In this document: piece after piece, positions 1 to 64,000 of the stretch | How positions within the stretch are numbered: the stretch's first letter is position 1 | Layout: each line of letters starts with the position of its first letter | From: a virus | Lineage: Duplodnaviria > Caudoviricetes | Direction: 5' to 3' (one strand) | Length of the DNA: 64,000 nucleotides | Virus record (IMG/VR): IMGVR_UViG_3300020471_000006 | Coordinates: 64,001 to 128,000 of that record | Program-made: the position numbers and the translations under genes | Notes under the pieces: model-generated | What the model saw: only the letters and a program-made list of their open reading frames with translations | Databases searched by the model: none | What the model was told of the DNA's origin: nothing

Positions 1-3000
1 AAACTAACAGTTAACAATCATGGATTCTCTAATGGTGATTACATCAAGTTAGATGATGAATCTCTAACTCTGACATGTGACCTTGATGGAAACGTAAGTC
101 AGAAAAAATATCCACGGGCAGGATTTGACCCTGTAAGTTCAAGGTGGTTGAAGATTGCTGATAAGACTACCAATACATTTGAAGTCAATGTAGGAATCTC
201 TTCTGATAAGTCAGTACATTCATTTGTATCTGCTGTTGCCAATGGATTACACAGACAGAATGGAACCATCACAGTTAACATTGGTGCTTCACCATTAAGT
301 AACTACACACCTACTGCTGCATCTTATAATGCAGTCACTGGTGATATGGTTCTTACTATTGGAGTACATGATCTACAAAATGGTGAGAAGATTAAGATAG
401 CACCTGATTCATTAACATTCCAGTGTGCTAAAGATGCTAATGCAACTAACCACACATATCCTAGAGTTACTGATCCAGCATACAATAGTGATCTAGAAAT
501 TAAGGATGCTACAACTACAACAATCACAGTTAATGTTGGTGCAGCTGCTGCTAATGATCAGTATGATCATACCTTTGTTAATGCAACTGCTAATGCTATC
601 ATCTACAACCAGAGATATACACATACATTTGTAAATTCTGTTGCTAATGCTGTTCATTTCGAACCAGCATCACCACATACATTTGTAAGTGCTATTGCTA
701 ATTCAATCAAACATTATCCTACTGCTAATCATACATTTGTAAGATCAGTTGCTGGTAATATTCAGAAAGAAACTGGAACATTTACAGTTAATGTAGGTGT
801 TGCTACTCTATCTAATCAGTATCCACACCAATTTAAGAGTGCGTCTGCTGGTGCTATTCAAACTGGTGGTGCATACTTCCATAAGTTTGTTAGTGCAGTA
901 AACAATTCCATACACAAAGTATTTACAGTTGCTGGTAATCAACAGTATCATAATCAAGATTGTATTGATGATGTTGTTGATCTACTTGAAGCAGTTGCTG
1001 ATAACATTGCTTATGGTGGTAATGATAAGACATGGGATGCAGCATACTCATACAAGACTGGTGCTCATGTAGCTGGTGAAGAAGATGAAACCAATTATGT
1101 ATTTGAGCAAGCACGTGAAATGGCTGCTCAAGCACTTAGAAACCAGAAGATTCTTGTTACTGGACATCATGGTCTTCCACAGGTATTTGATAAGAGTATT
1201 ACATTCAATGAGGCTGATCCTCCAACAGATAGATTTGGTGATGCTCGTAACTTAGTTGTTGCTAACAAACTACTCATTGCTGATGAAGCATACGAGAGAA
1301 TGTTGGTACAACATCCTGGATTTGTTCCTCCAACAGGTAACCAACAGGATTGTAAGGATGACATCGTAGACTTCGTTGAAGAAGTTTCATATAACCTAGC
1401 ATATGGTGGTAACGATAGAGTTTGGGAGATGACCGATCTCTATGTACAGGGTATGGTTCAAGAGGTTGCTGGAGAAGAAACACAAACTATCCAAGCACTT
1501 AATCATGCACGTGATTTGATGATTCAAATCGCTAGGAATGAGAACATTGTAACACTTGGTTCTCATGGACGTACACAGGTTAGGGACACTACTATTACTG
1601 GTAGCGTTGCTCCTCATGTAAGTAACAGACATGCTGATGCTAAGAATCTAATCTTGGCTAACGTTGAGTTTGCAGCAGAGGTAGCATTGGGTAGAATGAT
1701 TGCTCAGTTCCCTTCATATTCATGGCAAGCTGGTTACAGTTCTGCTGATTGTTTAGATGATCTTAAAGATGTAGTTAAAGTTGTTGCACATAACACAGGT
1801 TATGGTGGTAACCATAGAGTATGGGATGCTGCTAACCTTTATGTTGCAGGTGCTCATGCTGCTGGATCTGAGAGTGAAACTATCTTTGCATTCAATGCAG
1901 TACGTGACATCATCAAAGAGATTGCTACTAACGTAGAAGTTACTGTTGGTGGTCACACATCATTAACTCAGACAAGAGATCTTACCATTACTAATGGTGT
2001 TACTAATGGAGATTGTAATGTTGTATTGAGTGCTATTGATACTTTAGTTGCTATCTTAACTGGCACAATATCTGATCCAACATCACTACAAGGTATAACA
2101 CGTACAGATTCTGTTGGTCCTTGTGAGGACATGAGATCTGCTGTTGGTGTTCTTACTAAGATTGTAACTGATGCTATTTCAGATCCTAGTACACTATCTG
2201 GTAAGAAGCATACAGTAACTACATCAACTTATGATCCTGCAACTGGTTGGTTAACACTTGATATTGGTAATCATAGTTATACAAATGGAACCAGTGTACA
2301 CATCGTTGATAACTCACTAACATTTACATGTGAGAGAGATAACAACGCAACAAATCATACTTATCCACGTTCAACCGACCCAGCTTCAAACAATGATCCT
2401 ACCATTACTGGCACTACTGCTACCACAATCACGGTTAATGTTGGTGTATCATCTGATACGTCAGTTCATACCTTCGTCAGTGCATCAGAGAAAATCGTAG
2501 TTGGTGGAGTTACAAGAACTCCTTCAGTTGGATCATGTGAAGATGTAAGATCAACACTTAATTCACTATTCAAGATTGTTATTGATACAGTTGAAACACC
2601 AACATCTCTTGATGGTGTAACAAGAACCATTTCTAATGGTGCTTGTCAACAGGTTGCATCTACAATCACAACTCTCTACCAGATAATCACTGGAACTATC
2701 AACTCTGCTTCTTATCTTGACAGTGTTGAAAGGAACCCTGTTCCTCTTGGTCTAGAGTTTGGTCCTTCTATTAATGCTAACGCAACTAGCACTAACTCTT
2801 ACTTACACTTTGAGTTTGCTGATGCAGTATACACAGCTCTTACTAGAACAGTTGACAATACTATCACACAGAATACAACGTATCCTCAGTGTGTTGATCA
2901 AGCAAATGCTATTCGTCAATACTTCGCTAATATTAGCACAATTATCCAAACTGGATTGGGTAGTGTGCCACGTCAACAACCATCACAGTTAACTACATCA

Positions 3001-6000
3001 TTATCATCTAGAGCAACAGTCTTTACATTGACACAAGGAGCTGGTGCTAACCCACATGATCTTGAGACAGGTACACCAATTAGATTGGTTCCACGTCCAC
3101 GTTATGATACACAAACCAATTCTTATGTTGATGTTGATAAGCGTTTCGTTAGACTTCCTAATGGATTTGCTACGAACGAAACATATTATGTAATTGCTCC
3201 TGCAAGGAATACACAACCAGAAAATTATTCTGCTAATGCTGTATTCAATGGAAGTGATCAAACTAAATTAATGCTTGCAAGCAGCAAAGAGAATGCTGCT
3301 GCTGGTATCTACCTACACTCTGCTGAAGTAGAAGATATACATCCAGACATAGAGATTGATCTATATCAATTTGTTCTTGATGATAACTATGATCTACATC
3401 AATATGGTTGTGTACTTGATGGTGTAAGTAATACAAACATCCGTACAGATGTTCCACACATCTTTGATGTTCCATTCTCTAACATTACTGGACATACAGT
3501 ATTCTTTAGAGAAAGAGAAGGTGGTGCTTTACCTCTAGTTGGTGCAGCATATGCTAGTGATACTACTGTTGCAGATAGTCAAGGTAGACTACTAGGTAAC
3601 AGGTACTTCTTTGCTAGGTATCAAACAGAGAAAGTCTTTACTATCCATAAGACTAAGAGTGATGCAGAGCAAGGTGTTAACCCAATAACATATCAACCAG
3701 GTACTTACGACTTTAACGTATTTGCTAACAAGCGTCAGTCTCCAATGAGATTTGATCCAGCGTTTGTTAATCCTAATACTAACCCAGTAATATATGGTAA
3801 GTGGTACTTACAGGTTGAGAATAGCAACAATACAGATCAAATCATCAAGAGACTTAGAGAGTATGCTGATGGTATTGATAAGACAAATGATTCTTGGTTC
3901 GAGAGAATTAAGGATGAGAGACCTGCTAACGATAGACTATATCGTTTACGTTATGTTATACCTCAGTACTTACAATCTGTTCGTGATCCACTTAACGGAT
4001 TTACTATTAAGACAAGGACTGATGAAACTAGAAGAATAGTACCTCAGAAGATAAGTCTTAAGCCTGTCTCTGGTGGTACAACTAAGGCACGTTTCTCTAA
4101 CCCAGTACAATCTAATGAGTACATTGGATATACTAAGCAAGAGTTCATTTCTAATAGTCTTAATGAAGAGATTGCATACGATCCATACAAGAAGGATGTC
4201 GTAGGTAATACACAGTTTAAGAAAGTTATTACAACACAGAACTATATCTCTATGACTATTCAGTCTGGTAGATATGTTCAGACTGGTGGATTAACTGACT
4301 ACTTAGAACTAACTGTGTTTGAACATGGTGTTACTAATCCTGCATTACTTAACACTAAGTTTAATACTATTAAGATTACTGCACCTCAAGGTGGATCATT
4401 CACTGCTAACAAGACACAATCTGTAGAAGGTAACAAGGTCGAGTGGGCTGGTAATTCTAGTGGTTATGGTTATCTACATGCCATCATGAATGTACCTGGT
4501 ACTACTACATGGCACATGATCCTTAAGGATGTTGTTGGTAAGATTGACTATGATGCTATTGACAACACAAGGTTCAGTCAGGGTACAGCATTCGCTGATC
4601 TACTTGCTGATGCTGACATGGGTAAGTCATTGGTACTTAAGGATCTTATTAAGAAAGAATATCCTGAATTCTATTACAGACAGAATGGTGCTGGTGTTTA
4701 TACTATCACACCAGGTGATATTATTGAAGACGACGCAAGTATCCAATACTATGTTGAGTCAGTAGAAGATGTTGGTCAGATTGATGACACATTCTATGTC
4801 TTCAATACACAAGAGATTCAGAAACGTATCTATGGTCAGCAAGATGGTATCTATTATCTAACTGCTGTTCGTGGTAACATTTCACCACTACCTCAAGGTG
4901 CTGGTAACTTAGGTAACTTCAGGAACTTTAAGTTCTCCCAGCCTATCTCCTCACTATATCCATTAAACTATAAGAACGATCCTCTCTGGTATCAGCAGTT
5001 GGATGCAACATTAGTTGATCCACCTCAGACATACTCTGCTGCTGATAACTATGTTCATGGTCTTGTAAGAGTTAATGACTTCAAGGGTTCACTAACTCAA
5101 GAGAGTGTCATTGATCTAATTAAGAACAATGCATTCGGAGACAATACTTATACACAAGTATCTTCTGTAGTTGATAATAGAATCAGAGCACAGAAGGGTA
5201 ACGCTGCTTCTGGATCTGAAGATAGATTAATTCCTATCGCTGGTGATAGTACAGTCGTAGCAGATCAACGATACTATGTTGAACTTCGAAGACCATCTAT
5301 CGCAAGAGCTGGTAACCACACGTTTGAATATCTTGGTTTTGGTCCAGGTAACTACTCAACTGGTCTACCTCAACGTCAAGAGGTTGTACTCACAGAGATA
5401 CAAGACTTCTATGCTCAGTCTAAGAAGCAAGATGGTGGTTTAGTATTCTACACTGGTCTTAACTCAAATGGTGACCTATACATTGGTAACCGTAAGATTG
5501 ATGCTATTACTGGTGAGGAAGTATTCCTTGAGTCTGCAACATTACAAGATTCTGGTGATGATGACGAGACACTAGGTAATCTAGTTACAACGTTTGATAC
5601 TCCTGTTACATTTAATGAGTACATCACTGTTAATGGTGGTGAGGCTCAGGATAAGAGAAGTACATTTAACTCACCAGTTCTAATTAATGTTCTTGGAACT
5701 GTTAGAAACAATCCTGCGTTGGTAATTTCTTCCTTCGTTGATCCTGCTATTGATGATGGTTCTCTTGATAGATCAGCATTCGTCAGAAATGTCGAAACTG
5801 GTGGTGATGTTGTCATTGCTAGGAATAAAATTTCCGCAGCAATTTTCCAGTTCAATAGTCGCAGAGATGGTCAGGGATACAAGATTCTGACACATATTAC
5901 AGGTGCTACACCTTCTAACATTACTCCTGATCAAACTGGTGCATTTAATGCAAGTCAGATTGTTTCTTATGGTAATGCAGGTGCTCCTGATTCTGGTGAC

Positions 6001-9000
6001 ATGCTCCTTAAGGGTGGAAGTATTGGTAAGTCTGGATCACTTGGTTGGATCTATTCAAACTACTACACTACAATTGGTAATGCTGTTCCTGAATCCCTTG
6101 CATTTAATAACACTAACGTTATTACACTTACATGGGCTACATTAACAAACCAGCAACTTGGTATTACATCAGCTTCTGAACTTAGATTCAGTGGATTCTC
6201 CGATCCTGACTTTAATGGTACATGGCAAGTTATATCCAATGGATTTAATCCTGCTGCTAATACATTACAGTTTGCTATCGGTGCAACTAAAAACACTGTT
6301 AATAATCAGAACCCAAGAATGTGGTCTGATGAAGTTGCAGCTAATGCTAATATCACAATTGAATACTCCAATTCCAACTGGAAAGAGTGGGGTGTTATTG
6401 GTGCTGAAGCAATTAGAACAGAGACTGATGCTATTGGTGATTACAAACTTGGTATTAACACAGTTGGTAGATCAGATAAAGCATCTTACAGTGAAAACTT
6501 TGTTGATGCTAAGACAAACCCACGTGCAAACCTTGATGTTGTTGGTACTGCATTCATTAGTGGTAAGAAAATCACTGACTATGCATCACATGCAACTGAT
6601 GCTACTAGAACATATCAAGATCGTACTGATGCATTCATGGTTGGTGGAGATTCTTCCTCACCAACAGATGAGTCAACCTTCAGAGTTTCTACCGCTAACG
6701 GTGGACGTGTTGGTGTTAATGTAACTGATGCTGAATTAGATAGATCATTAGTTGTTGATGGTGAGTCTAGGTTCACTGGTGATGCTAGGTTCGAAGAAGA
6801 TATTGAAATCAATGGTGGTGGTGGAGCTAATACTGCACAGATTAGAACATCTATTACTACAGGTAAGGTACAATTCTTCCCTAATGCTGGTGGAACTCCG
6901 TTCACTGGTGAAGTAGAGATTGCACCACTTGGTACTAGTATTAAGATTGCAGATGCAACTCCATCTGATCAGTTTATCAAGATAGGTAACTTCTCATTCC
7001 ATAGTAATATTGACATTGGTTTCACACCTACAATGTCTACCAATATCTCTAAGGTGCAGATAGGTGGTGCTTATGAGAATAACGAATCATTATCATATAC
7101 ACTTATAGGTACTAAGTCATTCAAGACTAAGGGAGACTTCCAGTTAGGTACAGTTAGAGGACTACTTGACACTGTTAAGTTGACATCTACTGCTGGAACT
7201 GTTGAGTTCTTTGCTGGTAACTCTGCTACATCTAAACTTGACTTTGCTACCAATGCTTCTGAGATCACAATCGCTGGTAAAGGTGGTAAGACTACAGTTA
7301 GAAACAACCTAGTAGTTGATTCTACTGCTAGATTTAACTCTGACATCACACTTTGTGGTGGATTTGCATCTTACTCATTCACAGCATACAGAGCACAGCA
7401 AGGATCTACTGCATTCGCTCATGCTAGTGGAGATCTAGGTAACAATATCTTCAACAGTAATGTTGATTTGATTGAAGTTAAGAGACTCGTTAATACTGAT
7501 GAGAACTACAACGCAATTGATACAGCTGGTACTGGTGATTGGGGTGGATCTGTATTCCAGAATCCAATTACACAGATTGCTGGAACTGTTGAACCTCTAA
7601 CTCTAACAGGTTTGAGTGGTGATCAATATTACTTACCACTTAAGAATCGTCCATACGATTCTAATGGTACTCAGTATATTAATGAGCAAGATATATTACT
7701 CATTGATACTGATGATTCAGGTGGTACTAAGCATCCAGAATTTGTTAAAGTTATTTCTCTTCCAAGAATTAACGTTGCACCTTACTGGATCGTAGTTGAA
7801 AGACTACCATTTGGTACATTCACTGCTACTAGATCTGATCATCCAGATACTACTGCTATCTACAAGTGTACAGTACAGTATAATGCTACTTGGACTACTA
7901 CAACTATAGATGATGCAGGTACTGAGGACAATGTATACCTAGCACAGTTCGGTGGTAATATTGAACTTGGTGATTATATAATCATTGATCGTAAAGATAC
8001 AACTAACCCTGCTAATGGTATCTTTGATCAAGGTGAGGTATTCAAGGTCAAGGTTCTTCTATCTCAGGTTGCTAAGAAACTATCCATTAAGAATGGTTGT
8101 GATACAGCACAAGAAGAAACAGTCTTTGAAGTTGATTCAACAACTGGTGACATAGTTGCTGGTTCAGGTGGTACTACTATAATCAAGGGTACATTTAACC
8201 TTCAAGGTAGTTGTTCAACACCATATACTAACTCAACTACCAATAAGAAGTTAAGTATAACAAATGGTTCTGCCATTAAGACCTTCGAGGTTGACACTTG
8301 TACAGGTGACACAACAATTGGTAACCATCATGGTACAGTCTTCATGCTTGCTGAACAGTATGGTACATCACCTGCTGCATACACTAAGGGTGTTGATGAA
8401 GTACACGTTTACAGACATAATCCAATGTCTGAAATCTCTGGTGGTCCTCTATCAACACTTGCTGCTGCTGTTGTTACTGCAACATCTAACATTGAAATTC
8501 AAGGTAACCTAACATCATTCACTAAGGGTGATCTGGTTGCACTTTATACCACAGCATCTATTGAAATCATTCAAATTACTGATGATCCTTACACAGGTAC
8601 AGGTGGTGAGTTAATTCTACCAACGGCATCTAATGCTGAATATAGTAACGGTGGTAGAGGAATGGAAGGCACTAGTGCTCAAGCATTCTCTATTGGTGCT
8701 AACCTTGTTAAGTTAGACAAGTATGATAGGACTACCACACTCTTACATGATGTTCCTGCATTGCAGGCTGATAGAGCAACAGAACTCAAGGCTAGAACAC
8801 CTAACACGAGTGATATTAGACTTGAAATCTCACTTGCTGATGCTGATCTAATTGCTCCTAAACTTGATTATGTAACTCTTGTAAGAATAGGATCTGAATT
8901 CTTCTTACCTGATTCTGTTGATGGAACACTTGATGCATTCTATGCGATCAAGATGCCTAAGCAGATCAGAGAACCTAATAATGTAGGTACTACACCTGTC

Positions 9001-9927
9001 AAACTATTTGGTGGTGGATCCACAACGATCAATCAAGATCTTGAGGTTATCAGTGGTGCTGTTAGAATGTATGGTTCTGATGGTAAGACTCTGGTCATGT
9101 CCATCGCTAACGATGATGGTCACTCAGGTGATGGATCACTAGAAGATCCTAAGACAGATACTGCTGGTCTTACACTTAAGGGTGCTGCTGCATTCTACGG
9201 TGATCTTAAGATTTACTATGATAACTGTCAGATGCATGGAGTCTGTTCAACTGAGACTTCATTCAGAGTTACCAACAGAGAAGGTAACGTCTTGATGGGT
9301 GAAACCTTCTATCAGGCTGGTAAAGTATTATCTGTTGAATCAGCAATTGATCCTATATTCCATATAGATAACTTAGGTGCTGCTGGTGCTGGTGGAACTG
9401 AAGGTCCAAAAGACTTTAAGATCTATCAGAACAATGCTATTGATTCATTCGGTATTGAGAAATACTGGACTGCTGGTGGTGGTAGAAGACACACTTATGT
9501 TGCCTTTGATCCTGGAACTGGTATTGGTCAACAGCAAGACAATTCACTTCAGGTTAACCAAAACTATATGATTAATGCAGCTTCTGGTGCTAACATGGTT
9601 CTATACCTACCAGATAATGCACAGACAGGTGATATGATTAGATTCATTGAACTTAGTGGTAACCTAACATATAATACAAGTTTGATATTACGAGCCAAGA
9701 AAGCAAATAATGTATCGGTAGCGATTCAAGGTGATTCAACTGGTTCGAGGATTGCTGCTGGTTCTGGACAAACATTATCAACAGCATGGGATTCAGGTGA
9801 ATTAATTATACAGACACGCAACGCATCGTTCGGTCTAGTTTACGCTGGTACTGTTGACGTTGAGGGTTCTGCATCTGCACAGACCATTCCTCCAGCACTA
9901 AGAGGATGGTGGTTAATAGAACTATAA
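1..9927 (+). CDS. Giant virion structural/fibre-like protein, 5'-truncated by the window
   Basis: Frame is open from base 1 (KLTVNNHGFSNGDYIKLDDESLTLTC...) so the TTG at 148 is not the real start; >3300 codons, T/G/N-rich, internal repeats, ends GWWLIEL; sits upstream of tail-collar genes. Confidence 0.85.
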   Translation, partial: KLTVNNHGFSNGDYIKLDDESLTLTCDLDGNVSQKKYPRAGFDPVSSRWLKIADKTTNTFEVNVGISSDKSVHSFVSAVANGLHRQNGTITVNIGASPLSNYTPTAASYNAVTGDMVLTIGVHDLQNGEKIKIAPDSLTFQCAKDANATNHTYPRVTDPAYNSDLEIKDATTTTITVNVGAAAANDQYDHTFVNATANAIIYNQRYTHTFVNSVANAVHFEPASPHTFVSAIANSIKHYPTANHTFVRSVAGNIQKETGTFTVNVGVATLSNQYPHQFKSASAGAIQTGGAYFHKFVSAVNNSIHKVFTVAGNQQYHNQDCIDDVVDLLEAVADNIAYGGNDKTWDAAYSYKTGAHVAGEEDETNYVFEQAREMAAQALRNQKILVTGHHGLPQVFDKSITFNEADPPTDRFGDARNLVVANKLLIADEAYERMLVQHPGFVPPTGNQQDCKDDIVDFVEEVSYNLAYGGNDRVWEMTDLYVQGMVQEVAGEETQTIQALNHARDLMIQIARNENIVTLGSHGRTQVRDTTITGSVAPHVSNRHADAKNLILANVEFAAEVALGRMIAQFPSYSWQAGYSSADCLDDLKDVVKVVAHNTGYGGNHRVWDAANLYVAGAHAAGSESETIFAFNAVRDIIKEIATNVEVTVGGHTSLTQTRDLTITNGVTNGDCNVVLSAIDTLVAILTGTISDPTSLQGITRTDSVGPCEDMRSAVGVLTKIVTDAISDPSTLSGKKHTVTTSTYDPATGWLTLDIGNHSYTNGTSVHIVDNSLTFTCERDNNATNHTYPRSTDPASNNDPTITGTTATTITVNVGVSSDTSVHTFVSASEKIVVGGVTRTPSVGSCEDVRSTLNSLFKIVIDTVETPTSLDGVTRTISNGACQQVASTITTLYQIITGTINSASYLDSVERNPVPLGLEFGPSINANATSTNSYLHFEFADAVYTALTRTVDNTITQNTTYPQCVDQANAIRQYFANISTIIQTGLGSVPRQQPSQLTTSLSSRATVFTLTQGAGANPHDLETGTPIRLVPRPRYDTQTNSYVDVDKRFVRLPNGFATNETYYVIAPARNTQPENYSANAVFNGSDQTKLMLASSKENAAAGIYLHSAEVEDIHPDIEIDLYQFVLDDNYDLHQYGCVLDGVSNTNIRTDVPHIFDVPFSNITGHTVFFREREGGALPLVGAAYASDTTVADSQGRLLGNRYFFARYQTEKVFTIHKTKSDAEQGVNPITYQPGTYDFNVFANKRQSPMRFDPAFVNPNTNPVIYGKWYLQVENSNNTDQIIKRLREYADGIDKTNDSWFERIKDERPANDRLYRLRYVIPQYLQSVRDPLNGFTIKTRTDETRRIVPQKISLKPVSGGTTKARFSNPVQSNEYIGYTKQEFISNSLNEEIAYDPYKKDVVGNTQFKKVITTQNYISMTIQSGRYVQTGGLTDYLELTVFEHGVTNPALLNTKFNTIKITAPQGGSFTANKTQSVEGNKVEWAGNSSGYGYLHAIMNVPGTTTWHMILKDVVGKIDYDAIDNTRFSQGTAFADLLADADMGKSLVLKDLIKKEYPEFYYRQNGAGVYTITPGDIIEDDASIQYYVESVEDVGQIDDTFYVFNTQEIQKRIYGQQDGIYYLTAVRGNISPLPQGAGNLGNFRNFKFSQPISSLYPLNYKNDPLWYQQLDATLVDPPQTYSAADNYVHGLVRVNDFKGSLTQESVIDLIKNNAFGDNTYTQVSSVVDNRIRAQKGNAASGSEDRLIPIAGDSTVVADQRYYVELRRPSIARAGNHTFEYLGFGPGNYSTGLPQRQEVVLTEIQDFYAQSKKQDGGLVFYTGLNSNGDLYIGNRKIDAITGEEVFLESATLQDSGDDDETLGNLVTTFDTPVTFNEYITVNGGEAQDKRSTFNSPVLINVLGTVRNNPALVISSFVDPAIDDGSLDRSAFVRNVETGGDVVIARNKISAAIFQFNSRRDGQGYKILTHITGATPSNITPDQTGAFNASQIVSYGNAGAPDSGDMLLKGGSIGKSGSLGWIYSNYYTTIGNAVPESLAFNNTNVITLTWATLTNQQLGITSASELRFSGFSDPDFNGTWQVISNGFNPAANTLQFAIGATKNTVNNQNPRMWSDEVAANANITIEYSNSNWKEWGVIGAEAIRTETDAIGDYKLGINTVGRSDKASYSENFVDAKTNPRANLDVVGTAFISGKKITDYASHATDATRTYQDRTDAFMVGGDSSSPTDESTFRVSTANGGRVGVNVTDAELDRSLVVDGESRFTGDARFEEDIEINGGGGANTAQIRTSITTGKVQFFPNAGGTPFTGEVEIAPLGTSIKIADATPSDQFIKIGNFSFHSNIDIGFTPTMSTNISKVQIGGAYENNESLSYTLIGTKSFKTKGDFQLGTVRGLLDTVKLTSTAGTVEFFAGNSATSKLDFATNASEITIAGKGGKTTVRNNLVVDSTARFNSDITLCGGFASYSFTAYRAQQGSTAFAHASGDLGNNIFNSNVDLIEVKRLVNTDENYNAIDTAGTGDWGGSVFQNPITQIAGTVEPLTLTGLSGDQYYLPLKNRPYDSNGTQYINEQDILLIDTDDSGGTKHPEFVKVISLPRINVAPYWIVVERLPFGTFTATRSDHPDTTAIYKCTVQYNATWTTTTIDDAGTEDNVYLAQFGGNIELGDYIIIDRKDTTNPANGIFDQGEVFKVKVLLSQVAKKLSIKNGCDTAQEETVFEVDSTTGDIVAGSGGTTIIKGTFNLQGSCSTPYTNSTTNKKLSITNGSAIKTFEVDTCTGDTTIGNHHGTVFMLAEQYGTSPAAYTKGVDEVHVYRHNPMSEISGGPLSTLAAAVVTATSNIEIQGNLTSFTKGDLVALYTTASIEIIQITDDPYTGTGGELILPTASNAEYSNGGRGMEGTSAQAFSIGANLVKLDKYDRTTTLLHDVPALQADRATELKARTPNTSDIRLEISLADADLIAPKLDYVTLVRIGSEFFLPDSVDGTLDAFYAIKMPKQIREPNNVGTTPVKLFGGGSTTINQDLEVISGAVRMYGSDGKTLVMSIANDDGHSGDGSLEDPKTDTAGLTLKGAAAFYGDLKIYYDNCQMHGVCSTETSFRVTNREGNVLMGETFYQAGKVLSVESAIDPIFHIDNLGAAGAGGTEGPKDFKIYQNNAIDSFGIEKYWTAGGGRRHTYVAFDPGTGIGQQQDNSLQVNQNYMINAASGANMVLYLPDNAQTGDMIRFIELSGNLTYNTSLILRAKKANNVSVAIQGDSTGSRIAAGSGQTLSTAWDSGELIIQTRNASFGLVYAGTVDVEGSASAQTIPPALRGWWLIEL
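940..1935 (+). repeat. Three ~105-aa helical repeats in the giant protein
   Basis: Motif DC-x-DD...N-x-(A/G)YGGN-x3-W...(V/A)AG-x-E-x-(E/Q)T...(A/V)R in copies QDCIDDVVDLLEAVADNIAYGGNDKTW, QDCKDDIVDFVEEVSYNLAYGGNDRVW, ADCLDDLKDVVKVVAHNTGYGGNHRVW. Confidence 0.85.
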
Positions 9928-9931
9928 AGAC

Positions 9932-11593
9932 ATGACTGCACTCTACGATTCTATCAAAAGTATGAGAACTGCAAAGGTAGGAACTATCCTACCTTGGGGT
10001 GGTGATGGAGGAAATGGTTTCCTTGCTTCTAATATACCTAAAGGGTGGATAGTTTGTTCAGGACAAACAATAAAAGCTTCTGAATATCCATTGTTAGCAG
10101 CAAATTTAGGTGACACCTATGGTGGTAGTATGACTGATGCTCAAGGAGATGATTATCCATTTCCTTATTATGGTTATGATAATGCTACGTTTAGATTACC
10201 TCAACTTTCTAGTACTGCTTTAGTTGATTTGGAGAACACTGATCTTAATCAAACAAAGTATCAAATGAATCAGAATGATGCTCAATCTGTAGTAGGTTCT
10301 TTAGTTTCTGATTATGGTGAGACAACGCCAATTAGTTCAACTTATGAAGCAACTTCTGATATTGATTTCACACTTAATATAGCTGGTAACTTATACTTTA
10401 AGTTCACTGATATAACTTTATTTCAACCTGATTTTGTTGAGACAATATACACATTAAATCGTAAGTTGGGTATTAATCATACTCCTGCACATAGTCATTC
10501 TGATAGAATCACTTCTGTTAACGCAAACCCTACAGGTGTGTTTGTATTCAGAACAGATTCAGGTGTTGAAATGACTGGTTCAACACAGACTACTTGTATG
10601 AATGAGGGACCAAAAGAATGTGTATTGATAGATGATAATCCAACAACATGGCAAGAAGGTGCTACAAGTCTAACATTCTATGGTGATGCAACTCATGAAC
10701 ATACTCTACCACGTTGTGATGGTTTTCAAGAGTTTATACAGGACAGTTCTAATAAAGACTACTGGGGTTTTGTACCTGCTGGTGCTAATAGCTGGCGTAC
10801 AAATGCTAGTGATAGAGGATCTGGACATGCTAGTACAACATACACACAAAATATTTTCAGTAGAGGATTTACTGATGCGTTAAATGCTACTATACCAGTA
10901 GATACACATAAAACTCCATGTCATACTGGATATTATCCTAGACCAATGGAATATAGATCTAGACCAAACTTCTATGGGTATGAAACAGGATCACCAGTAA
11001 GATCTGATGGTTTGGTAGACGATCCTGAGACTGCACCAGTGTTTAGTGTTACTGGTTGTATATTAGATGGTACTAGTAAAATTATATTACCTGCTGGTAC
11101 TGATCTTAGGAGAACTTATGGTACTGCACCAGATACATGGCAACAATGGGATAAAATAGTTCCTTTAATGTATGTTACACCAGTTAATGTTGATGATAAG
11201 TATGATGTATTAAAAGAAGGTACATTTATTCAAACAATGGAACCTGCTGCTGATCTTGGTACTAATCCTACACCACAGTGGGAAGTTACTCTTAATGTAA
11301 GTACACTAGTAACTGGTACATTTGATCTTAAGTTCAGGCATGGTGCATGGCCATGTTCATTGAATCAAGGTGCTACAAATAAAAATCCTCTTGAAACTGC
11401 TTTCAGAGCACATAATCATGGTAGTTTTGAAATTGCTCAGGGTATAGGATCAATGGCTGGTCCTCCATCACATACTGCTGCCAATGCAGATGGTTCTGCA
11501 TTACAAGCACAAAGTTTAGAAAATGCTCTAAATATTTCATGTGATACTACACAACCTTCATTAACTATGACATTTATCATAAAGGCATACTAA
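9932..11593 (+). CDS. Tail-collar-domain fibre/baseplate protein 1
   Basis: N-terminal VGTILPWGG...IPKGWIVCSGQ...YPLLAANLGDTYGG...FRLP collar signature, HxH motifs, C-terminal QPSLTMTFIIKAY. Confidence 0.8.
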   Translation: MTALYDSIKSMRTAKVGTILPWGGDGGNGFLASNIPKGWIVCSGQTIKASEYPLLAANLGDTYGGSMTDAQGDDYPFPYYGYDNATFRLPQLSSTALVDLENTDLNQTKYQMNQNDAQSVVGSLVSDYGETTPISSTYEATSDIDFTLNIAGNLYFKFTDITLFQPDFVETIYTLNRKLGINHTPAHSHSDRITSVNANPTGVFVFRTDSGVEMTGSTQTTCMNEGPKECVLIDDNPTTWQEGATSLTFYGDATHEHTLPRCDGFQEFIQDSSNKDYWGFVPAGANSWRTNASDRGSGHASTTYTQNIFSRGFTDALNATIPVDTHKTPCHTGYYPRPMEYRSRPNFYGYETGSPVRSDGLVDDPETAPVFSVTGCILDGTSKIILPAGTDLRRTYGTAPDTWQQWDKIVPLMYVTPVNVDDKYDVLKEGTFIQTMEPAADLGTNPTPQWEVTLNVSTLVTGTFDLKFRHGAWPCSLNQGATNKNPLETAFRAHNHGSFEIAQGIGSMAGPPSHTAANADGSALQAQSLENALNISCDTTQPSLTMTFIIKAY

Positions 11594-12984
11594 TGACAAC
11601 ATTTTACTCTAAAGAGAGAGCAAAATATGGTAATTTGACAGGCCAGGTAATTATGTGGCCAGTAGAATATAATGGAGATCCTGATGCTATTCTCAACAAA
11701 AGAAATTTACCTGCTGGTTATTTAAAATGTGATGGCACAAAATACTATGCAGATGAATATCCACAACTTGCTGCTATTTGTGGAGTAGGTAATGCATGTA
11801 AATTTATTAGAAGAAATATTGATGGGTCACCATTTGATACATTACAAGATAATCAATTTATGGTTCCTGATCTTGGTTCAAAGTATCCAGAACCAACTTC
11901 GGGTGCTAACGCAGGAGTATATAATAATATAAGATTAGATAATGCTTTAGGTAATGAGGTAAGTCGTTCTGGTATAGGTATTGATGCAGTGTCTGCTATT
12001 GGTACTAATGTTAGAATAGATTATAGTGGAACTATTTCAGTACCAAGTCAAGAGATTGATGTTAGAGGTAAACCTTCTTGGTCATATGCTGGTGCAACAC
12101 ATCGTACAGATAATGAAGGTGTAGAGGAAAATACTATTCATCCACATACACATTTCCATTCTGCTGTAAGAGCAAGAAACATGACCACTAATGAAACTAG
12201 TAGTCAAGCTCCATCTGTAATGGGTCAGACAGGTAGGAGAAATGCTAGTACTATAGCTATCCAAGATTGGTTAGATGCTACTACTAACATAAGTAATATA
12301 CCAGGATCTGGTCAGATGCCTTGTCTTGGTAAATCTCAGTGGAGAAGTGGTCTTGGAGCAACTAACCAAATTGGACTTAACGAGACTGTATACTATGGTG
12401 GTTGTCTTGTAACAGATACCAATACAATGTCATGGAGTTGTATAATGAATGTTGATTGGAATGATGCCACTAGAGGTCCAAATGGAGAGTCGTTGAACAG
12501 ACAAACTTTAGCAGGTTCTGCTGATAACTCTAATTTAGCAAAGTTTAGGAATAGTTATCAGTTTTTTGGTATTGGATGTTTTTCACCAGGATCTGGATCA
12601 GTTATCCAATCACCTAACTATATTAATACTCCTAAAACTTATTATCAAGGAGCACCTGGTGTGCCAAATGATTTTGCTGGTAATAGTTTATATGATGTAC
12701 TCCCATTACAATCAGAAGATTCTATTAATGAGAATCGTGCTATACCAGACATTGATCAAGTTACAACAGAAACAGAAGAATTTACTAGAGAGAGTGATCC
12801 AACAATACATAATCATCGAATAGATATAGAAAAAGGTGATCATAACTATCAAGTTAAGACTGCTGCTATTGCTATACCACCTGATAATTTATCAACTACT
12901 ATGACAATAGGGGAAGATTCATCAGTATCAATTGATTCTGCATGTCAACCCTTTATCATTATGGAATTTCTAATCAAGATATGA
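11593..12984 (+). CDS. Tail-collar-domain fibre/baseplate protein 2
   Basis: GQVIMWP...LPAGYLKCDGTKY...YPQLAAICG...FMVPDL; HPHTHFH and HNH-type His motifs; ends QPFIIMEFLIKI; TAATG overlap with upstream stop. Confidence 0.8.
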   Translation: MTTFYSKERAKYGNLTGQVIMWPVEYNGDPDAILNKRNLPAGYLKCDGTKYYADEYPQLAAICGVGNACKFIRRNIDGSPFDTLQDNQFMVPDLGSKYPEPTSGANAGVYNNIRLDNALGNEVSRSGIGIDAVSAIGTNVRIDYSGTISVPSQEIDVRGKPSWSYAGATHRTDNEGVEENTIHPHTHFHSAVRARNMTTNETSSQAPSVMGQTGRRNASTIAIQDWLDATTNISNIPGSGQMPCLGKSQWRSGLGATNQIGLNETVYYGGCLVTDTNTMSWSCIMNVDWNDATRGPNGESLNRQTLAGSADNSNLAKFRNSYQFFGIGCFSPGSGSVIQSPNYINTPKTYYQGAPGVPNDFAGNSLYDVLPLQSEDSINENRAIPDIDQVTTETEEFTRESDPTIHNHRIDIEKGDHNYQVKTAAIAIPPDNLSTTMTIGEDSSVSIDSACQPFIIMEFLIKI

Positions 12985-15900
12985 CATCAACTCAATCATA
13001 CAGAAATCCTAGACAAGGTTTCTATACAGATCTTACCGTAGATACTACACCAGTGGGTGCTATTGTACCCAATTTAAAGACTGGCACAAATTCATTTGAC
13101 CATAATTTTGTTAAGTATGGTGCTACAGCATTTCCAGTATTAACTGAGTCTGCTGGTAATGCATATCTATTAGGTGATGACCCTGCATATACACATGATG
13201 GTTATCTTTATTGTAATGGTGATGAGTATAATATAGGTGATTTTCCAAGTTTATATCAAATAATTGGCAATAAGTATGGTGGTAGATCTAGTAGTGGTAT
13301 TGATGTAATCACTGGTGGAGAAGGTTATACATCTGCTCCTTCAATAACAATTTCTGATCCTCCTACTGGTGGAATAACAGCAACATGTGAGGCTGTTGTT
13401 GAGTCAGGTAAAATAAAACATATCAATCTTCTTCTTCCTGGTAAGGGATACACAGAACCACCTTCACTAACATTAACTGGAGGTTTTACAGGAAACGGTA
13501 CAGGTAGTAGTATTCAAGGTTATACTAATGTTTTAGCTTACATAGGTGGTATTTTCTATACTGTTGGTAATAATTACACAACTACTCCTTACTCTGGATC
13601 TGGACTTGGATCTGGTGCAACTGTCAATATACTTACAATTGGTACGTATCAGGCTGGTGGTATTGGCACAATTGCTATTGCTAGTGGAGGAACTGGGTAT
13701 GTTGTAGGTGATAAACTTAAAATAAATCATAAGTATCCAGGAGCAATAATGTCTTCCACTTATGTGAGTGGTGAAGGTGCTAATGCAAATAGAACTGGTG
13801 GAGTAACATATGCTGTAGAAGTTTTAAATTCATGGACATCAGCTGATGGTGAGGGTGGAGAATTTAATGTTGTTGTTGCTGCTGATGGTTCTGCTACTCT
13901 TGATTGGGGATCAGATTATATTCCTGGACCTAATGGTAACAGAGGATGGAATTATGTACAGAATGAGACCATAACTATTCCTAGTTCTTCTATTGGTGGT
14001 GGCGATGATCTAGTCATAAAAGTACTGAGTGTTACTGGTGATGGTGAAAGAGGATCTATTGAAGTTACTTCTGTGGGTGCTGGTGGTGCATCATTTGAAG
14101 TAAGATTAGGTAGTGATGGTGAAATTGAAGGCATTAATACTAATAATGTAATGGAGTGGTGGGGTGACCCATACTTAGGAACATTCTGTGTACCTGATTT
14201 AAAAACTAAAAAGGTTGTAGGTAATGGTCCTGTATTTGGTCAGAACTCACCTAACGTAGGTAATTCACAACTTGGTGTTGGTACAACAGGTGGAGCATGG
14301 TATCTTGCCAAAGAACAACAAGATGAATACTTCTCGCTTGGTAGAATAGTTACTAGTGGTTATGATCAAGTTGTTGAGTCAACTGAATGTAGTATTATTG
14401 GTCAACAACAAGTTGAGATAACAATGAGAGAATCTAAACTCTCTGGTGCTCCTCAACATAATCATACAGTATATCATTCAGAACCAGGATTTAATAGTTT
14501 TCAAGCAGAAGCATCTGGTGATAGATATCTTCAAGACTATCGTGAAGGTAAAGGTAGACTTAGTAGATGGTATCCTACTGGTGGTATTGTATTCACACAC
14601 AAACATGGATTACTAAGAAGTCCCATTACAGATAATACTGTTGCTACTTATGATGTATTTGATGCAGTTGGTGGTGCTGGTGGTTGTGGATCAATTAAAG
14701 ATCCATCAGCAACTGATAAGTTTTATATGGCATCAGGTGCTTCTGACGCTGGTACATGGGAATTTCAAACTTATATACCAGAGCCAGTAATGAAAAAATT
14801 TACTGGATCATCTAATATAGGTGGTAGAACAGTTAATAGTGGTGGTACTCCTGTTTATGATTTTTCAGATGAATGGGAATTTACATCACCAGGATCATAT
14901 AGTATAAACTTAGGAAATGTATCAGGTACACCAGACAGATTAATCTATCAAGTTATTGGTGGTGGAGGATCAGGTGCTGCTGGTACTTCTCAAGGTAATG
15001 ATGGTGGTGACAGTGTTATAGTTGTTGGTAGTGAGTTGACATTAACTGCTGAAGGTGGAGCGAAAGGTGGAGCGTCGTCAGGGATGCAAGGTGGAACAGG
15101 TGGTGCAGGTGGTCAAGCAACCAGCAGTGGTAGTGTAAGTGCTGGTGGAGCCCTTAATGGATTTGATGGTGCAAATGGAGCAACTGGACAAACATCACTT
15201 GGATGGCCATTAGCAGATTATCCAAATGATCCTTCGGGTGGAGGTCAAGGTGGTGTTGGTGGTGATTATGGTAAGGGTAGTAATGGTATAAACTTATTGG
15301 TAGGTGGACAGAGTGGTACATTTACTGAAACACTTACTGGTATAACTGGCACTTTCAACTTTGTTAATGCTAGTGGTGGTATAATCACAAATCCATCATC
15401 AGTAAATTTCGTTGTTGCTGGAGGTAAGGGTGGAACTGCTGGTCGTGGTGGATACACAGGATATAATGGTGCTGTTGTATCTGTTGATTTAGTTTCAAGT
15501 GAGTTAGATGAATTCAATCAAGGTACATGGTCATTTGTACGTGGTACTGCTGCTGGTGGTAGAATGAATGGTAGTGGTGATCATGGTGGTAATGGTGGAT
15601 ATGGTGGTGAAGGACACCAAGAAGCAGATGGTGGCGGTGGTGGAGCATGTTCCATAATAAAGAGAGGAACACAAACATTGGTTGGTGCTGGAGGAGGTGG
15701 TGGTGCTGGTGCATCTGGATACGACGGAGGTGCTGGAGTTAATGGTTCAGGACCACCATCAGGGTATTCATCTCCAGACGCTACAACACAGGCATTAGGT
15801 ACAGGTGGCGGTGGTACAGGTGGCCACTACGGATGTATCGGTGGTGGAGGAGGCGGCGGTGGCTCAGGAGTCGCTAGAAACGGTATTACATTTGGTGGTA

Positions 15901-17390
15901 TAGGAAACGGTGGTGCATCAGGTGGTCCTGGAGGTGCTCCTGGTGGAGACGGAGGACACCAAGGTGGTGGTGCAGGACAATCAGGAGTTAGTTCTTATCG
16001 TTCTGACTGGTTTACTCTTAACTCATTTAGTCATTCAAATGACTATGGTGGTGTTAATAATGGTAATGGTTATGCAACCGCAACTGTTGTATATAATAAT
16101 GACTACTGGACCTCTGGAGGAGGTGGTGGTGGTGCTGGTGGACTTTGGGCAGGTGATATTGGTTGGACTGGATTAAATAATCCTGGATCCATATCAGTAA
16201 CAGTTGGAGCTGGTGGTGCAGGTATTAATCCAGGTGGACAAACTACTGGATCTACTGCAAGTGGTGATGGTGGATACGTCAAGATTGGATTGGGTAAGAT
16301 TGTTGGATACAGTGGTGGACAAACAGGTACATCAGTAGGTGATATTGTTGCAGCTGGATCACAAGACAATACAGTATGGGATGTAAATGTTGTTGGTAAT
16401 GGTCAGGGTACTGGTACTGCTGGTAACTTTAAACTGCCAACCACACAAGTACCAGACGTTTATATTGTTGGTGGTGGTGCTACTACTGCTGCTCAAGCAA
16501 CAGTAACTGTAGCAAATAATAAAGTAACAGCAATCACTTTAGATTCTGCTGGTGCTGGATATACTGAGACACCATATGTTTATGTTATGAATGGTGCTGG
16601 TGGTGGCACTAAGATTACATCAACAATTGATGTACAAGCAGAAAATATTGATCAATTACTATTAACTGCTAATAGTTCAACACAATATACCAACTACGTC
16701 AAGTTCGGTGGTCTCAGTGGTACAACTGGCACACGATTCATTGAATTAGTTCCAGTTGATACAACCAACACACATTATTTTTCGATCAAAGCTTGTCGAG
16801 GTAATGGTGTTAATGGTGGTGATGTAGCAGAAGAAGTGCTACGTGTATACTATCAACCTGCTGATACAACTGGTTGGACATTGATTGATACTATTATTAC
16901 ACCAAACTCTCCTAGAACTGATCCTATTATTGGTAATGTTCCTATTGTTAGTGAAGCATGGGATGGTGCAAGTGGTGCTACTCAATGGTATACTTATTCA
17001 GTAGGATTACCACAAAATGCTAGAGGAGTTGGTACTAAGATTAAGATTGAACAACCACGTGCAACACCTAGTGCCTCTAATGATAATGACTTAGACAGTG
17101 ACCATTATGGTATTGCTGAATTCATTTACTGGAATGAGAAGGTAACAGGTCTTGTATTTGTTCCTACTGCTGGTAAGATCAGTAAATCTGCTGTTGATAA
17201 ACTATCATATACTGTTCAAGGTGAGACAGGTCCAGGTATTACATATAGTTCTGGTTTACAATCATCTGAAGCAACGTTGACATTAAAATCAACTACTAAG
17301 ATAGAACCACAGGCTACTATTGATCCTGATATAGATGTTCCATTGATCACAACATATAGATTATGTAAGTACTTGATCAAAGCTTTCTAA
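12981..17390 (+). CDS. Tail-collar-domain glycine-rich tail fibre protein 3
   Basis: Probable start is the ATG at 12981 (ATGA overlap), not 12942; PVGAIVP...GYLYCNGDEY...FPSLYQIIGNKYGG then ~300-aa insert before FCVPDL; long Gly-rich region; ends YRLCKYLIKAF. Confidence 0.8.
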   Translation: MTSTQSYRNPRQGFYTDLTVDTTPVGAIVPNLKTGTNSFDHNFVKYGATAFPVLTESAGNAYLLGDDPAYTHDGYLYCNGDEYNIGDFPSLYQIIGNKYGGRSSSGIDVITGGEGYTSAPSITISDPPTGGITATCEAVVESGKIKHINLLLPGKGYTEPPSLTLTGGFTGNGTGSSIQGYTNVLAYIGGIFYTVGNNYTTTPYSGSGLGSGATVNILTIGTYQAGGIGTIAIASGGTGYVVGDKLKINHKYPGAIMSSTYVSGEGANANRTGGVTYAVEVLNSWTSADGEGGEFNVVVAADGSATLDWGSDYIPGPNGNRGWNYVQNETITIPSSSIGGGDDLVIKVLSVTGDGERGSIEVTSVGAGGASFEVRLGSDGEIEGINTNNVMEWWGDPYLGTFCVPDLKTKKVVGNGPVFGQNSPNVGNSQLGVGTTGGAWYLAKEQQDEYFSLGRIVTSGYDQVVESTECSIIGQQQVEITMRESKLSGAPQHNHTVYHSEPGFNSFQAEASGDRYLQDYREGKGRLSRWYPTGGIVFTHKHGLLRSPITDNTVATYDVFDAVGGAGGCGSIKDPSATDKFYMASGASDAGTWEFQTYIPEPVMKKFTGSSNIGGRTVNSGGTPVYDFSDEWEFTSPGSYSINLGNVSGTPDRLIYQVIGGGGSGAAGTSQGNDGGDSVIVVGSELTLTAEGGAKGGASSGMQGGTGGAGGQATSSGSVSAGGALNGFDGANGATGQTSLGWPLADYPNDPSGGGQGGVGGDYGKGSNGINLLVGGQSGTFTETLTGITGTFNFVNASGGIITNPSSVNFVVAGGKGGTAGRGGYTGYNGAVVSVDLVSSELDEFNQGTWSFVRGTAAGGRMNGSGDHGGNGGYGGEGHQEADGGGGGACSIIKRGTQTLVGAGGGGGAGASGYDGGAGVNGSGPPSGYSSPDATTQALGTGGGGTGGHYGCIGGGGGGGGSGVARNGITFGGIGNGGASGGPGGAPGGDGGHQGGGAGQSGVSSYRSDWFTLNSFSHSNDYGGVNNGNGYATATVVYNNDYWTSGGGGGGAGGLWAGDIGWTGLNNPGSISVTVGAGGAGINPGGQTTGSTASGDGGYVKIGLGKIVGYSGGQTGTSVGDIVAAGSQDNTVWDVNVVGNGQGTGTAGNFKLPTTQVPDVYIVGGGATTAAQATVTVANNKVTAITLDSAGAGYTETPYVYVMNGAGGGTKITSTIDVQAENIDQLLLTANSSTQYTNYVKFGGLSGTTGTRFIELVPVDTTNTHYFSIKACRGNGVNGGDVAEEVLRVYYQPADTTGWTLIDTIITPNSPRTDPIIGNVPIVSEAWDGASGATQWYTYSVGLPQNARGVGTKIKIEQPRATPSASNDNDLDSDHYGIAEFIYWNEKVTGLVFVPTAGKISKSAVDKLSYTVQGETGPGITYSSGLQSSEATLTLKSTTKIEPQATIDPDIDVPLITTYRLCKYLIKAF

Positions 17391-17393
17391 ATA
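17388..17393 (+). promoter_or_regulatory. Candidate T4-type late promoter (TAAATA)
   Basis: TAAATA overlapping the upstream stop codon, 22 nt before the next ATG. Confidence 0.55.
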
Positions 17394-17415
17394 CTACGGA
17401 GATACTAATAATACA

Positions 17416-18291
17416 ATGGCAGATGCACCAGTACTGCAAGTACAGTTAGATGTAATCAATCAAGAGATTGAGTATGTAGGTACACCAAAAACTATTCCCG
17501 AATCATATTGGAAGGATACGCTCACTCCATTGTTATATCCTTTATGGGACAGTGACAAGGATAAACTTATCATATTCCAGTGGTTTACCAATGACACATA
17601 CATTGCAAAGCGTAGGAAGTACGTAAAAGACTTTAAGACTGGCACATACTCATGGGTTGACTATGAGATGGAACAAGTTGGTGTTGCTGAAGCAACTGCA
17701 CTTAAGGATAAATTAATTGATGGATTCTATTTAATTGATTCACTTGAGAATGATGAGTTCACTAATGAACTCGCTAGAATGTATTCTAAACAAAAAGAAG
17801 TCTCACCTTTGAGTATAAGACTAGCAAGAAATTTCCTTTTAGATGAAACAGATTGGACACAGTTACCTGATGCACCAATTGATGCTGATCTTAAAGCACA
17901 GTATACATTGTATAGAACTAAACTAAGAGAATTAACTGAGTCTACTGAGTTTAGTACAGAAACTGCTGAAACTAAGTTTCCCATTGCTCCTGAATTTTAT
18001 AATAAAATATACAAGGTAGACTTTCCAACTGAAGCATACTTGCAGACTGATGGACAGTTCATTAAGATGGGACAACACCGTCTTAAGAAGTTTAGAGATA
18101 AGATAGCATACTTCTTGACACTCAAGACAGAGACAGATGCCACTTATTTTAGTGACCTACTGGTTCAGTATGAGTCATTCAAGGTTAACATGACACAGGC
18201 TGTGCATAATGAGTTGACACTTGAAGAGAACAAAGATATCTTAGAAAAAATTATACAACAAGCTAATGATTCTCTAGGTGAGTTAGAATAA
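17416..18291 (+). CDS. Tail fibre assembly chaperone-domain protein
   Basis: Central RLARNFLLDETDWTQLPDAPIDADLKAQYTLYRTKLREL motif typical of phage tail-assembly chaperones; follows a fibre gene. Confidence 0.7.
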   Translation: MADAPVLQVQLDVINQEIEYVGTPKTIPESYWKDTLTPLLYPLWDSDKDKLIIFQWFTNDTYIAKRRKYVKDFKTGTYSWVDYEMEQVGVAEATALKDKLIDGFYLIDSLENDEFTNELARMYSKQKEVSPLSIRLARNFLLDETDWTQLPDAPIDADLKAQYTLYRTKLRELTESTEFSTETAETKFPIAPEFYNKIYKVDFPTEAYLQTDGQFIKMGQHRLKKFRDKIAYFLTLKTETDATYFSDLLVQYESFKVNMTQAVHNELTLEENKDILEKIIQQANDSLGELE

Positions 18292-18647
18292 TGATTATAC
18301 AAGGCAACGAATTATCTGTATTTGATTTGATGGAGTACTATGCCAATAGGAATCAATGTCATCTATTGTACATGGATCTTAGCAAGTATAATACTCTTGA
18401 CGCAAGCAAGAAAGCAACTGTCAATACATGGTATCAGGATTTCATCGATGAGTATGCACTTGACATAATCAAACAGGGCGTGTATACTACTATCAGGTTT
18501 GACTCAGAAGAGGTTGCTACACTGAATGCTGCTTCTTGGTTCCCTAGACTGGCAGACTGTCCTGACTCAGATCATTTCATAAATGCGTATGTCGTAGATA
18601 CATACGGTGATATAGTATGGCAAAACGTACCAGAAAACCCAAGTTAG
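18291..18647 (+). CDS. Hypothetical protein
   Basis: 118-aa ORF, TAATG-coupled to upstream gene, normal codon style. Confidence 0.65.
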   Translation: MIIQGNELSVFDLMEYYANRNQCHLLYMDLSKYNTLDASKKATVNTWYQDFIDEYALDIIKQGVYTTIRFDSEEVATLNAASWFPRLADCPDSDHFINAYVVDTYGDIVWQNVPENPS

Positions 18648-18841
18648 AGAAATTAGACAATCCGTATCTATTAGACGATAAGTTTATGATGCCAGGATTT
18701 GTTACTAAAGATCCTTATGGTGAATGGGCTGCTGTTCCTTGTGCTGGTAAGCATAACAGGTACATGGTCATACACAATGGTGAAATACTCAAGGCATGCA
18801 GTTATGATGTTGCCTTCAATTTAATGATGAAACACTATTAA
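18617..18841 (+). CDS. Hypothetical protein (start may be ATG 18686)
   Basis: ORF fills the gap and its stop overlaps the methyltransferase ATG (TAATG). Confidence 0.55.
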   Translation: MAKRTRKPKLEKLDNPYLLDDKFMMPGFVTKDPYGEWAAVPCAGKHNRYMVIHNGEILKACSYDVAFNLMMKHY

Positions 18842-19773
18842 TGAAAGATTACATATTATTTGGTGACTGTCTTGACTCACTCAAGATAATTGCAAATGAA
18901 GAACAGAAGGCACGTATGTGTGTCACATCTCCACCTTACTATGGTTTGAGAAACTATGGTGATGAAGAGAAACAGTTAGGTCAGGAACAATCACCTGAAG
19001 AGTATATTGATAATATGGTTAATGTCTTTCGTTTAGTAAGAGATTGTCTTACTGATGATGGTACACTATGGTTAAACATAGGTGATTCATATTATAATTA
19101 CAGAAAGGATGGATGTATACCTAAACAAACATTCTCTCAAAACAGACAAGACTTACCTAAAACTACACCACGTAGATCTAATAAACTTGTAGGATACAAA
19201 GATAAAGATCTTATTGGTATACCTTGGATGCTTGCATTTGCACTACGTGCTGATGGTTGGTATCTAAGGCAGGATATTATATGGCATAAACCAAATCCAA
19301 TGCCAGAGTCAGTTAGAGATCGTTGTACTAAAGCACATGAGTACATATTTCTATTAAGTAAGAGTAAATACTATCACTATGACAACGAAGCAATCAAAGA
19401 ACCTGCAAAGGACTGGGGTACAAGAGACAGAACAAATGGAAAGTACCACAATCCAGGATCAGGACTGCAACCGCATACAGGTCTTACAAAATCATATACA
19501 AAACGCAATAAACGCTCTGTCTGGTCAGTAAATAAGAAACCATACAAGGGTGCTCACTTTGCTACATATCCCGAAGAACTCATTGAACCATGCATCCTCG
19601 CAGGTTCGGAGAAGGGTGATATAGTATTAGATCCGTTCATGGGTAGTGGCACTACCGCATATGTTGCTAAGAAACATAGTAGAGCATACAGAGGGTGTGA
19701 ATTGCATAAGGAGTATGACAGTTTAATAAGTGACCGTATTCGCACCATTCCAAACAAATTACCGTTATACTAA
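18841..19773 (+). CDS. DNA methyltransferase (N4-cytosine/N6-adenine, beta class)
   Basis: Catalytic TSPPYYG near N-terminus, IIWHKPNPMP, HFATYP, SAM-binding VLDPFMGSGTT near C-terminus. Confidence 0.92.
   Translation: MKDYILFGDCLDSLKIIANEEQKARMCVTSPPYYGLRNYGDEEKQLGQEQSPEEYIDNMVNVFRLVRDCLTDDGTLWLNIGDSYYNYRKDGCIPKQTFSQNRQDLPKTTPRRSNKLVGYKDKDLIGIPWMLAFALRADGWYLRQDIIWHKPNPMPESVRDRCTKAHEYIFLLSKSKYYHYDNEAIKEPAKDWGTRDRTNGKYHNPGSGLQPHTGLTKSYTKRNKRSVWSVNKKPYKGAHFATYPEELIEPCILAGSEKGDIVLDPFMGSGTTAYVAKKHSRAYRGCELHKEYDSLISDRIRTIPNKLPLY
19766..19771 (+). promoter_or_regulatory. Candidate -10 box (TATACT) for the structured RNA
   Basis: TATACT ends 5 nt before the first base of the 13-bp terminal helix; no convincing -35. 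Confidence 0.4.
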
Positions 19774-19776
19774 GAA

Positions 19777-20021
19777 TGTTGAGAGGAACTGATGTGGTTC
19801 CTATGCCCCAAACCTACTGACTAGTCTGACTTAGAAGCAGACACATGACCGTTGGTAGAAACCTATTACTGCACATGACAGATGGTTGAGACTCTTAATT
19901 ATACTTCGTAAAGGAGTTAGCATAGAGTCAAGTGGTGGGGGTTCAGGTGTAAGCGATTCCCATAGGGTAAATTTGGGCAACTGGGTGAAACCTAGATCAT
20001 TGCCCCACGTTCCTCTCAACA
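19777..20021 (+). ncRNA. Candidate ~245-nt multi-stem non-coding RNA
   Basis: Perfect 13-bp terminal inverted repeat TGTTGAGAGGAAC (19777-89)/GTTCCTCTCAACA (20009-21) enclosing at least six further helices; no convincing + strand ORF. Confidence 0.7.
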
Positions 20022-20040
20022 CCCCATTATATTTTGAACG

Positions 20041-20460
20041 ATGCCTTCTACAGTATCACAACAACAAAAAGCAAGATTCTTTGCTGAAGGACACACACTC
20101 CCTACATGTGTGAATGATGGTTGTAATAATAATGTACAGGTAAGAGAGTGGAAGTATTGGTCATTCAAATCAGAATGTTCTAGTTGTGCCACTGCACGTA
20201 AGAAAGGAGTTGATAGACCTAATGTTACAAGACATAAAAAGAACTATTGCGAAAACAACGATGGTCATCTAGGATGGACATGTCCTGTATCCACATTCGT
20301 AGGATTTGAGACTAGTCTTGACTTAGACCATTTAGATGGTGATCATCATAACAATGTTCCTAGTAATGTCAAGACATACTGTAAACTATGTCATGGACGT
20401 AAATCAATATTAAATGGAGACTGTAACAGTAACAAATCATCATCGAGGAGTATTGGATGA
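20041..20460 (+). CDS. Small HNH endonuclease with Cys-rich (zinc-binding) N-terminus
   Basis: LDLDHLDGDHHNNVPSNVKTYCKLCH HNH signature; CVNDGC and CSSC upstream. Confidence 0.85.
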   Translation: MPSTVSQQQKARFFAEGHTLPTCVNDGCNNNVQVREWKYWSFKSECSSCATARKKGVDRPNVTRHKKNYCENNDGHLGWTCPVSTFVGFETSLDLDHLDGDHHNNVPSNVKTYCKLCHGRKSILNGDCNSNKSSSRSIG

Positions 20461-21236
20461 TCATACATGATGATGCATTAAATCATTTAACTAAGATGGA
20501 TGGAGATAGTATACACCTTACGTGTACATCTCCTCCATATTTTAATGCAAAGGCATACGCACAGTGGCCAACATATGATAAGTATCTACAATTCCTTGAG
20601 GATATATTCCGTGAAGTTCACAGAGTCACAGTACAAGGAAGGATGTGTGCTGTTAATTTATCACCAGTAATACAAGCACGTGAGTCAAGAGCACATGAAA
20701 GTAAGAGACTTGCGATACCATTCCACTTCTTTAGTATTATGGAGAGATTGGGATGGCAATACATTGATGATATTATATGGTTGAAACCAGAAGGATCTGC
20801 TGTTAATCGTAACGGTGGATTCTATCAGCATCGTAAACCAGTAGCATACAAACCAAATCTTGTTACAGAGACTATATTAATATTCAAGAAGCCTGCACCA
20901 TTCCTTATAGATAAGACAGTGCGTTCCTATGCTCCTGATATATTAGAACAATCATTAGTACCTGATGGTTATGAAAGATCAAATGTATGGCAGTTTAATC
21001 CTGAGACTACATCAAAGCATTTAGCACCATACCCTAAAGAACTATCAGATAAGATTGTACAATACTATTCATTTGTGAATGATGTTGTTCTTGATCCGTT
21101 CATGGGGTCAGGCACTACTGCGATATCATGTCTAGATCATGACAGAAAGTATATTGGTATTGAAATTCATGAAGAGTATGTTAAGATGGCAAATGATCGT
21201 ATTAAGCGTCACACACCACTTAAGAGGTTTCTATGA
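20457..21236 (+). CDS. Second DNA methyltransferase (N4-cytosine/N6-adenine, beta class)
   Basis: TSPPYFN, IIWLKPE, HLAPYP, VLDPFMGSGTTA; ATGA overlap with HNH stop. Confidence 0.92.
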   Translation: MIIHDDALNHLTKMDGDSIHLTCTSPPYFNAKAYAQWPTYDKYLQFLEDIFREVHRVTVQGRMCAVNLSPVIQARESRAHESKRLAIPFHFFSIMERLGWQYIDDIIWLKPEGSAVNRNGGFYQHRKPVAYKPNLVTETILIFKKPAPFLIDKTVRSYAPDILEQSLVPDGYERSNVWQFNPETTSKHLAPYPKELSDKIVQYYSFVNDVVLDPFMGSGTTAISCLDHDRKYIGIEIHEEYVKMANDRIKRHTPLKRFL

Positions 21237-21433
21237 AGGATCAACAGAGCATTGATGAACAGGAGACACATGATCAGAAATGGAATCGTGGACTGGATTT
21301 ATACATAGAATCAGTACACAAACCTGATAATCAGTTACGTGGTTGTGCTCATAACCAGAAGTGTTTCAATGAACTGATGGAAGTAAGAGCACATGTATTA
21401 GAATACTTAACGACCTTACGGAGACCAGTATGA
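21233..21433 (+). CDS. Hypothetical protein
   Basis: 66-aa ORF, ATGA overlaps both ends. Confidence 0.65.
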   Translation: MKDQQSIDEQETHDQKWNRGLDLYIESVHKPDNQLRGCAHNQKCFNELMEVRAHVLEYLTTLRRPV

Positions 21434-21783
21434 AAAGTAGAAGAACGATGTTAGCAGAAGCAATACAAATGTATCTTGATGATGCATCTGTTGATGAGTT
21501 TCATGCTGATCTAGAGTCAGAATTAGAGAGACTACAATCATATCATCAACAACATGCTGATGATGCTGCTAAAATGAGTGGCAAAGCACCCAAGACAGTC
21601 CTATTAAATGAAGAGGATTGGAATGAGTGGGGTCAAAACCCTGATTGGACACCACCACCTGAAGAAGGTTATGAGTATACTCCAACCACTATACCTGGTA
21701 AAGCAGAGCAAAAATCATATAATTATGCTGCTCACATTACTATGTCAGATATAGCAAAATTTCACAGGGGTAGCACCTTGTAG
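21430..21783 (+). CDS. Hypothetical acidic protein
   Basis: 117-aa ORF with ATGA overlap. Confidence 0.65.
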   Translation: MKSRRTMLAEAIQMYLDDASVDEFHADLESELERLQSYHQQHADDAAKMSGKAPKTVLLNEEDWNEWGQNPDWTPPPEEGYEYTPTTIPGKAEQKSYNYAAHITMSDIAKFHRGSTL

Positions 21784-21786
21784 TGT

Positions 21787-21841
21787 GACAGTTAACAAAC
21801 TGTTTCAAATTGGGTGACAATGGTCTGATCTGTACTATACT
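21787..21841 (+). promoter_or_regulatory. Palindrome-promoter cassette
   Basis: GACAGTT-AACA-AACTGTT, 31 nt, TATACT. Confidence 0.65.
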
Positions 21842-21863
21842 AGGTACATCAACAAGTTACCCA

Positions 21864-22022
21864 ATGAAAGTCACTTCAAAAACAAGAAGCACATCAAATG
21901 GGAAGATTATTATCTGCCCTTGTTGTGACCAACCATCAAGAGTATACCACTTTGCGTGGTCAGCACTCTCATGTGCTCACTGTGATGAATCTGTACCCAA
22001 ATTAGCATGGAACTTATTATGA
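21864..22022 (+). CDS. Small zinc-ribbon protein
   Basis: ATG 21864 downstream of promoter; CPCC...VYHFAWSALSCAHC. Confidence 0.65.
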   Translation: MKVTSKTRSTSNGKIIICPCCDQPSRVYHFAWSALSCAHCDESVPKLAWNLL

Positions 22023-22270
22023 ACGAATTGATCCAAGACTTCACTGATAACATTTCATATTGTAAACATGTTATTGGTTGTAATGAAGAGCAGACTGATG
22101 AACTCATTGCTGCTGCTGATGACTTAGGTTGTTCAGTTGAATATTTTTGTGAAGAGTTTATCGTTGCTCCCGATGGTGAACCATGTATGAAATATCAAGA
22201 CGGAGAATTCCTTGATATTGATACATTTAACACATATCATGGCATCTATTTTGAATATGAGGTAGATTAA
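22019..22270 (+). CDS. Hypothetical acidic protein
   Basis: ATGA overlap at 22019; in ORF track from 22007. Confidence 0.6.
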   Translation: MNELIQDFTDNISYCKHVIGCNEEQTDELIAAADDLGCSVEYFCEEFIVAPDGEPCMKYQDGEFLDIDTFNTYHGIYFEYEVD

Positions 22271-22488
22271 TGAGTTTGAAAGCAGATACTATTAGTAGGA
22301 TCATTGGGTCTATACTAATAGTAGTCTCTTATTTTGTTATACTGCATGTCAATGTGATTACTGGTACAGTATTACATGCATTTGCTGATGTGATCAGCAT
22401 ACCATATTTCATTCGTACTAAAGGATGGGATGTGGTTATTATGTTATCATTCATGACGTGCATTTCTGTAAGCAAGTTTGCTTTATAA
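22270..22488 (+). CDS. Small membrane protein
   Basis: Hydrophobic stretches IIGSILIVVSYFVILHV and VVIMLSFMTCISV; TAATG overlap. Confidence 0.65.
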   Translation: MSLKADTISRIIGSILIVVSYFVILHVNVITGTVLHAFADVISIPYFIRTKGWDVVIMLSFMTCISVSKFAL

Positions 22489-22490
22489 CA

Positions 22491-22685
22491 ATGCCAAAGA
22501 AGTTTCCTTTTTCGATAGGTGATCGTGTACGATTCAATGATGATGAAGGGTTCATCACATTTATAGACACAGCGTACTTTACGTTGTGTGTTAGAGAGTG
22601 GGAGGATAAGACTAAGCGTAATGGTGTAGGTCAGGTCAATGTTTTAATATACAGGTCATACTGGGATAAAGTAGAAAGACTGTGA
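22491..22685 (+). CDS. Hypothetical protein (SH3/KOW-like beta pattern)
   Basis: ATG 22491; FSIGDRVRFNDDEGFITFID. Confidence 0.55.
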   Translation: MPKKFPFSIGDRVRFNDDEGFITFIDTAYFTLCVREWEDKTKRNGVGQVNVLIYRSYWDKVERL

Positions 22686-22738
22686 CACTCAAGAGAGTGT
22701 CCACATTCTATTGCATCCGCTTTTGTATGCACTATAAT
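22684..22738 (+). promoter_or_regulatory. Palindrome-promoter cassette
   Basis: GACACTC-AAGA-GAGTGTC, TTGCAT at 22711, TATAAT at 22733, then AAGGAAC ribosome site. Confidence 0.75.
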
Positions 22739-22763
22739 AAGTACATAACAAACAAAGGAACAC

Positions 22764-22991
22764 ATGACTAGACCAGAATTCGTTGAGTATGTTGAATCAT
22801 TCTACTTACCAACACATGAAGATGTATTATATCCTATTGAAGGATTAACTAGTCAGAAGATTGAAGATGCACTTGATGTGTACATTGAGAGAATTGAGAA
22901 AGGTGACCTAGAGTATGTACATTACTCATGGGGTGGTGGTGATAGTTTAGACAGAGAAAGAGTAAGAGATATCATACTAGAGACAGTTTAA
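22764..22991 (+). CDS. Hypothetical acidic protein
   Basis: 75 aa, AAAGGAA upstream of ATG. Confidence 0.7.
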   Translation: MTRPEFVEYVESFYLPTHEDVLYPIEGLTSQKIEDALDVYIERIEKGDLEYVHYSWGGGDSLDRERVRDIILETV

Positions 22992-23037
22992 TTACTGTCA
23001 CACACTCTGTTGCATTCATGCAACCATCCATTATAAT
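22982..23037 (+). promoter_or_regulatory. Palindrome-promoter cassette
   Basis: GACAGTT-TAAT-TACTGTC, TTGCAT at 23010, TATAAT at 23032; downstream TATAATAAGTACAT..AAAGGAACAC nearly identical to the previous cassette. Confidence 0.75.
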
Positions 23038-23064
23038 AAGTACATCAACCAAAGGAACACTACC

Positions 23065-23463
23065 ATGACCGTAGCAGAAAGAACTCAAGACCTAGTAAAT
23101 GCTCTTGAGAATAACTACAAAGAATACACAAGACAGGGATACATCAGAAATCCATGTGATTATAGTTTAAGGAAACTTGAAGAGATTGACAACGGCACTG
23201 CTAAACTAGTTAAGTTTAGAATACAAAGTGGTCGCAAGTATTACAAACTAATTCAACAGGACTATGATACATTCCAAGATAGAAATGAGTATCGTGATGG
23301 TGGTGTACATGCATTTGTAGATAAAAAGACAGGTGATGTGTTCAAACCAGCAGGTTGGCAAGGACCAGCAAAGTATGCTAGATATAATTTGTTAGATGAA
23401 ACATCTTATCAAAAAGCATTAGCAAGAGCAGATTGGGCAGGTGGTTATCTCTATTTGAGATAA
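23065..23463 (+). CDS. Conserved phage hypothetical protein
   Basis: GRKYYKL...VHAFVDKKTGDVFKPAGWQGPAKYARYNL...DWAGGYLY motif recognised from other phage proteins (recall, not searched). Confidence 0.75.
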   Translation: MTVAERTQDLVNALENNYKEYTRQGYIRNPCDYSLRKLEEIDNGTAKLVKFRIQSGRKYYKLIQQDYDTFQDRNEYRDGGVHAFVDKKTGDVFKPAGWQGPAKYARYNLLDETSYQKALARADWAGGYLYLR

Positions 23464-23526
23464 TAATAGAGGCAAGGATCTATGGTTGTCTGTGTTCAGC
23501 ATGGAAATTACGTCCTGTAAGTCCTC

Positions 23527-23555
23527 TTGACTTTCTACTCATTCTCTGTTACACT
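23527..23555 (+). promoter_or_regulatory. Sigma70-type promoter
   Basis: TTGACT-17 nt-TACACT. Confidence 0.6.
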
Positions 23556-23576
23556 ACAATTAGCACTTTTATCATC

Positions 23577-23870
23577 ATGTCAAAAAAGTTCTACAATCAA
23601 CAATTAAAAGCACAACGCTTGTCACCACTGGTAGTATCTCATGTTAAAGAATTACTCTCTCCTATTGATACGAACAACCAACGCTCTGCATTTACCGTTC
23701 GTATTAATACTAACGCTGATCCTGAGTCTAGAGATTACAGAGCATTTTGGAATTACCAATCTCGTTTCACTCTTGAGTTTGTTAAAGCAGTAGAGTCCTT
23801 GATACCACAGGGTTTACGCCTTGTTGAGTATGATCATTTGAATAATAAACTATCATTGGAGCGTGTGTAA
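23577..23870 (+). CDS. Hypothetical protein
   Basis: ATG 23577 just downstream of the promoter; the longer start at 23433 would overlap the upstream gene and promoter. Confidence 0.65.
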   Translation: MSKKFYNQQLKAQRLSPLVVSHVKELLSPIDTNNQRSAFTVRINTNADPESRDYRAFWNYQSRFTLEFVKAVESLIPQGLRLVEYDHLNNKLSLERV

Positions 23871-24104
23871 ATGGACATTATTCTAGAAAGATTTCCGTAT
23901 CGATACGTACAGGATGGTACACTTGAAATCAATGGTAAACCAGACTATCGTATTCAGAAATTCAATGAGTATACTAGACGATACAATGACATGTATTATC
24001 TAGATAATGCAATGCAATTAGATGCATGCTTAGAAGACGTAGAGTACACCAAATGGTTAGATCCAGCAGGTGTTCCAGCATATAGGCATGAAGAAGATGA
24101 ATAA
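23871..24104 (+). CDS. Conserved cyanophage hypothetical protein
   Basis: LERFPYRYVQ...NGKPDYRIQK...MYYLDN...EYTKWLDP. Confidence 0.75.
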   Translation: MDIILERFPYRYVQDGTLEINGKPDYRIQKFNEYTRRYNDMYYLDNAMQLDACLEDVEYTKWLDPAGVPAYRHEEDE

Positions 24105-24324
24105 CATTGATGCACTACGCATCTCTCAACAGAGGGATGCGATTTGTGATTGGGTTGAAGATCGATTCTTCCAATTAATTAAGGAAGAACGACATGATGA
24201 TGCCATAGATTTTGCTGATGAGTATATTGAGTGGATGAATCCCGACTTATACATAAACGAGTCCACTCATTTTTATAACGCAAATGAGCTCACTGAACTC
24301 TATGAATCAATCACAAATGGATGA
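24097..24324 (+). CDS. Hypothetical protein
   Basis: In ORF track from 24070; likely ATG 24097. Confidence 0.6.
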   Translation: MNNIDALRISQQRDAICDWVEDRFFQLIKEERHDDAIDFADEYIEWMNPDLYINESTHFYNANELTELYESITNG

Positions 24325-24451
24325 CTCCATGAGAGAACTGGTTCTACAATATTGTGAGGCACAAGCCAATCATGATGATGAACTAGCACAACGTATTCTA
24401 GCAGAGATTGAAATGATTAACAAACTTTGCAATAAAAAGACACATGACTGA
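24317..24451 (+). CDS. Microprotein, 44 aa
   Basis: Hand-translated MDDSMRELVLQYCEAQANHDDELAQRILAEIEMINKLCNKKTHD; 8-nt overlaps with both neighbours. Confidence 0.5.
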   Translation: MDDSMRELVLQYCEAQANHDDELAQRILAEIEMINKLCNKKTHD

Positions 24452-24608
24452 TGTTAATGGTTGGGAGAGAGAATACCTCTCGGATGCATTTAATGTGATT
24501 AGCAAGCGAGAGAGGCAGATCCTTGAAGGATCACCTCTCAAATCACATGAAGGCATGATTTATGGTAAAATGTATGCTGCATGGAAGAAACAACATGATA
24601 TACCTTGA
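24444..24608 (+). CDS. Microprotein, 54 aa
   Basis: Hand-translated MTDVNGWEREYLSDAFNVISKRERQILEGSPLKSHEGMIYGKMYAAWKKQHDIP. Confidence 0.55.
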   Translation: MTDVNGWEREYLSDAFNVISKRERQILEGSPLKSHEGMIYGKMYAAWKKQHDIP

Positions 24609-25182
24609 GAATGCAAATGTTAGTGAAGTATTCAGTGATTTCATAATTGATGTTGAATTTGATAATGATTTAAAACAACTTACTGATGATGTCTATAAGT
24701 TGAAGGATCAGTATACTTCTCAAGGATACAGCAACGTCGGAGGTTGGCAGTCGCCAGGATTTTCACCTCAATCACAAGTCCCAGAAAGTCTCTCTAAACT
24801 ACAGTGGGATGTGTATGAATTTGTTCATACTGTTATTGGTAGAAGATTTAACAAATCTATTAGTAAAGAACAAATAGGTTGGTGGACTAGTATTAATGAG
24901 AAGCATTGCTATAATAGTATACATCATCATGGTCGAACAGATGTGATTGCGATAGCGTACATAAAAGCACAACCTAACAGTGGTGATCTTGTAGTATCTC
25001 GCAATGACGGTTCAACTTACACACGATTAGATGATGATAACACTTATTCAATACCTGCTAATGCTGGTAGGTTAATTGTATTACCAGGTCATGTATGGCA
25101 TTACGTCAATGAGAATAATAATAATGATGATCGCATAAGTGTATCATATAACTTTTATGTACAATTAAAGTGGAATGGTTAA
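24595..25182 (+). CDS. 2OG-Fe(II) oxygenase-like protein (TIGR02466-type)
   Basis: GWQS, WTSINEK, HHHG, GDLVV, LIVLPGHVWHYV, RISVSYNF; likely ATG 24595. Confidence 0.8.
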   Translation: MIYLENANVSEVFSDFIIDVEFDNDLKQLTDDVYKLKDQYTSQGYSNVGGWQSPGFSPQSQVPESLSKLQWDVYEFVHTVIGRRFNKSISKEQIGWWTSINEKHCYNSIHHHGRTDVIAIAYIKAQPNSGDLVVSRNDGSTYTRLDDDNTYSIPANAGRLIVLPGHVWHYVNENNNNDDRISVSYNFYVQLKWNG

Positions 25183-25184
25183 CG

Positions 25185-25310
25185 ATGGTAGTCATTAATG
25201 CTGAGAACATAAGATTATTCATTATCATGGTGTTGGGTGGTGTCTGGTTATATCTGCTGATCGAAACACTAGCAGAAGAATCAGTAAAGAACGATAAACG
25301 AAACAGATAG
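25185..25310 (+). CDS. Single-pass membrane microprotein, 41 aa
   Basis: Hand-translated MVVINAENIRLFIIMVLGGVWLYLLIETLAEESVKNDKRNR. Confidence 0.45.
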   Translation: MVVINAENIRLFIIMVLGGVWLYLLIETLAEESVKNDKRNR

Positions 25311-25336
25311 ATATATTATACCACGAGAGTATTACA

Positions 25337-25498
25337 ATGTCACATTACGTTGTTGGTTATCACGACTACGAAATGCATACACACGAGGTGTGTGAATATG
25401 CAAAAGACTCATACGAAGCAAGATCCGAAGCAATTGAGGATGTACCATATATTCATGAACACCCAAACTGTATCGATTATATCTTAGAGGAGAAATAG
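25337..25498 (+). CDS. Microprotein, 53 aa
   Basis: Hand-translated MSHYVVGYHDYEMHTHEVCEYAKDSYEARSEAIEDVPYIHEHPNCIDYILEEK; GAGAG upstream. Confidence 0.65.
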   Translation: MSHYVVGYHDYEMHTHEVCEYAKDSYEARSEAIEDVPYIHEHPNCIDYILEEK

Positions 25499-25543
25499 GC
25501 ATAAATTCTTGTTACATACAGAGAGAATTGTCACACATCCCAC

Positions 25544-25550
25544 ATAAATA
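25544..25550 (+). promoter_or_regulatory. Candidate late promoter (ATAAATA)
   Basis: Intergenic ATAAATA 73 nt before the ATG at 25624. Confidence 0.5.
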
Positions 25551-25623
25551 GTGGTAGAATTAGGAAAACAAGATGCACCCAAAGTCACTTTGTTATGTTT
25601 TTAATTCACTTACGAGGTAGTAT

Positions 25624-25788
25624 ATGCATAATCTCATCTCTCAGAATCAATTAGCAGATTGGAATCACATCGAATCAGATGTTACACAAGATAGACTGGT
25701 CGATCTCAATGATTACTACGACTGTATTATAGATGAAGAGATGAATCACGGCGATAAACGAATATGTAGAAGTTTACTGCCACGCTAA
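25624..25788 (+). CDS. Two-cysteine microprotein, 54 aa
   Basis: Hand-translated MHNLISQNQLADW...NDYYDC...DKRICRSLLPR; GAGGT ribosome site at ~25614. Confidence 0.65.
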   Translation: MHNLISQNQLADWNHIESDVTQDRLVDLNDYYDCIIDEEMNHGDKRICRSLLPR

Positions 25789-25807
25789 TAAAATTAAATA
25801 TCACAAC

Positions 25808-25842
25808 AAACCCTTGACTTATTCAGTCAGGGGTTTTATAAT
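25808..25842 (+). promoter_or_regulatory. Sigma70-type promoter with -35 embedded in a hairpin
   Basis: AAACCCTTGAC-TTATTCA-GTCAGGGGTTT; TTGACT(25814)-17 nt-TATAAT(25837). Confidence 0.7.
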
Positions 25843-25863
25843 GGAATGAAATACTATAATATT

Positions 25864-26082
25864 ATGTTAGACAAGACAAAGATACGTGCTCAAATGAAAA
25901 GTAGATGGTACTATTTCTTTTGGAGTTCAGCAACTGTATCAGTTCTGCTAGGTCAATTATATGTTGGTAATGGTTACAGAATGTATTCAAAAGCATTGAT
26001 GACAATATTTGAATCAATTGCAATTGAATACGATAGATCACCAACAGGACCATATGAGTATATCTCAAATGATCGTCACTGA
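25864..26082 (+). CDS. Small membrane protein
   Basis: KIRAQMKSRWYYFFWSSATVSVLLGQLYVG; likely ATG 25864. Confidence 0.65.
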   Translation: MLDKTKIRAQMKSRWYYFFWSSATVSVLLGQLYVGNGYRMYSKALMTIFESIAIEYDRSPTGPYEYISNDRH

Positions 26083-26599
26083 ACAACATGAAATAATAAT
26101 ATCAACAGTACCACATCATAAGACATTAAATAAAAGACTTATGCGTGATGCTGATGAATGTGAGTATGATTTATCATATCAAACAAATGTTATGGCTAAG
26201 CACACTGCTTGGCAAACATACTCACCAAATATTACTATCATTCAGAACTATGTGCATGATGCCATCTTATCAATTCCTGGTATTGATGAACAATATTGGA
26301 TAGACATGAGATGGAGTCATATTGATACGTGGTTTTCTAAGTATGATCATGATGAGTATGCTAGAAAGCACTGTCATCATCCAAATGCATGGGGTTGGGT
26401 ATATTTTGTGAATACACCCGAAGGATCATCACCACTAGTATTATCTACAAGTAACACAGAGATTGAAGCAGTAGCAGGTAAAATAGTAATATTTCCTGCA
26501 TGTATTATGCATCACGTCCCTATGAATAAATGTTTGAATAGAATAGTATTAGCAGGTAATGTTGGATTTGATCGTAAACTACACAATTTAAAATTATGA
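26069..26599 (+). CDS. 2OG-Fe(II) oxygenase-like protein
   Basis: TWFSKY, HCH, WVYFV, IVIFPACIMHHVP, RIVLAGN; start probably 26054 or 26069. Confidence 0.8.
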   Translation: MIVTEQHEIIISTVPHHKTLNKRLMRDADECEYDLSYQTNVMAKHTAWQTYSPNITIIQNYVHDAILSIPGIDEQYWIDMRWSHIDTWFSKYDHDEYARKHCHHPNAWGWVYFVNTPEGSSPLVLSTSNTEIEAVAGKIVIFPACIMHHVPMNKCLNRIVLAGNVGFDRKLHNLKL

Positions 26600-27165
26600 C
26601 AACTGGTCAGTGGTTTCCCCTCCCATTATATGAATATCAATGTGAGAGTATAAAAGAAAGGAAAGACTTGAACAATGATCTTCCATTGAGTGAGTTTACC
26701 CATCGTGAAGGTTGGAGTGCTGATACACATCAACTCACACCTCATCCATTTGAGTCAAATGTAATAGAAAACTCACACGTGTTTCAATCATTTCTTAAAA
26801 CACATGTACATAAGTATCTGTCTGAAATTGGTATCAAACACATAGATGAGTATTATATTAACAACTCATGGTACACGTCAACTACAAATGGACAGTATGC
26901 TCACCTACACAGTCATGGTGGCAGTGATATTTCTGGGGTGTATTATATAAGTACTAACCAGAGGGATGGTAATATATATTTTCATTCACCCCATTACGTG
27001 AGTGAGAATAATTATATCATTGCACATTTGGATATGGCACGACAAGTCACACCATCTAAAGGTAAATTGTTGTTATGGCCCTCATTCTTAATGCATGGTA
27101 CACGTATGAATGAAACAAATCACAATCGTGTATCATTATCATTTAATATAACATTCAGACGATGA
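26596..27165 (+). CDS. 2OG-Fe(II) oxygenase-like protein (TIGR02466-type)
   Basis: WFPLPLY, HSHGGSDISGVYY, LLLWPSFLMHGT, RVSLSFNI. Confidence 0.85.
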   Translation: MTTGQWFPLPLYEYQCESIKERKDLNNDLPLSEFTHREGWSADTHQLTPHPFESNVIENSHVFQSFLKTHVHKYLSEIGIKHIDEYYINNSWYTSTTNGQYAHLHSHGGSDISGVYYISTNQRDGNIYFHSPHYVSENNYIIAHLDMARQVTPSKGKLLLWPSFLMHGTRMNETNHNRVSLSFNITFRR

Positions 27166-27419
27166 AATCAATTCAATTAACAGACAAACAACTCAACATA
27201 CTCATTCAATTAGTTAATTGTGAACAGTATACTGTCACTGATGATAATTTGAATGAAGAGTTAAATGATTTAAGACGTGCATTACAATCACGTCCTAATC
27301 CCAGACAACAAATAAATGCTGAATATCAATCAAGACATCAATATATGCCTGAGTTTGAATCAACAGCACAAAATATAGTTGAAAGACACACACCTATGCC
27401 ACCTAACTATCCACAATGA
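27162..27419 (+). CDS. Hypothetical protein
   Basis: 85 aa, ATGA overlaps. Confidence 0.55.
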   Translation: MKSIQLTDKQLNILIQLVNCEQYTVTDDNLNEELNDLRRALQSRPNPRQQINAEYQSRHQYMPEFESTAQNIVERHTPMPPNYPQ

Positions 27420-27577
27420 GAACACAAAACAAAGAGAATTACTATTACATTTTCTGGGTAATAGCAATGTTAGCATTCATAGCACCCCAAGTATTCACTG
27501 CATACACAGTACAATCAGTATTGGATAGATTAAATGAACCAATACAAATACAATTAGTAAGAGGTAAACTACGTTGA
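27416..27577 (+). CDS. Single-pass membrane microprotein, 53 aa
   Basis: Hand-translated MRTQNKENYYYIFWVIAMLAFIAPQVFTAYTVQSVLDRLNEPIQIQLVRGKLR. Confidence 0.6.
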   Translation: MRTQNKENYYYIFWVIAMLAFIAPQVFTAYTVQSVLDRLNEPIQIQLVRGKLR

Positions 27578-27579
27578 AG

Positions 27580-27777
27580 ATGAACAATCAAACTAAATTG
27601 TTATTTGCATTAGAACATATAGCACACTTAGAGGATTTATTTGAAGATAATGCAGATGGAGCATTACTATCAGCATCACTCAGAGATATCAAATTTATAC
27701 TGGATAGACAGTATAACACACTACATAAACGTAGGCAACCAGGACATCAATATCGTTTGGATGAATTACAGGAATAG
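27580..27777 (+). CDS. Hypothetical protein
   Basis: MNNQTKLLFALEHIAHLEDL...; ATG 27580. Confidence 0.65.
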   Translation: MNNQTKLLFALEHIAHLEDLFEDNADGALLSASLRDIKFILDRQYNTLHKRRQPGHQYRLDELQE

Positions 27778-27779
27778 TA

Positions 27780-28172
27780 CAGTTGTTCTATGTACATCCG
27801 CACATTGGTATCACTGAGTTTTCCACAGTTTTTTGAGGTGTTGTGGAAAACATTTAAAATATATTAAAAAATATAAGTAACGTGCTCTCATGATGTTGTC
27901 TTAGGCCGCCCTCGACCGAATGTCAAGTCACCTTGTGCCAGTTCTTTTAGTGTCACACAAACCCTCGAAAAGACACGAAAGCACACTATAATAAAAGAGT
28001 AGTTCGGAGGATTAGCACTTTTATGACTTTTTGAGTTTTTCACAACCCTGTGGAAAACAAAAAGACGAAAAAATGGGTTTTTAAGCTTTTTAAGAAGTTT
28101 AAGAAGGCTATTTTTTCATATTTTGCGATTTTTCGAGTTTTTTCGAGTTTAACTTAACACAAACGCCCTAAA
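27780..28172. other. Origin-like non-coding block
   Basis: ~390 nt without ORF; two inverted pairs of TTTT(C/T)CACA, AT-rich stretch 27852-27880, tandem 10-mers TTTCGAGTTT, divergent promoter-like elements. Confidence 0.5.
27937..27992 (+). promoter_or_regulatory. Palindrome-promoter cassette (degenerate right arm)
   Basis: GCCAGTT-CTTT-TAGTGTC, 32 nt, TATAAT at 27987. Confidence 0.6.
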
Positions 28173-28421
28173 ATGTCAACTATTTACGATAAATTCACAT
28201 CAAGTGCGATTAAATCAGTCGAAACACTTGACAACACTGTGAAAATAGTTTATAATAGCAATATAGACAAAGAATATGTATTTAATTGCCAAAATATCAC
28301 TCAATTCACTAATAAACTATGTGAAGTATTAACAGCACATGAGTTACTATTAGAGGGAGGATCTGTGGGACGATTTGTTAACAATCAAATCAAAACAGGT
28401 GTCCTTATTGAGAATAAATAA
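28173..28421 (+). CDS. Hypothetical protein, KTSC-like pattern
   Basis: SSAIKSV...VKIVYNSN..KEYVF...GSVGRFVNNQIK resembles the KTSC domain outline. Confidence 0.65.
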   Translation: MSTIYDKFTSSAIKSVETLDNTVKIVYNSNIDKEYVFNCQNITQFTNKLCEVLTAHELLLEGGSVGRFVNNQIKTGVLIENK

Positions 28422-28441
28422 TGTTCCCCTAGTTAATAACA

Positions 28442-28621
28442 ATGGCAAGACACGGTAAGCATAACAAATCATCCAAACTTAAGGATAATTTTGTTAACGA
28501 CTTCGATGATTACGGTTTAGATGTAAAGAATGTAAGGAGGATTAAGAAAAAGAAAGTTACAAAGTTCAAGAATTATGATGATAGTTATTATCATTCAGAT
28601 AATTACAGTCATGGTTATTAG
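28442..28621 (+). CDS. Basic microprotein, 59 aa
   Basis: Hand-translated MARHGKHNKSSKLKDNFVNDFDDYGLDVKNVRRIKKKKVTKFKNYDDSYYHSDNYSHGY. Confidence 0.55.
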   Translation: MARHGKHNKSSKLKDNFVNDFDDYGLDVKNVRRIKKKKVTKFKNYDDSYYHSDNYSHGY

Positions 28622-28630
28622 TTAAGGTAT

Positions 28631-28707
28631 GACAGTTCACAAACTGTCCTCAAATTGTTTCAATTCATTACAAAGCACCTTTCGAGGTGCTTTTTTCATT
28701 TTATAAT
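28631..28707 (+). promoter_or_regulatory. Palindrome-hairpin-promoter cassette
   Basis: GACAGTT-CACA-AACTGTC, hairpin AAAGCACC-TTTCGA-GGTGCTTT plus T-run, TATAAT at 28702. Confidence 0.65.
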
Positions 28708-28731
28708 GAACGAGTCACACGCATTTAATTA

Positions 28732-28968
28732 ATGACAGTCGCAACAGCAACCAAACCAACAGCACCTCGTAAGAGACGCACACGTAAGGTCGCAGTAAAG
28801 ACAGTTAAGGTCACCTCACCACGTAGACCAAGTGCAGCAAAGTTGATTAGTCCTAATCGCTACTGGTCAGACATCAAAGCACGTTGGTCAATTCATCAGT
28901 ACGAAGTTACTATGTTAGCACGTGACCTAACCAAACTTAACAAGTGGGTGAGACAGTTCACAAACTGA
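28732..28968 (+). CDS. Hypothetical protein with basic N-terminus
   Basis: PRKRRTRKVAVKTVK...; 78 aa downstream of cassette promoter. Confidence 0.65.
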   Translation: MTVATATKPTAPRKRRTRKVAVKTVKVTSPRRPSAAKLISPNRYWSDIKARWSIHQYEVTMLARDLTKLNKWVRQFTN

Positions 28969-29028
28969 CCACTAAATTGTTACGAATCTGTTACAAAACC
29001 CCATAAGGGGTTTTTTATTGACTATAAT
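28952..29028 (+). promoter_or_regulatory. Palindrome-hairpin-promoter cassette
   Basis: GACAGTT-CACA-AACTGAC, hairpin AAAACCCC-ATAA-GGGGTTTT plus T-run, TATAAT at 29023. Confidence 0.65.
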
Positions 29029-29053
29029 TAAGGAGTACACACAAAAAAGGTTT

Positions 29054-29200
29054 ATGTCAACACTTCATCACGAGTCATTACTAGAGTCATGCTATGAGGA
29101 CGTAATGGCAGAGATCACCGACACAGGTGATATTGCTATGATGAACAACGAGGACATCGAAAGAGCAGTCCAAATGAGATTCGAAAGCATGTGCCAGTAA
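29054..29200 (+). CDS. Acidic microprotein, 48 aa
   Basis: ATG 29054 after AAAAGG; MSTLHHESLLESCYEDV... Confidence 0.6.
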   Translation: MSTLHHESLLESCYEDVMAEITDTGDIAMMNNEDIERAVQMRFESMCQ

Positions 29201-29250
29201 ACAAACTGTCACCCGACCCCTTCACAGGGGTCTTTTTTTATGTGTATAAT
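29193..29250 (+). promoter_or_regulatory. Palindrome-hairpin-promoter cassette
   Basis: GCCAGTA-AACA-AACTGTC, hairpin GACCCC-TTCACA-GGGGTC plus T-run, TATAAT at 29245. Confidence 0.65.
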
Positions 29251-29275
29251 AGAAGAGTACAACACAAAGGACTCT

Positions 29276-29596
29276 ATGCGTAAGATTGAACAGCAAATGA
29301 ATTCAGCAATCAACAATCGTGTATCATGGCACAACAGCAATACACGTGTTGACAGAATGGGCAACCGTTCAGAGGTTTATTTGCACAACAATCAAATTGC
29401 AACAGTTTATGACAATGGCGATCTTCAACTATCCTCAGCAGGATGGGAGACTGTCACCACTAAGTCAAGACTGAATGCAATTTTAGATAATTTCTTTGGG
29501 TACGGTCTCAGAATATTTCAGAGAGACTGGACCTGGTACATCGGTGACAGTCGTCAAACTGACCTATTCTTTGACGGATACGTCATCCAAAGATGA
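29276..29596 (+). CDS. Conserved phage hypothetical protein
   Basis: MRKIEQQM...VYLHNNQIA...GWETVTTKSRLNAIL...IFQRDWTWY; ATG 29276 after AAAGGA. Confidence 0.75.
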   Translation: MRKIEQQMNSAINNRVSWHNSNTRVDRMGNRSEVYLHNNQIATVYDNGDLQLSSAGWETVTTKSRLNAILDNFFGYGLRIFQRDWTWYIGDSRQTDLFFDGYVIQR

Positions 29597-29607
29597 TATC
29601 ATTATAA

Positions 29608-29633
29608 GGGGTGGCAACACCCCGATTTTTTTT
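29608..29633 (+). terminator. Intrinsic terminator
   Basis: GGGGTG-GCAA-CACCCC followed by GA and a T-run. Confidence 0.65.
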
Positions 29634-29746
29634 AACCTTACCCCTCTAATACTATGGCACGTTACATTGCGTCTTATTGCAATGAAGAGTACATGACGTT
29701 GTTTTTGTTTCTTTTTGCAAAGAAAGCGTGGGATCATGTTGATTCA

Positions 29747-29755
29747 TGTTATAAT
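29747..29755 (+). promoter_or_regulatory. Extended -10 promoter
   Basis: TG-T-TATAAT, GGAG site before ATG 29781. Confidence 0.5.
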
Positions 29756-29780
29756 ATAGAACACCCTACGGAGACTGATC

Positions 29781-29906
29781 ATGGACTGGGAAGAGTATTT
29801 AAAAAATGAACTTGCTTACTATGATGAGCACCCCGAAGAGGATGCCCCTATTATAGAGGCACATACAAATGATTGTGCAATGATTGAGATTTCTTACATG
29901 GATTGA
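29781..29906 (+). CDS. Acidic microprotein, 41 aa
   Basis: Hand-translated MDWEEYLKNELAYYDEHPEEDAPIIEAHTNDCAMIEISYMD. Confidence 0.55.
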   Translation: MDWEEYLKNELAYYDEHPEEDAPIIEAHTNDCAMIEISYMD

Positions 29907-29962
29907 ACCAGTTCACAAAGTGGCACAACTCATGTAGATAAGACAAACCCATTTGCTATAAT
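29907..29962 (+). promoter_or_regulatory. Palindrome-promoter cassette
   Basis: ACCAGTT-CACA-AAGTGGC, 32 nt, TG-C-TATAAT at 29957. Confidence 0.65.
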
Positions 29963-29966
29963 TAAC

Positions 29967-30063
29967 TTGTTGAGGCAAACGCTAGGCAAGGGTGAGCAAC
30001 AATTCAGAAGGATCTTAAATGACCGTGTATTGAACATGGTGATCGTACTGTTTTCCTTTGCTC
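29967..30063 (+). ncRNA. Candidate ~100-nt small RNA (alternatively a 43-codon TTG ORF)
   Basis: Starts 4 nt after TATAAT; helices TTGTTG/CAACAA, ACCGTGT/ACATGGT, GCAAGGG/CCTTTGC; no ribosome site. Confidence 0.35.
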
Positions 30064-30174
30064 TTTATGTTTGGAGACCTCTAGTACTCACAGTTTGAAA
30101 CTGTCAACTCAAATTTGAGTTGCTTGAGTTTTGAAGTTGTAAGTCCTCAACACTCAAACCATTTCATTTATTAC

Positions 30175-30342
30175 ATGTCTGAAACCGTTCGAACTCTCAC
30201 AATCACCGAAGCAGAAGAGACTGCATTGGTTGAGATCATTCGCTACTTCAACGATATGGGTTTACCTGATAACGTTGATAGCACAGATTACGACACACTA
30301 ACTGAGAAGGTGTGCGAACCAGCATTTTGGGAGTACAACTAA
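30175..30342 (+). CDS. Microprotein, 55 aa
   Basis: ATG 30175; MSETVRTLTITEAEETALVEIIRYF... Confidence 0.6.
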   Translation: MSETVRTLTITEAEETALVEIIRYFNDMGLPDNVDSTDYDTLTEKVCEPAFWEYN

Positions 30343-30563
30343 TGGTACAATCTGAATTCTTTGGCAGAACTTTTTGGTTGGGTAAAGATAACCAACTTAA
30401 GAGTGCTGCCACTTTTATTGAAGGTGGAGCAGACTATGACAATTTTGATTATGTCTGCGATTGGACTGACTGGGAGGGTGTCAACTACTATGAGTTATTT
30501 GATGTCATCTCTGAACTAATCACACAAAAGGAGGCACGACTAGATGCGAACCTACCACATTGA
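30342..30563 (+). CDS. Hypothetical acidic protein
   Basis: TAATG overlap at 30342. Confidence 0.6.
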   Translation: MVQSEFFGRTFWLGKDNQLKSAATFIEGGADYDNFDYVCDWTDWEGVNYYELFDVISELITQKEARLDANLPH

Positions 30564-30714
30564 GTGCATGGAAACAAATTGTTTCATTGTTGAGGTTGAA
30601 GCAGAGAGCGAAGACCACGCAAGGGAACTAGCACACAATGACATCAACTCACATGAGGTCATCCAAGAATGGGTGACCGACTGGGAAATTAATTTAATCA
30701 CGGAGGCATCATGA
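30544..30714 (+). CDS. Microprotein, 56 aa (paralogue of 30887..31054)
   Basis: Hand-translated MRTYHIECMETNCFIVEVEAESEDHARELAHNDINSHEVIQEWVTDWEINLITEAS; GGAGG upstream. Confidence 0.65.
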   Translation: MRTYHIECMETNCFIVEVEAESEDHARELAHNDINSHEVIQEWVTDWEINLITEAS

Positions 30715-30890
30715 GTTTTTTTAATCACGTTCAATTGCATAAGTACGACATCACCGACAAGGGGATCTCTCAAGCATGTTATGATGAACTTGTCGCAAGT
30801 GGCAACAATTCAACAGAAGATCAGTTGAGAGTCCTTGCTGATGATATGCGTGAACAGTTCAAAGATTACATGAGACCTTTATTCTCATGA
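30711..30890 (+). CDS. Microprotein, 59 aa
   Basis: Hand-translated MSFFNHVQLHKYDITDKGISQACYDELVASGNN...; GGAGG upstream, ATGA overlaps. Confidence 0.6.
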   Translation: MSFFNHVQLHKYDITDKGISQACYDELVASGNNSTEDQLRVLADDMREQFKDYMRPLFS

Positions 30891-31054
30891 ATCAATTTAG
30901 AGTCGAGTGTTCAGAGGTAAACTACTTCACGGTTTTAGTTGAAGCAGAGACCAAAGAACAGGCAAGCACACTTGCTAAAGCAAATATCAATTCATTTGAT
31001 ATTGAGGATGACTACACCTCAGAAATTGCAATTGAGAACATAGAGGAATTATGA
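30887..31054 (+). CDS. Microprotein, 55 aa (paralogue of 30544..30714)
   Basis: Hand-translated MNQFRVECSEVNYFTVLVEAETKEQASTLAKANINSFDIEDDYTSEIAIENIEEL. Confidence 0.65.
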   Translation: MNQFRVECSEVNYFTVLVEAETKEQASTLAKANINSFDIEDDYTSEIAIENIEEL

Positions 31055-31203
31055 AAGTTGATGTGTATTCAATGCTAGATGGTCACACGGTTGACCGCAT
31101 AGCAGAAGACATTGCCGAAGCATTGGCAAAAAATGGTTATGATGTCTCAGCGATTAGTTGGGACATTGATTGCAACGTACTCTCACCTAACGAGGATCTA
31201 TGA
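31051..31203 (+). CDS. Microprotein, 50 aa
   Basis: Hand-translated MKVDVYSMLDGHTVDRIAEDIAEALAKNGYDVSAISWDIDCNVLSPNEDL; GAGG upstream. Confidence 0.6.
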   Translation: MKVDVYSMLDGHTVDRIAEDIAEALAKNGYDVSAISWDIDCNVLSPNEDL

Positions 31204-31445
31204 AATTAACAACCGATCAACTAGACGGCATCATTGACCAATTTTCTGAAATCATTGTTGATGGCATGGACACAAAGACCCTTTGCCAATATGTGTATGA
31301 TGACCTAGTGGATTACTACAGCAAACTTTCACAAGATGAACTCCAGGAATTCATTATACAGCATGATGAGGATCTCTGGGATGAGTTAGTGGACAATGAA
31401 ACAAGTGTCCCACCAGTGGTTGAAAAATCATTTGGTCTGCTATAA
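31200..31445 (+). CDS. Hypothetical acidic protein
   Basis: 81 aa; its last codons run through the next promoter cassette. Confidence 0.65.
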   Translation: MKLTTDQLDGIIDQFSEIIVDGMDTKTLCQYVYDDLVDYYSKLSQDELQEFIIQHDEDLWDELVDNETSVPPVVEKSFGLL

Positions 31446-31446
31446 T
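31392..31446 (+). promoter_or_regulatory. Palindrome-promoter cassette
   Basis: GACAATG-AAAC-AAGTGTC, 31 nt, TG-C-TATAAT at 31441. Confidence 0.6.
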
Positions 31447-31473
31447 AAGAATGTACACACAAAGGGAGACCAT

Positions 31474-31779
31474 TTGAAAAGACTTGAACTAATCATGGGT
31501 CGTGACATTCCTAACAATGGCACAGTTACTGATTACATGATGGATGAGTTTATTCGCCGTGAGATCATGCCACATTTTGAGTATGGCACTTTCATAGATG
31601 GCGAAGGTCTCTGGAAAGGTGAACTAGAGCAAACCAAGATTTTTTATCTTGAGTGTGCTGATTCTGAAGTGGATGAGCATATGCTATCTTTGAACTGTAT
31701 CGCAGCAGCGTACAAAAAACAGTTCAGACAAGACAGCGTTCTTATCTCACAAGTGCAAACCAACGCAATTTTTAACTAA
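31474..31779 (+). CDS. DUF3574-like protein, possible SAM-lyase fold
   Basis: TTG start after GGGAG; RLELIMGRDIP...GEGLWKGELEQTK...AYKKQFRQDSVL. Confidence 0.65.
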   Translation: MKRLELIMGRDIPNNGTVTDYMMDEFIRREIMPHFEYGTFIDGEGLWKGELEQTKIFYLECADSEVDEHMLSLNCIAAAYKKQFRQDSVLISQVQTNAIFN

Positions 31780-31910
31780 TGAGCATCCGCTACTGGACAC
31801 CCAACGACCAACGCAACGCAAGAACAATTTCATTTTCTAGCAAAGAGAAAGCGTTGGACATGTTAGCATTTTATCAAGGTGCTGGCATACGTTGTGAATT
31901 GTGTTACTAA
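31779..31910 (+). CDS. Microprotein, 43 aa
   Basis: Hand-translated MSIRYWTPNDQRNARTISFSSKEKALDMLAFYQGAGIRCELCY; TAATG overlap. Confidence 0.55.
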   Translation: MSIRYWTPNDQRNARTISFSSKEKALDMLAFYQGAGIRCELCY

Positions 31911-31953
31911 GTGTAACAGGGTGATGGGCAACCGTCACCCCATCCTCTATAAT
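31909..31953 (+). promoter_or_regulatory. Degenerate palindrome arm + hairpin + -10 box
   Basis: Right arm AAGTGTA ends 32 nt before TATAAT (31948); 9-bp GCAA-loop hairpin 31919-31940 covers the -35 position. Confidence 0.55.
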
Positions 31954-31959
31954 AAGAGC

Positions 31960-32223
31960 ATGAACAAAAACATTTTCCTCACAAACGAATCTGCTCGCCG
32001 TGACCCAGTTGTTCAGGCAGCAATGAAATCAATCCTCGCTCGCATGACTGAAGAGCATGACAGAGCATCCGCAGGAATCGCACCTCACACAGTTGAGGTT
32101 TCACCAGTCAACTTTTTACAGGATGTATTGGATGACTTAGGCGACCCTCAACTCAGAGACCGTGAGCGTGAGGAGTATTTTAGGAACGGTTGGGGCGACA
32201 GTCGCAACGGTTGCTACTACTAA
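31960..32223 (+). CDS. Hypothetical protein, probably leaderless
   Basis: ATG 31960 lies 6 nt after TATAAT; MNKNIFLTNESARRDPVVQAAMKSIL... Confidence 0.65.
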   Translation: MNKNIFLTNESARRDPVVQAAMKSILARMTEEHDRASAGIAPHTVEVSPVNFLQDVLDDLGDPQLRDREREEYFRNGWGDSRNGCYY

Positions 32224-32234
32224 CAGTCTAGCAC

Positions 32235-32261
32235 ACCCTGTCCCTGAGACAGGGTTTTTTT
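32235..32261 (+). terminator. Intrinsic terminator closing the accessory region
   Basis: ACCCTGTC-CCTGA-GACAGGGT followed by a T-run. Confidence 0.8.
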
Positions 32262-32337
32262 GTGATCCCCCGACCGATGGGGTCGCCGAGCGAAAAACGT
32301 GGAACCTTTGTAACCTACAAACGTTTCCCAGAGCGTG

Positions 32338-32344
32338 ATAAATA
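32338..32344 (+). promoter_or_regulatory. Candidate late promoter (ATAAATA)
   Basis: Intergenic, first promoter after the terminator, ahead of the morphogenesis block. Confidence 0.5.
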
Positions 32345-32421
32345 TAATTACGAAATTCATATTTCAAAACCTTGATTTTGAAAAAAATTTTCCAGCAAAA
32401 AATTCGCCGAAAAAGTTTATC

Positions 32422-32607
32422 ATGGCATATAGAGAGTTAAGTAAAGCAGAAAAGGTTGCGAGGTGGTTTAACCAACGAAGAATCGGAACTGCTATGCTGC
32501 ATAAGAAAAGTATCCGATGGTTCCAAAAGAAAACTGGGTTATCGAATTACCAAATACAGTGGTTAAGTTTCGCTGAGGGTGTTATACTAGCAATAATCAT
32601 ACTTTAA
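32422..32607 (+). CDS. Small protein with C-terminal membrane anchor
   Basis: ATG 32422; WFQKKTGLSNYQIQWLSFAEGVILAIIIL. Confidence 0.65.
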   Translation: MAYRELSKAEKVARWFNQRRIGTAMLHKKSIRWFQKKTGLSNYQIQWLSFAEGVILAIIIL

Positions 32608-32610
32608 AAA

Positions 32611-32844
32611 ATGGCAGAAGTTACTACAAGTGAGATTCTAATGCAGATGATGCAACTGCAAAATAGAGTCAATGATGTCGAAAGACAACTAGATCGCCGT
32701 TTGACACTTTTAGAGAAACGATTCGAACAATTCGAATTAGACTCAAGGTTCAAACAGGATCCTATAAATGACCCCCTTGCAGACTTGCCAGGTATGTCAG
32801 GTGGTAAACCAGTGTCAAGTTTCGGCAAAGGAATGGGATTATGA
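32611..32844 (+). CDS. Small coiled-coil protein
   Basis: MQMMQLQNRVNDVERQLDRRLTLLEKRF heptads. Confidence 0.65.
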   Translation: MAEVTTSEILMQMMQLQNRVNDVERQLDRRLTLLEKRFEQFELDSRFKQDPINDPLADLPGMSGGKPVSSFGKGMGL

Positions 32845-33113
32845 CCAAAGAACAATTAAACTACTATGAAAAGGCGTTAGCAGATTTCGACCACTTTTGT
32901 GATGAATTTGAAAACGCAGCAAACCGAAGATTTCAGGGGATAGATGATGACAGCAGACAACCACTCACTAACGAACAGATACAACGAGCAACTCCAGACG
33001 CTGTACAAGAGATTGAACAGCTTGGAGGAGAGGGTGAAGAATTTAGAACACCCTCAATTGATGTACAAGCCACCGCACTCGGAGGAATACTTGACGTTAG
33101 CGAAGACTCTTGA
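32841..33113 (+). CDS. Hypothetical acidic protein
   Basis: ATGA overlap; overlaps the next ORF by 170 nt. Confidence 0.5.
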   Translation: MTKEQLNYYEKALADFDHFCDEFENAANRRFQGIDDDSRQPLTNEQIQRATPDAVQEIEQLGGEGEEFRTPSIDVQATALGGILDVSEDS

Positions 33114-33162
33114 TGACATATATGAGAAGATTGATATTTTAGGACGCTATACAGGTGGATGA
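32944..33162 (+). CDS. Small coiled-coil protein
   Basis: LQTLYKRLNSLEERVKNLEHPQLMYKPP...TLDDIYEKI; amphipathic pattern. Confidence 0.55.
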   Translation: MMTADNHSLTNRYNEQLQTLYKRLNSLEERVKNLEHPQLMYKPPHSEEYLTLAKTLDDIYEKIDILGRYTGG

Positions 33163-33272
33163 AGAAACTTATAAAGAGATCATGTTAATTCATGACATTA
33201 TATCGATAAACACTCTACATCTTTCTATGGGTAAGTTTATCGATAGTGTACAGATAGCATTGGAGAATAAAG

Positions 33273-33578
33273 ATGCCAGCAGCAGCGACTAAAGGAAGTG
33301 AAGTAACTACTGGACATGGGTGTGATGCAACCACCACTATCGATGGTGGTGAGTCTTCTGTGCAGATTGGTGGTCAGGACGCTGCTGTCGTAGGTTCGAA
33401 CCTGACTACACATAATGCACCAGCAGGTGATAAGTGTTTGCCACATGCTACGAAAGTAACAGAAGGATCCTCAAGTGTCGAGGTGAATGGGAAAGCACTA
33501 GCAAGAGTTGGTGATGGTATATCATGCAGTGATGGTGGCGAGATCAGTTCAGGTAATACCAGTGTTATTGCAGGATAG
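33273..33578 (+). CDS. 5.4: PAAR-type baseplate spike tip (T4 gp5.4-like)
   Basis: MPAAAT-x-G...GHGC...H...CLPH...GSSSVEVNGKALARVGDGISC. Confidence 0.85.
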   Translation: MPAAATKGSEVTTGHGCDATTTIDGGESSVQIGGQDAAVVGSNLTTHNAPAGDKCLPHATKVTEGSSSVEVNGKALARVGDGISCSDGGEISSGNTSVIAG

Positions 33579-33596
33579 AGAATCTTGTGATATAAT
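33568..33596 (+). promoter_or_regulatory. Sigma70-type promoter
   Basis: TTGCAG-17 nt-TATAAT with TG extension. Confidence 0.6.
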
Positions 33597-33617
33597 GGTG
33601 ATAGTTTATTTCAGTTT

Positions 33618-33767
33618 ATGGCAATCCGTAAATCAATTAGTGGGAACCTCGTTACGATTGAGGCAAAACCTAAAAAGACTCGTCAAGGGTCTGGTCAGCA
33701 TACTAAGTATTCTGCTTCTAGTAGAAACAGGGCTAAGAAACGTTATAGAGGACAGGGTAGAATATAA
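33618..33767 (+). CDS. Highly basic microprotein, 49 aa
   Basis: Hand-translated MAIRKSISGNLVTIEAKPKKTRQGSGQHTKYSASSRNRAKKRYRGQGRI. Confidence 0.65.
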   Translation: MAIRKSISGNLVTIEAKPKKTRQGSGQHTKYSASSRNRAKKRYRGQGRI

Positions 33768-33916
33768 TGAGTGAAGAATTTACTCGCATTGCTAATTCGC
33801 TTGAACGAATTGCGACTGCATTAGAGCATCTACATATCGAGAAAATCGATCATGCACATATAGATGACATTGGTGAGATACATGGAGATGTAATAACTCA
33901 TCCAAAACAGTTCTGA
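33767..33916 (+). CDS. His/Asp-rich microprotein, 49 aa
   Basis: Hand-translated MSEEFTRIANSLERIATALEHLHIEKIDHAHIDDIGEIHGDVITHPKQF; TAATG overlap. Confidence 0.6.
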   Translation: MSEEFTRIANSLERIATALEHLHIEKIDHAHIDDIGEIHGDVITHPKQF

Positions 33917-33961
33917 CCCGAACGCCGACCCCCCTATCGCCGAATCTCCGAGTGAGACATT

Positions 33962-34258
33962 ATGACATATAAAGCATTACCGAAATTCCTACATGTAAAA
34001 GATAGTCCTATAGCAGGTCAAGGTCTTTTTGCATTGGAAGATATTCCAGATGATGTTTATCTGGGTATATCCCACGTAGTAGTGGATGATACGATTATGA
34101 GGACACCTTTGGGTGGATTTGTAAATCATTCATATGAACCTAATTGTGCTAAAGACTTCGAGACTGAGGAGTGGGGGCAAATATATCATATGAGGACTAT
34201 TAGAGCTATTAAGAAGGGAGAAGAGTTATTTTTGAATTATACGTTTTATAGCGTCTAA
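33962..34258 (+). CDS. SET-domain protein (putative lysine methyltransferase)
   Basis: SPIAGQGLFA, FVNHSYEPNC, IKKGEELFLNY. Confidence 0.85.
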   Translation: MTYKALPKFLHVKDSPIAGQGLFALEDIPDDVYLGISHVVVDDTIMRTPLGGFVNHSYEPNCAKDFETEEWGQIYHMRTIRAIKKGEELFLNYTFYSV

Positions 34259-34261
34259 ATA
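34256..34261 (+). promoter_or_regulatory. Candidate late promoter (TAAATA)
   Basis: Overlaps SET stop, 24 nt before gp25 start. Confidence 0.6.
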
Positions 34262-34285
34262 AGTAGGAATATTCTTTCTACTTGT

Positions 34286-34681
34286 GTGGCGAAGTTAACG
34301 CAGTCCTTCAAGGATATATCTTTAGCTTTTAAAAAGCACCCTGTAACTGACGATGTAGTAGTTACAAAGGATAGTGCTGCGATTAAGCAGTCTATAACGA
34401 CATTATTATTAACCGACAGAGGCGAAAGACTGTTTCAACCCGATTTGGGTAGCAGTCTTCGCCGTTTTTTGTTTGAACCGCTAGATTATGCTACAGCAGG
34501 ACTGATAACAACATCAATTAGGCAATGTCTTGGTAGATTTGAACCAAGAATTAGGGTCAGTGCTTGTAGAGCAATACCTAATGATGTCGAAAATGGATTT
34601 GATGTTGAATTAACTTATAAAATTATTGGAACTACAATTCCACCAGTCACAGTAGACTTCTTTCTAGCTAGAACGAGATAA
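34286..34681 (+). CDS. 25: Baseplate wedge subunit gp25
   Basis: FKDISLAF..HPVTDD...AIKQSI...GERLFQPDLGS...RFEPRI; GTG start; precedes gp6. Confidence 0.9.
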   Translation: MAKLTQSFKDISLAFKKHPVTDDVVVTKDSAAIKQSITTLLLTDRGERLFQPDLGSSLRRFLFEPLDYATAGLITTSIRQCLGRFEPRIRVSACRAIPNDVENGFDVELTYKIIGTTIPPVTVDFFLARTR

Positions 34682-36486
34682 TGCCATACACCCAGTTAAA
34701 CAATTTAGACTTTGTTGATATAAAAACTGCACTCAAAGATTACATGAGGGCAGAGACAGATTTTACTGATTATGATTTTGAAGGATCTGCACTAAGTCAA
34801 CTACTAGACGTACTTGCCTATAATACGTACTATACAGCGTTCAATACCAATATGGTAGTGAATGAACTGTTCTTGGATTCTGCGTCTCTGAGGGACAATG
34901 TGGTGTCTCTGGCGAAACAGTTAGGTTATACTCCCAAGTCAATTACTGCTGCAAAGTCTAATCTTAGTTTTAATGTCAACATTCCTAATAATGCACCTGA
35001 TTCTGTTACTTTGAAAAAGGGTAGTGGATTTTTAACAAATTTAGATGAGACTAGTTATCAATTTGTTGCTACAAAGGACTATAGAGCAGAGGTAGCAAAT
35101 AACGTTGCTGTGTTTGAAGATGTTGAATTAGTAGAGGGTACTCTTCTTAATACTATAACAACATATAATAGTGCTGTTAAGGGTCAGAGATTTTTAATTG
35201 AAAACTCTAATGTAGATATCAATACACTCACTATTAGAATATTTGATAATAGTAATAGCAGTGTTTCTACTGAGTTTAAGAAAGCAGACAATATTTTAGA
35301 TCCAACTATCGATAGTAATTCTAAAATTTACTTTGTGAATGAGATTGAAGATGAGAACTATGAAGTAATATTTGGTGACGGTATTCTAGGTCATAAACTT
35401 GAGAATGGTAATATCATTGAAATGTCTTATGTGATCACTCATGGCAAAGATGTCAATGGTGCTAAGGCATTTACATTTGGTGGTGTATTGACAGACGGTA
35501 CTATCAACATCAATGTTCCGTATAGTGTAAAGAACATAACTACATTACAAAAAGCATATGGTGGTGAAGATATAGAGAGTATCTCTAAAATCAAGTATCT
35601 TGCTCCTAAATTCTTCTCTTCTCAGAACAGAGCAGTGACTAGTTCTGACTATGAGGTTATTGCACGTAATGTATACCCTGCTATCAGTGATATTATTGTG
35701 TTTGGTGGTGAAGATCAAGTACCACCTGACTTTGGTAAGGTGTTTCTCTCAATTAAACCATCTGATGCTTCATTCCTATCTGCTTACACAAAGAAACAGA
35801 TACAGGATGACTTGAAGAAGTATTCTGTGGGATCTGTGAGACCTGTATTGGTGGATCCATCTATTCTATATGTCGAAATGGATTCGAAAATCAATTTCGA
35901 TGGTACGCTAACAGAATTACTTCCGCAACAAATAGCATCTAATGCTGCTAAGGCGATACTTGAATATTTGAAGACTTCTCAGACTGAAAAGTTCAATGGT
36001 AAGTTCAGATATTCGAAATTTATTAGTGTCATTGACGAATCAGATAGAGCAATCAAATCTAACCTAACCTCAATCACACTAAGGAAAGATTTCTATGCAC
36101 AGTTGAATTCATCTTCCTTCTATGAGATATGTTATCAGAATGCATTCGAGATTGAATGTGATGAACCAGTTGTATCATCTACAGGTTTCATAACACTAGA
36201 ATACCCAAACTATACCACGTATCTAGAGGATAGATCTGGCAAAATAGTCCTATATAGACTAGATTCAGTAACAGGCGAAAAAATTGTCTTAAATGACTCT
36301 TTGGGTGACATTAATTATGATCATGGTGAGATTGTATTGTATGATTTGACAATCATTCAAGGAAGTTTTTCAGATAATCGTATTGAACTGCGTGTAAAAC
36401 CTGCATCTAATGATGTCACTGTACTTAGAGAAGTATATCTTGACGTAGATGTAGCAAATAGTAAATTTACAGCGATTAAAGAGTAG
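34681..36486 (+). CDS. 6: Baseplate wedge subunit gp6
   Basis: LDFVDIK...FTDYDFEGSALSQLLDVLAYNTYY...NELFLDSA; QNRAVTSSDY. Confidence 0.92.
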   Translation: MPYTQLNNLDFVDIKTALKDYMRAETDFTDYDFEGSALSQLLDVLAYNTYYTAFNTNMVVNELFLDSASLRDNVVSLAKQLGYTPKSITAAKSNLSFNVNIPNNAPDSVTLKKGSGFLTNLDETSYQFVATKDYRAEVANNVAVFEDVELVEGTLLNTITTYNSAVKGQRFLIENSNVDINTLTIRIFDNSNSSVSTEFKKADNILDPTIDSNSKIYFVNEIEDENYEVIFGDGILGHKLENGNIIEMSYVITHGKDVNGAKAFTFGGVLTDGTININVPYSVKNITTLQKAYGGEDIESISKIKYLAPKFFSSQNRAVTSSDYEVIARNVYPAISDIIVFGGEDQVPPDFGKVFLSIKPSDASFLSAYTKKQIQDDLKKYSVGSVRPVLVDPSILYVEMDSKINFDGTLTELLPQQIASNAAKAILEYLKTSQTEKFNGKFRYSKFISVIDESDRAIKSNLTSITLRKDFYAQLNSSSFYEICYQNAFEIECDEPVVSSTGFITLEYPNYTTYLEDRSGKIVLYRLDSVTGEKIVLNDSLGDINYDHGEIVLYDLTIIQGSFSDNRIELRVKPASNDVTVLREVYLDVDVANSKFTAIKE

Positions 36487-39400
36487 TGCAACAGACTGCG
36501 AAGAAAACCTCACTATTAATAGAAAATCAACTCGCTGGTTTTATCGGTGAGGAGTATGAGCTGTTTGGTAAGTTCATACAAAAGTACTATGAACAGTTAG
36601 AGTTACAAGGACAACCATTAGATATTGCGAATCATCTCGCAACATATCGTGATATCGATTTTTATGAGAAGAGTATCCTTAAACAGAGTGTACCATTAAC
36701 CCAGTTCGCACAAGCAACGGATGTGTCACTAACTGTGGGGGACACCAGTGCATTCCCTGATAGTGGTTATTTGCACGTTGATGATGAGATATGTTTCTAT
36801 AAGTCTAAATCAGCTACACAGTTCCTAGAGGTCAGTAGAGGAGTCTCAGGGAACACTGAGTTGGGAGATCTCTATAAGGAGTCTACATTCGTCACTACTA
36901 ATGCAGCAGATCATCAAATTTCTGCAAAAGTACATAATATAAGCAATCTTTTTCTCTTTGCTCTAGTAAAGAGTTTTGAATCTCAGTATTTGCCTGATTT
37001 TCCAACTGCGTTTCTTAATGATACTGTTGATCAACGTAATTTGATCAAAAATATTGCAGATTTTTACAAATCTAAGGGTACTGCTCAATCAATCAAGTTT
37101 CTCTTCAAATGCTTGGTTAAAAATGATCCAGAACCTGAAGTAAAATATCCTAGAGAACAGACTCTTAAGTCATCTGAGTCTACTTGGATAAAAAATTATT
37201 CTCTTAAGGCAAAACTCCTTTCTGGTACTCCAGAGTCATTTATTGGAAAACGCATCGTCCAAAACGTAGACGGGGCCTACGCTTCGGCGGTTATAGATAA
37301 TGTACTTTTCAATGGAACGTTTGATGGTGAGGATTTGTATGAATTGATCCTTGCTGAGGAAACAGTTAACGGAACGTTCTCATTATCATCAAAGACTACT
37401 CTTACTACTGATATAGATTATCAGAGCACTTCCGTTGATGTATTCTCTACATTGGGGTGGAGTGACAAAGGAAAGTTCACTATTGGCAATGAAACCTTCA
37501 CTTTTGATGAAAAGACTATAGATCAGTTCGTAATTAAGACTAGATCCGCATCTTCCTCACATTATGTTGGTGACTTAGTATATGACGCTGCGGAAGTTAC
37601 TGTTGGTACGGACTCTGTATTGATTCTTGGAGTATTATACAATGCTTCTCCTACACACCCAAGTCCATATGCTAATGTTGGAGAGAAACTTGAGATATCT
37701 GATCCTGGTTTTGTTAATACTGACGTAAAGATTTTTGATTCATCTAATAATATCAGATGGGATCTAACTTCTATAAAAGCAATCTTTGAAGATGGTGATG
37801 ATTACTACATTGCGTCACCAAACAATCAGTTGCGTATTCTTCCTAAAGAACCTACGTTAACTACTGAAATCTATAAAACCAACAATAAAGATATTGGTAT
37901 CTTCCTTGATGGTAGTATTGTTATGGGTGCAAGGCACACTGATAGTATACTCAATGGTGCAATTCAAAAAGTTGATGTTGTTACTAGAGGTAGCGGATAC
38001 GCTAAAGAACCATTTGTTCTTATAAACGACTCTCCTACCCTTGCAAGGGCAAAGTTAGCAGGTCAGGTAGTCGAATCAGTTATTATTGATACACCAATGC
38101 TGTACACCTCTACACCCACTGTAGAGATCACTTCTGGTAGAGGTGCAGTAGTTACTCCAATTATAACCAATGGTGCTATCACCAGTATTGTGGTAACGGA
38201 TCCAGGTGAATATTACTCATCTCCACCTGTGGTTAGAATTTTAGATTTAGCAGGTAAGGGAAGATTTGCGGAATACACAACTGAAGTGTCTAATGATGGT
38301 GAATTAACCGCATGTAACATAGTAACTGCTGGTAGTGGTTATAGTGCTGGTAATATACGTGTTGATATTATTGCTGTCGGATCTGGTGCTACTGGAACTG
38401 CTTCTATACGTTCTTGGACTAAAGACAGATATAATTTAACTGGTACGGATCCTGTACCTGCTGCATACAGAGCAAATGATACTGGAGCGTCCCATTCGCC
38501 TCTCTTAGGGTACGCATATGATGGCAACCCCATTTATGGTGCTTATGGATACGGTGATCCTCTAGACGCTTCTAGTGCTGTTACACTGATGACTAGTAGT
38601 TACTCTTTACGCTCTGCTAGAAGTCAAGGTCCATCAAAATCAACATATCCTCTAGGTACATTCTTCGAAGATTATGAATATACTCATAAGAGAGGAACTC
38701 TAGATCAAAATAATGGTAGGTTCTGTTTGACACCTGAGTATCCTAATGGTGTGTATGCGTATTTTGTTACTGTTGATGGTTCTACTCCAGTATTCCCATA
38801 TATCTTAGGTGAGAATTATTATGGAGTACCTAGAGATTCAAATTACAATCAATCATTAACTCATAATGATGTACCAAAGTCATCAACTAGGTTGAGAACT
38901 ACTGGTATTGCTAAGAATGGAGATAAAACAACTTTAATAGTTGATGAGATCAATACTGGTAGTATCTCTAGTGTAGAGGTTGTATCTAGTACCTCAACAT
39001 TCTCAGTTGGGTCTACAGTTGAGATTAATAATGAAGGTACAGGTGGTCATGGTGTTACTGCTGAGGTTTCTTCTGTAAAAGGAAAGGCAGTAGAATCTAT
39101 TGAGTCACAAGAGACTCAAGGATTATTGATCAATCTATCCAATACAGCATATCTCTTTGATGGAGATACTATAACACAAACAAATACTGGTTCTACTGGT
39201 AAGATTGTTGGTAATGTCTTTAGTGGTAGTACATTTACTCTTAGAGATGTAAATGGTGTATTTACATCTACAGATCAATTATATTCTAATACTCAAGTTA
39301 TAACTTTAATACTTGATGAAAATTCATCTTATACCAAAGGAGCAAATCTAGCATACACAGATGGTGTTGCTACTACTATTGCTATTGGAGAAGTATTAGA

Positions 39401-42400
39401 GAGTACTGCAAGTAAGAATACAGTTAAGGTTAAAGTAACAACTGGTGATTTTGTTGTTACTGATGACTATTTCATTAGAAGTAGTAATTTGATTGATAGT
39501 GTTGGTTCTAAACTTCTTAGTACCAATTCATTGAGTGCTGGACTTAACATATTCACTATTAATGACCATATAGCATTATTGAAAACTAATGGTAGTCATG
39601 GTGTTGGTATTGGTGATGATATTGAAATTGATATTAACCCTGATGATAGTGTCACCACAACTACACAGTATGTTAGAAGTAGAATATATCAGGAAGTCAC
39701 TTTTGTATCACCAGCAGTATCTACAACATTAAATGATTCTGGTATAGGAAGAATAACCATTCTTAATGGTGGTGAGGATTATACAGATAACTTTGCTACT
39801 CCTGACAACTATCGCAATATTGCTTTGAAAGGTGGTTCTGGTAGTGGAGCAACAGCAGACTTTCAGGTTGATCCTTCAGGTAGTGTTGTTTCAGTTATTG
39901 TTAAGAATAAAGGAACTGGATATAAGAAATCTGATATATTAACTGTTGGTGATGCTGATCTAGCAAAAACTGATCTGACTACACCTGCACTACAGGTTGA
40001 AGTTGATCATATTGGATTAGGAGTAACTAACACTATTGTTAATTTTGCTAGTAACATTGGATTTACAAAAGGTGATTACATTAAAATCGATGATGAGATT
40101 CTACTCTTACAAGAGAAGAATGTTGCAAATCAAGAATTCACTGTACAGAGAGGACAAAAAGGAACCAAAGCAGTAGACCACTATAATGGTGCTACAATCA
40201 CTTTAGATGTTCCAGGATATACTCTCAACAAAGGTTATAAGATTGGTGAAGCAGCTGGAGATCCAGTTATACAGTCATATGATCCTGTTACACAGAAAGC
40301 ACAAGTTGTTTGGGATTATGATGACACATTATCCACAATTATTCCTGTTTCGTTGAGTACTGTATTCTATGATACAAGTGAAGATAAGAGACTTGTGCGT
40401 GTAAGTACAAAGGGTGATCCAATTGAAGTATTTGAGTTTTCCACAGACCAAATAAATTTCTCCAGAAATCCTATACTAAACATTAAGAAATTCTATAGTT
40501 ACAAGTTTGATGTATCTCACTCTTCAATGAGTGACAGAGAATTTGATATATCTCCTAGTATCAATTATAACATTAATACTCCAGAGAAACTTGATTCTAA
40601 CAATATAGTCGATCTTAAATTAGGATTTGGTGCTAGAGTCGCTACAAACACCTATAGTACAAAAGTACCATTAAGTTATTCCAAGTATTATTATTTTGAT
40701 AGAAATGGTGGTACATCTAGTGAGACTGGTTATTTGAATGTGGTTGACGATCCACTTCAAGGTATCAAGAAAGCATTATATGTAACAAATGATACAGTTG
40801 TATATGACACTGGTGTGACAGCACCACATGACGGTTCTGGAACTGTCACATATACATCTATGTCTAAGTTCTCTGTTGGTGCTATTGACAAGATCAATGT
40901 TATCAACGTTGGTGGAGAATATAAGAAATTACCTTTAGTAGTTGGTGTTACTCCAACTGAAACGCTGAGATCCACTGCTATCACTGAGGTTTACAATGGT
41001 TCTATTAGTGGTGTAACTATAGTCAATGCTGGATCAAATTATTCTAAACCAAAAGTAATTGTTGAAGGTAATGCAGTTCTTACTCCAGTAGTGAACAATG
41101 GATCACTTACTGGTATTATTATAACAGATGCTGGATCTGATTATACTGTTGCACCAGAAGTAACTATTGTAGAATCTGACATTAGAGTATATCTTTCTAG
41201 TGTTGATATTGGTATTCCTAGAAATATACGCATCATTAACAATGGTGGTGCTTATCATAATGATACTACATTAGATTCTACTATTAGATCAAATTATATA
41301 CTTAAGGTATCTGATTTTACTACATTTAGAATTGGTGAAACTATAGTTCAAGGAGATACTGCTAGAGCAACAGTTACTGCATGGAGAGATGGATCAAATA
41401 TACTTTCTGTTAAAGATGTAACTGGTCTCTTTAGAGAAGGTTTAGAGATTAAAGGTCTTGCTAAAGGGAATACTGCAAAACTAGAAAGTATTTCATATAC
41501 TGAGTTTACACCAAATATCAAAACGTATTTTGATAATCTTGGATCATATAGTGATGATCAGGGTATTGTTAGTTCATCTAATCAAAAGATCACTGACACA
41601 TATTATTATCAGGACTATTCATACGTTGTTAAATCAAGGACTTCAATTGATATCTGGAGAGATTTAATAAAGAAAACTACTCACCCTGCTGGATTCCAGT
41701 TATTTGGTGAAGTACTTATTGAATCTGATGCACAGGCTAGCATGTCACCTATCACATCTAGTGATAGATCAAGTAGGATTCAATTATGGGATCCAAATAA
41801 AAATAAGATTACTGTTGTTAGCACTAAGAAGCAAATAACCGTTAATATTATTAAGACAGAACAACTTAAGGTTGAGCAGGGATTAGGTTCTGTATCACGT
41901 GATACATTCTCTACTGAAGAGATCAGAGCTAAGCAACTATTCCTTAATGCAGACTTTACTGGTGGATTTACTGATAAGGGTAATCTTGAAGGTCAGACAA
42001 CATTCGTTCTAGTAGACGTAAATGGTAATTCTGTATCTCCATATAATGCACAAGCATTGACTATAACTCTTGATGGTGTTATGCAAGAACCTGGTTCAGC
42101 ATATGCTGTCAATGGTAGTAACATTACATTCTCTTCACCTCCATTAGGTCCAAGAAACCAACTTGGTCAGGATATACCACAGGTTAAATTCTATTGTAGA
42201 TGGTTTGAATTTAAGACTGATGCATTGAATGCTAGGTATCTTAAGAAACTAAGAAATATCTATCAGAGATCTGGTACTTGGATTGATGCTGCTAACCAGT
42301 TATCAATGAATAGAGCATATATTCAGTCAGAGACATTAGGTTTCATTAAGGCAGAATATCCAGATCTATCATGGGGTACATTAGGTCCAACATGCCATAG

Positions 42401-45047
42401 AGATATTGGTCTCATAGTAGACTCATTTGAGCATGATTTGAGATTCGGTGGTAACTCTAAAACAATTGGTGGTGGTGAAGCATACTACAATAATGATCTT
42501 TTAGATTTTATTACAGGTGAGATTGAACCTACTATCAAAGCATTTGAGAAAGCAAAAGACCTTGCTGTTAAAGCAATGAGGAATACTTTGACTGCTGGCG
42601 AATATACATCATTAGATCCATATATAAATCTCAATATTCGTACAGGTAGTCCTTTTACTCCTAAGTGTGCAGATGTAGAGTCTGCTTTAGATTCTTTATA
42701 TGAGAATCTTAAACAAACTATCGTAACAGGTCCAGGAACTGCTACAAAGTCTCTTCCTGACTATGTTAACAACGAGAACAAGATATTTGATTTGTATTAT
42801 GATGATGGTGAAGAAGTAGTTACTGATGTCAATGAGAATTTAATAGTTTCAATAGGTGGTATTGTACAACATGACAGTAACTATTCTATCGATAGAACTA
42901 CTACACCAAATAAGATTGTATTTACTGGAGCACCTGTTTGGCAACAGCAAGAGAATACTAAGACTGTCCAAGAACCATTAGCAGTAGATAATATTGCTTT
43001 ACATGGTATTGGTAACTATATCAGATGTGAAATAGAAACTTCTGGTATATTGGATGGATCTGCTGGTCCTTTCTTAATACTTGATAGTGTTACTAAAGAG
43101 GTTAAGAAGATTGATGATGCAGATTATGCATATGTTTTTGTAGATGGTGTATTACAAAGAGACACTGATTCATATAGTATCAATGGTCCTGCTATCAGGT
43201 TTACTAGAAAGATAAATCGAGATCGTAAGGTGGAGATTATAGTTCTTTATGGTAGAGATGCACAACAGACAGTTACATTACATGATTTTGAACCAGGTAC
43301 TTATTTTAATAGATTGTCATTAAGAATCAATGATTCTAATAGTTTGAATGATTTCAGAGATCTAAGGAGTTGGTTTAATACCAAATATGATTTCAATAGA
43401 TTTGCATATCAAAAGGTTGGTACTGTCAAACATATGATTGGTGAAATCAAGAAGATAGAGATTGATACTGTTACATCATGTATATTAACTATTGCTGGTA
43501 ACAATCCTGTATTTAATGGCAATGAACCAATATATTTCTCTAGTGATTATATCAATTTCTCTGATGAGTTCTCTATATCTCTCTATGGTATTTTAGAATA
43601 TCAGAAAGATGAGTATGGTAGTCATAGAATGCAAAGAAATGCATCTCAGTGGTTATATGATAGTACAAAAGCAGATGATACATTCTACAAATCTCATAAT
43701 TTGATATCTCGTCTTAATAAGGGTGATGTCATAAAGATAGATGGAGAAGATTCTTGGAGAGATATTCAAGGATTACCAAGATATGTAAATCCAAAGAATT
43801 ACAATCCTGGTGCTGAAATATCTTCTAAGTTCTTTGGTTCTGTAACAACTACTAATTACAGTGGTGATACTAGAGGTGTAGGTTTAAGTGTTACTTGCAC
43901 TATTGATAATGGTAAAGTTGTAAGTTTGGAATGGAATAAGAAGAATCTCAAATTATATTATGATGAAGGTATATTAGAACCAACTACTGCGTATGGTTAT
44001 GATAGTACACCTGTACTACACTTCATTCCTGAAGATGGTAATGGTGGTGGAGCACATGCTGAGGTAATAGTCAGCAAAGGTCAGATTATTGATATCAAAC
44101 TTATACATTCTGGATCTGGATATACTAATGCACCAAAGGTTAGTGTTGCCAGAAAGTATAAGATCATCAAGAGACCTGATAGAAAGATCGACAGTATGGT
44201 TGATCTTATCTTCTCTACTGCGGTATTAAAATCATCACCTGTTACAGTTACTACTTCGATAGACACATTTAAGGGTGTTGAGATCATTGGTGATACTGGT
44301 ATTATCGGTGGTGGATCTGGTAGTATTGGTCTTGTTACCAATAAACCTGTTGTAGTTTCTACAATACAGAAAGTTGCTGATCTCAGTGGTAATGTATTAA
44401 CTAAGGAACTCATTATATCATGGCCTACTTCAGTCACATCTGCCCTTATGGGAACATCAATTGAGATTGAAATAGAAAGAAGTAGAGTAATACGTTCAAG
44501 CATCACTCTTGATATTGACGTTAAAAAAGAAATCGTGAAATATATCGAAACTGGTGCAGTCGATACATATAAATCATACTTTAACACTTATGGTTCCGCA
44601 ATTTTAGGACCAACACCTGAGACATTTAATCGTGTTACTTATAACACAGGAGATGTACTTTCAACAGGTGGTAGACCAGTTTCCGAGTATACTGTGGAAG
44701 AGGTTTCTATGTGGGGAATCACTATTGAAGAGATTGAAAACTCAAAAGATACTTTATGGGTAGGTAATGTCAAATGGAATTTTGTTAATCCATCCATTAA
44801 CTACTATATAAGTCAGTTGAACACTGCTGACTTACCAGATGAAGCAGGTGCAGGTTATCTTGCATCTGGTGCTATTGTTTACGCAAATACTTCTAATTTT
44901 GCAGCAACAGGAACTATCCTAGTTGGACGTGAGCAGATAACATATACAGGTAAGTTGAGTGATCGTTTTACAGGATGTACTAGAGGCGTAAATGGTACTC
45001 CTATCGAGGAACATCTCGTGGGACAGTACATCAGGAATGCCCTATAA
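36486..45047 (+). CDS. 7: Baseplate wedge initiator gp7-like (2853 aa)
   Basis: FIQKYYEQLE, IKNIADFYKSKGT..SIKFLF, YYYQDYSYVVKS...THPAGFQLFG; position between gp6 and gp8; GTG start. Confidence 0.8.
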   Translation: MQQTAKKTSLLIENQLAGFIGEEYELFGKFIQKYYEQLELQGQPLDIANHLATYRDIDFYEKSILKQSVPLTQFAQATDVSLTVGDTSAFPDSGYLHVDDEICFYKSKSATQFLEVSRGVSGNTELGDLYKESTFVTTNAADHQISAKVHNISNLFLFALVKSFESQYLPDFPTAFLNDTVDQRNLIKNIADFYKSKGTAQSIKFLFKCLVKNDPEPEVKYPREQTLKSSESTWIKNYSLKAKLLSGTPESFIGKRIVQNVDGAYASAVIDNVLFNGTFDGEDLYELILAEETVNGTFSLSSKTTLTTDIDYQSTSVDVFSTLGWSDKGKFTIGNETFTFDEKTIDQFVIKTRSASSSHYVGDLVYDAAEVTVGTDSVLILGVLYNASPTHPSPYANVGEKLEISDPGFVNTDVKIFDSSNNIRWDLTSIKAIFEDGDDYYIASPNNQLRILPKEPTLTTEIYKTNNKDIGIFLDGSIVMGARHTDSILNGAIQKVDVVTRGSGYAKEPFVLINDSPTLARAKLAGQVVESVIIDTPMLYTSTPTVEITSGRGAVVTPIITNGAITSIVVTDPGEYYSSPPVVRILDLAGKGRFAEYTTEVSNDGELTACNIVTAGSGYSAGNIRVDIIAVGSGATGTASIRSWTKDRYNLTGTDPVPAAYRANDTGASHSPLLGYAYDGNPIYGAYGYGDPLDASSAVTLMTSSYSLRSARSQGPSKSTYPLGTFFEDYEYTHKRGTLDQNNGRFCLTPEYPNGVYAYFVTVDGSTPVFPYILGENYYGVPRDSNYNQSLTHNDVPKSSTRLRTTGIAKNGDKTTLIVDEINTGSISSVEVVSSTSTFSVGSTVEINNEGTGGHGVTAEVSSVKGKAVESIESQETQGLLINLSNTAYLFDGDTITQTNTGSTGKIVGNVFSGSTFTLRDVNGVFTSTDQLYSNTQVITLILDENSSYTKGANLAYTDGVATTIAIGEVLESTASKNTVKVKVTTGDFVVTDDYFIRSSNLIDSVGSKLLSTNSLSAGLNIFTINDHIALLKTNGSHGVGIGDDIEIDINPDDSVTTTTQYVRSRIYQEVTFVSPAVSTTLNDSGIGRITILNGGEDYTDNFATPDNYRNIALKGGSGSGATADFQVDPSGSVVSVIVKNKGTGYKKSDILTVGDADLAKTDLTTPALQVEVDHIGLGVTNTIVNFASNIGFTKGDYIKIDDEILLLQEKNVANQEFTVQRGQKGTKAVDHYNGATITLDVPGYTLNKGYKIGEAAGDPVIQSYDPVTQKAQVVWDYDDTLSTIIPVSLSTVFYDTSEDKRLVRVSTKGDPIEVFEFSTDQINFSRNPILNIKKFYSYKFDVSHSSMSDREFDISPSINYNINTPEKLDSNNIVDLKLGFGARVATNTYSTKVPLSYSKYYYFDRNGGTSSETGYLNVVDDPLQGIKKALYVTNDTVVYDTGVTAPHDGSGTVTYTSMSKFSVGAIDKINVINVGGEYKKLPLVVGVTPTETLRSTAITEVYNGSISGVTIVNAGSNYSKPKVIVEGNAVLTPVVNNGSLTGIIITDAGSDYTVAPEVTIVESDIRVYLSSVDIGIPRNIRIINNGGAYHNDTTLDSTIRSNYILKVSDFTTFRIGETIVQGDTARATVTAWRDGSNILSVKDVTGLFREGLEIKGLAKGNTAKLESISYTEFTPNIKTYFDNLGSYSDDQGIVSSSNQKITDTYYYQDYSYVVKSRTSIDIWRDLIKKTTHPAGFQLFGEVLIESDAQASMSPITSSDRSSRIQLWDPNKNKITVVSTKKQITVNIIKTEQLKVEQGLGSVSRDTFSTEEIRAKQLFLNADFTGGFTDKGNLEGQTTFVLVDVNGNSVSPYNAQALTITLDGVMQEPGSAYAVNGSNITFSSPPLGPRNQLGQDIPQVKFYCRWFEFKTDALNARYLKKLRNIYQRSGTWIDAANQLSMNRAYIQSETLGFIKAEYPDLSWGTLGPTCHRDIGLIVDSFEHDLRFGGNSKTIGGGEAYYNNDLLDFITGEIEPTIKAFEKAKDLAVKAMRNTLTAGEYTSLDPYINLNIRTGSPFTPKCADVESALDSLYENLKQTIVTGPGTATKSLPDYVNNENKIFDLYYDDGEEVVTDVNENLIVSIGGIVQHDSNYSIDRTTTPNKIVFTGAPVWQQQENTKTVQEPLAVDNIALHGIGNYIRCEIETSGILDGSAGPFLILDSVTKEVKKIDDADYAYVFVDGVLQRDTDSYSINGPAIRFTRKINRDRKVEIIVLYGRDAQQTVTLHDFEPGTYFNRLSLRINDSNSLNDFRDLRSWFNTKYDFNRFAYQKVGTVKHMIGEIKKIEIDTVTSCILTIAGNNPVFNGNEPIYFSSDYINFSDEFSISLYGILEYQKDEYGSHRMQRNASQWLYDSTKADDTFYKSHNLISRLNKGDVIKIDGEDSWRDIQGLPRYVNPKNYNPGAEISSKFFGSVTTTNYSGDTRGVGLSVTCTIDNGKVVSLEWNKKNLKLYYDEGILEPTTAYGYDSTPVLHFIPEDGNGGGAHAEVIVSKGQIIDIKLIHSGSGYTNAPKVSVARKYKIIKRPDRKIDSMVDLIFSTAVLKSSPVTVTTSIDTFKGVEIIGDTGIIGGGSGSIGLVTNKPVVVSTIQKVADLSGNVLTKELIISWPTSVTSALMGTSIEIEIERSRVIRSSITLDIDVKKEIVKYIETGAVDTYKSYFNTYGSAILGPTPETFNRVTYNTGDVLSTGGRPVSEYTVEEVSMWGITIEEIENSKDTLWVGNVKWNFVNPSINYYISQLNTADLPDEAGAGYLASGAIVYANTSNFAATGTILVGREQITYTGKLSDRFTGCTRGVNGTPIEEHLVGQYIRNAL

Positions 45048-45060
45048 ATAAATATAAATA
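45043..45060 (+). promoter_or_regulatory. Tandem late promoters (TATAAATA x2)
   Basis: TATAAATA at 45043 and 45053, upstream of gp8. Confidence 0.75.
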
Positions 45061-45101
45061 ACTCGGATTTAGTCTTAATTTAACATTTAGAGACCAGTGC
45101 T

Positions 45102-46862
45102 ATGGCAGCTATTATTTCAGAAAAATTTAGGATCTTCAATGCGAAGCAATTCCTAGAGTCATTGAGCGAAGGTGCAAACGATGCAGATGCAGCTCGAACT
45201 AGAATGTATTTCTTCGTTGGAAGATCTGCAAAATGGGATGCTTACGTTGAAGTATTCAATGTAGACGGTACATTCGCAGCAGGTGAAACTGTTTCGGGTG
45301 GTGGATGGTCAGCAACAGTTGCTGAGGTTAATGAGAATAGTATTCTGGTTAACAACGTTCTTCCTACTGCTACAACTACACCGTCATTTGGAACTACCAT
45401 CACTGGTGGTACTTCAAGTGCTACTGCTAAGTCTGGAGTTTATAGGTATGCTACTGAAGAAGCACCTCCTGCTCCAATTGATAACTATTCCGAGAAACTA
45501 GCAATTTATAATGAACTGATTGCTGCCAAGCGTATTACAGGACCATTTGCACGTCTAGTTGTTCCACGTTATAACTGGAACCTTTCACTAAATCCAAAGT
45601 TTGACATGTACCGTCCATCATACGCACCTACTCCAGGTGGCGGTGGTGCAGTTGGTAAGTCATCTGCTACTGGTCAAACTAGTCTCTCTGATGGTAAGTT
45701 CTATGTAATGAACTCTTCCTACGAAGTCTTTAAGTGTCTTTATAATGGCGAGAATCCTGCTAATCCAACAGGACAGAACGCTACTTATGAGCCTAAGTCA
45801 CAACCTGCTAGTGGACAAGGTGCATTTGCTTCTGGTATCTACACAGAACCTTCTGGTACTGCTGGATATGTTTGGAAGCATATGTTTACCCTTCCTACAG
45901 CAGATGTTTTATCATTCCTATCAACAGACTTCATGCCTATTGTTGAGGCAACTGAAGCAAGTAGGGTGACTGTAATTGGACAGGCAGTTGATGGTGGTGT
46001 ACACGTACCAGTTGTTCAAGATGCTGGTGCTGCTCTTCCTGCTACTGCAACACTTTATACTCCTGTATATGGTGATGGGTCAGGTGCTATTGTTAAGTTC
46101 GCTACAGACGGTTCTGGAACCATCACTACTGCTGAAATGGAAGCTGTAGGTAGTGGATATACTTATGGATCAACAATTCTAGAAACTGGTAAGGTATTTA
46201 CTGATGCAGGTCTTACATCTGCTGCTAGTGCATTCACTGGAGTTGCTTCCATAGAGGTTGTTATTTCTCCAACAGGAGGACATGGTTCTGACGCAGAGAA
46301 TGAGTTATTCTCTAAGCGTGTCATGACAAATGTACGTTTGACATATGATGAGGGTAGTGGAGACTTCCCTGTTGATAATGACTTCCGTAGAATTGGAATT
46401 ATTCAAGATCCATATGATTTCGGAACAACTAATTTTGCTTCTGCTTCAACATTACGTGGTACAGCTGTACTAAAGGTTAATGGAGCAACAGCAGATTATA
46501 CTGTAGATGAAGATATCTTCCAGTCAGTTACTGGTGGAACAGCATATGGTAAAGTTGTTTCTTGGGATGGTACTACAGGAGTACTTAAGTATTATCAATC
46601 ACCAGAGTTACATAGTGACACTGGAGTTGTTAGAGCATTCGAATCGAATGCAGCAAATGCCGTTGTAGGTCAATCATCCACAGCTAGTGGAAATATAGAT
46701 ACTGGTGCTAATGGAACCGTGTCTGACATTGGATTTACAGGCGGTCTTGCATCTCCCGAAATCGCTGCAAACTCTGGCGAAATCGTATACATAGAGAACA
46801 GAAGACAAATTACTAGAGCTGCTGACCAAATTGAGGACATCAAACTAGTAATCGAATTCTAA
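45102..46862 (+). CDS. 8: Baseplate wedge subunit gp8
   Basis: MAAIISEKFRIFNAKQF...VVPRYNW...FYVMNSSYEVFKCLYN...YVWKHMF...GEIVYIENR...EDIKLVIEF. Confidence 0.9.
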   Translation: MAAIISEKFRIFNAKQFLESLSEGANDADAARTRMYFFVGRSAKWDAYVEVFNVDGTFAAGETVSGGGWSATVAEVNENSILVNNVLPTATTTPSFGTTITGGTSSATAKSGVYRYATEEAPPAPIDNYSEKLAIYNELIAAKRITGPFARLVVPRYNWNLSLNPKFDMYRPSYAPTPGGGGAVGKSSATGQTSLSDGKFYVMNSSYEVFKCLYNGENPANPTGQNATYEPKSQPASGQGAFASGIYTEPSGTAGYVWKHMFTLPTADVLSFLSTDFMPIVEATEASRVTVIGQAVDGGVHVPVVQDAGAALPATATLYTPVYGDGSGAIVKFATDGSGTITTAEMEAVGSGYTYGSTILETGKVFTDAGLTSAASAFTGVASIEVVISPTGGHGSDAENELFSKRVMTNVRLTYDEGSGDFPVDNDFRRIGIIQDPYDFGTTNFASASTLRGTAVLKVNGATADYTVDEDIFQSVTGGTAYGKVVSWDGTTGVLKYYQSPELHSDTGVVRAFESNAANAVVGQSSTASGNIDTGANGTVSDIGFTGGLASPEIAANSGEIVYIENRRQITRAADQIEDIKLVIEF

Positions 46863-46892
46863 TTTACCCACCGTTATTAGAGACTGGTTGCA

Positions 46893-49800
46893 ATGCCTCA
46901 AAAGACGAATCTTAATGTCGCACCATATTACGACGATTTTGACACTGACAAAAACTTTTACAAAGTACTCTTTCGCCCTGGATATTCTATCCAAGCGAGA
47001 GAGTTAACGCAGCTTCAGTCATTACTGCAAAATCAAATTGAGCAGTTCGGTAAGTATGCTTTTAAACAGGGTGAATTAGTCATTCCTGGTGAAATTGGTT
47101 TTAATAACAAATTACATTTTGTTAAACTATCTTCGGTATCTGAGATACCTACAAACCAAGATGGTCAGATAGTTTATAAGAAATATGATGTATCACAATT
47201 AATAAATCGTCAGGTTAAAGGATTAACTTCTGGAGTTATTGCAACTATCCTTCAATCTGCTACTGCAACAGAAACTGCTGCTGATGTATTATATGTTACA
47301 TATACTAACAGTGGTGATGCAGGTAATGAGGAAACATTCCGTCAAGGTGAGACCCTAGAGGTTGTAGACGGTGTTAATACACCACTTATGGTGGTTGGAA
47401 CCGATGGAAGCGTACTTCCTACTAGTATTTCTATTACTGATCCTGACACAGGTACATCGTCGTCATTAGAGAGTCCTGCAATGGGATATGCTTCTGCTGT
47501 TAAAGTAGAAGAAGGTATTTACTTTGTTAATGGTTATTTTGTAAGGAACGATGCACAGTTATTGGTCATCGACAAATATTATGATTCTCCATCTGCTAAA
47601 GTTGGATTTAAAATCAATGAGAGTATTGTAACTCCTGAAGAAGATGCAAGTCTATATGACAATTCAATAGGATCTTCAAATTATTCTGCGCCTGGAGCAC
47701 ATAGGTTAAGTATCAAGTTGAGTCTCGTTGTATACTCATTAGACGAGAAGACAGATAAGAATTTTATAAAACTACTCCAAATAAAGAATGGTGTAGTACA
47801 AACACAAGTAACACAAACTGATTATAACCTATTAGAACAGACTCTTGCACGTAGAACTTATGATGAGTCTGGTGATTATGTTGTTGACAACTTCTCTCTT
47901 GATGTAAGGGAGTATTATCAGAAGAATGGTAATCTTGGTATCTATGGAAAGGATGAAGAGGGTCTAGTAAATGGTTTATCTGAATCTGATGCTGGTAAGA
48001 AGTTAGTTGCTAGTGTTGGTCCAGGTAAGGCATATATTAAGGGTTATGAGATTGTCAATAAAGAGACCAAATATATTGACGTTGATAAAGCACGTGAAAC
48101 TCTAAACAGAGAAGATATACGTCTTAAAACTAAAGGTCTACCAACCTATAGAATTACTAATAACTACAGTTCGATACCAGTAAACTCAGAAGGATCTGAA
48201 CTTACATCATACCCTAATGTATATCTGTCTGCTGCATTTAATGACGGATCTATTGGTATGAATAATACTGAGATGGATACTGATCCTAAGCAGACTATTA
48301 ATAGGAGAGGTTCTTTCTTTGATATTAATCAAGGTATTAAGACTATCTACATTGAAGTTGATAATAACTATGCAACACGTGTAGCAGGTCTTACTGGTGC
48401 TAACTTTAGAACTACTGCTGATGGTATTCCAACTCTTTGGTATATTCAATCACGTGGAACTACTATTATAGCAAATAGTTTTGATGTTCTATCTTATTCT
48501 AAAGTTCCTAGAATAGAAGCAAACCCAGATGATACAGTTACATTCCTAGAGATAACTGTAACTGCACAGAAAGATCTTCTAGATGATTTCCTTATTGAAT
48601 ATGATGAGACTGATGCTAATAAGTACAGGTTTATCTACATCAATGAGAATGATGCTGAGACACCTGGTTCTGTTCCTTTTGGTAAGATTGTTGATTACAA
48701 CGACACAATTACTCCAGTCATAGGTATAGCAAAACCTAGTAACTATACTCTATTGGAGAGAGGTGCTGGATTCAATTCTGATACTGATATTGTTGTATCT
48801 AAAGGAAGACTATCAAATGGTGATGCAACATATAATAGTACATTTGGACTATCTTACTTTGATCCAAACTTCTTCACTAAGATACAATTAGATGATAAGA
48901 TTTCAATTGCTGGTAGTTTTAGTCCAGGACAATATGTTAGAGGTCTTACTAGTGGTGCTTATGGTGTCATAGAAGGAACATCTACAGGATCATATACTTC
49001 AAATAAAACCCTTATGGTTAAAGGTTTATTTGGTGTATTTAAGAGTGGTGAAGTTATTGCTGATGAAAGTGGTAACACATTGAGGATCGCTAAAGATAAT
49101 ACCATATCACATTTTGTTGTTAACAGTAGGGGAGCAAATCATTCACTTGATGCTACTATTAGAGTTGATGGTGTTGAGTATGATAACTCCAAAATAAAGG
49201 TTGATGTTAGTGGTGACCAGTTAGTATGGAGAGTTTCTATTGTTAATAGAGATGCTGCTTTAGTTGAATACTCACAACCACCATTAGTTGAAATTGTTGA
49301 TACTGGTGCTACCAGTCAAGCAGTTGTAACTCCAATATTGGTAAGGAATGCTGTTACAACATATACCCCACAGAATGTTAAGTCATTCTACTCTCAATTT
49401 GGATCTGGTAATAATAATACATTCACAGCAGATATTGAGATTAATAAAGAGAAGTATTCTGAGGTTGTTTCAGTAACTGATTTTACTTTCAGTGGAAACA
49501 AAGGAAGAAAGTATATTGAGTGTACAGGATTTGGTGGAGATGCAACAACATTTGTTATTCATGGAGATTTGGTTCAGTTTACAGATGATACTGGAAATCT
49601 TGTAAGAGGTGTTGTACAACAATCTACTAAACCTGCTGGTGTATATAAATCAAGGATCTACTTAGATAGATCATTACCTAATGGTGTTACTAATGCTAGT
49701 GTTGTTAGAGTAAGACCATCTATTGAGAACTTCAATCAAGGAACTTTACTTTATAAGACTGGTTCTAATCAGATAAGTTCTATTGTTGCATCTCCTGATG

Positions 49801-52800
49801 ATTCCAAGATTACCTACTATCTCAGAAGAGATTTTATATCTACTGGTTCTGGTGGTTCTGGTGCTATTACTTTTGCTGCTCAACTCCCATTTGGAACTCA
49901 AAGATTTGTATCATTTAGTGAAAGCAACTTCTTAATTACAATACTTGATCCAGGAGATGCTCCTGATGTTGCTGCTGGTGACATAGTTTATATTACTTCA
50001 GATCAAGTTGAGATAAAGGCATCTACTGATGCTGCTAGTGGTTTGACATCTGGTAGTGTTAAGTTGAATCTACCTGCAAACTATTTTGGATCTACATCAT
50101 ATACAACATATCCAACACTTAAGTTAACTGCTACTCTTGAAGTTACTAAAGCAAAACCAAGACTTAAGACAGCAAACTTAAACAAGAGAATCATTGTTGA
50201 AGCTCTTGGAGATAAAATTATACCTTTCAGAGGTAGAGACTATGATACAGAGTCTTTAGATGTATACAGTTATGCTGATGCATTTAACTTGAGGTATGTT
50301 TATGAAGGATCTACTTCAACACCTCCTGTAGTTGATAAAGCAGGTAACTTAGTTACTGGTACTGATGTTACTAATAGGTTTACATTTGACGATGGTCAAA
50401 GAGACACAATATATGATATCTCTAGACTTGTCATTAAACCAGGTTTTGAAGCACCAGTAGGTCAACTAGTAATTGCTTTTGATTACTTTGATCATACTTC
50501 TGGTGATTTCATTACTGTTGATTCATATTTACATGAAGCAGGTGTTGGTTCTGAAGAGATTCCATCATTTAACTCACCTGTACTTGGTAAGATATCACTT
50601 AAGGATGTTCTAGACTTTAGACCTAAAGTAGATAACAATGCAATCATAGGTGGATATCAGAATACATCATTGTTGTCTGCACCTAATGCTAGATCATTCA
50701 CTGGAACTGGTGGTATTGTTTCTAGTACTCCTGCTCCTGATGTTGGATTAGAATATACATTCTCATTTACACAGACACAATATCTTGATAGGATTGATGG
50801 ATTGTTCTTGAATAAGAAAGGTCAATTCATTATTAAACAAGGTAATTCATCACTTAATCCATCTAAACCAGATGTTATTAGTGATGCTATTGCATTATAT
50901 TATATGTACATCCCTGCTTTTACAGAGACAGGTAAGGATGTAAGGATTACTCCAGTCGATAACCGTCGTTACACAATGCGTGACATTGGTAAGTTGGAGA
51001 AACGTATCGAGAGACTAGAATATTACACAACGTTAAGCATTCTTGAGCAACAAGCACTGAATATGCAGATCACTGATTCTGCTGGTGTCAATCGCTTTAA
51101 GAGTGGTTTCATTGTGGACAATTTTGAGACTCATAGGATTGGATCCTTAAAGTCATTAGATTATAAGTGTTCTATTGATACACAACAATCTGTATTGCGT
51201 TCACAGGCAAAAGAAGATTCTATTGATCTAGTTGAAGTTAATACTAGAGATGATCAGAGATCTGTTTCTGGATATCAGAAGTCTAGTGATGTAGTTACTC
51301 TACCATATCACGAATTAGAATTACTAGGAAACAACTTTGCTACTAAGACAGTTAATCCTAACCCATTTGTTGTTCTTCAGTATGTTGGTGATTCCTTTAT
51401 TGGTCCTAATGTAGATTCTTGGTATGACAGTAGTGTTGAACCTTTGGTAACAGATAACAACACTAATCTATATTCTATTTTCCTTGCTAAGGAAAACTTA
51501 AAAGAAGCATTCTCAAGTCTTTATAATTCATATAAAGTTAATTGGTTAGGTGCTAACCAAGCATTCTATAATATTGGATCATTTGCTGAAGTTAACTCTA
51601 GTATTGCAGATTCTAATGTTGCTACTGCTAGTGTAGGTACATCTTCAAATATTAGTCCACAAAACAATGAAGTTGGTAAGGGACTAGTAACTAAGGGTGT
51701 AGGATCAAATGTTGTTGCTACATCATTATCATACTTTGCTAGAAGTATTCCTGTTAAATTTAAAATTAATAGACTAAAACCAAATACAAGGGTTTATGTC
51801 TTTATGGAAGGTAGAGATATTGCTAGATGGGTAAATCCTGACCTTAAGTATACTGGTATTGCTGGTAACTCATTATCAGCATTTAATGGTGCTATTACTA
51901 CAGATAATAATGGTAATGCTAGTGGTGTTATCCTTATTCCTGCTGGTAATCCACCTAGAGAGAATGCTGTATGGTCTGGTAGTGTTGATACTGTATCATA
52001 TGATACAGATGCTGATGAATTAAGGTTCAGCACAGGTGTTAAGACAATCAGATTTACATCTAGTTCAACTGATGCTGAAACAGAGTCTGTAGAGACATTC
52101 GCTGAAGTAAAATTCTATGCTACTGGTATAGTACCTGAGAATCCTTCTTCTATTATATCTACAAGACCTGCATTCTTTAAAGCAAATGAAGGTACACAGA
52201 TTGTAGGAAGCAATACACAGAATCCTATAAGACCAAATCCATTCGCTCAAACATTCTTGGTTGATGGGTTTGAAGGTGGTGTATTTGTAACAAGTCTAGA
52301 TCTATTCTTTAATAAGAAGAGTGATAATATTCCATTGAGAGTTTATCTAACTGATGTTGTTAGTGGAAAGCCAGGTAAGAACATTATTCCTGGTACTCAA
52401 AAGGTATTGACACCAGAGACATTCTTAAAAGTAGTCGCAAGTGATACACTTACGATCACTAAAGGTGAGAACGTAACTGGATCTAAATCAAATGCCTCTG
52501 GTCCTATCAGTAAGGTAATTGATAAGAATAATATTGAGATTGTTGCTAGTACAACAGGTTTATATACACTCACGAATGATCAGGTGTATACACTTGTCTT
52601 GGATAATAACAACGGTAAGAACTTTGTACAAGATGAACTATTAAACGTTACATCTATTACACAAAATAATAATGCTAACAATACAGAATTTACATTAACT
52701 ATTGCTAAGGATTCTGGTCGTGTAACTGAATTGAATGTTGTCAATACAGGTAGTGGATATGATTCTGCTATTATCACTATTGAAAGTCCACAACTTCCTG

Positions 52801-54998
52801 GTGGTGGTAATGCTACTGCTACAGTTAGAGTTTCACAGGGTCTTGTATATGATGCAGAGATGACACTTTCTGGTTCTGGTTATACTGAACCACCATCTAT
52901 TGTTCTTAGAGGAACAGGATCTGGTAATGCTGGTGCTGTAATCGAATCTCAAATTACTATTGATACACCAGCAGTTAGAATGGGTGTTGCTATTGATGTA
53001 GAAGGAGAAACACAATCTATAACTCCTACTAAGTTTGAATTTGATTTCCCTGTATATCTTGAGAACGATACTGAATATGCTCTTGCTATTGAGACAGACT
53101 CAGTTGATTATGAATTATGGTCTTCTCAATTAGGTGGAGTTGAAATTGCTACTAGTCAAATTGTTACAACTCAACCATCTTTGGGATCTCTATTCAGATC
53201 ACAGAACACAGGTGATTGGACTGAAGATATATTTGAAGATGTTAAGTTTGTATTGAATCGTGCAGAGTTTGATATTAGCAGAACTGCAAGTTTACTACTT
53301 TCCAATGCTGATCTAGGATTTGAACCACTTGATCATCATCCTATTGAAACTAATGCAGAAGCGAATACTACTGCTACATCAACACTATTCAAGAATAACA
53401 ATTATGTTGTTAAGGTTAATCATAGAGACAATGGTTTTGATGTTGATAAGTCATGGGTTTACTTCAAGAATGCAGTTGATGTTGGTGGTGTAACTGCTTC
53501 CTCACTAAACAGTAATCTTTATAAGGTTTCTAATACTGGTGTTGATTACTATAACATCACTGGAGCTAGTAGGGCATCTGGTAATTCCTTTGGTGGTGGT
53601 ACAAATGTACTAGCGACATACAATAGAAAGTTTGAAAAGGTATTTGCTTCTGTATCGAGTTTAACTTTCAGTCAAACTAAGATTGATAGTTTTGTTAAGA
53701 CTACAAATATTGCACCAATAGATGATAATGTTGGAACCTTTGTATCATACTCACAAACTGATTATGAGAAGACTTTCTTAAATGAAGACTTCTATTTCAT
53801 TAATCAGAAGATTGTTGCTTCTAAGATTAATGAAACTGCTAATGGTATTGACAATTCATTACTCTATAAACTTGATCTATCAAGTACTGTCACTCATCTT
53901 TCACCAGTTATTGATCTTTCAAGAGCATCTGTCAAGACTATTACTAATCGTATTGAATCTGCTACAGGTTCAGAGGATCGTTATGGTAGAAGGAATCAAA
54001 TTGTAACTTTCTTGCCTGTGTATTCATTCACTGCTTCTGGTCTACAAGGTGCTGAAATAATCAATGATAGTCAAACTATTGTTGGTGTTACATCTAAAGC
54101 AGAAGGAACTATTGTCAAGGTTGATGGTAGTACTGTGTTTGTTAAAATAACAACTGTTAATACATTTGTTGCTGGAGAAGTATTAACATTTAGTAGTGAT
54201 ACTTTTGCTGGTGATATTAAAGTTGGAACAGGTGGTCTTAATAAGTTTGAGTTTGATATACCAAATACTACTACACCTCCAACATATGTAACTGCAAGGA
54301 ACCCATCAGTTCCAGCTCAAACATATGACAATAAGATTTCTGGTAAGATAGTATTGTGGAATACTAAGTCTGGTGAATTAACTACTGTTAATGATAAGCA
54401 ACCAATTAATAATGATTATACTGGAAGACTTATTGATAGTAGTAGTTTTGATAGAAATGCTAATGTAGATGATCAGTTAAATGATATCTTTAGAGTTGGT
54501 GATTTGATTTCATATCCAAATCAACCAGTAGATGAAGCAAGTTTCATTGAAATCTCTCATGTATCATATTCTGATGGTATTGACTTTATTTCTGAGTTAC
54601 AGTCTAAGAATAGTTCTGGAATTTCTAAATATGTCACTAAAGAGATTTCTATTGAAAATCCAGCTACATCTATTGATGTAAAACTTACTGCTAATGTAAC
54701 TGATACTAAGAATTTACAGATACTTTATAAACTCAAGAAGTCTTCCTCACAGGAAAACTTTGAAGATATTGAATGGATTTATTTCAATACTTCAGGTGAA
54801 CCTGATGTTGATACTATTGCTTCTTCTGAAAATTCTATTAGTGGTATTACAGAGAAACAATCATCATATCAAGAACTATCTTACAGCATAGAAAATCTAC
54901 CTGAATTTTCTTCTTATGCAATTAAGATTGTTATGAAATCTAATAATCCTGCATTCGTTCCTAAGATTCAAGATATGAGGGCAGTAGCATCTTATTGA
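46893..54998 (+). CDS. Large virion structural protein with DUF4815-type N-terminus
   Basis: NLNVAPYYDDFD...YKVLFRPGYSIQARELTQLQS...APGAHRL...LARRTYDESGDY...NRFKSGFIVDNF; follows gp8. Confidence 0.85.
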   Translation: MPQKTNLNVAPYYDDFDTDKNFYKVLFRPGYSIQARELTQLQSLLQNQIEQFGKYAFKQGELVIPGEIGFNNKLHFVKLSSVSEIPTNQDGQIVYKKYDVSQLINRQVKGLTSGVIATILQSATATETAADVLYVTYTNSGDAGNEETFRQGETLEVVDGVNTPLMVVGTDGSVLPTSISITDPDTGTSSSLESPAMGYASAVKVEEGIYFVNGYFVRNDAQLLVIDKYYDSPSAKVGFKINESIVTPEEDASLYDNSIGSSNYSAPGAHRLSIKLSLVVYSLDEKTDKNFIKLLQIKNGVVQTQVTQTDYNLLEQTLARRTYDESGDYVVDNFSLDVREYYQKNGNLGIYGKDEEGLVNGLSESDAGKKLVASVGPGKAYIKGYEIVNKETKYIDVDKARETLNREDIRLKTKGLPTYRITNNYSSIPVNSEGSELTSYPNVYLSAAFNDGSIGMNNTEMDTDPKQTINRRGSFFDINQGIKTIYIEVDNNYATRVAGLTGANFRTTADGIPTLWYIQSRGTTIIANSFDVLSYSKVPRIEANPDDTVTFLEITVTAQKDLLDDFLIEYDETDANKYRFIYINENDAETPGSVPFGKIVDYNDTITPVIGIAKPSNYTLLERGAGFNSDTDIVVSKGRLSNGDATYNSTFGLSYFDPNFFTKIQLDDKISIAGSFSPGQYVRGLTSGAYGVIEGTSTGSYTSNKTLMVKGLFGVFKSGEVIADESGNTLRIAKDNTISHFVVNSRGANHSLDATIRVDGVEYDNSKIKVDVSGDQLVWRVSIVNRDAALVEYSQPPLVEIVDTGATSQAVVTPILVRNAVTTYTPQNVKSFYSQFGSGNNNTFTADIEINKEKYSEVVSVTDFTFSGNKGRKYIECTGFGGDATTFVIHGDLVQFTDDTGNLVRGVVQQSTKPAGVYKSRIYLDRSLPNGVTNASVVRVRPSIENFNQGTLLYKTGSNQISSIVASPDDSKITYYLRRDFISTGSGGSGAITFAAQLPFGTQRFVSFSESNFLITILDPGDAPDVAAGDIVYITSDQVEIKASTDAASGLTSGSVKLNLPANYFGSTSYTTYPTLKLTATLEVTKAKPRLKTANLNKRIIVEALGDKIIPFRGRDYDTESLDVYSYADAFNLRYVYEGSTSTPPVVDKAGNLVTGTDVTNRFTFDDGQRDTIYDISRLVIKPGFEAPVGQLVIAFDYFDHTSGDFITVDSYLHEAGVGSEEIPSFNSPVLGKISLKDVLDFRPKVDNNAIIGGYQNTSLLSAPNARSFTGTGGIVSSTPAPDVGLEYTFSFTQTQYLDRIDGLFLNKKGQFIIKQGNSSLNPSKPDVISDAIALYYMYIPAFTETGKDVRITPVDNRRYTMRDIGKLEKRIERLEYYTTLSILEQQALNMQITDSAGVNRFKSGFIVDNFETHRIGSLKSLDYKCSIDTQQSVLRSQAKEDSIDLVEVNTRDDQRSVSGYQKSSDVVTLPYHELELLGNNFATKTVNPNPFVVLQYVGDSFIGPNVDSWYDSSVEPLVTDNNTNLYSIFLAKENLKEAFSSLYNSYKVNWLGANQAFYNIGSFAEVNSSIADSNVATASVGTSSNISPQNNEVGKGLVTKGVGSNVVATSLSYFARSIPVKFKINRLKPNTRVYVFMEGRDIARWVNPDLKYTGIAGNSLSAFNGAITTDNNGNASGVILIPAGNPPRENAVWSGSVDTVSYDTDADELRFSTGVKTIRFTSSSTDAETESVETFAEVKFYATGIVPENPSSIISTRPAFFKANEGTQIVGSNTQNPIRPNPFAQTFLVDGFEGGVFVTSLDLFFNKKSDNIPLRVYLTDVVSGKPGKNIIPGTQKVLTPETFLKVVASDTLTITKGENVTGSKSNASGPISKVIDKNNIEIVASTTGLYTLTNDQVYTLVLDNNNGKNFVQDELLNVTSITQNNNANNTEFTLTIAKDSGRVTELNVVNTGSGYDSAIITIESPQLPGGGNATATVRVSQGLVYDAEMTLSGSGYTEPPSIVLRGTGSGNAGAVIESQITIDTPAVRMGVAIDVEGETQSITPTKFEFDFPVYLENDTEYALAIETDSVDYELWSSQLGGVEIATSQIVTTQPSLGSLFRSQNTGDWTEDIFEDVKFVLNRAEFDISRTASLLLSNADLGFEPLDHHPIETNAEANTTATSTLFKNNNYVVKVNHRDNGFDVDKSWVYFKNAVDVGGVTASSLNSNLYKVSNTGVDYYNITGASRASGNSFGGGTNVLATYNRKFEKVFASVSSLTFSQTKIDSFVKTTNIAPIDDNVGTFVSYSQTDYEKTFLNEDFYFINQKIVASKINETANGIDNSLLYKLDLSSTVTHLSPVIDLSRASVKTITNRIESATGSEDRYGRRNQIVTFLPVYSFTASGLQGAEIINDSQTIVGVTSKAEGTIVKVDGSTVFVKITTVNTFVAGEVLTFSSDTFAGDIKVGTGGLNKFEFDIPNTTTPPTYVTARNPSVPAQTYDNKISGKIVLWNTKSGELTTVNDKQPINNDYTGRLIDSSSFDRNANVDDQLNDIFRVGDLISYPNQPVDEASFIEISHVSYSDGIDFISELQSKNSSGISKYVTKEISIENPATSIDVKLTANVTDTKNLQILYKLKKSSSQENFEDIEWIYFNTSGEPDVDTIASSENSISGITEKQSSYQELSYSIENLPEFSSYAIKIVMKSNNPAFVPKIQDMRAVASY

Positions 54999-54999
54999 T

Positions 55000-55218
55000 A
55001 TGAATCATTTGAAAGTTGAGAATGAAGACCATCTATATCGTGATGTAAATACAGGTGCAATAATAAATACTGACAGGTCTTCCTTCGCCAAATATAAAGC
55101 ATCCAGAAACAAGTACCGTAATATGGAGCATGAATTGGACTATGTTAAAAGTGAACTACATGAACTCAAGACCCTCTTAAAACAATTGATAAAGTCCGAT
55201 GGCAGCCATAGTAGTTAA
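55000..55218 (+). CDS. Conserved small protein
   Basis: HLYRDVNTGAIINTD...coiled-coil C-terminus. Confidence 0.75.
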   Translation: MNHLKVENEDHLYRDVNTGAIINTDRSSFAKYKASRNKYRNMEHELDYVKSELHELKTLLKQLIKSDGSHSS

Positions 55219-58200
55219 TAAGACTGATACCTTTGAAGTTCAAAGGCAGAAGATAAACCAGATAGGGTCTGAGTTTGATACGTTTGTGACGAATCAGACG
55301 ACTCTGAACTCTACCTTCATCGAACTGACTGATATATCAGTTACCAAACTGAATGCAGGTACTGCTAACTTAACTTATGATAATACTACTGGTGTACTGA
55401 CATATACTCCACCAGATTTATCAAACTTTATAACATCAATTGGTGATGCTATTCAGGATGCAGACTTCACTACTGCTGGTCTGATGAAGACTGATGGTGC
55501 TGGAAATTATAGTGTAGTAACAGATAACTCTTCTAATTGGATTGCTTTAACAGATCTTTCTGTTACTCAACTTGCAGCAGGTAACAACGGACTTTCATAT
55601 GATAATACAACTGGTGTATTAACATTCACACCACAAGATGTATCTGGATTCTTGTCATTAACAGGTATTTCTGTCAATACTCTTACTGCTGCTTCTGGTG
55701 GAGCATTATCTTATAGCAATACCACTGGTGTATTCTCATATACTCCACCAGATCTATCTGGTTATCTAACATCATTACCAACTCATAGTATTGATGATCA
55801 TGATGATGTTGACACAACTGGAGTAGCAGACGGCAAAATTCTTAAATATGATGCTTCAGCATCTTCATTTGTCATTGCTGATGATGGTGGTGGTACTATC
55901 CCAGATCTTCAAGATGTTTGTGATCAAGATCCAGTAACTACGACAGATATAACAGCAAAAGATTTAATATGTGCTGATGCTGGACTGTTCCAAATTGGAA
56001 CATCACAATATGCAACAATTGGATATAGTAATCTCGGAAAGATTATATATCAAGGTAACAACAGTGGTTTTGATGTAATATCAACCAGTCTTAATTGGAT
56101 TTCTGGATCTACTACAGTAGCTGAATTGTCATCTACTGGATTGAATATTATTGGTACTGTCACTTCTGATGGATCAACTACTGATGGTGATGCTACATTT
56201 AAGGGTGGTACTGCTGATCTTGTTTGGGATAAATCAGATAATTGTCTGTACTTCTATGGTGGTACTACCATAAAAGATGCTAGTGGTGATAAAGGAACAT
56301 TAGGACAGGTATTAGGTGCTAATGGAGCTGCTGGTCTTGATTGGTTAGATTTTGACTTAGATAATCTTGCCAATGTTAATATTACATCTCTACAAGATAC
56401 ACAAACTATTAAATGGGATGCTGCTACTAATAAGTGGGTAAATGCTTCTAGTGCAGGTGGTTCAGGAGGGGAAGGTATTTCATTATCAGATATTTCTGTA
56501 GGTGCTAATGGTGCTGCTACTGGTGGTGGATCACTTTCATATAATGATATAACTGGTGTATTTACATTTAGTCCAGCAGTTGTAGGTAACTTTATTCAAT
56601 TGACAGATATTTCTGTTGGTGCAGAAGGTGCTGCGGCTGGAGATGGTGGTATATCCTATGATGATAGTACAGGTGTACTAACATACTCACCTCCAGATCT
56701 ATCTGGTTATCTAACTGGATATACTGAGACAGCAGATCTTCAGGATGTTACATCCAATGGAGCAACAACGAATGTTGCAACAACTATCTTTACTGGTGGT
56801 ACTGGTGCTGCTCGTTTAGATGTACAAAATGCTGGAGGTTATGCTATCAGTTTAAATGCTGCTTCTGGTGTTGGAATTAATACTGCTGATGGTGTTGGAC
56901 TTTATATTGGTAATATTTCCACTAATGTATGGAGAGCAAAGATTGAAGGATCTACTGGTGATATAACTGGTAACAAATTTGTTAAGACAAGCGGAACATC
57001 ATCACAATTCTTAAAGGCAGATGGTTCTGTTGATAGTAGTACATATCTAACTTCAATAGACATTAGTTCTGAGAACCTCAACGATCTTGCTGACGTTAAT
57101 GCTGGAACCCCTACTGATGGACACGTATTGAAATGGGATGCTGGTACATCTAAATGGATTGCTGCTGCTGACCAAACAGCAACAGGTGGTTCTGGTATAT
57201 CATTAACAGATCTTTCTGTAACCACTAACACAGCAGGTACAGCAGCGTTATCTTACAACACTTCAAATGGTGTGTTCTCATACACTCCTCCTGATCTTTC
57301 TGCTGTAAGTACAGACCTAACAGCATTCTCTGTTGGTTCTAATGCTACTGCTTCAGGTGGTGGTGGACTTGCATACAACAACACAAATGGTGTATTCACA
57401 TATACTCCTCCAGATCTTAGTAGTTACGTAACTGGTCTCTCTATGGGAGAACTTGATGATGTAACTATAACAGGATCACCAGCACTGAATTCAGTATTGA
57501 AATGGAGTGGTACAGCTTGGGTAAATGGAACTGTTGCATCAGGTGGTCTTGATCATGTTGTAGAAGATACTTCTCCACAGTTAGGTGGTAATTTAGATTG
57601 TCAAAGTGCAAATGTAGATTTCTATACTGGTGGTGCTTGTTTCGGTGGAGACAGTGGATCATATGCACCTAGATTGTATATTAGTCATACTACAACATCT
57701 GGTGGTACATCATTTATAGATGATGCTAGTGCTAATGGTTTAAACATCCTATATGGAAGTGGTTCTTTTGGTAAGATCGTATTTAAAAATAGAACAGGAA
57801 GTACTCAATTAACCATTAATGATGCTAATGGTGTCAAAGTTGCATCAAAACTAGACTTGTCTAGTTCTACTATCCATGATGGTACTAACACAGGTACATC
57901 TGGTCAGGTTCTAACTTCTACAGCAACAGGGGTAGCATGGTCAACTGGTCTAACATTAAGTTCACTTTCTGTAGGTAGTGAAGGAACAGCATCTGGTGAT
58001 GGTTCTATTTCATATAATAATACAAACGGTGTATTCACATATACTCCACCAGATTTAAGTGATTTCTTAGATAGTACTTCTGCTCTTGCAGATCTATCTG
58101 ATGTTGTTATTACTGGTTCCCCTCAGTCTGGTCAGGTAATCAAATGGGATAATGCTACTAGTAAGTGGACTAACCAAGCAGATGCAGCAGGTGGAGCAGT

Positions 58201-59644
58201 AGCTGCTGGTTTGGATACACAGGTACAATTTAATGATGGTGGGAATCTTGCAGGTGATTCTGCACTTACGTGGAGTAAATCAAGTGATATATTAACACTT
58301 GATGGTCAACTCAATATTCCATTTGATAGTACCACTACTGGTACTAACCCTGCTATTAAGATTGGAGCTGGTGGTGACTGGGAGGCATTCCATAATGGAT
58401 CTTCTACTTGTCTAAGGAACCAATTTGGAACCTATGCTGTACAGAACGCTGCTGATGGAGGAGAATTACATCTTCAAGCATATGGCAACATAAAGATGTC
58501 ACACATGGCTGGAGTAAATTATGTCTTCTGTAATGAACTTGCTGGTGTTGATTTATTCCATAATGGAACGTGGAAATTAAAAACACATGCCGATGGCATA
58601 GAGATTAATGGTGTAATATTAGATGCTCAAGGTGATAAGGGTAGTTCTGGTCAGGTACTTTCTAGTACTGGTACTTCATTAAATTGGGTTACTCCATCTA
58701 CTAATTTAAGTAATTCTGTTCTTGGAGATCTTCAAGATGTAACTATTGCAGGATCACCTTCATCTAATCAATTCTTAAGATACAATGGTTCTACTTGGAC
58801 TAATGAAACAGTTACTATTGGTACTGGTACTGTTACTCAGGTTACAGGTGGCACAGGATTGAGTGGTACTGTAACAACTACAGGATCATTAAGTCTATCT
58901 TCCAGTGGAGTTTCGTCAGGAACATATGCAACACCATCGTCAATAACTGTTGATACCTATGGTAGAATCACCAGTATTACAGGTGGATCTGGTGGTAGTG
59001 GTTCAGCAGGTGTATACAGAGTCCATCAATCTTCATCATCTGGTACACTGGCTATTAACAGTAATGCTAATGGTTGGTTAGTTATTGTTGTTGGAGGAGG
59101 TGGAGGAGCAGGTGTTGCTCTAGGAACTTCAACTCAAGGTGTTGCTACTGGTGGTGGCGGTGGTGGCGGTGCAGTCATGTGGTTCTATAGTAAAGCAGAA
59201 ATGGGTACTGGATCAATGAGTTGGACTATCGGTTCTGCTGGATCTAGTCCTGCATCTGGTATAAGTAATGGTGGTAATGGAGGTGGTAGCACCTTCAGTA
59301 CAGGGTCAGGAGGAACTGGTCCTTCCCTATCTGCTCAAGGTGGTAATGGTAGTATCTTCCATGGAATAAGCACTGTCTGTGGTGATGGTGGTGGTCCAGG
59401 TAATGGTACTTGGGTTACATATGATGGTGACACTACTTGTGTTATGCGTGGTATGGATGGATCCAATGGTCACGCTGTAGAGGGCAGCAGCACTTGTAAA
59501 GGTGGAAGACCTGGATTCCCAGTATCTCCTGCATCAGGTGGTTCTAACTGGGGTCGTGGTGCTGCTGGTGCTGCTAGTAACAATACTAACTGGGCTCAGG
59601 GTGGCACTGCCATAGAAGGTATATGTACAATTTACGAATTCTAA
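55199..59644 (+). CDS. Modular tail fibre protein
   Basis: N-terminal TDTFEVQRQKIN anchor, repeated modules, Gly-rich C-terminal domain, followed by chaperone gene. Confidence 0.85.
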   Translation: MAAIVVNKTDTFEVQRQKINQIGSEFDTFVTNQTTLNSTFIELTDISVTKLNAGTANLTYDNTTGVLTYTPPDLSNFITSIGDAIQDADFTTAGLMKTDGAGNYSVVTDNSSNWIALTDLSVTQLAAGNNGLSYDNTTGVLTFTPQDVSGFLSLTGISVNTLTAASGGALSYSNTTGVFSYTPPDLSGYLTSLPTHSIDDHDDVDTTGVADGKILKYDASASSFVIADDGGGTIPDLQDVCDQDPVTTTDITAKDLICADAGLFQIGTSQYATIGYSNLGKIIYQGNNSGFDVISTSLNWISGSTTVAELSSTGLNIIGTVTSDGSTTDGDATFKGGTADLVWDKSDNCLYFYGGTTIKDASGDKGTLGQVLGANGAAGLDWLDFDLDNLANVNITSLQDTQTIKWDAATNKWVNASSAGGSGGEGISLSDISVGANGAATGGGSLSYNDITGVFTFSPAVVGNFIQLTDISVGAEGAAAGDGGISYDDSTGVLTYSPPDLSGYLTGYTETADLQDVTSNGATTNVATTIFTGGTGAARLDVQNAGGYAISLNAASGVGINTADGVGLYIGNISTNVWRAKIEGSTGDITGNKFVKTSGTSSQFLKADGSVDSSTYLTSIDISSENLNDLADVNAGTPTDGHVLKWDAGTSKWIAAADQTATGGSGISLTDLSVTTNTAGTAALSYNTSNGVFSYTPPDLSAVSTDLTAFSVGSNATASGGGGLAYNNTNGVFTYTPPDLSSYVTGLSMGELDDVTITGSPALNSVLKWSGTAWVNGTVASGGLDHVVEDTSPQLGGNLDCQSANVDFYTGGACFGGDSGSYAPRLYISHTTTSGGTSFIDDASANGLNILYGSGSFGKIVFKNRTGSTQLTINDANGVKVASKLDLSSSTIHDGTNTGTSGQVLTSTATGVAWSTGLTLSSLSVGSEGTASGDGSISYNNTNGVFTYTPPDLSDFLDSTSALADLSDVVITGSPQSGQVIKWDNATSKWTNQADAAGGAVAAGLDTQVQFNDGGNLAGDSALTWSKSSDILTLDGQLNIPFDSTTTGTNPAIKIGAGGDWEAFHNGSSTCLRNQFGTYAVQNAADGGELHLQAYGNIKMSHMAGVNYVFCNELAGVDLFHNGTWKLKTHADGIEINGVILDAQGDKGSSGQVLSSTGTSLNWVTPSTNLSNSVLGDLQDVTIAGSPSSNQFLRYNGSTWTNETVTIGTGTVTQVTGGTGLSGTVTTTGSLSLSSSGVSSGTYATPSSITVDTYGRITSITGGSGGSGSAGVYRVHQSSSSGTLAINSNANGWLVIVVGGGGGAGVALGTSTQGVATGGGGGGGAVMWFYSKAEMGTGSMSWTIGSAGSSPASGISNGGNGGGSTFSTGSGGTGPSLSAQGGNGSIFHGISTVCGDGGGPGNGTWVTYDGDTTCVMRGMDGSNGHAVEGSSTCKGGRPGFPVSPASGGSNWGRGAAGAASNNTNWAQGGTAIEGICTIYEF
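55318..58810 (+). repeat. Interleaved repeat modules in the tail fibre
   Basis: 8 x L(T/S)-D-(I/L)SV...SY-x3-GV-x-(T/S)Y(T/S)PPDLS, 6 x L-x-DL-x-DV...LKW, 3 x D-x2-G-x-(S/L)GQVL...W. Confidence 0.85.
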
Positions 59645-59645
59645 A

Positions 59646-60059
59646 ATGATTAACGATTTAACAGATCCTAATGCAAAACGATATGCATTAATTGAAGGTG
59701 GGAAGGTAGTCAATATTGTCAAAGCACCTGTTGACTGGCCTGCTCCTGCTGGTCAAACTAAAGTAGAGGTGGAACAACATGCCCTTGTCGATATTGGTGA
59801 TGAGCATGATGGTACTAGTTTCACAACTCAAAAATTAGTTAGAGTTCTAACTGATGAAGAAAAGTTTGAAAATCTAAGAGCAGAAAGAAATGCATTGTTG
59901 AACACAACTGATTGGACACAACAAGGTGATGTGCCAGATGCAATTAAAACTAAGTGGCAAACATATAGACAGGAATTGAGAGATCTTCCTGCCAATACTG
60001 ATATATCAACTACTACTACTGGACTTACTGACGTTGCATGGCCCACAAAGCCAACATAA
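59646..60059 (+). CDS. Tail fibre assembly chaperone
   Basis: YALIEGGKVVNIV...LRAERNALLNTTDWTQQGDVPDAIKTKWQTYRQELRDLP...WPTKP. Confidence 0.85.
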   Translation: MINDLTDPNAKRYALIEGGKVVNIVKAPVDWPAPAGQTKVEVEQHALVDIGDEHDGTSFTTQKLVRVLTDEEKFENLRAERNALLNTTDWTQQGDVPDAIKTKWQTYRQELRDLPANTDISTTTTGLTDVAWPTKPT

Positions 60060-60062
60060 ATA
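60056..60062 (+). promoter_or_regulatory. Candidate late promoter (ATAAATA)
   Basis: Overlaps chaperone stop codon. Confidence 0.55.
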
Positions 60063-60080
60063 ATATTTTAATGATTTGTT

Positions 60081-60296
60081 ATGGAAGCAAGTAAAATAAG
60101 ATCTGAACTCACAAGACAATTAGGTGAGACAGAGACTAAAATCACCACACAGGAAAAGAGTCTTACTGAACTGAAAGAATATAGAATCAAAATTATTGGT
60201 GGGTTGGAAACACTAGATCTTCTGGAATCTCCTGATCCAGATGAACTTGCGGCTAATGGTGGAAAACTACCACCACCAGCAAAGAAGACTAAATAA
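60081..60296 (+). CDS. Small coiled-coil protein
   Basis: 71 aa, heptad pattern, IIGGLETLDLL. Confidence 0.65.
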   Translation: MEASKIRSELTRQLGETETKITTQEKSLTELKEYRIKIIGGLETLDLLESPDPDELAANGGKLPPPAKKTK

Positions 60297-60314
60297 AAGA
60301 AATTCTAGAGTCTA

Positions 60315-60650
60315 ATGGCAGCGATACCTGTAAATATAGTCGTTGACCGTCATGCTAACTATGACGTGACTTTCTTTATTACTAATAAAGATGGTACGCC
60401 ACTCAACATGACAGGATATACTGGTGAAGCAGCTTTTAAAACAAGCTACACTAGTTCTACTAGCGTGTCTGTACCTTTGGTATTTGTCAATCGAACTGCT
60501 GGTGAGATTGGCATATCTATGAATAGTACAGAAACAGGTGCTTTAGACCGTAGAAGATATGTTTATGATATTCTCTTGACTGCTCCAACAGGATACAAGA
60601 CAAGAGTTATTGAAGGATTAGTAGAAGTTAATCCTGGAGTATCATCCTGA
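60315..60650 (+). CDS. Virion-associated Ig-like protein
   Basis: PLNMTGYTGEA...GEIGISM...T..L...RYVYDILL...RVIEGLVEVNPGVS, pattern common in T4-like phage structural regions. Confidence 0.7.
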   Translation: MAAIPVNIVVDRHANYDVTFFITNKDGTPLNMTGYTGEAAFKTSYTSSTSVSVPLVFVNRTAGEIGISMNSTETGALDRRRYVYDILLTAPTGYKTRVIEGLVEVNPGVSS

Positions 60651-61369
60651 TGGCAGAGTATACCGTTAGAGTTGGATCTCAGCAACATAGTGTTGCTCTG
60701 AGAGAGAACCCTGCGTACAACTTGGATGTTAATTATCAAATTCCAACCAAGTCTACACAGTATACAAACCTAATACTTGATGATATATCTGGTGGATTTG
60801 ATGGTGTAGAAGATCAATTCAGTCTTTCTGTTAATGGATCTCCTTATACACCAATAGATGAACAACAATTGTTGATCTCTATTAATGATGTAGTTCTTAA
60901 ACCAAATACAGACTACATTGTTTCTAATGATCAGATTGTTTTTACTACTCCACCTACTGCTGGTCAAAAATTTTCTGGTGTTGCCTTAGTTACTACGGCA
61001 GATTTAACCAGAACTTTGAATTTTGTTATTGATGCTGGATCATTCCCAATGGCAATTGGACCAAAGGGTGATATGGCAATAGATGTTACTGGTACTATCG
61101 AGTCTTGGATTCTAGTAGCAGACATCGCAGGTAATATTGAAATAGATATATTGAAGTGTGCTTATGATGATTATCCTAACTTCACTTCGATAACAGGAAC
61201 AGAAACACCAAAATTAGGTATTCTAAATACCAGTACAGAAATAAAGGCGAAGGATGATAATCTTTCGACTTGGAACACCACAGTTAATGCTGGAGACATT
61301 TTTAGATTCAATGTAAACCATGTCCTGAACATAAGTAAGGCTAGTGTTGCATTGAGGATAAAATTATAA
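60650..61369 (+). CDS. Virion-associated protein sharing a gp7-type repeat
   Basis: LDDISGGFDG...QLLISINDVVLKPNTDYIVSNDQIVFTTPP resembles the gp7 repeats TITLDGVMQEPGSAYAVNGSNITFSSPP. Confidence 0.7.
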   Translation: MAEYTVRVGSQQHSVALRENPAYNLDVNYQIPTKSTQYTNLILDDISGGFDGVEDQFSLSVNGSPYTPIDEQQLLISINDVVLKPNTDYIVSNDQIVFTTPPTAGQKFSGVALVTTADLTRTLNFVIDAGSFPMAIGPKGDMAIDVTGTIESWILVADIAGNIEIDILKCAYDDYPNFTSITGTETPKLGILNTSTEIKAKDDNLSTWNTTVNAGDIFRFNVNHVLNISKASVALRIKL

Positions 61370-61389
61370 ATAATTGGTGGTTATAAATA
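61365..61389 (+). promoter_or_regulatory. Tandem late promoters (TATAAATA x2)
   Basis: TATAAATA at 61365 and 61382; GAGG ribosome site before ATG 61427. Confidence 0.75.
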
Positions 61390-61426
61390 ATCATACATAG
61401 CAACGTAATTAGGACAGAGGAAAACA

Positions 61427-62815
61427 ATGGCACTCTTAGTCACCGACAACGGCGAAATTGATTCTCTAAGGAATCTGCTGAATTATTCACAGAATATCCC
61501 TAGGAACCTTATTCTTAAGTTGTTCACTACAGATACATATCCTGCTGAGAGTGATACTCCCTCTCAAACAAGATATTTCGAACCATATACCGATAACAAT
61601 ACTAACGGTTACGGTTCAGGACCTACTACAGGTTATCCTGGAATCATTAACAATAGAACTGATCAGGATTATGCACAGCAATATGGTATCTTACTGAACG
61701 GTAACCGTTGGGGAATCGAGACTGAACCAACTGCTGTTACAACAACTAATGGTGATGGTACATCTGGAACATACCTAGTTACGGTTGCTTCTAACACAGG
61801 TATTAAAAAGGGTGACTATGTTACTGGTGGATCTGTCGGCACTGGTGCATATGTTGTTGACATTGATGGTACTACACTTAACCTAAGTGTTAAGAACACT
61901 GGTAACTTCACTGCACAACCATTGAGTTTTGGTAGAGGTAGAACAACTGCTTCTTATCCTGAGCAAACATTCACCTTTGATGGTCCTGCTGGTAACGTAT
62001 ACGGTTATTTCCTCTCACGTGCTAACAACATGCCTACAACCATTCATGGTGTGGCTGATGCTGGTACTGCTGCTGCTGGAACACAGATTTCTAAGTCTGG
62101 TGTAAGGGGAACTATCGGTAACAACTATATTACTCTTGCTGCTGTTGCTGCAACTACTGCTTCTACTGGTACTGCTGGTGAGTTCGAAGTTGTTGTTACA
62201 TCTACAACTGGAATTGCTGTTAATCAGCGTGTTACAGGAACTAACGTTGCTCAGGGAGCACGTGTTACTGGAATCGTTGGTACTACAGTTTATCTAAGTA
62301 AGGCAAACGGTGGTGCTGTTAGTGGCGACTTGGTATTCCAAGCAAACGTTGCTGAGGATCTTGCTCTTGGAATGAGAGTTTCTCAGACAACTACACCTAA
62401 CGGTATCGATGCTGCTACAGTTATTACTGGTATCGACTACGAAACAGACGATGCAGATGGAACAGTAACTGTATTCCTCAATAACGTTCTTATTGAGAAC
62501 ATTCAGACTTCTAACGGTAATGACGTTGTTAAGTTTGACTTCAGTAAAGTAACTGCTACAGGTCATGGTCTAGAACCAGGCGACGCAGTTTATATCGATC
62601 AGGGAACAGGTAACACCACAACTACTGCTGGTACTTACATTGTATTTGAGACACCTGATGCAAACACCTTCACGACTACTAAAGCACTTGATGGTACAGG
62701 TTCTGTGACACTCTATGATGCGATATTCTTCGCTGAAAGGTTCACAAATGGTCCTTACGCTATTCAAAACGCTGGTGACCAGATCAAAGTAACTCTGAAC
62801 GTCAGCCTAGACTGA
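61427..62815 (+). CDS. Virion structural protein, probably abundant
   Basis: Strong C/T-ending optimal codon bias, double late promoter, own terminator; T/G/A-rich beta protein. Confidence 0.8.
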   Translation: MALLVTDNGEIDSLRNLLNYSQNIPRNLILKLFTTDTYPAESDTPSQTRYFEPYTDNNTNGYGSGPTTGYPGIINNRTDQDYAQQYGILLNGNRWGIETEPTAVTTTNGDGTSGTYLVTVASNTGIKKGDYVTGGSVGTGAYVVDIDGTTLNLSVKNTGNFTAQPLSFGRGRTTASYPEQTFTFDGPAGNVYGYFLSRANNMPTTIHGVADAGTAAAGTQISKSGVRGTIGNNYITLAAVAATTASTGTAGEFEVVVTSTTGIAVNQRVTGTNVAQGARVTGIVGTTVYLSKANGGAVSGDLVFQANVAEDLALGMRVSQTTTPNGIDAATVITGIDYETDDADGTVTVFLNNVLIENIQTSNGNDVVKFDFSKVTATGHGLEPGDAVYIDQGTGNTTTTAGTYIVFETPDANTFTTTKALDGTGSVTLYDAIFFAERFTNGPYAIQNAGDQIKVTLNVSLD

Positions 62816-62845
62816 TTAATTCAATTGATTTCATTATTATGTGTG

Positions 62846-62874
62846 AGGGGATTCAGTACTGGATCCCCTTTTTA
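62846..62874 (+). terminator. Intrinsic terminator
   Basis: GGGGATTCA-GTAC-TGGATCCCC followed by T-run. Confidence 0.8.
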
Positions 62875-62890
62875 TTTTAGTGGAGGGTAA

Positions 62891-64000
62891 ATGGCAACGC
62901 ACATCTATACAACTGGTATAGACGGACCTTATGGGTCTAGTTTTGCGTTGCGTATTTTTAGTGGCGAGAGACATTCATATTCATGGAATCCTTCATGTGT
63001 TGAGGAGTTTATACAACTCGACTACGGTTTAAATTCATTAGCATTAACACCCACAACCATCATAGATGGTGGATCTATCAACGACGTAGAAGCTGTCGAA
63101 GTAGATGATTGGGGTAGAATAATTTACACAGATACTGTCCGACCTTACGGTTTTGTTAGACCGAAGACTGCTACAACGTGGACAGTTCTACATGCATGGG
63201 TTGGTACAGGTACTGTCTTTGAGATGGTCGGTAGTTACTATCGTCTGTCTGCTCCTTGGATCGTTCAAGGTACGGTACGAGTATCAGGTAGTGCGGTTAC
63301 ACACTGGGTTCCAGACCTCGAATTCGACGGGCTGTTTGGGATCCAGTCCCTCACAACGGAAGCTTTCTCTAAGAAAGAATCTGGTGAAGGTGAACTGTAC
63401 AAGCTTGGTGCTGGTGCAGTTACTAGAAGTATTTCAATTGAGTCCAAAGGACTATTCAGATTCAAGAGTAACGCAGGGGTTTCCTTTAGACCTAACTGGG
63501 TGGGATCAGGTACAGCCCAGATTTCTGGAGAAGTCTCAGGTATTAAGCGTACATTTGGATTTGAGGGTTCAGGTACTCTACCTAATATTAGTAGCGAAGA
63601 TAACAGAAGAACATACGCATATAATAATTCTGCTGTTGTTCCATTCGAATATGAGGACTACGGAACGATTCCGATACAGTCCTATCAAATCATTACTACA
63701 AACCAAGTACTGTCAGGTGTAAGTACTGGTTCTGTAGTACAAATTAATCCTACAATAACTGCAACTGTAGATCCTAGTGGATATCAGATTGCACCTCATT
63801 CGGGTACGTTTACAAACTCGATTGAACATGCTCCAGTGTCTGTTGGTAAGACAACCAACCTTGACTGGGGTCTTCTTAGTATCACTGGTACTCTATATCC
63901 ATACGGTCTCGGTCAAGTCAAGGGTACTGCTAAAGTTAACTTTGTACCTAATTGGATTGGTACTGGTGAAGTTAAAGTATTTGGTAAAGGTAGAGGAAGA
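62891..64000 (+). CDS. Virion structural protein, 3'-truncated by the window (absent from ORF track)
   Basis: GGAGGG upstream, ATG 62891; frame hand-translated without stop for 370 codons (MATHIYTTGIDGPYGSSFALR...VFGKGRGR); recurring W(V/I)G(T/S)G motif. Confidence 0.8.
   Translation, partial: MATHIYTTGIDGPYGSSFALRIFSGERHSYSWNPSCVEEFIQLDYGLNSLALTPTTIIDGGSINDVEAVEVDDWGRIIYTDTVRPYGFVRPKTATTWTVLHAWVGTGTVFEMVGSYYRLSAPWIVQGTVRVSGSAVTHWVPDLEFDGLFGIQSLTTEAFSKKESGEGELYKLGAGAVTRSISIESKGLFRFKSNAGVSFRPNWVGSGTAQISGEVSGIKRTFGFEGSGTLPNISSEDNRRTYAYNNSAVVPFEYEDYGTIPIQSYQIITTNQVLSGVSTGSVVQINPTITATVDPSGYQIAPHSGTFTNSIEHAPVSVGKTTNLDWGLLSITGTLYPYGLGQVKGTAKVNFVPNWIGTGEVKVFGKGRGR

Follow-up and report, generated by a model that had tools for sequence, protein, structure and literature searches.

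The element at positions 19777–20021 on the plus strand of the window (the whole 64-kb stretch of viral DNA that was analysed) is one copy of an unannotated family of structured RNAs found in marine T4-like cyanomyoviruses. It is a real RNA of several helices, with a perfect 13-bp helix closing it off; compensatory change maintains the helices, and the loops hardly vary. The RNA is linked to no particular neighbouring gene. We favour, with moderate confidence, the explanation that it is an exchangeable promoter-proximal RNA cassette, a factor-binding folded domain independent of any gene, and not a partner of the HNH gene that follows it. T4-like cyanophages infect the ocean's most abundant phototrophs, and most of what their hyperplastic early regions contain is unexplained. 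Part of this "dark" intergenic DNA encodes a large RNA family of no fewer than 149 loci, which covaries strongly and has an invariant core. Its members behave as exchangeable cassettes and carry plug-in modules common to other RNA families. Such invariance, combined with a tertiary-module architecture, is of the grade usual for riboswitches and ribozymes.

The fold runs in the order P1, bulge, P1b, P2, P3 (with a variable insert), J3/2, P2', UAAAUUU, P4, P1b' and P1', and five helices are supported (P1, P1b, P2, P3 and P4). All helices listed by a first-pass annotation of this DNA are present where it placed them, and the collection of homologues that it proposed shows strong covariation for its pairings P1, P2 and P4. 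Across 29 short copies, 95.9% of cells are paired and double-sided changes occur at 18 of 34 pairs, a value that none of 500 shuffles reaches; sliding the 3' partners out of register lowers pairing to 34–54%. RNAalifold independently recovers the same helices. P1b is 100% paired, with GTG/CAC covarying with ACG/CGT, and P2 is likewise 100% paired, with covariation at five of its seven pairs and up to four pair types. P4 shows the compensatory variants GGGC/GCCC, GGAC/GTCC and GGTC/GACC, and its inner stem varies too. P3 is conserved and 98% paired, with zero both-side changes.

The nearly invariant loops are AGGUGYAAGCGAUUCC, UAAAUUU and GGUGAAACC, and variation in J3/2, for which a mini-hairpin is proposed, is confined to its first 3–4 nt and one U/C position. 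Being invariant, these loops give no covariation for probing tertiary contacts. A double T-loop is recognized by two pentaloops, one of the AG..A and one of the UG..A type (PMC3664808). The candidate pentaloops of the present RNA, UGAAA at the P4 apex and UGUAA in J3/2, are both of the UG..A type, with no clean AG..A, and all their positions are invariant.

Several observations place the RNA on the plus strand. Its folding energy there is −83.4 kcal/mol (z = −2.99, 0 of 200 shuffles), and the minus strand folds more weakly (z = −1.71). The opening U.G pair of P2 is invariant in 29 of 29 short copies, which indicates a plus-strand RNA, and G.U pairs are many. The P1 arms are 100% complementary over 13 bp, yet this helix is weak evidence by itself, since about 0.4 perfect 13-bp inverted pairs no more than 400 nt apart are expected (our own arithmetic) and two occur in the 64-kb window, P1 included; the other (49536/49783), internal to a 2701-aa ORF, was attributed to chance. 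A covariance model built from short homologues only matches 19782–20016 with 94.5 bits (E 8.5e-26), and the RNA is present once in the 202.5-kb genome to which the window belongs. The first-pass annotation was also right about the TATACT box, the 19 nt that separate the RNA from the HNH ATG, and the CACATGAC direct repeat, and its remark that the region is GC-richer than its flanks holds in a modest degree (0.445 vs 0.33–0.41).

Table 1. Coordinates of the RNA, its parts and its surroundings in the window.
Feature	Position	Strand	Remarks
Degenerate palindrome GACAGTT-N4-AAGTGAC	19717..19734	+	2 mismatches to GACAGTTNNNNAACTGTC
−10-like hexamer TATACT	19766..19771	+	Overlaps upstream methyltransferase stop codon; 7 nt before TTGAG of P1
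P1 5' strand TGTTGAGAGGAAC	19777..19789	+	8 of 9 P1 pairs change on both sides in homologues
P1b 5' strand GTG	19794..19796	+	Follows TGAT bulge; partner CAC 20006–20008
P2 5' strand TCCTATG	19799..19805	+	First pair is the invariant U.G
P3 5' strand CCCCA	19806..19810	+	Homologue alignment, covariance model
Lineage-variable insert in P3 loop	19811..19935	+	125–126 nt here by coordinates/model alignment
Nested "family B" module	19814..19858	+	CTACTGA/TTGGTAG enclosing GTCTG-ACTTAGAAG-CAGAC and ACATGACCG
Accessory hairpin GACTCT/AGAGTC, ACTTC/GGAGT	19890..19929	+	GUAAA loop; recurrent plug-in
P3 3' strand TGGGG	19936..19940	+	Homologue alignment, covariance model
J3/2, single-stranded UUCAGGUGUAAGCGAUUCC	19942..19960	+	Nearly invariant; core AGGUGYAAGCGAUUCC
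P2 3' strand CATAGGG	19961..19967	+	Covariation, RNAalifold
J2/4 UAAAUUU	19968..19974	+	Invariant
P4 hairpin GGGCAA..TTGCCC, inner CTGGGT/ACCTAG	19975..20005	+	Invariant apex GGUGAAACC
P1b 3' strand CAC and P1 3' strand GTTCCTCTCAACA	20006..20021	+	Complementarity, covariation
Second −10-like hexamer TATATT	20028..20033	+	7 nt before HNH ATG; sequence reading only
139-aa HNH-motif protein	20041..20460	+	PHROG HNH endonuclease families, best E 3.7e-5
Methyltransferase	20457–21236		ATGA overlap with HNH gene

The family comprises 149 loci with 121 distinct 3' halves, all of them viral, and is usually single-copy per genome. Its carriers include P-SSM2, P-SSM5, single-virus genomes and IMG/VR marine contigs; an exact 18-mer from J3/2 occurs in at least 119 IMG/VR contigs. 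The cultured phages P-SSM2 and P-SSM5 hold a minimal 120-nt version, a defined and testable object for RNA function in early infection; in P-SSM2 it lies at about 56,700–56,820 of NC_006883.2. In a scan of 185,579 genomes of bacteria and archaea, the 18-mer had 22 matches in unrelated taxa, near the approximately 17 estimated by chance, and none of the 22 passes the covariance model; hence the family appears restricted to viruses. No divergent copies beyond those already known were found in about 1.2 Mb of related loci and the window's own genome. A stand-alone phage RNA, which the first-pass annotation had kept as its fallback reading, is supported.

Among copies, the P3 loop can be as short as 9 nt or exceed 220 nt, and the insert in the window is built of modules that recur in other cyanophage RNAs. 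One of these corresponds to the inner part of RNAs of another cyanophage family, called family B, with blastn matches in intergenic regions of P-SSM7, S-SSM4 and S-SSM6b; its CTACTGA/TTGGTAG and GTCTG/CAGAC stems recur with compensatory changes in RNAs of P-SSM7 and P-SSM2, in an alignment made by eye. Another is the accessory hairpin, which has homologues in 17 loci and a covarying inner stem. It is missing from the closest relatives, with L084, L026 and L128–130 lacking exactly these 40 nt, and RNA-library contigs omit the same segment. Plug-in modules with GNRA-like loops, common to several RNAs, suggest a tertiary-structured RNA.

TATACT is probably the promoter of an RNA–HNH–methyltransferase transcript. 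Of 82 unique upstream contexts, about 50 have a TAnnnT hexamer at exactly this 7-nt distance from P1, with differing hexamers and spacers, and a −10 box at this distance in most copies marks the RNA as a promoter-proximal cassette. About one-third of copies have other RNA modules upstream instead of a −10 box at fixed distance. Relatives without the RNA retain the same TATACT, and TATATT occurs in RNA-bearing variants of the methyltransferase–HNH slot. The orientation relative to transcription is always sense, and no terminator was found between the RNA and the HNH gene in the window. RNA-library contigs from four studies span the element, and some continue from the RNA into the HNH gene; these are contigs only, and one begins upstream of the −10 box, so they may reflect read-through or DNA carry-over.

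The HNH gene is an unrelated neighbour of the RNA, and its conserved partner is the downstream methyltransferase, a gene of the same type lying 0–12 nt after HNH in about 45 of 57 loci. The protein carries the motif DHLDGDHHNN..N..CKLCH in its translation; its PHROG matches are weak (E 3.7e-5 to 1e-3, residues ~60–130), no Pfam domain is detected at E up to 0.01, and I-HmuI is its sole PDB match (E 0.5). HNH is present in 3 of 126 RNA-bearing loci, and the RNA in 6 of 57 HNH-bearing loci. In relatives, the slot between the methyltransferase stop or −10 box and the HNH start contains no RNA, the same RNA carrying other inserts, or an RNA of another kind. Thus L131, in which HNH is 99% identical, has a 19–20-nt spacer in place of the RNA, as have L134 and L136; L137 has a different RNA there; L026 and L132 have a 56-aa ORF between RNA and HNH; and in L124 a coding sequence abuts HNH, with the RNA 4.4 kb away. 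The different RNA found in the slot has its closing helix in common with the window RNA.

Comparison with described RNA classes confirms the expectation that no Rfam family would fit. Rfam 15, searched both at the gathering threshold and with E values up to 10, yields no relevant match in the window, in the short P-SSM2 copy or in 20 related loci. The manA, wcaG, glnA, PhotoRC-II and abiF models have no match in the window, P-SSM2 and 20 related loci (126 kb), and ARAGORN finds 0 tRNA or tmRNA genes in the window and 0 in 16 related loci. No account of this RNA turned up in the literature outside the supplement of a 10,006-candidate viral RNA survey (PMC10690425). A group I intron with an HNH homing ORF was rejected because both flanking methyltransferases are complete (PF01555 profile coverage 2–217 and 1–220 of 221); Rfam intron models did not match. 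A hammerhead-like CUGAUG...GAAA was ruled out since CUGAUG is confined to this lineage. The suggestion of an RNA antitoxin, as in type III (ToxIN-like) toxin–antitoxin systems, is contradicted by the lack of ToxI-like tandem repeats: Tandem Repeats Finder returns 0 rows at 19600–20500, and the sole direct repeat is one 8-mer pair. The window RNA resembles the omega RNA/HEARO of IscB in being a structured RNA of about 200–300 nt beside the gene of an HNH-containing nuclease. It differs in having no guide-like variable end, the HEARO model does not match, the linkage is not conserved, and the 139-aa protein, with an HNH motif only and no RuvC or PLMP region, is not IscB, as had been recognized.

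manA (RF01745) and wcaG (RF01761) are likewise conserved covarying RNAs almost entirely confined to marine metagenomes and cyanomyoviruses, are likewise potential 5' UTRs (PMC2864571), and can cluster in short RNA-rich regions (PMC9964418, Table 4). They differ from the window RNA in fold and invariant sequences, and a nested exchangeable module architecture is not known for either motif.

What follows a member of the family described here is often not a gene but more RNA modules, in tandem arrays with structured modules and tRNA-like elements; ARAGORN and Rfam detect no canonical tRNAs in the arrays of related cyanophage loci. The T4 tRNA region encodes stable small RNAs, species 1 and 2 (rnaC and rnaD), which are structured and co-transcribed with tRNAs. 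By description only, these resemble the cyanophage RNAs as phage structured RNAs in arrays with tRNA or tRNA-like elements; the cyanophage RNAs differ in probably starting at their own promoters and in having arrays without canonical tRNAs. PeSL, from the work of Arbiol et al. in 2010, are reportedly mobile regulatory cassettes of T4-type phages bounded by repeated promoters and hairpins. As seen here, they occupy hyperplastic early regions in which units are shuffled, inserted or lost at the same slot. Their cargo consists of ORFs and simple hairpins, whereas the cargo here is a large covarying RNA with an invariant core.

Under the favoured explanation of an exchangeable cassette, transcription from the TATACT box would make P1 the 5' end of the HNH–methyltransferase transcript, and the RNA would be shuffled like the neighbouring early gene cassettes. 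Its invariant loops may come together in a tertiary pocket for a factor of the host or the phage, and the RNA could act in the leader or once cut free, whatever gene is downstream. An orphan riboswitch or cis-regulatory leader, in which the core aptamer would sense a metabolite or ion and control downstream early genes, is unlikely. Judged by generic riboswitch criteria, the RNA has an aptamer-like core with covarying helices, invariant junctions and a stem of variable length. It adjoins a promoter, many copies lie 15–35 nt upstream of a start codon (which fits a cis-acting leader too), a minority have a U-run after P1, and two further candidates for orphan riboswitches, manA and wcaG, are present in cyanophages (PMC2864571). 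However, the ORFs downstream belong to more than 30 clusters unrelated to one another, with no metabolic theme, RNA modules often take the place of a gene, no consistent downstream gene class, expression platform or terminator is found, and in the same slot relatives do without the RNA or carry another one. A put-like or protective 5' element, acting in cis on polymerase or blocking 5'-end-dependent RNases, is improbable. Such an element would let long early transcripts get past the hairpins between cassettes. The put RNAs of HK022, antiterminators of about 70 nt made of two simple stem-loops, are similar by description only, as promoter-proximal, gene-independent, sense-oriented RNAs that head early transcripts. 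The location of the window RNA exactly at the predicted transcript start, its independence of the downstream gene, its constant sense orientation and the absence of a terminator after it agree with this reading. However, no T4-like phage is known to use such RNAs, the family has one copy per genome despite many early promoters, and its sequence invariance far exceeds the needs of simple 5' protection.

A self-cleaving or catalytic RNA, or a processing signal that punctuates the RNA module arrays, is highly improbable: the compact multi-junction fold, the invariant core, the optional peripheral hairpins with GNRA-like loops and the tandem arrays would suit it, but Rfam ribozyme models do not match at E up to 10, short form included, and no conserved cleavage-site context was found. 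Very little probability attaches to a DNA-level element (a recombination site, a MITE-like inverted-repeat element or an origin). Variable cargo between inverted repeats, modules gained and lost as discrete insertions and deletions, and a closing helix common to two RNA families in one slot could all be read that way; yet on the opposite strand, or in cruciforms of the duplex, the invariant U.G pair and the many G.U pairs would turn into A.C mismatches, covariation keeps five helices including long-range ones, the orientation to transcription is constant, and no target-site duplications are seen. The RNA–HNH ribonucleoprotein put forward by the first-pass annotation (guide, scaffold or antitoxin) is the least probable reading of all. 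It draws on the close spacing of RNA and gene on the same strand, with no intervening terminator, in this genome and its closest relatives. Against it stand the linkage counts, the nearly identical HNH without the RNA, a gap that can hold other RNAs or an ORF, the constant pairing of HNH with the methyltransferase, and the lack of repeats and of a hypervariable guide-like segment; the variable part is a structured insert of shared modules. The analysis thereby removes the attractive but mistaken idea of a miniature RNA-guided HNH nuclease.

A broader proposal, to which we give slightly less than an even chance, is that the window RNA is the type member of a new functional class of phage RNA (ribozyme, orphan riboswitch or factor-binding). 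The class would belong to an undescribed superfamily of promoter-abutting cassettes that share a closing-helix/P2 skeleton, swap interiors, and nest modules and GNRA-like hairpins, forming a modular "RNA island" through cassette exchange.

Upstream of the RNA, the degenerate palindrome lies within the 3' end of the first methyltransferase gene and ends 31 nt before the −10 box; the window contains 12 such sites against 4.35 expected.

The family A element is a conserved RNA and not a chance fold. Across 29 distinct short copies aligned on the structure P1-P1b-P2-P3-P4, 95.9% of cells are paired and both sides have changed in 18 of 34 pairs, values reached in 0 of 500 shuffles. A stand-alone phage RNA was the fallback of the first-pass annotation, and this covariation among homologues upholds it. 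Shifting the 3′ partners by 1–3 columns lowers pairing to 34–54%. All cells in P2 pair (100%), with as many as four pair types per position, P1b alternates between GTG/CAC and ACG/CGT, and RNAalifold recovers the same five helices without a supplied structure. A model built from short copies only matches window positions 19782–20016 (94.5 bits, E = 8.5e-26) and places an insertion of 126 nt at the P3 loop. The first pair of P2 is U·G in all 29 copies, and G·U pairs are common; because these would be A·C mismatches on the other strand, the functional strand is plus and the molecule is RNA. Folding z-scores are −2.99 on the plus strand and −1.71 on the minus strand.

All helices listed in the first-pass annotation are present in the window at the positions it assigned, including the perfect 13-bp terminal helix. 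This closing helix is one of two perfect 13-bp inverted pairs spaced at most 400 nt apart in the whole window. It is unconvincing by itself because the other pair (49536–49548/49783–49795), probably a chance repeat, falls within a 2701-aa ORF.

The window derives from a complete virus genome of 202.5 kb, that of a T4-like cyanomyovirus, which carries one family A copy flanked on both sides by complete methyltransferase genes. The window methyltransferase and adjoining genes share 70–77% DNA identity with Prochlorococcus and Synechococcus myoviruses. By blastn, intergenic regions of P-SSM2, P-SSM5, P-SSM7 and several single-virus genomes contain fragments of the element; the P-SSM2 copy is compact (~120 nt), with a 9-nt loop replacing the 125-nt middle of the window element. 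At least 119 IMG/VR contigs contain the conserved 18-mer TTCAGGTGTAAGCGATTC, and a second scan with two other conserved blocks yielded ~20 more loci with a slightly different 18-mer. Family A comprises at least 149 loci with at least 121 distinct 3′ halves, the IMG/VR scans giving a lower bound. In bacterial genomes, the 18-mer appears only at about chance frequency, and the model rejects every such match. One IMG/VR contig (L021) holds two copies, 1218–1337 and 2127–2258 (minus strand), ~900 bp apart, of which one is short and the other bears an insert, separated by a 147-aa ORF homologous to PSSM2_070.

Family A is a new structured RNA family, unusual in its architecture of nested, exchangeable modules. 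Its closest known counterparts include the orphan manA and wcaG motifs, similar in hosts and kind of object but different in fold. PeSL cassettes shuffle in T4-type phages; they too are among the closest known, with similar genome dynamics but different cargo. No Rfam 15 family matches, even when the short form is searched with E up to 10, in line with the first-pass annotation, which could name no Rfam family for the RNA. The invariant strings have no match in the searched literature, and the only RNAs named in the consulted papers on cyanophage RNAs are CfrI, PhotoRC-II, wcaG, manA, glnA and abiF. A 2023 survey gives 10,006 predicted viral candidate RNAs (PMC10690425), among which the motif may stand unnamed.

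The P3 loop is an insertion hotspot, with inserts of 9 to >220 nt across copies, and two modules can be recognised in the window's copy. Module 1 represents the interior of family B, a second cyanophage RNA family built on the same GGUUCC-P2-GGGGUAA skeleton as family A; in P-SSM7 and P-SSM2 this family lies directly behind the methyltransferase. Inspection of families B to H was by eye. Family B starts 7–8 nt past a −10 box, usually right behind a methyltransferase gene, and takes the form GGGAAACAAAAGAGGTTCC...CTGAC-(variable insert)-AGAAGCAGGACATTACCGTTGGGGTAA...CCTCTTTTTGTTTCTCTCAC, with its own insertion hotspot and no Rfam family. Module 2, a hairpin, is missing from RNA-library contigs as well as from the closest relatives. 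It recurs in 17 other loci, where it sits in variable loops of several RNAs, family B among them. Covariation is seen in its inner stem (ACTTC/GGAGT, ACTTG/CAAGT, ACTGA/TCAGT), which carries a GYAAA loop, and copies measure ~34–40 nt with the form UCUUAAUUAGACUUCG-CAAA-GGAGUUAGCAUAGA. By analogy, its placement is as would be expected of an optional tertiary-contact module. The UGAAA and UGUAA loops, both UG..A pentaloops, may recall the double T-loop dock of the tRNA elbow (PMC3664808), but its AG..A signature is unmatched.

In related loci, family A has neighbouring arrays in which more conserved modules and also tRNA-like elements occur, none recognised by Rfam or ARAGORN. The modules lie downstream of family A copies, some nested within each other (L002 1740–1860 and 2590–2680; L006, L008, L016, L017, L051, L058, L066, L109 and others); examples are GGCAAGGATCTATGG...GTAAGTCC, GTGGTATGACTTAGTACCTG...CAGGTGAAGCACCTCTTGAGCATACCAC, CGAGGAGATGGATGTGCCTC... 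and ...CCCTTTGGTAGTTTCAGGGTTGGAGGCGATAGGAAACTACC. The tRNA-like elements, ~100–250 nt downstream in L008 and L045 and also present in L051, L057, L006, L042 and L063, combine a perfect T-arm (e.g. AGTGGTTCAATTCCACT) and acceptor-like ends with a long internal insertion; ARAGORN and the Rfam tRNA model both fail to call them.

Features of the family A element, its surroundings and related loci (L numbers)
Feature	Location	Detail
MT1	18841–19773	N6/N4 DNA methyltransferase, complete
TATACT	19766–19771	−10-like; overlaps MT1 stop codon; 7 nt before TTGAG of P1
Module 1	19814–19858	interior of family B RNA
Module 2	19890–19929	accessory hairpin, 40 nt; exactly missing in closest relatives
139-aa ORF	20041–20460	HNH motif; overlaps MT2 start by ATGA
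MT2	20457–21236	N6/N4 DNA methyltransferase, complete
Segment preceding P2		GGUUC; nearly invariant
Junction J3/2		AGGUGYAAGCGAUUCC; nearly invariant
Junction J2/4		UAAAUUU; nearly invariant
P4 apex		GGUGAAACC; nearly invariant
Family B	L001 2478–2575	P-SSM7
Family B	L002 ~1590–1730	P-SSM2
Family B, further loci	L015, L020, L021, L040, L062, L076, L115, L137	
Accessory hairpin	L068 7290–7323	
Accessory hairpin, further loci	L108, L051, L223, L082, L220, L036, L102, L121, L118, L073, L125	
MT1–HNH slot	L131 (HNH 99% identical)	19-nt spacer, RNA absent
MT1–HNH slot	L134, L136	20-nt spacer, RNA absent
MT1–HNH slot	L135	short family A copy and another module
MT1–HNH slot	L137	family B-like RNA, same closing helix
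MT1–HNH slot	L130	family A, different insert
MT1–HNH slot	L132, L026	family A and 56-aa ORF

A TAnnnT hexamer at exactly 7-nt spacing precedes ~50 of 82 copies with unique upstream contexts, a count made partly by eye. Both the hexamers (TATACT, TATTAT, TATAAT, TACAAT, TATAGT) and the 7-nt spacers differ among copies, and copies lacking the fixed-spacing hexamer are preceded by another RNA module. A degenerate palindrome copy ends 31 nt upstream of the −10 box. In the window, the family A RNA is followed by no terminator-like site ahead of either HNH or MT2. The contents of the slot between MT1 and the HNH gene differ among relatives, which identifies the RNA as cargo inserted at the start of the HNH-MT2 operon transcript. 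In RNA-bearing slot variants, a second −10-like hexamer, TATATT, stands 7 nt before the HNH ATG (window 20028–20040); judged by sequence, it would make the HNH mRNA leaderless or nearly so, and its placement suggests a cassette bounded by promoter repeats.

Contigs in public RNA libraries from four studies cover the element, one running from 19950 into the HNH and MT2 genes. These contigs show presence in RNA libraries rather than transcript ends, and DNA carry-over is possible. Summed depth, which counts contigs rather than reads, is maximal over the conserved 3′ core, where many phage variants are pooled.

Family A is a covarying, strand-specific, neighbour-independent, promoter-proximal and modular RNA with an invariant core and plug-in hairpins. 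Its function is most likely that of an autonomous factor-binding domain, which we infer would form the 5′ end of an early transcript and fold by itself, its invariant loops shaping a putative pocket where a host or phage factor binds. Such a binding domain fits three observations: the RNA does not depend on the downstream gene, is dispensable at the slot and interchanges with family B. An orphan riboswitch or leader would share the aptamer-like core and the nearby start codons, but the genes downstream are unrelated and an expression platform is absent. The RNA could instead be a put-like or 5′-protective cis element, or a ribozyme or processing signal. An element acting at the DNA level is disfavoured by the U·G and G·U pairs.

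Linkage, by which the first-pass annotation itself proposed to judge its main idea of an RNA-HNH ribonucleoprotein, refutes that idea. By tblastn, just 3 of 126 RNA-bearing loci have the HNH. Conversely, among 57 IMG/VR loci carrying HNH homologues (65–99% identity), the model finds family A RNA in 6, all six among the closest relatives (HNH identity at least 91%). At L124, a coding sequence abuts the HNH gene and the RNA is 4.4 kb away.

The HNH goes with MT2: an MT2-type methyltransferase follows it after 0–12 nt, or with an ATGA overlap, in ~45 of 57 loci. The 139-aa HNH and this N6/N4 methyltransferase form a conserved two-gene unit (window 20041–21236; loci L128–L184), located downstream of MT1 in the window or upstream of it in L124 and L141–L149. 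The unit may be a mobile nuclease-methylase module, either restriction-modification-like or homing.

Follow-up and report, generated by a model that had tools for sequence, protein, structure and literature searches.

A non-canonical regulatory element of early genes, described by Doron and colleagues in 2016 from Syn9 and P-TIM40, is reportedly abundant and conserved in the T4-like cyanophages; as far as we found in the literature, the recogniser of the unusual early promoters of this group is not established. Among other phages, the late promoters activated by P2 Ogr and P4 Delta carry a dyad (TGT-N12-ACA) near -55, which is bound by an activator that contacts the polymerase. In T4-type phages, promoter-early stem-loop (PeSL) cassettes have been described (Arbiol et al., 2010, PMC2839356; Comeau et al., 2014, PMC4122927), composite terminator/promoter repeats which lie between small genes of hyperplastic regions and consist of a stem-loop and a sigma70-type early promoter. 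On the host side, the parts of Lambrecht et al. (2018, PMC6191309) drawn on here present CGRE1, an element at yfr2 sRNA promoters of marine picocyanobacteria that is bound by the GntR/PlmA-type protein PMM1637, as a palindrome of 21-22 nt with GTTG/GTTA flanks 13-14 nt apart and a proximal edge 55-57 nt before the transcript start; in the same parts of that account, a yfr5 promoter, which keeps one half-site, was not shifted by PMM1637.

The window analysed here, a stretch of 64,000 nucleotides, is part of a 202.5-kb T4-like cyanophage genome in which gp6, gp8, gp25, 2OG-Fe(II) oxygenases and psbA were all found; its PsbA is 95% identical to a Prochlorococcus PsbA and its best gp6 match is that of Synechococcus phage S-H9-1 (59%). 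The analysis confirmed that a repeated palindrome in this DNA is real and that it is the upstream half of a type of promoter belonging to small early-type genes of T4-like marine cyanophages. The dyad has the form tgtGACASTT-N4-AASTGTCaca (7-4-7, with the outer tgt/aca extension weak) and is followed after 31-34 nt, or 53 nt in two paralogues, by TATAAT or TATACT. The window holds ten such units and the whole genome 14, running in the same direction as their genes. Those of the window are as follows.

Unit 1, 19717..19771, + strand: dyad 19717-19734 (GACAGTT-TAAT-AAGTGAC), overlapping the end of a methyltransferase gene (18841-19773); 31-nt spacer; TATACT 19766-19771.
Unit 2, 21787..21841, + strand: dyad 21787-21804; 31-nt spacer with a -35-like hexamer, GTGACA; TATACT 21836-21841; predicted start at about 21848; next gene 21864-22022.
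Unit 3, 22684..22738, + strand: dyad 22684-22701 (GACACTC-AAGA-GAGTGTC); 31-nt spacer; TATAAT 22733-22738; heads a one-gene cassette (22764-22991) missing in a relative, L329.
Unit 4, 22982..23037, + strand: dyad 22982-22999, which includes the stop of gene 22764-22991; 32-nt spacer; TATAAT 23032-23037; next gene 23065-23463.
Unit 5, 27937..27992, + strand: dyad 27937-27954 (GCCAGTT-CTTT-TAGTGTC); 32-nt spacer; TATAAT 27987-27992.
Unit 6, 28631..28707, + strand: perfect dyad 28631-28648; 53-nt spacer with a terminator hairpin (28672-28693); TATAAT 28702-28707; next gene 28732-28968.
Unit 7, 28952..29028, + strand: paralogue of unit 6; dyad 28952-28969, which includes the stop of 28732-28968; 53-nt spacer with a GC hairpin and then a T run; TATAAT 29023-29028; next gene 29054-29200.
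Unit 8, 29193..29250, + strand: dyad 29193-29210, which includes the stop at 29200; 34-nt spacer that is itself a terminator (29215-29232 plus T run); TATAAT 29245-29250; next gene 29276-29596.
Unit 9, 29907..29962, + strand: dyad 29907-29924 (ACCAGTT-CACA-AAGTGGC), directly after the stop at 29906; 32-nt spacer; TATAAT 29957-29962.
Unit 10, 31392..31453, + strand: dyad 31392-31409, within the end of gene 31200-31445; 31-nt spacer; TATAAT 31441-31446; next gene 31474-31779.

The four units outside the window are at genome positions 33411, 180297, 183210 and 187348. A spacer terminator is present in units 6, 7 and 8 and in that at 183210, the other units being without one. RNA-library contigs from two runs of one sample begin at 31453, 7 nt past the -10 hexamer of unit 10, contig ends being weak evidence for a transcript start. 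With up to two mismatches, GACAGTT-N4-AACTGTC occurs eight times in the window against 0.46 expected, a count reached by none of 100 shuffles; genome-wide, TATAAT or TATACT lies 31-34 nt downstream in 14 of the approximately 35 loose matches (up to three mismatches), for which the chance expectation is roughly estimated at 0.1. The + strand holds 14 of 18 loose matches of this genome and all 14 counted units. PHROG families of unknown function are headed by the units, which precede cobT-, cobS- and clamp-loader-region genes besides orphan genes.

A preliminary description of this DNA had listed nine of these palindromes, all of which lie where it placed them and at exactly the counted gaps from TATAAT/TATACT (31, 31, 32, 32, 53, 53, 34, 32 and 31 nt), and the stop codons at 21783, 22685, 22991, 28968, 29200 and 29906 do fall in or beside a palindrome. 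The list was incomplete, as it missed the unit at 19717 (-10 box at 19766) and a genome-wide scan adds the four outside the window. Two supposed degenerate copies are to be struck from it: that at 30089 is not a promoter unit, because its spacer is only 3 nt long, it carries a terminator-like hairpin (30105-30122) and it lacks a -10 box, and at 31909 there is no recognisable dyad, the promoter at 31948 having a GC hairpin in its place. In the structural regions, where the preliminary description had seen no copy, there is one with a single mismatch, at 40830 inside a structural gene of 2853 aa; it has no -10 box and looks like a chance match.

The same geometry recurs in related cyanophages. 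Among 930 dyad matches on both strands of 207 sequences (3.2 Mb), the gap from dyad to TATAAT/TATACT peaks sharply at 31 (50 matches), 32 (87), 33 (34) and 34 nt (11), with a minor cluster at 49-53 nt, approximately two helical turns further. A logo of 452 sites has zero information between dyad and -10 box and no -35 consensus, and 60 of the spacers hold a hairpin and then a T run; spacer sequences differ among copies, their length being kept. The motif is enriched (4-9 vs. 1-2 for controls) in S-H9-1, S-WAM2, S-B43, S-PM2 and S-RIM32, the architecture recurs at approximately 50 of 120 exact-dyad loci in IMG/VR, and phage genera with less than 60% identity in gp6 still share the dyad.

The dyad unit is probably the early-gene element of Doron and colleagues. 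The virus group is the same, and the setting of that element, a T4-like cyanomyovirus with small-gene clusters adjoining 2OG-Fe(II) oxygenase and methyltransferase genes, is also found here. A degenerate dyad also stands in front of gp61, gp68, gp73 and gp75 of Syn9, with 31-32 nt separating it from a -10-like box (degenerate units at 44777, 47207, 48561, 49081, 52999, 127495, 130356 and 162056); the dyad here is, however, much stricter, and the strict pattern is not enriched in Syn9.

The dyad is very probably a protein-bound promoter element, and we favour, with less assurance, the reading in which the units serve the early-type small-gene clusters of this phage as promoters at which a dimeric factor recruits the host polymerase. 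Each comprises the dyad, a spacer of fixed length and free sequence which often doubles as terminator for the gene before it, then a canonical -10 box and, approximately 7 nt further on, a predicted start; a -35 consensus is lacking. A dimeric DNA-binding protein already in the cell at infection would occupy the dyad, centred at about -52.5 to -54.5, and recruit the host RNA polymerase holoenzyme, thereby replacing the missing -35 contact in a manner akin to class I/II activation. A centre near -53 is not the classical class I position for CRP-type activators, which counts against the scheme. The preliminary description had proposed a dimeric-factor site near -53 that would define an early regulon, and/or an integron-style recombination site; the former fits the fixed distance, the free spacer, the lack of a -35 signal, the independence of the arms (see below) and the conservation across genera, whereas the latter is not supported. 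The P2 Ogr and P4 Delta promoters resemble the units in being phage promoters whose -35 region is poor and whose dyad lies upstream, near -55, but the sequence is unrelated and their activator is phage-encoded and acts late.

As to the factor itself, the balance tips slightly towards a protein encoded by the host. The best candidate would be a GntR/PlmA-type regulator, the PMM1637 orthologue, because host CGRE1 is made up of the 9-mer found in the phage, GTGACAGTT, placed equally far from the -10 box, although this identification can be offered only tentatively. In yfr2 (RF01701) promoters of picocyanobacteria, GTGACAGTT lies 51-53 nt before the -10 box, the phage value being 49-52, and the full host sites read AACTGKCAC-N1-2-GTGMCAGTT; this sequence of CGRE1 is a reconstruction from the verbal description in the parts of PMC6191309 drawn on, with which it agrees. 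Host and phage share the half-site down to its variants GCCAGTT and GACACTT, and in both the promoter-facing copy occupies about -65 to -57; assuming a start 7 nt past the -10 box, the left arm in the phage ends at about -55 to -57, where the proximal edge of CGRE1 lies. The arrangement differs, however: host half-sites are everted with 1-2 nt between them, whereas those of the phage are inverted with 4 nt between (GTT-N4-AAC), and the second copy lies upstream in the host but downstream, toward the -35 region, in the phage. Host promoters also keep a -35-like hexamer, which the phage units do not. The everted pattern occurs 0-1 times per genome in seven phage genomes, and the inverted one was not found in five host genomes tested nor in 60 yfr2 promoter regions, so that it has no known use at a host promoter. 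With half-sites everted in one and inverted in the other, the two sites cannot be bound by a single rigid dimer, which counts against the candidate, as does the unshifted yfr5 promoter. Our literature search found no paper linking cyanophages with PlmA or CGRE1, and the half-site shared by phage dyad and host CGRE1, the same 9-mer in the opposite arrangement, is, at the level of sequence, new here.

A phage protein, virion-delivered or made in the first minutes, could instead bind the dyad in a MotA-like role, its likeness to the host half-site being mimicry or coincidence. The absence of the inverted arrangement from the host genomes and yfr2 regions suits such a protein, as does the fact that the units head cobT-, cobS- and clamp-loader-region genes and not orphans only. 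We nevertheless consider it improbable: no GntR domain was found in the phage genome, no candidate DNA-binding gene was found in the window (as the preliminary description had remarked of a cognate protein), and T4-like cyanophages are reported to be without motA and asiA (PMC5780444). If these are first-wave promoters, moreover, the factor must pre-exist any phage gene expression.

Dyad symmetry would suit a repressor equally well, and GntR-family proteins are often repressors, so the dyad might be an operator at which the promoters are shut off at a later stage of infection or in a particular state of the host. This is unlikely, as the site, at about -44 to -62, is upstream of the region bound by polymerase and its spacing to the -10 box is kept within approximately 3 bp; with no -35 signal, the promoters should need help rather than restraint.

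Two blocks of the window differ in a relative.

22733..23031, + strand: one-gene cassette of 299 bp, which neither relative L329 nor a metatranscriptome contig has.
30889..31439, + strand: three-gene block, replaced in L329 by 51 nt.

The joint of the 299-bp cassette falls in 14 nt, TATAATAAGTACAT, common to units 3 and 4; this clearest of the joints is in the shared -10/initial-transcribed stretch, and two further joints are at or beside a -10 box. The 51 nt of L329 hold a dyad of their own (ACCAGTT-GACA-AACTGGT) and a terminator, the right joint being the -10 box of unit 10, and one variant contig departs from the window sequence just after a dyad (23004). The repeats carry the joints of two of the eight indels against relatives L325-L330, together with three metatranscriptome contig joints, but the other six indels are elsewhere. 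The weaker idea of a PeSL-like cassette swap is backed by these joints, and it is supported that cassette gain and loss, sometimes joining inside the repeated promoter, resembles PeSL shuffling and not an integron. As a side effect, the repeated units may offer short identities for homologous recombination that adds, removes or reshuffles single-gene cassettes. They resemble PeSLs in part: some combine a terminator with a promoter between small genes of a hyperplastic region, and some gains and losses of genes in close relatives join within them. PeSLs, however, are described without a separate upstream dyad, and here only some units hold a terminator and only two of eight indels use them. In S-PM2d, the junction of a laboratory deletion is not at a dyad, and a role for PeSLs in the S-PM2 deletion was judged unlikely (Puxty et al., 2015, PMC4503421).

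The joints within the cassette, and the obvious paralogy of units 6 and 7, might be read to mean that the dyad has no function of its own and is a passenger in a promoter cassette spreading by copy-and-paste recombination. We hold this to be very unlikely, given that spacer sequences diverge while their length stays and that the dyad is conserved between the genera mentioned above.

Slightly less likely again is a hairpin formed by the upstream mRNA or by single-stranded DNA, acting in processing, stability or termination, or as a cruciform. The palindrome does sit where the preceding gene ends, with a terminator after it in several units, and the symmetric change in both arms of the 22684 copy, noted in the preliminary description, is real. 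Tallies of 200-320 sites for each pair of arm positions nevertheless show no covariation: for positions 5/14 the pairs are GC 109, GG 45, CC 23 and CG 9, so that G/G and C/C far exceed the compensated C/G, for which independence predicts 9.3. Independent arms therefore fit a protein site on duplex DNA near -53 and not a hairpin, and a hairpin at a transcript end needs no fixed distance to the next -10 box; the independent arms and the fixed distance both disfavour it.

Least probable is a site-specific recombination site (arms plus spacer) for integron-style exchange, which would suit the marking of cassette boundaries and the contig that leaves at 23004 but is disfavoured by a search of the genome for the tyrosine recombinase domain (PF00589), which found none, by the position of the clearest joint in 14-nt identity at the -10 box, by the lack of any joint inside a palindrome among those examined in relatives and metatranscriptome contigs, and by the location of most indels and the S-PM2d deletion away from the motif.

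A large fraction of the main primary producers of the ocean is killed by T4-like cyanophages, and how infection starts therefore matters. The analysis turns a motif into a testable proposal, that of a protein site on duplex DNA rather than a hairpin, whose rearranged geometry gives clean mutational predictions and whose half-site is identical to that of a host regulator with demonstrated DNA binding. Shuffling of promoter-repeat cassettes, described in T4-like phages of enterobacteria and Vibrio, takes place in natural populations of cyanophages as well, if only for a minority of indels. It is possible, albeit doubtful, that the early promoters of marine T4-like cyanophages are built from the half-site of a PlmA-type GntR protein (PMM1637), the first wave being driven by a host sensor. 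The phage would have retained the promoter-facing half-site in place and moved the second to the -35 side of a site that the host would use only at stress-induced yfr2 sRNA promoters. If this is true, the first wave of phage transcription would be tuned to light and nitrogen status as read by that sensor and would require no phage protein.

The source IMG/VR record is 202,519 bp long and rated complete, the window being its bases 64001-128000, and the phage is an uncultured T4-like cyanomyovirus (Kyanoviridae) whose host genus is probably Prochlorococcus. This assignment is based on the T4-type gene set, the top match of gp6 among GenBank phages (Synechococcus phage S-H9-1, 59% identity) and the 95% identity between the phage PsbA and that of Prochlorococcus marinus MIT 1012; among the products of the window are the T4-type baseplate proteins gp6 and gp8, along with tail-fibre proteins, two DNA methyltransferases (N6/N4) and three 2OG-Fe(II) oxygenases. 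The array of dyad promoters sits in a small-gene region upstream of gp25 and gp6, and the genes downstream of its units fall into phage protein families with no assigned function. The array region gave no megablast match to GenBank phages, window 17-36 kb matched no Rfam family, and a tRNA search detected none.

Each unit consists of a 7-4-7 dyad (GACASTT-N4-AASTGTC), a spacer and a -10 box (TATAAT or TATACT), and ten units lie in the window:

19717, plus strand: dyad of unit 1
21787, plus strand: dyad of unit 2, 31 nt to the -10 box
22684, plus strand: dyad of unit 3, 31 nt
22982, plus strand: dyad of unit 4, 32 nt
27937, plus strand: dyad of unit 5, 32 nt
28631, plus strand: dyad of unit 6, 53 nt
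28952, plus strand: dyad of unit 7, 53 nt
29193, plus strand: dyad of unit 8, 34 nt
29907, plus strand: dyad of unit 9, 32 nt
31392, plus strand: dyad of unit 10, 31 nt (-10 box 31441-31446)

The preliminary description had reported nine palindromes at fixed distance from a -10 box, and the observation is sound: all nine positions and every gap count are exact, the copy at 19717 alone having been overlooked. With up to two mismatches, GACAGTT-N4-AACTGTC occurs eight times in the window against 0.46 expected, a number which no shuffle reached. Four further units elsewhere in the genome precede a 75-aa gene, a cobT-like gene, a cobS-like gene and a small gene of the clamp-loader region, and all 14 units lie on the plus strand, in the direction of their genes. 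The stop codon of the preceding gene, said to fall in or beside the palindrome in most cases, does so for six units. Two supposed degenerate copies were dropped: the sequence at 31909 is not a dyad, and that at 30089-30122 is an ACAGTT-TGA-AACTGT dyad, with a spacer of only 3 nt, after which comes a terminator-like hairpin, and there is no -10 box within 60 nt of it. In the related phage locus L327, 66 bp stand in place of 117 bp around the latter.

Other promoter-like sequences occur nearby. A minus-strand TATAAT at 31353-31358, 33 nt from the unit 10 dyad and antisense to the gene at 31200-31445, may be a chance match or else a second promoter, directed leftward. A perfect TTGACA-17-TATAAT, with no dyad, stands at 28228-28256, inside the small gene 28173-28421, and a near-perfect one at 25814-25842; the genome thus appears to carry a distinct class of host-like promoters. 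Structural genes genome-wide are preceded by T4-type late promoter boxes (ATAAATA), and one such box in the small-gene region (25590-25624) precedes the gene at 25624-25788.

The anatomy of the unit was examined in a 3.2-Mb pool comprising this genome, six isolate genomes and 200 IMG/VR loci. The gap between dyad and -10 box peaks at 31, 32 and 33 nt (50, 87 and 34 cases), with 11 cases at 34 nt and a small secondary cluster at 49-53 nt; in six further cases the gap is 26 nt and a true TTGACT -35 hexamer is present. A sub-class seen at L024, L028, L071 and in phage S-B43 (minus-strand scan position 152999) has the dyad 26-28 nt before the -10 box and abutting this hexamer, whereas the main class lacks a -35 element. 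The logo of 452 sites reads tgtGACAGTT...aAACTGTCAca, an information-free stretch in which the -35 position is unconstrained, TATAAT, and a weak A-T at positions 7-8 past the hexamer. At 60 of the 452 sites the spacer takes the form of a hairpin with a T run behind it, i.e., the terminator of the upstream gene, and in the window AAGTACAT often occupies the stretch 3' of the -10 box, ahead of an A/C-rich leader and then an AGGA-type ribosome site. The spacer thus keeps its length and is free in sequence, the strongest argument that whatever binds the dyad would have to contact the transcription machinery at the -10 box. In two runs of a single sample, RNA-library contigs start at 31453, 7 nt past the unit 10 hexamer, which hints at a transcript start at that distance, such metatranscriptome contigs being no measure of expression level or of true transcript ends and uninformative where stretches are uncovered. 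If transcription starts there, the dyad centre lies at -52.5 to -54.5, in agreement with the value near -53 originally proposed.

A palindrome in this position might instead form a hairpin, in which case paired arm positions should vary together. When sites for each arm pair were chosen without using that pair, position 5/14 gave 109 G/C, 45 G/G, 23 C/C and 9 C/G; the hairpin model was rejected, as these counts are what independence predicts, and arm pairing is not maintained, since the 9 C/G cases compare with 9.3 expected. Each arm tolerates G or C separately. At pair 2/17 the symmetric form is modestly over-represented (chi-square about 8.8), and the few C/G cases at pair 7/12 go back to some three independent sites, 22684 and its orthologue among them; the relatedness of sites can explain both. 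The dyad behaves as two half-sites on duplex DNA, each read independently, as would suit a putative protein site. Comparison with the known consensus sites of CRP, NtcA and LexA led to their rejection, spacing or half-site orientation being wrong.

A closer parallel is found in the host. Lambrecht et al. (2018; PMC6191309) describe CGRE1 as palindromic, 22 nt long in high-light Prochlorococcus but 21 nt in low-light Prochlorococcus and in Synechococcus. Its flanks are GTTA or GTTG and the inverted repeat of that flank, 13-14 nt apart, its edge falls 55-57 nt ahead of where yfr2 starts, and it binds PMM1637, a GntR-family PlmA homologue. They also describe yfr5 as having lost one CGRE1 half to an upstream terminator, and a promoter with a single remaining half-site as giving no shift with PMM1637. 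The letters of CGRE1 were reconstructed by using Rfam RF01701 to locate yfr2 genes in over 100 picocyanobacterial genomes, reading their upstream regions and matching these to the verbal description. In many of these regions GTGACAGTT(A/G) stands 51-53 nt ahead of the -10 box, complete sites have the form AACTGKCAC, 1-2 nt, GTGMCAGTT, and the recovered sites match every point of the published description, down to one high-light yfr2 paralogue with a terminator in place of the distal half-site. Host locus L406 has a perfect 19-nt core, and L438 (high-light Prochlorococcus genome G002, contig 1, 1365773-1365792) a perfect 22-nt palindrome (CAACTGTCACA/TGTGACAGTTG) between two divergent yfr2-like sequences, both of which fell short of the Rfam gathering score in a search of a 361-nt piece.

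The CGRE1 half-site and the phage arm with its flank are one and the same 9-mer, the variants GCCAGTT and GACACTT are common to both, and the promoter-facing host copy falls within 1-3 bp of the phage left-arm position, a correspondence which looks too specific for chance. However, the host half-sites are everted, with the partner copy upstream, whereas those of the phage are inverted, 4 nt apart, with the partner downstream beside the vacant -35 region. The host-type everted arrangement was not found in the phage genomes examined, nor was a phage-type regulon in five picocyanobacterial genomes (2-12 sites against 12-16 for controls, none with phage architecture). Host genomes as a whole show no enrichment of the exact 9-mer, and sites fetched outside known yfr2 promoters showed neither phage-type architecture nor an Rfam match, the exception being the everted pair of L438. 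A domain search of the phage genome found no GntR protein. Because one rigid dimer could not bind both layouts, and a promoter with a single half-site gave no shift, it is possible but rather doubtful that the factor on the phage dyad is the host PlmA-type regulator. The reading of the dyad as a candidate regulatory protein site of these promoters is itself well supported by anatomy and comparison, with the factor and the early timing first suggested for it both putative.

Enrichment of the strict dyad is seen in S-H9-1, S-WAM2, S-B43, S-PM2 and S-RIM32 (4-9 copies against 1-2 for a control pattern), each of which has 10-18 dyad plus -10 units at up to three mismatches, mostly on one strand. 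The strict pattern was not found in Syn9, where a degenerate dyad, best kept in its outer GTGAC...GTCAC, stands 31-32 nt ahead of -10-like boxes located where gp60, gp67, gp72, gp74 and gp88 end. In 2016 Doron et al. reportedly described, from Syn9 and P-TIM40, a novel regulatory element controlling early-gene transcription, which is said to be abundant and conserved among T4-like cyanophages. The window's dyad promoter is probably this element; this kind of element has thus probably been reported already, and the present phage adds a member.

Gene exchange at the units had also been proposed. Between the window and relatives at 90-95% nucleotide identity there are eight indels of at least 60 bp, two at units and six elsewhere. 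The related locus L329 lacks the one-gene cassette 22733-23031 and has a hybrid promoter, the unit 3 dyad and spacer being joined to the unit 4 leader within a common 14 nt (TATAATAAGTACAT); it also has a different dyad and terminator in place of three genes (30889-31439), with the joint at the unit 10 -10 box. Marine metatranscriptome contigs show the same 299-bp cassette deletion, with 14 ambiguous bases at the joint, and two more forms in which the dyad side of one unit is fused to the -10 box of another (23004 to 22733; 29239 to 23032). Among the off-unit indels, a 2OG-Fe(II) oxygenase gene (24609-25181) and the gene at 30892-31050 are each precisely lost; the oxygenase gene (24562-25182, one of three paralogues) is precisely missing from L329 and from a metatranscriptome contig, with the joint at no visible repeat. 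Further contig joins (19890 to 23472, 19846 to 22082, 20008 to 22087 and 23523 back to 19938) indicate that variants lacking or rearranging 2-3.6 kb exist, the second methyltransferase included; their ends fall in the non-coding stretch past the 19766 promoter. The laboratory deletion of S-PM2d (wild-type 5799-15338) has its junction at a short ACAACA-type microhomology away from any unit, in agreement with Puxty et al. (2015; PMC4503421). The proposed coincidence of breakpoints and motif is partial, covering two of the eight indels and the contig joints but neither the other six nor the S-PM2d deletion. For integron-style site-specific recombination nothing was found in support, a search of the phage genome detecting no tyrosine recombinase domain. 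Judging from the two indels and the contig joins at units, the repeated promoters occasionally supply the homology by which cassettes are shuffled, in the manner of the T4-type promoter-early stem-loop cassettes (PeSLs).

What is new here is the evidence for a putative duplex protein site rather than a hairpin, the exact relation to the host CGRE1 half-site, with the same 9-mer and position in the opposite arrangement, and directly observed cases, from natural cyanophage populations, of cassette exchange mediated by promoter repeats.
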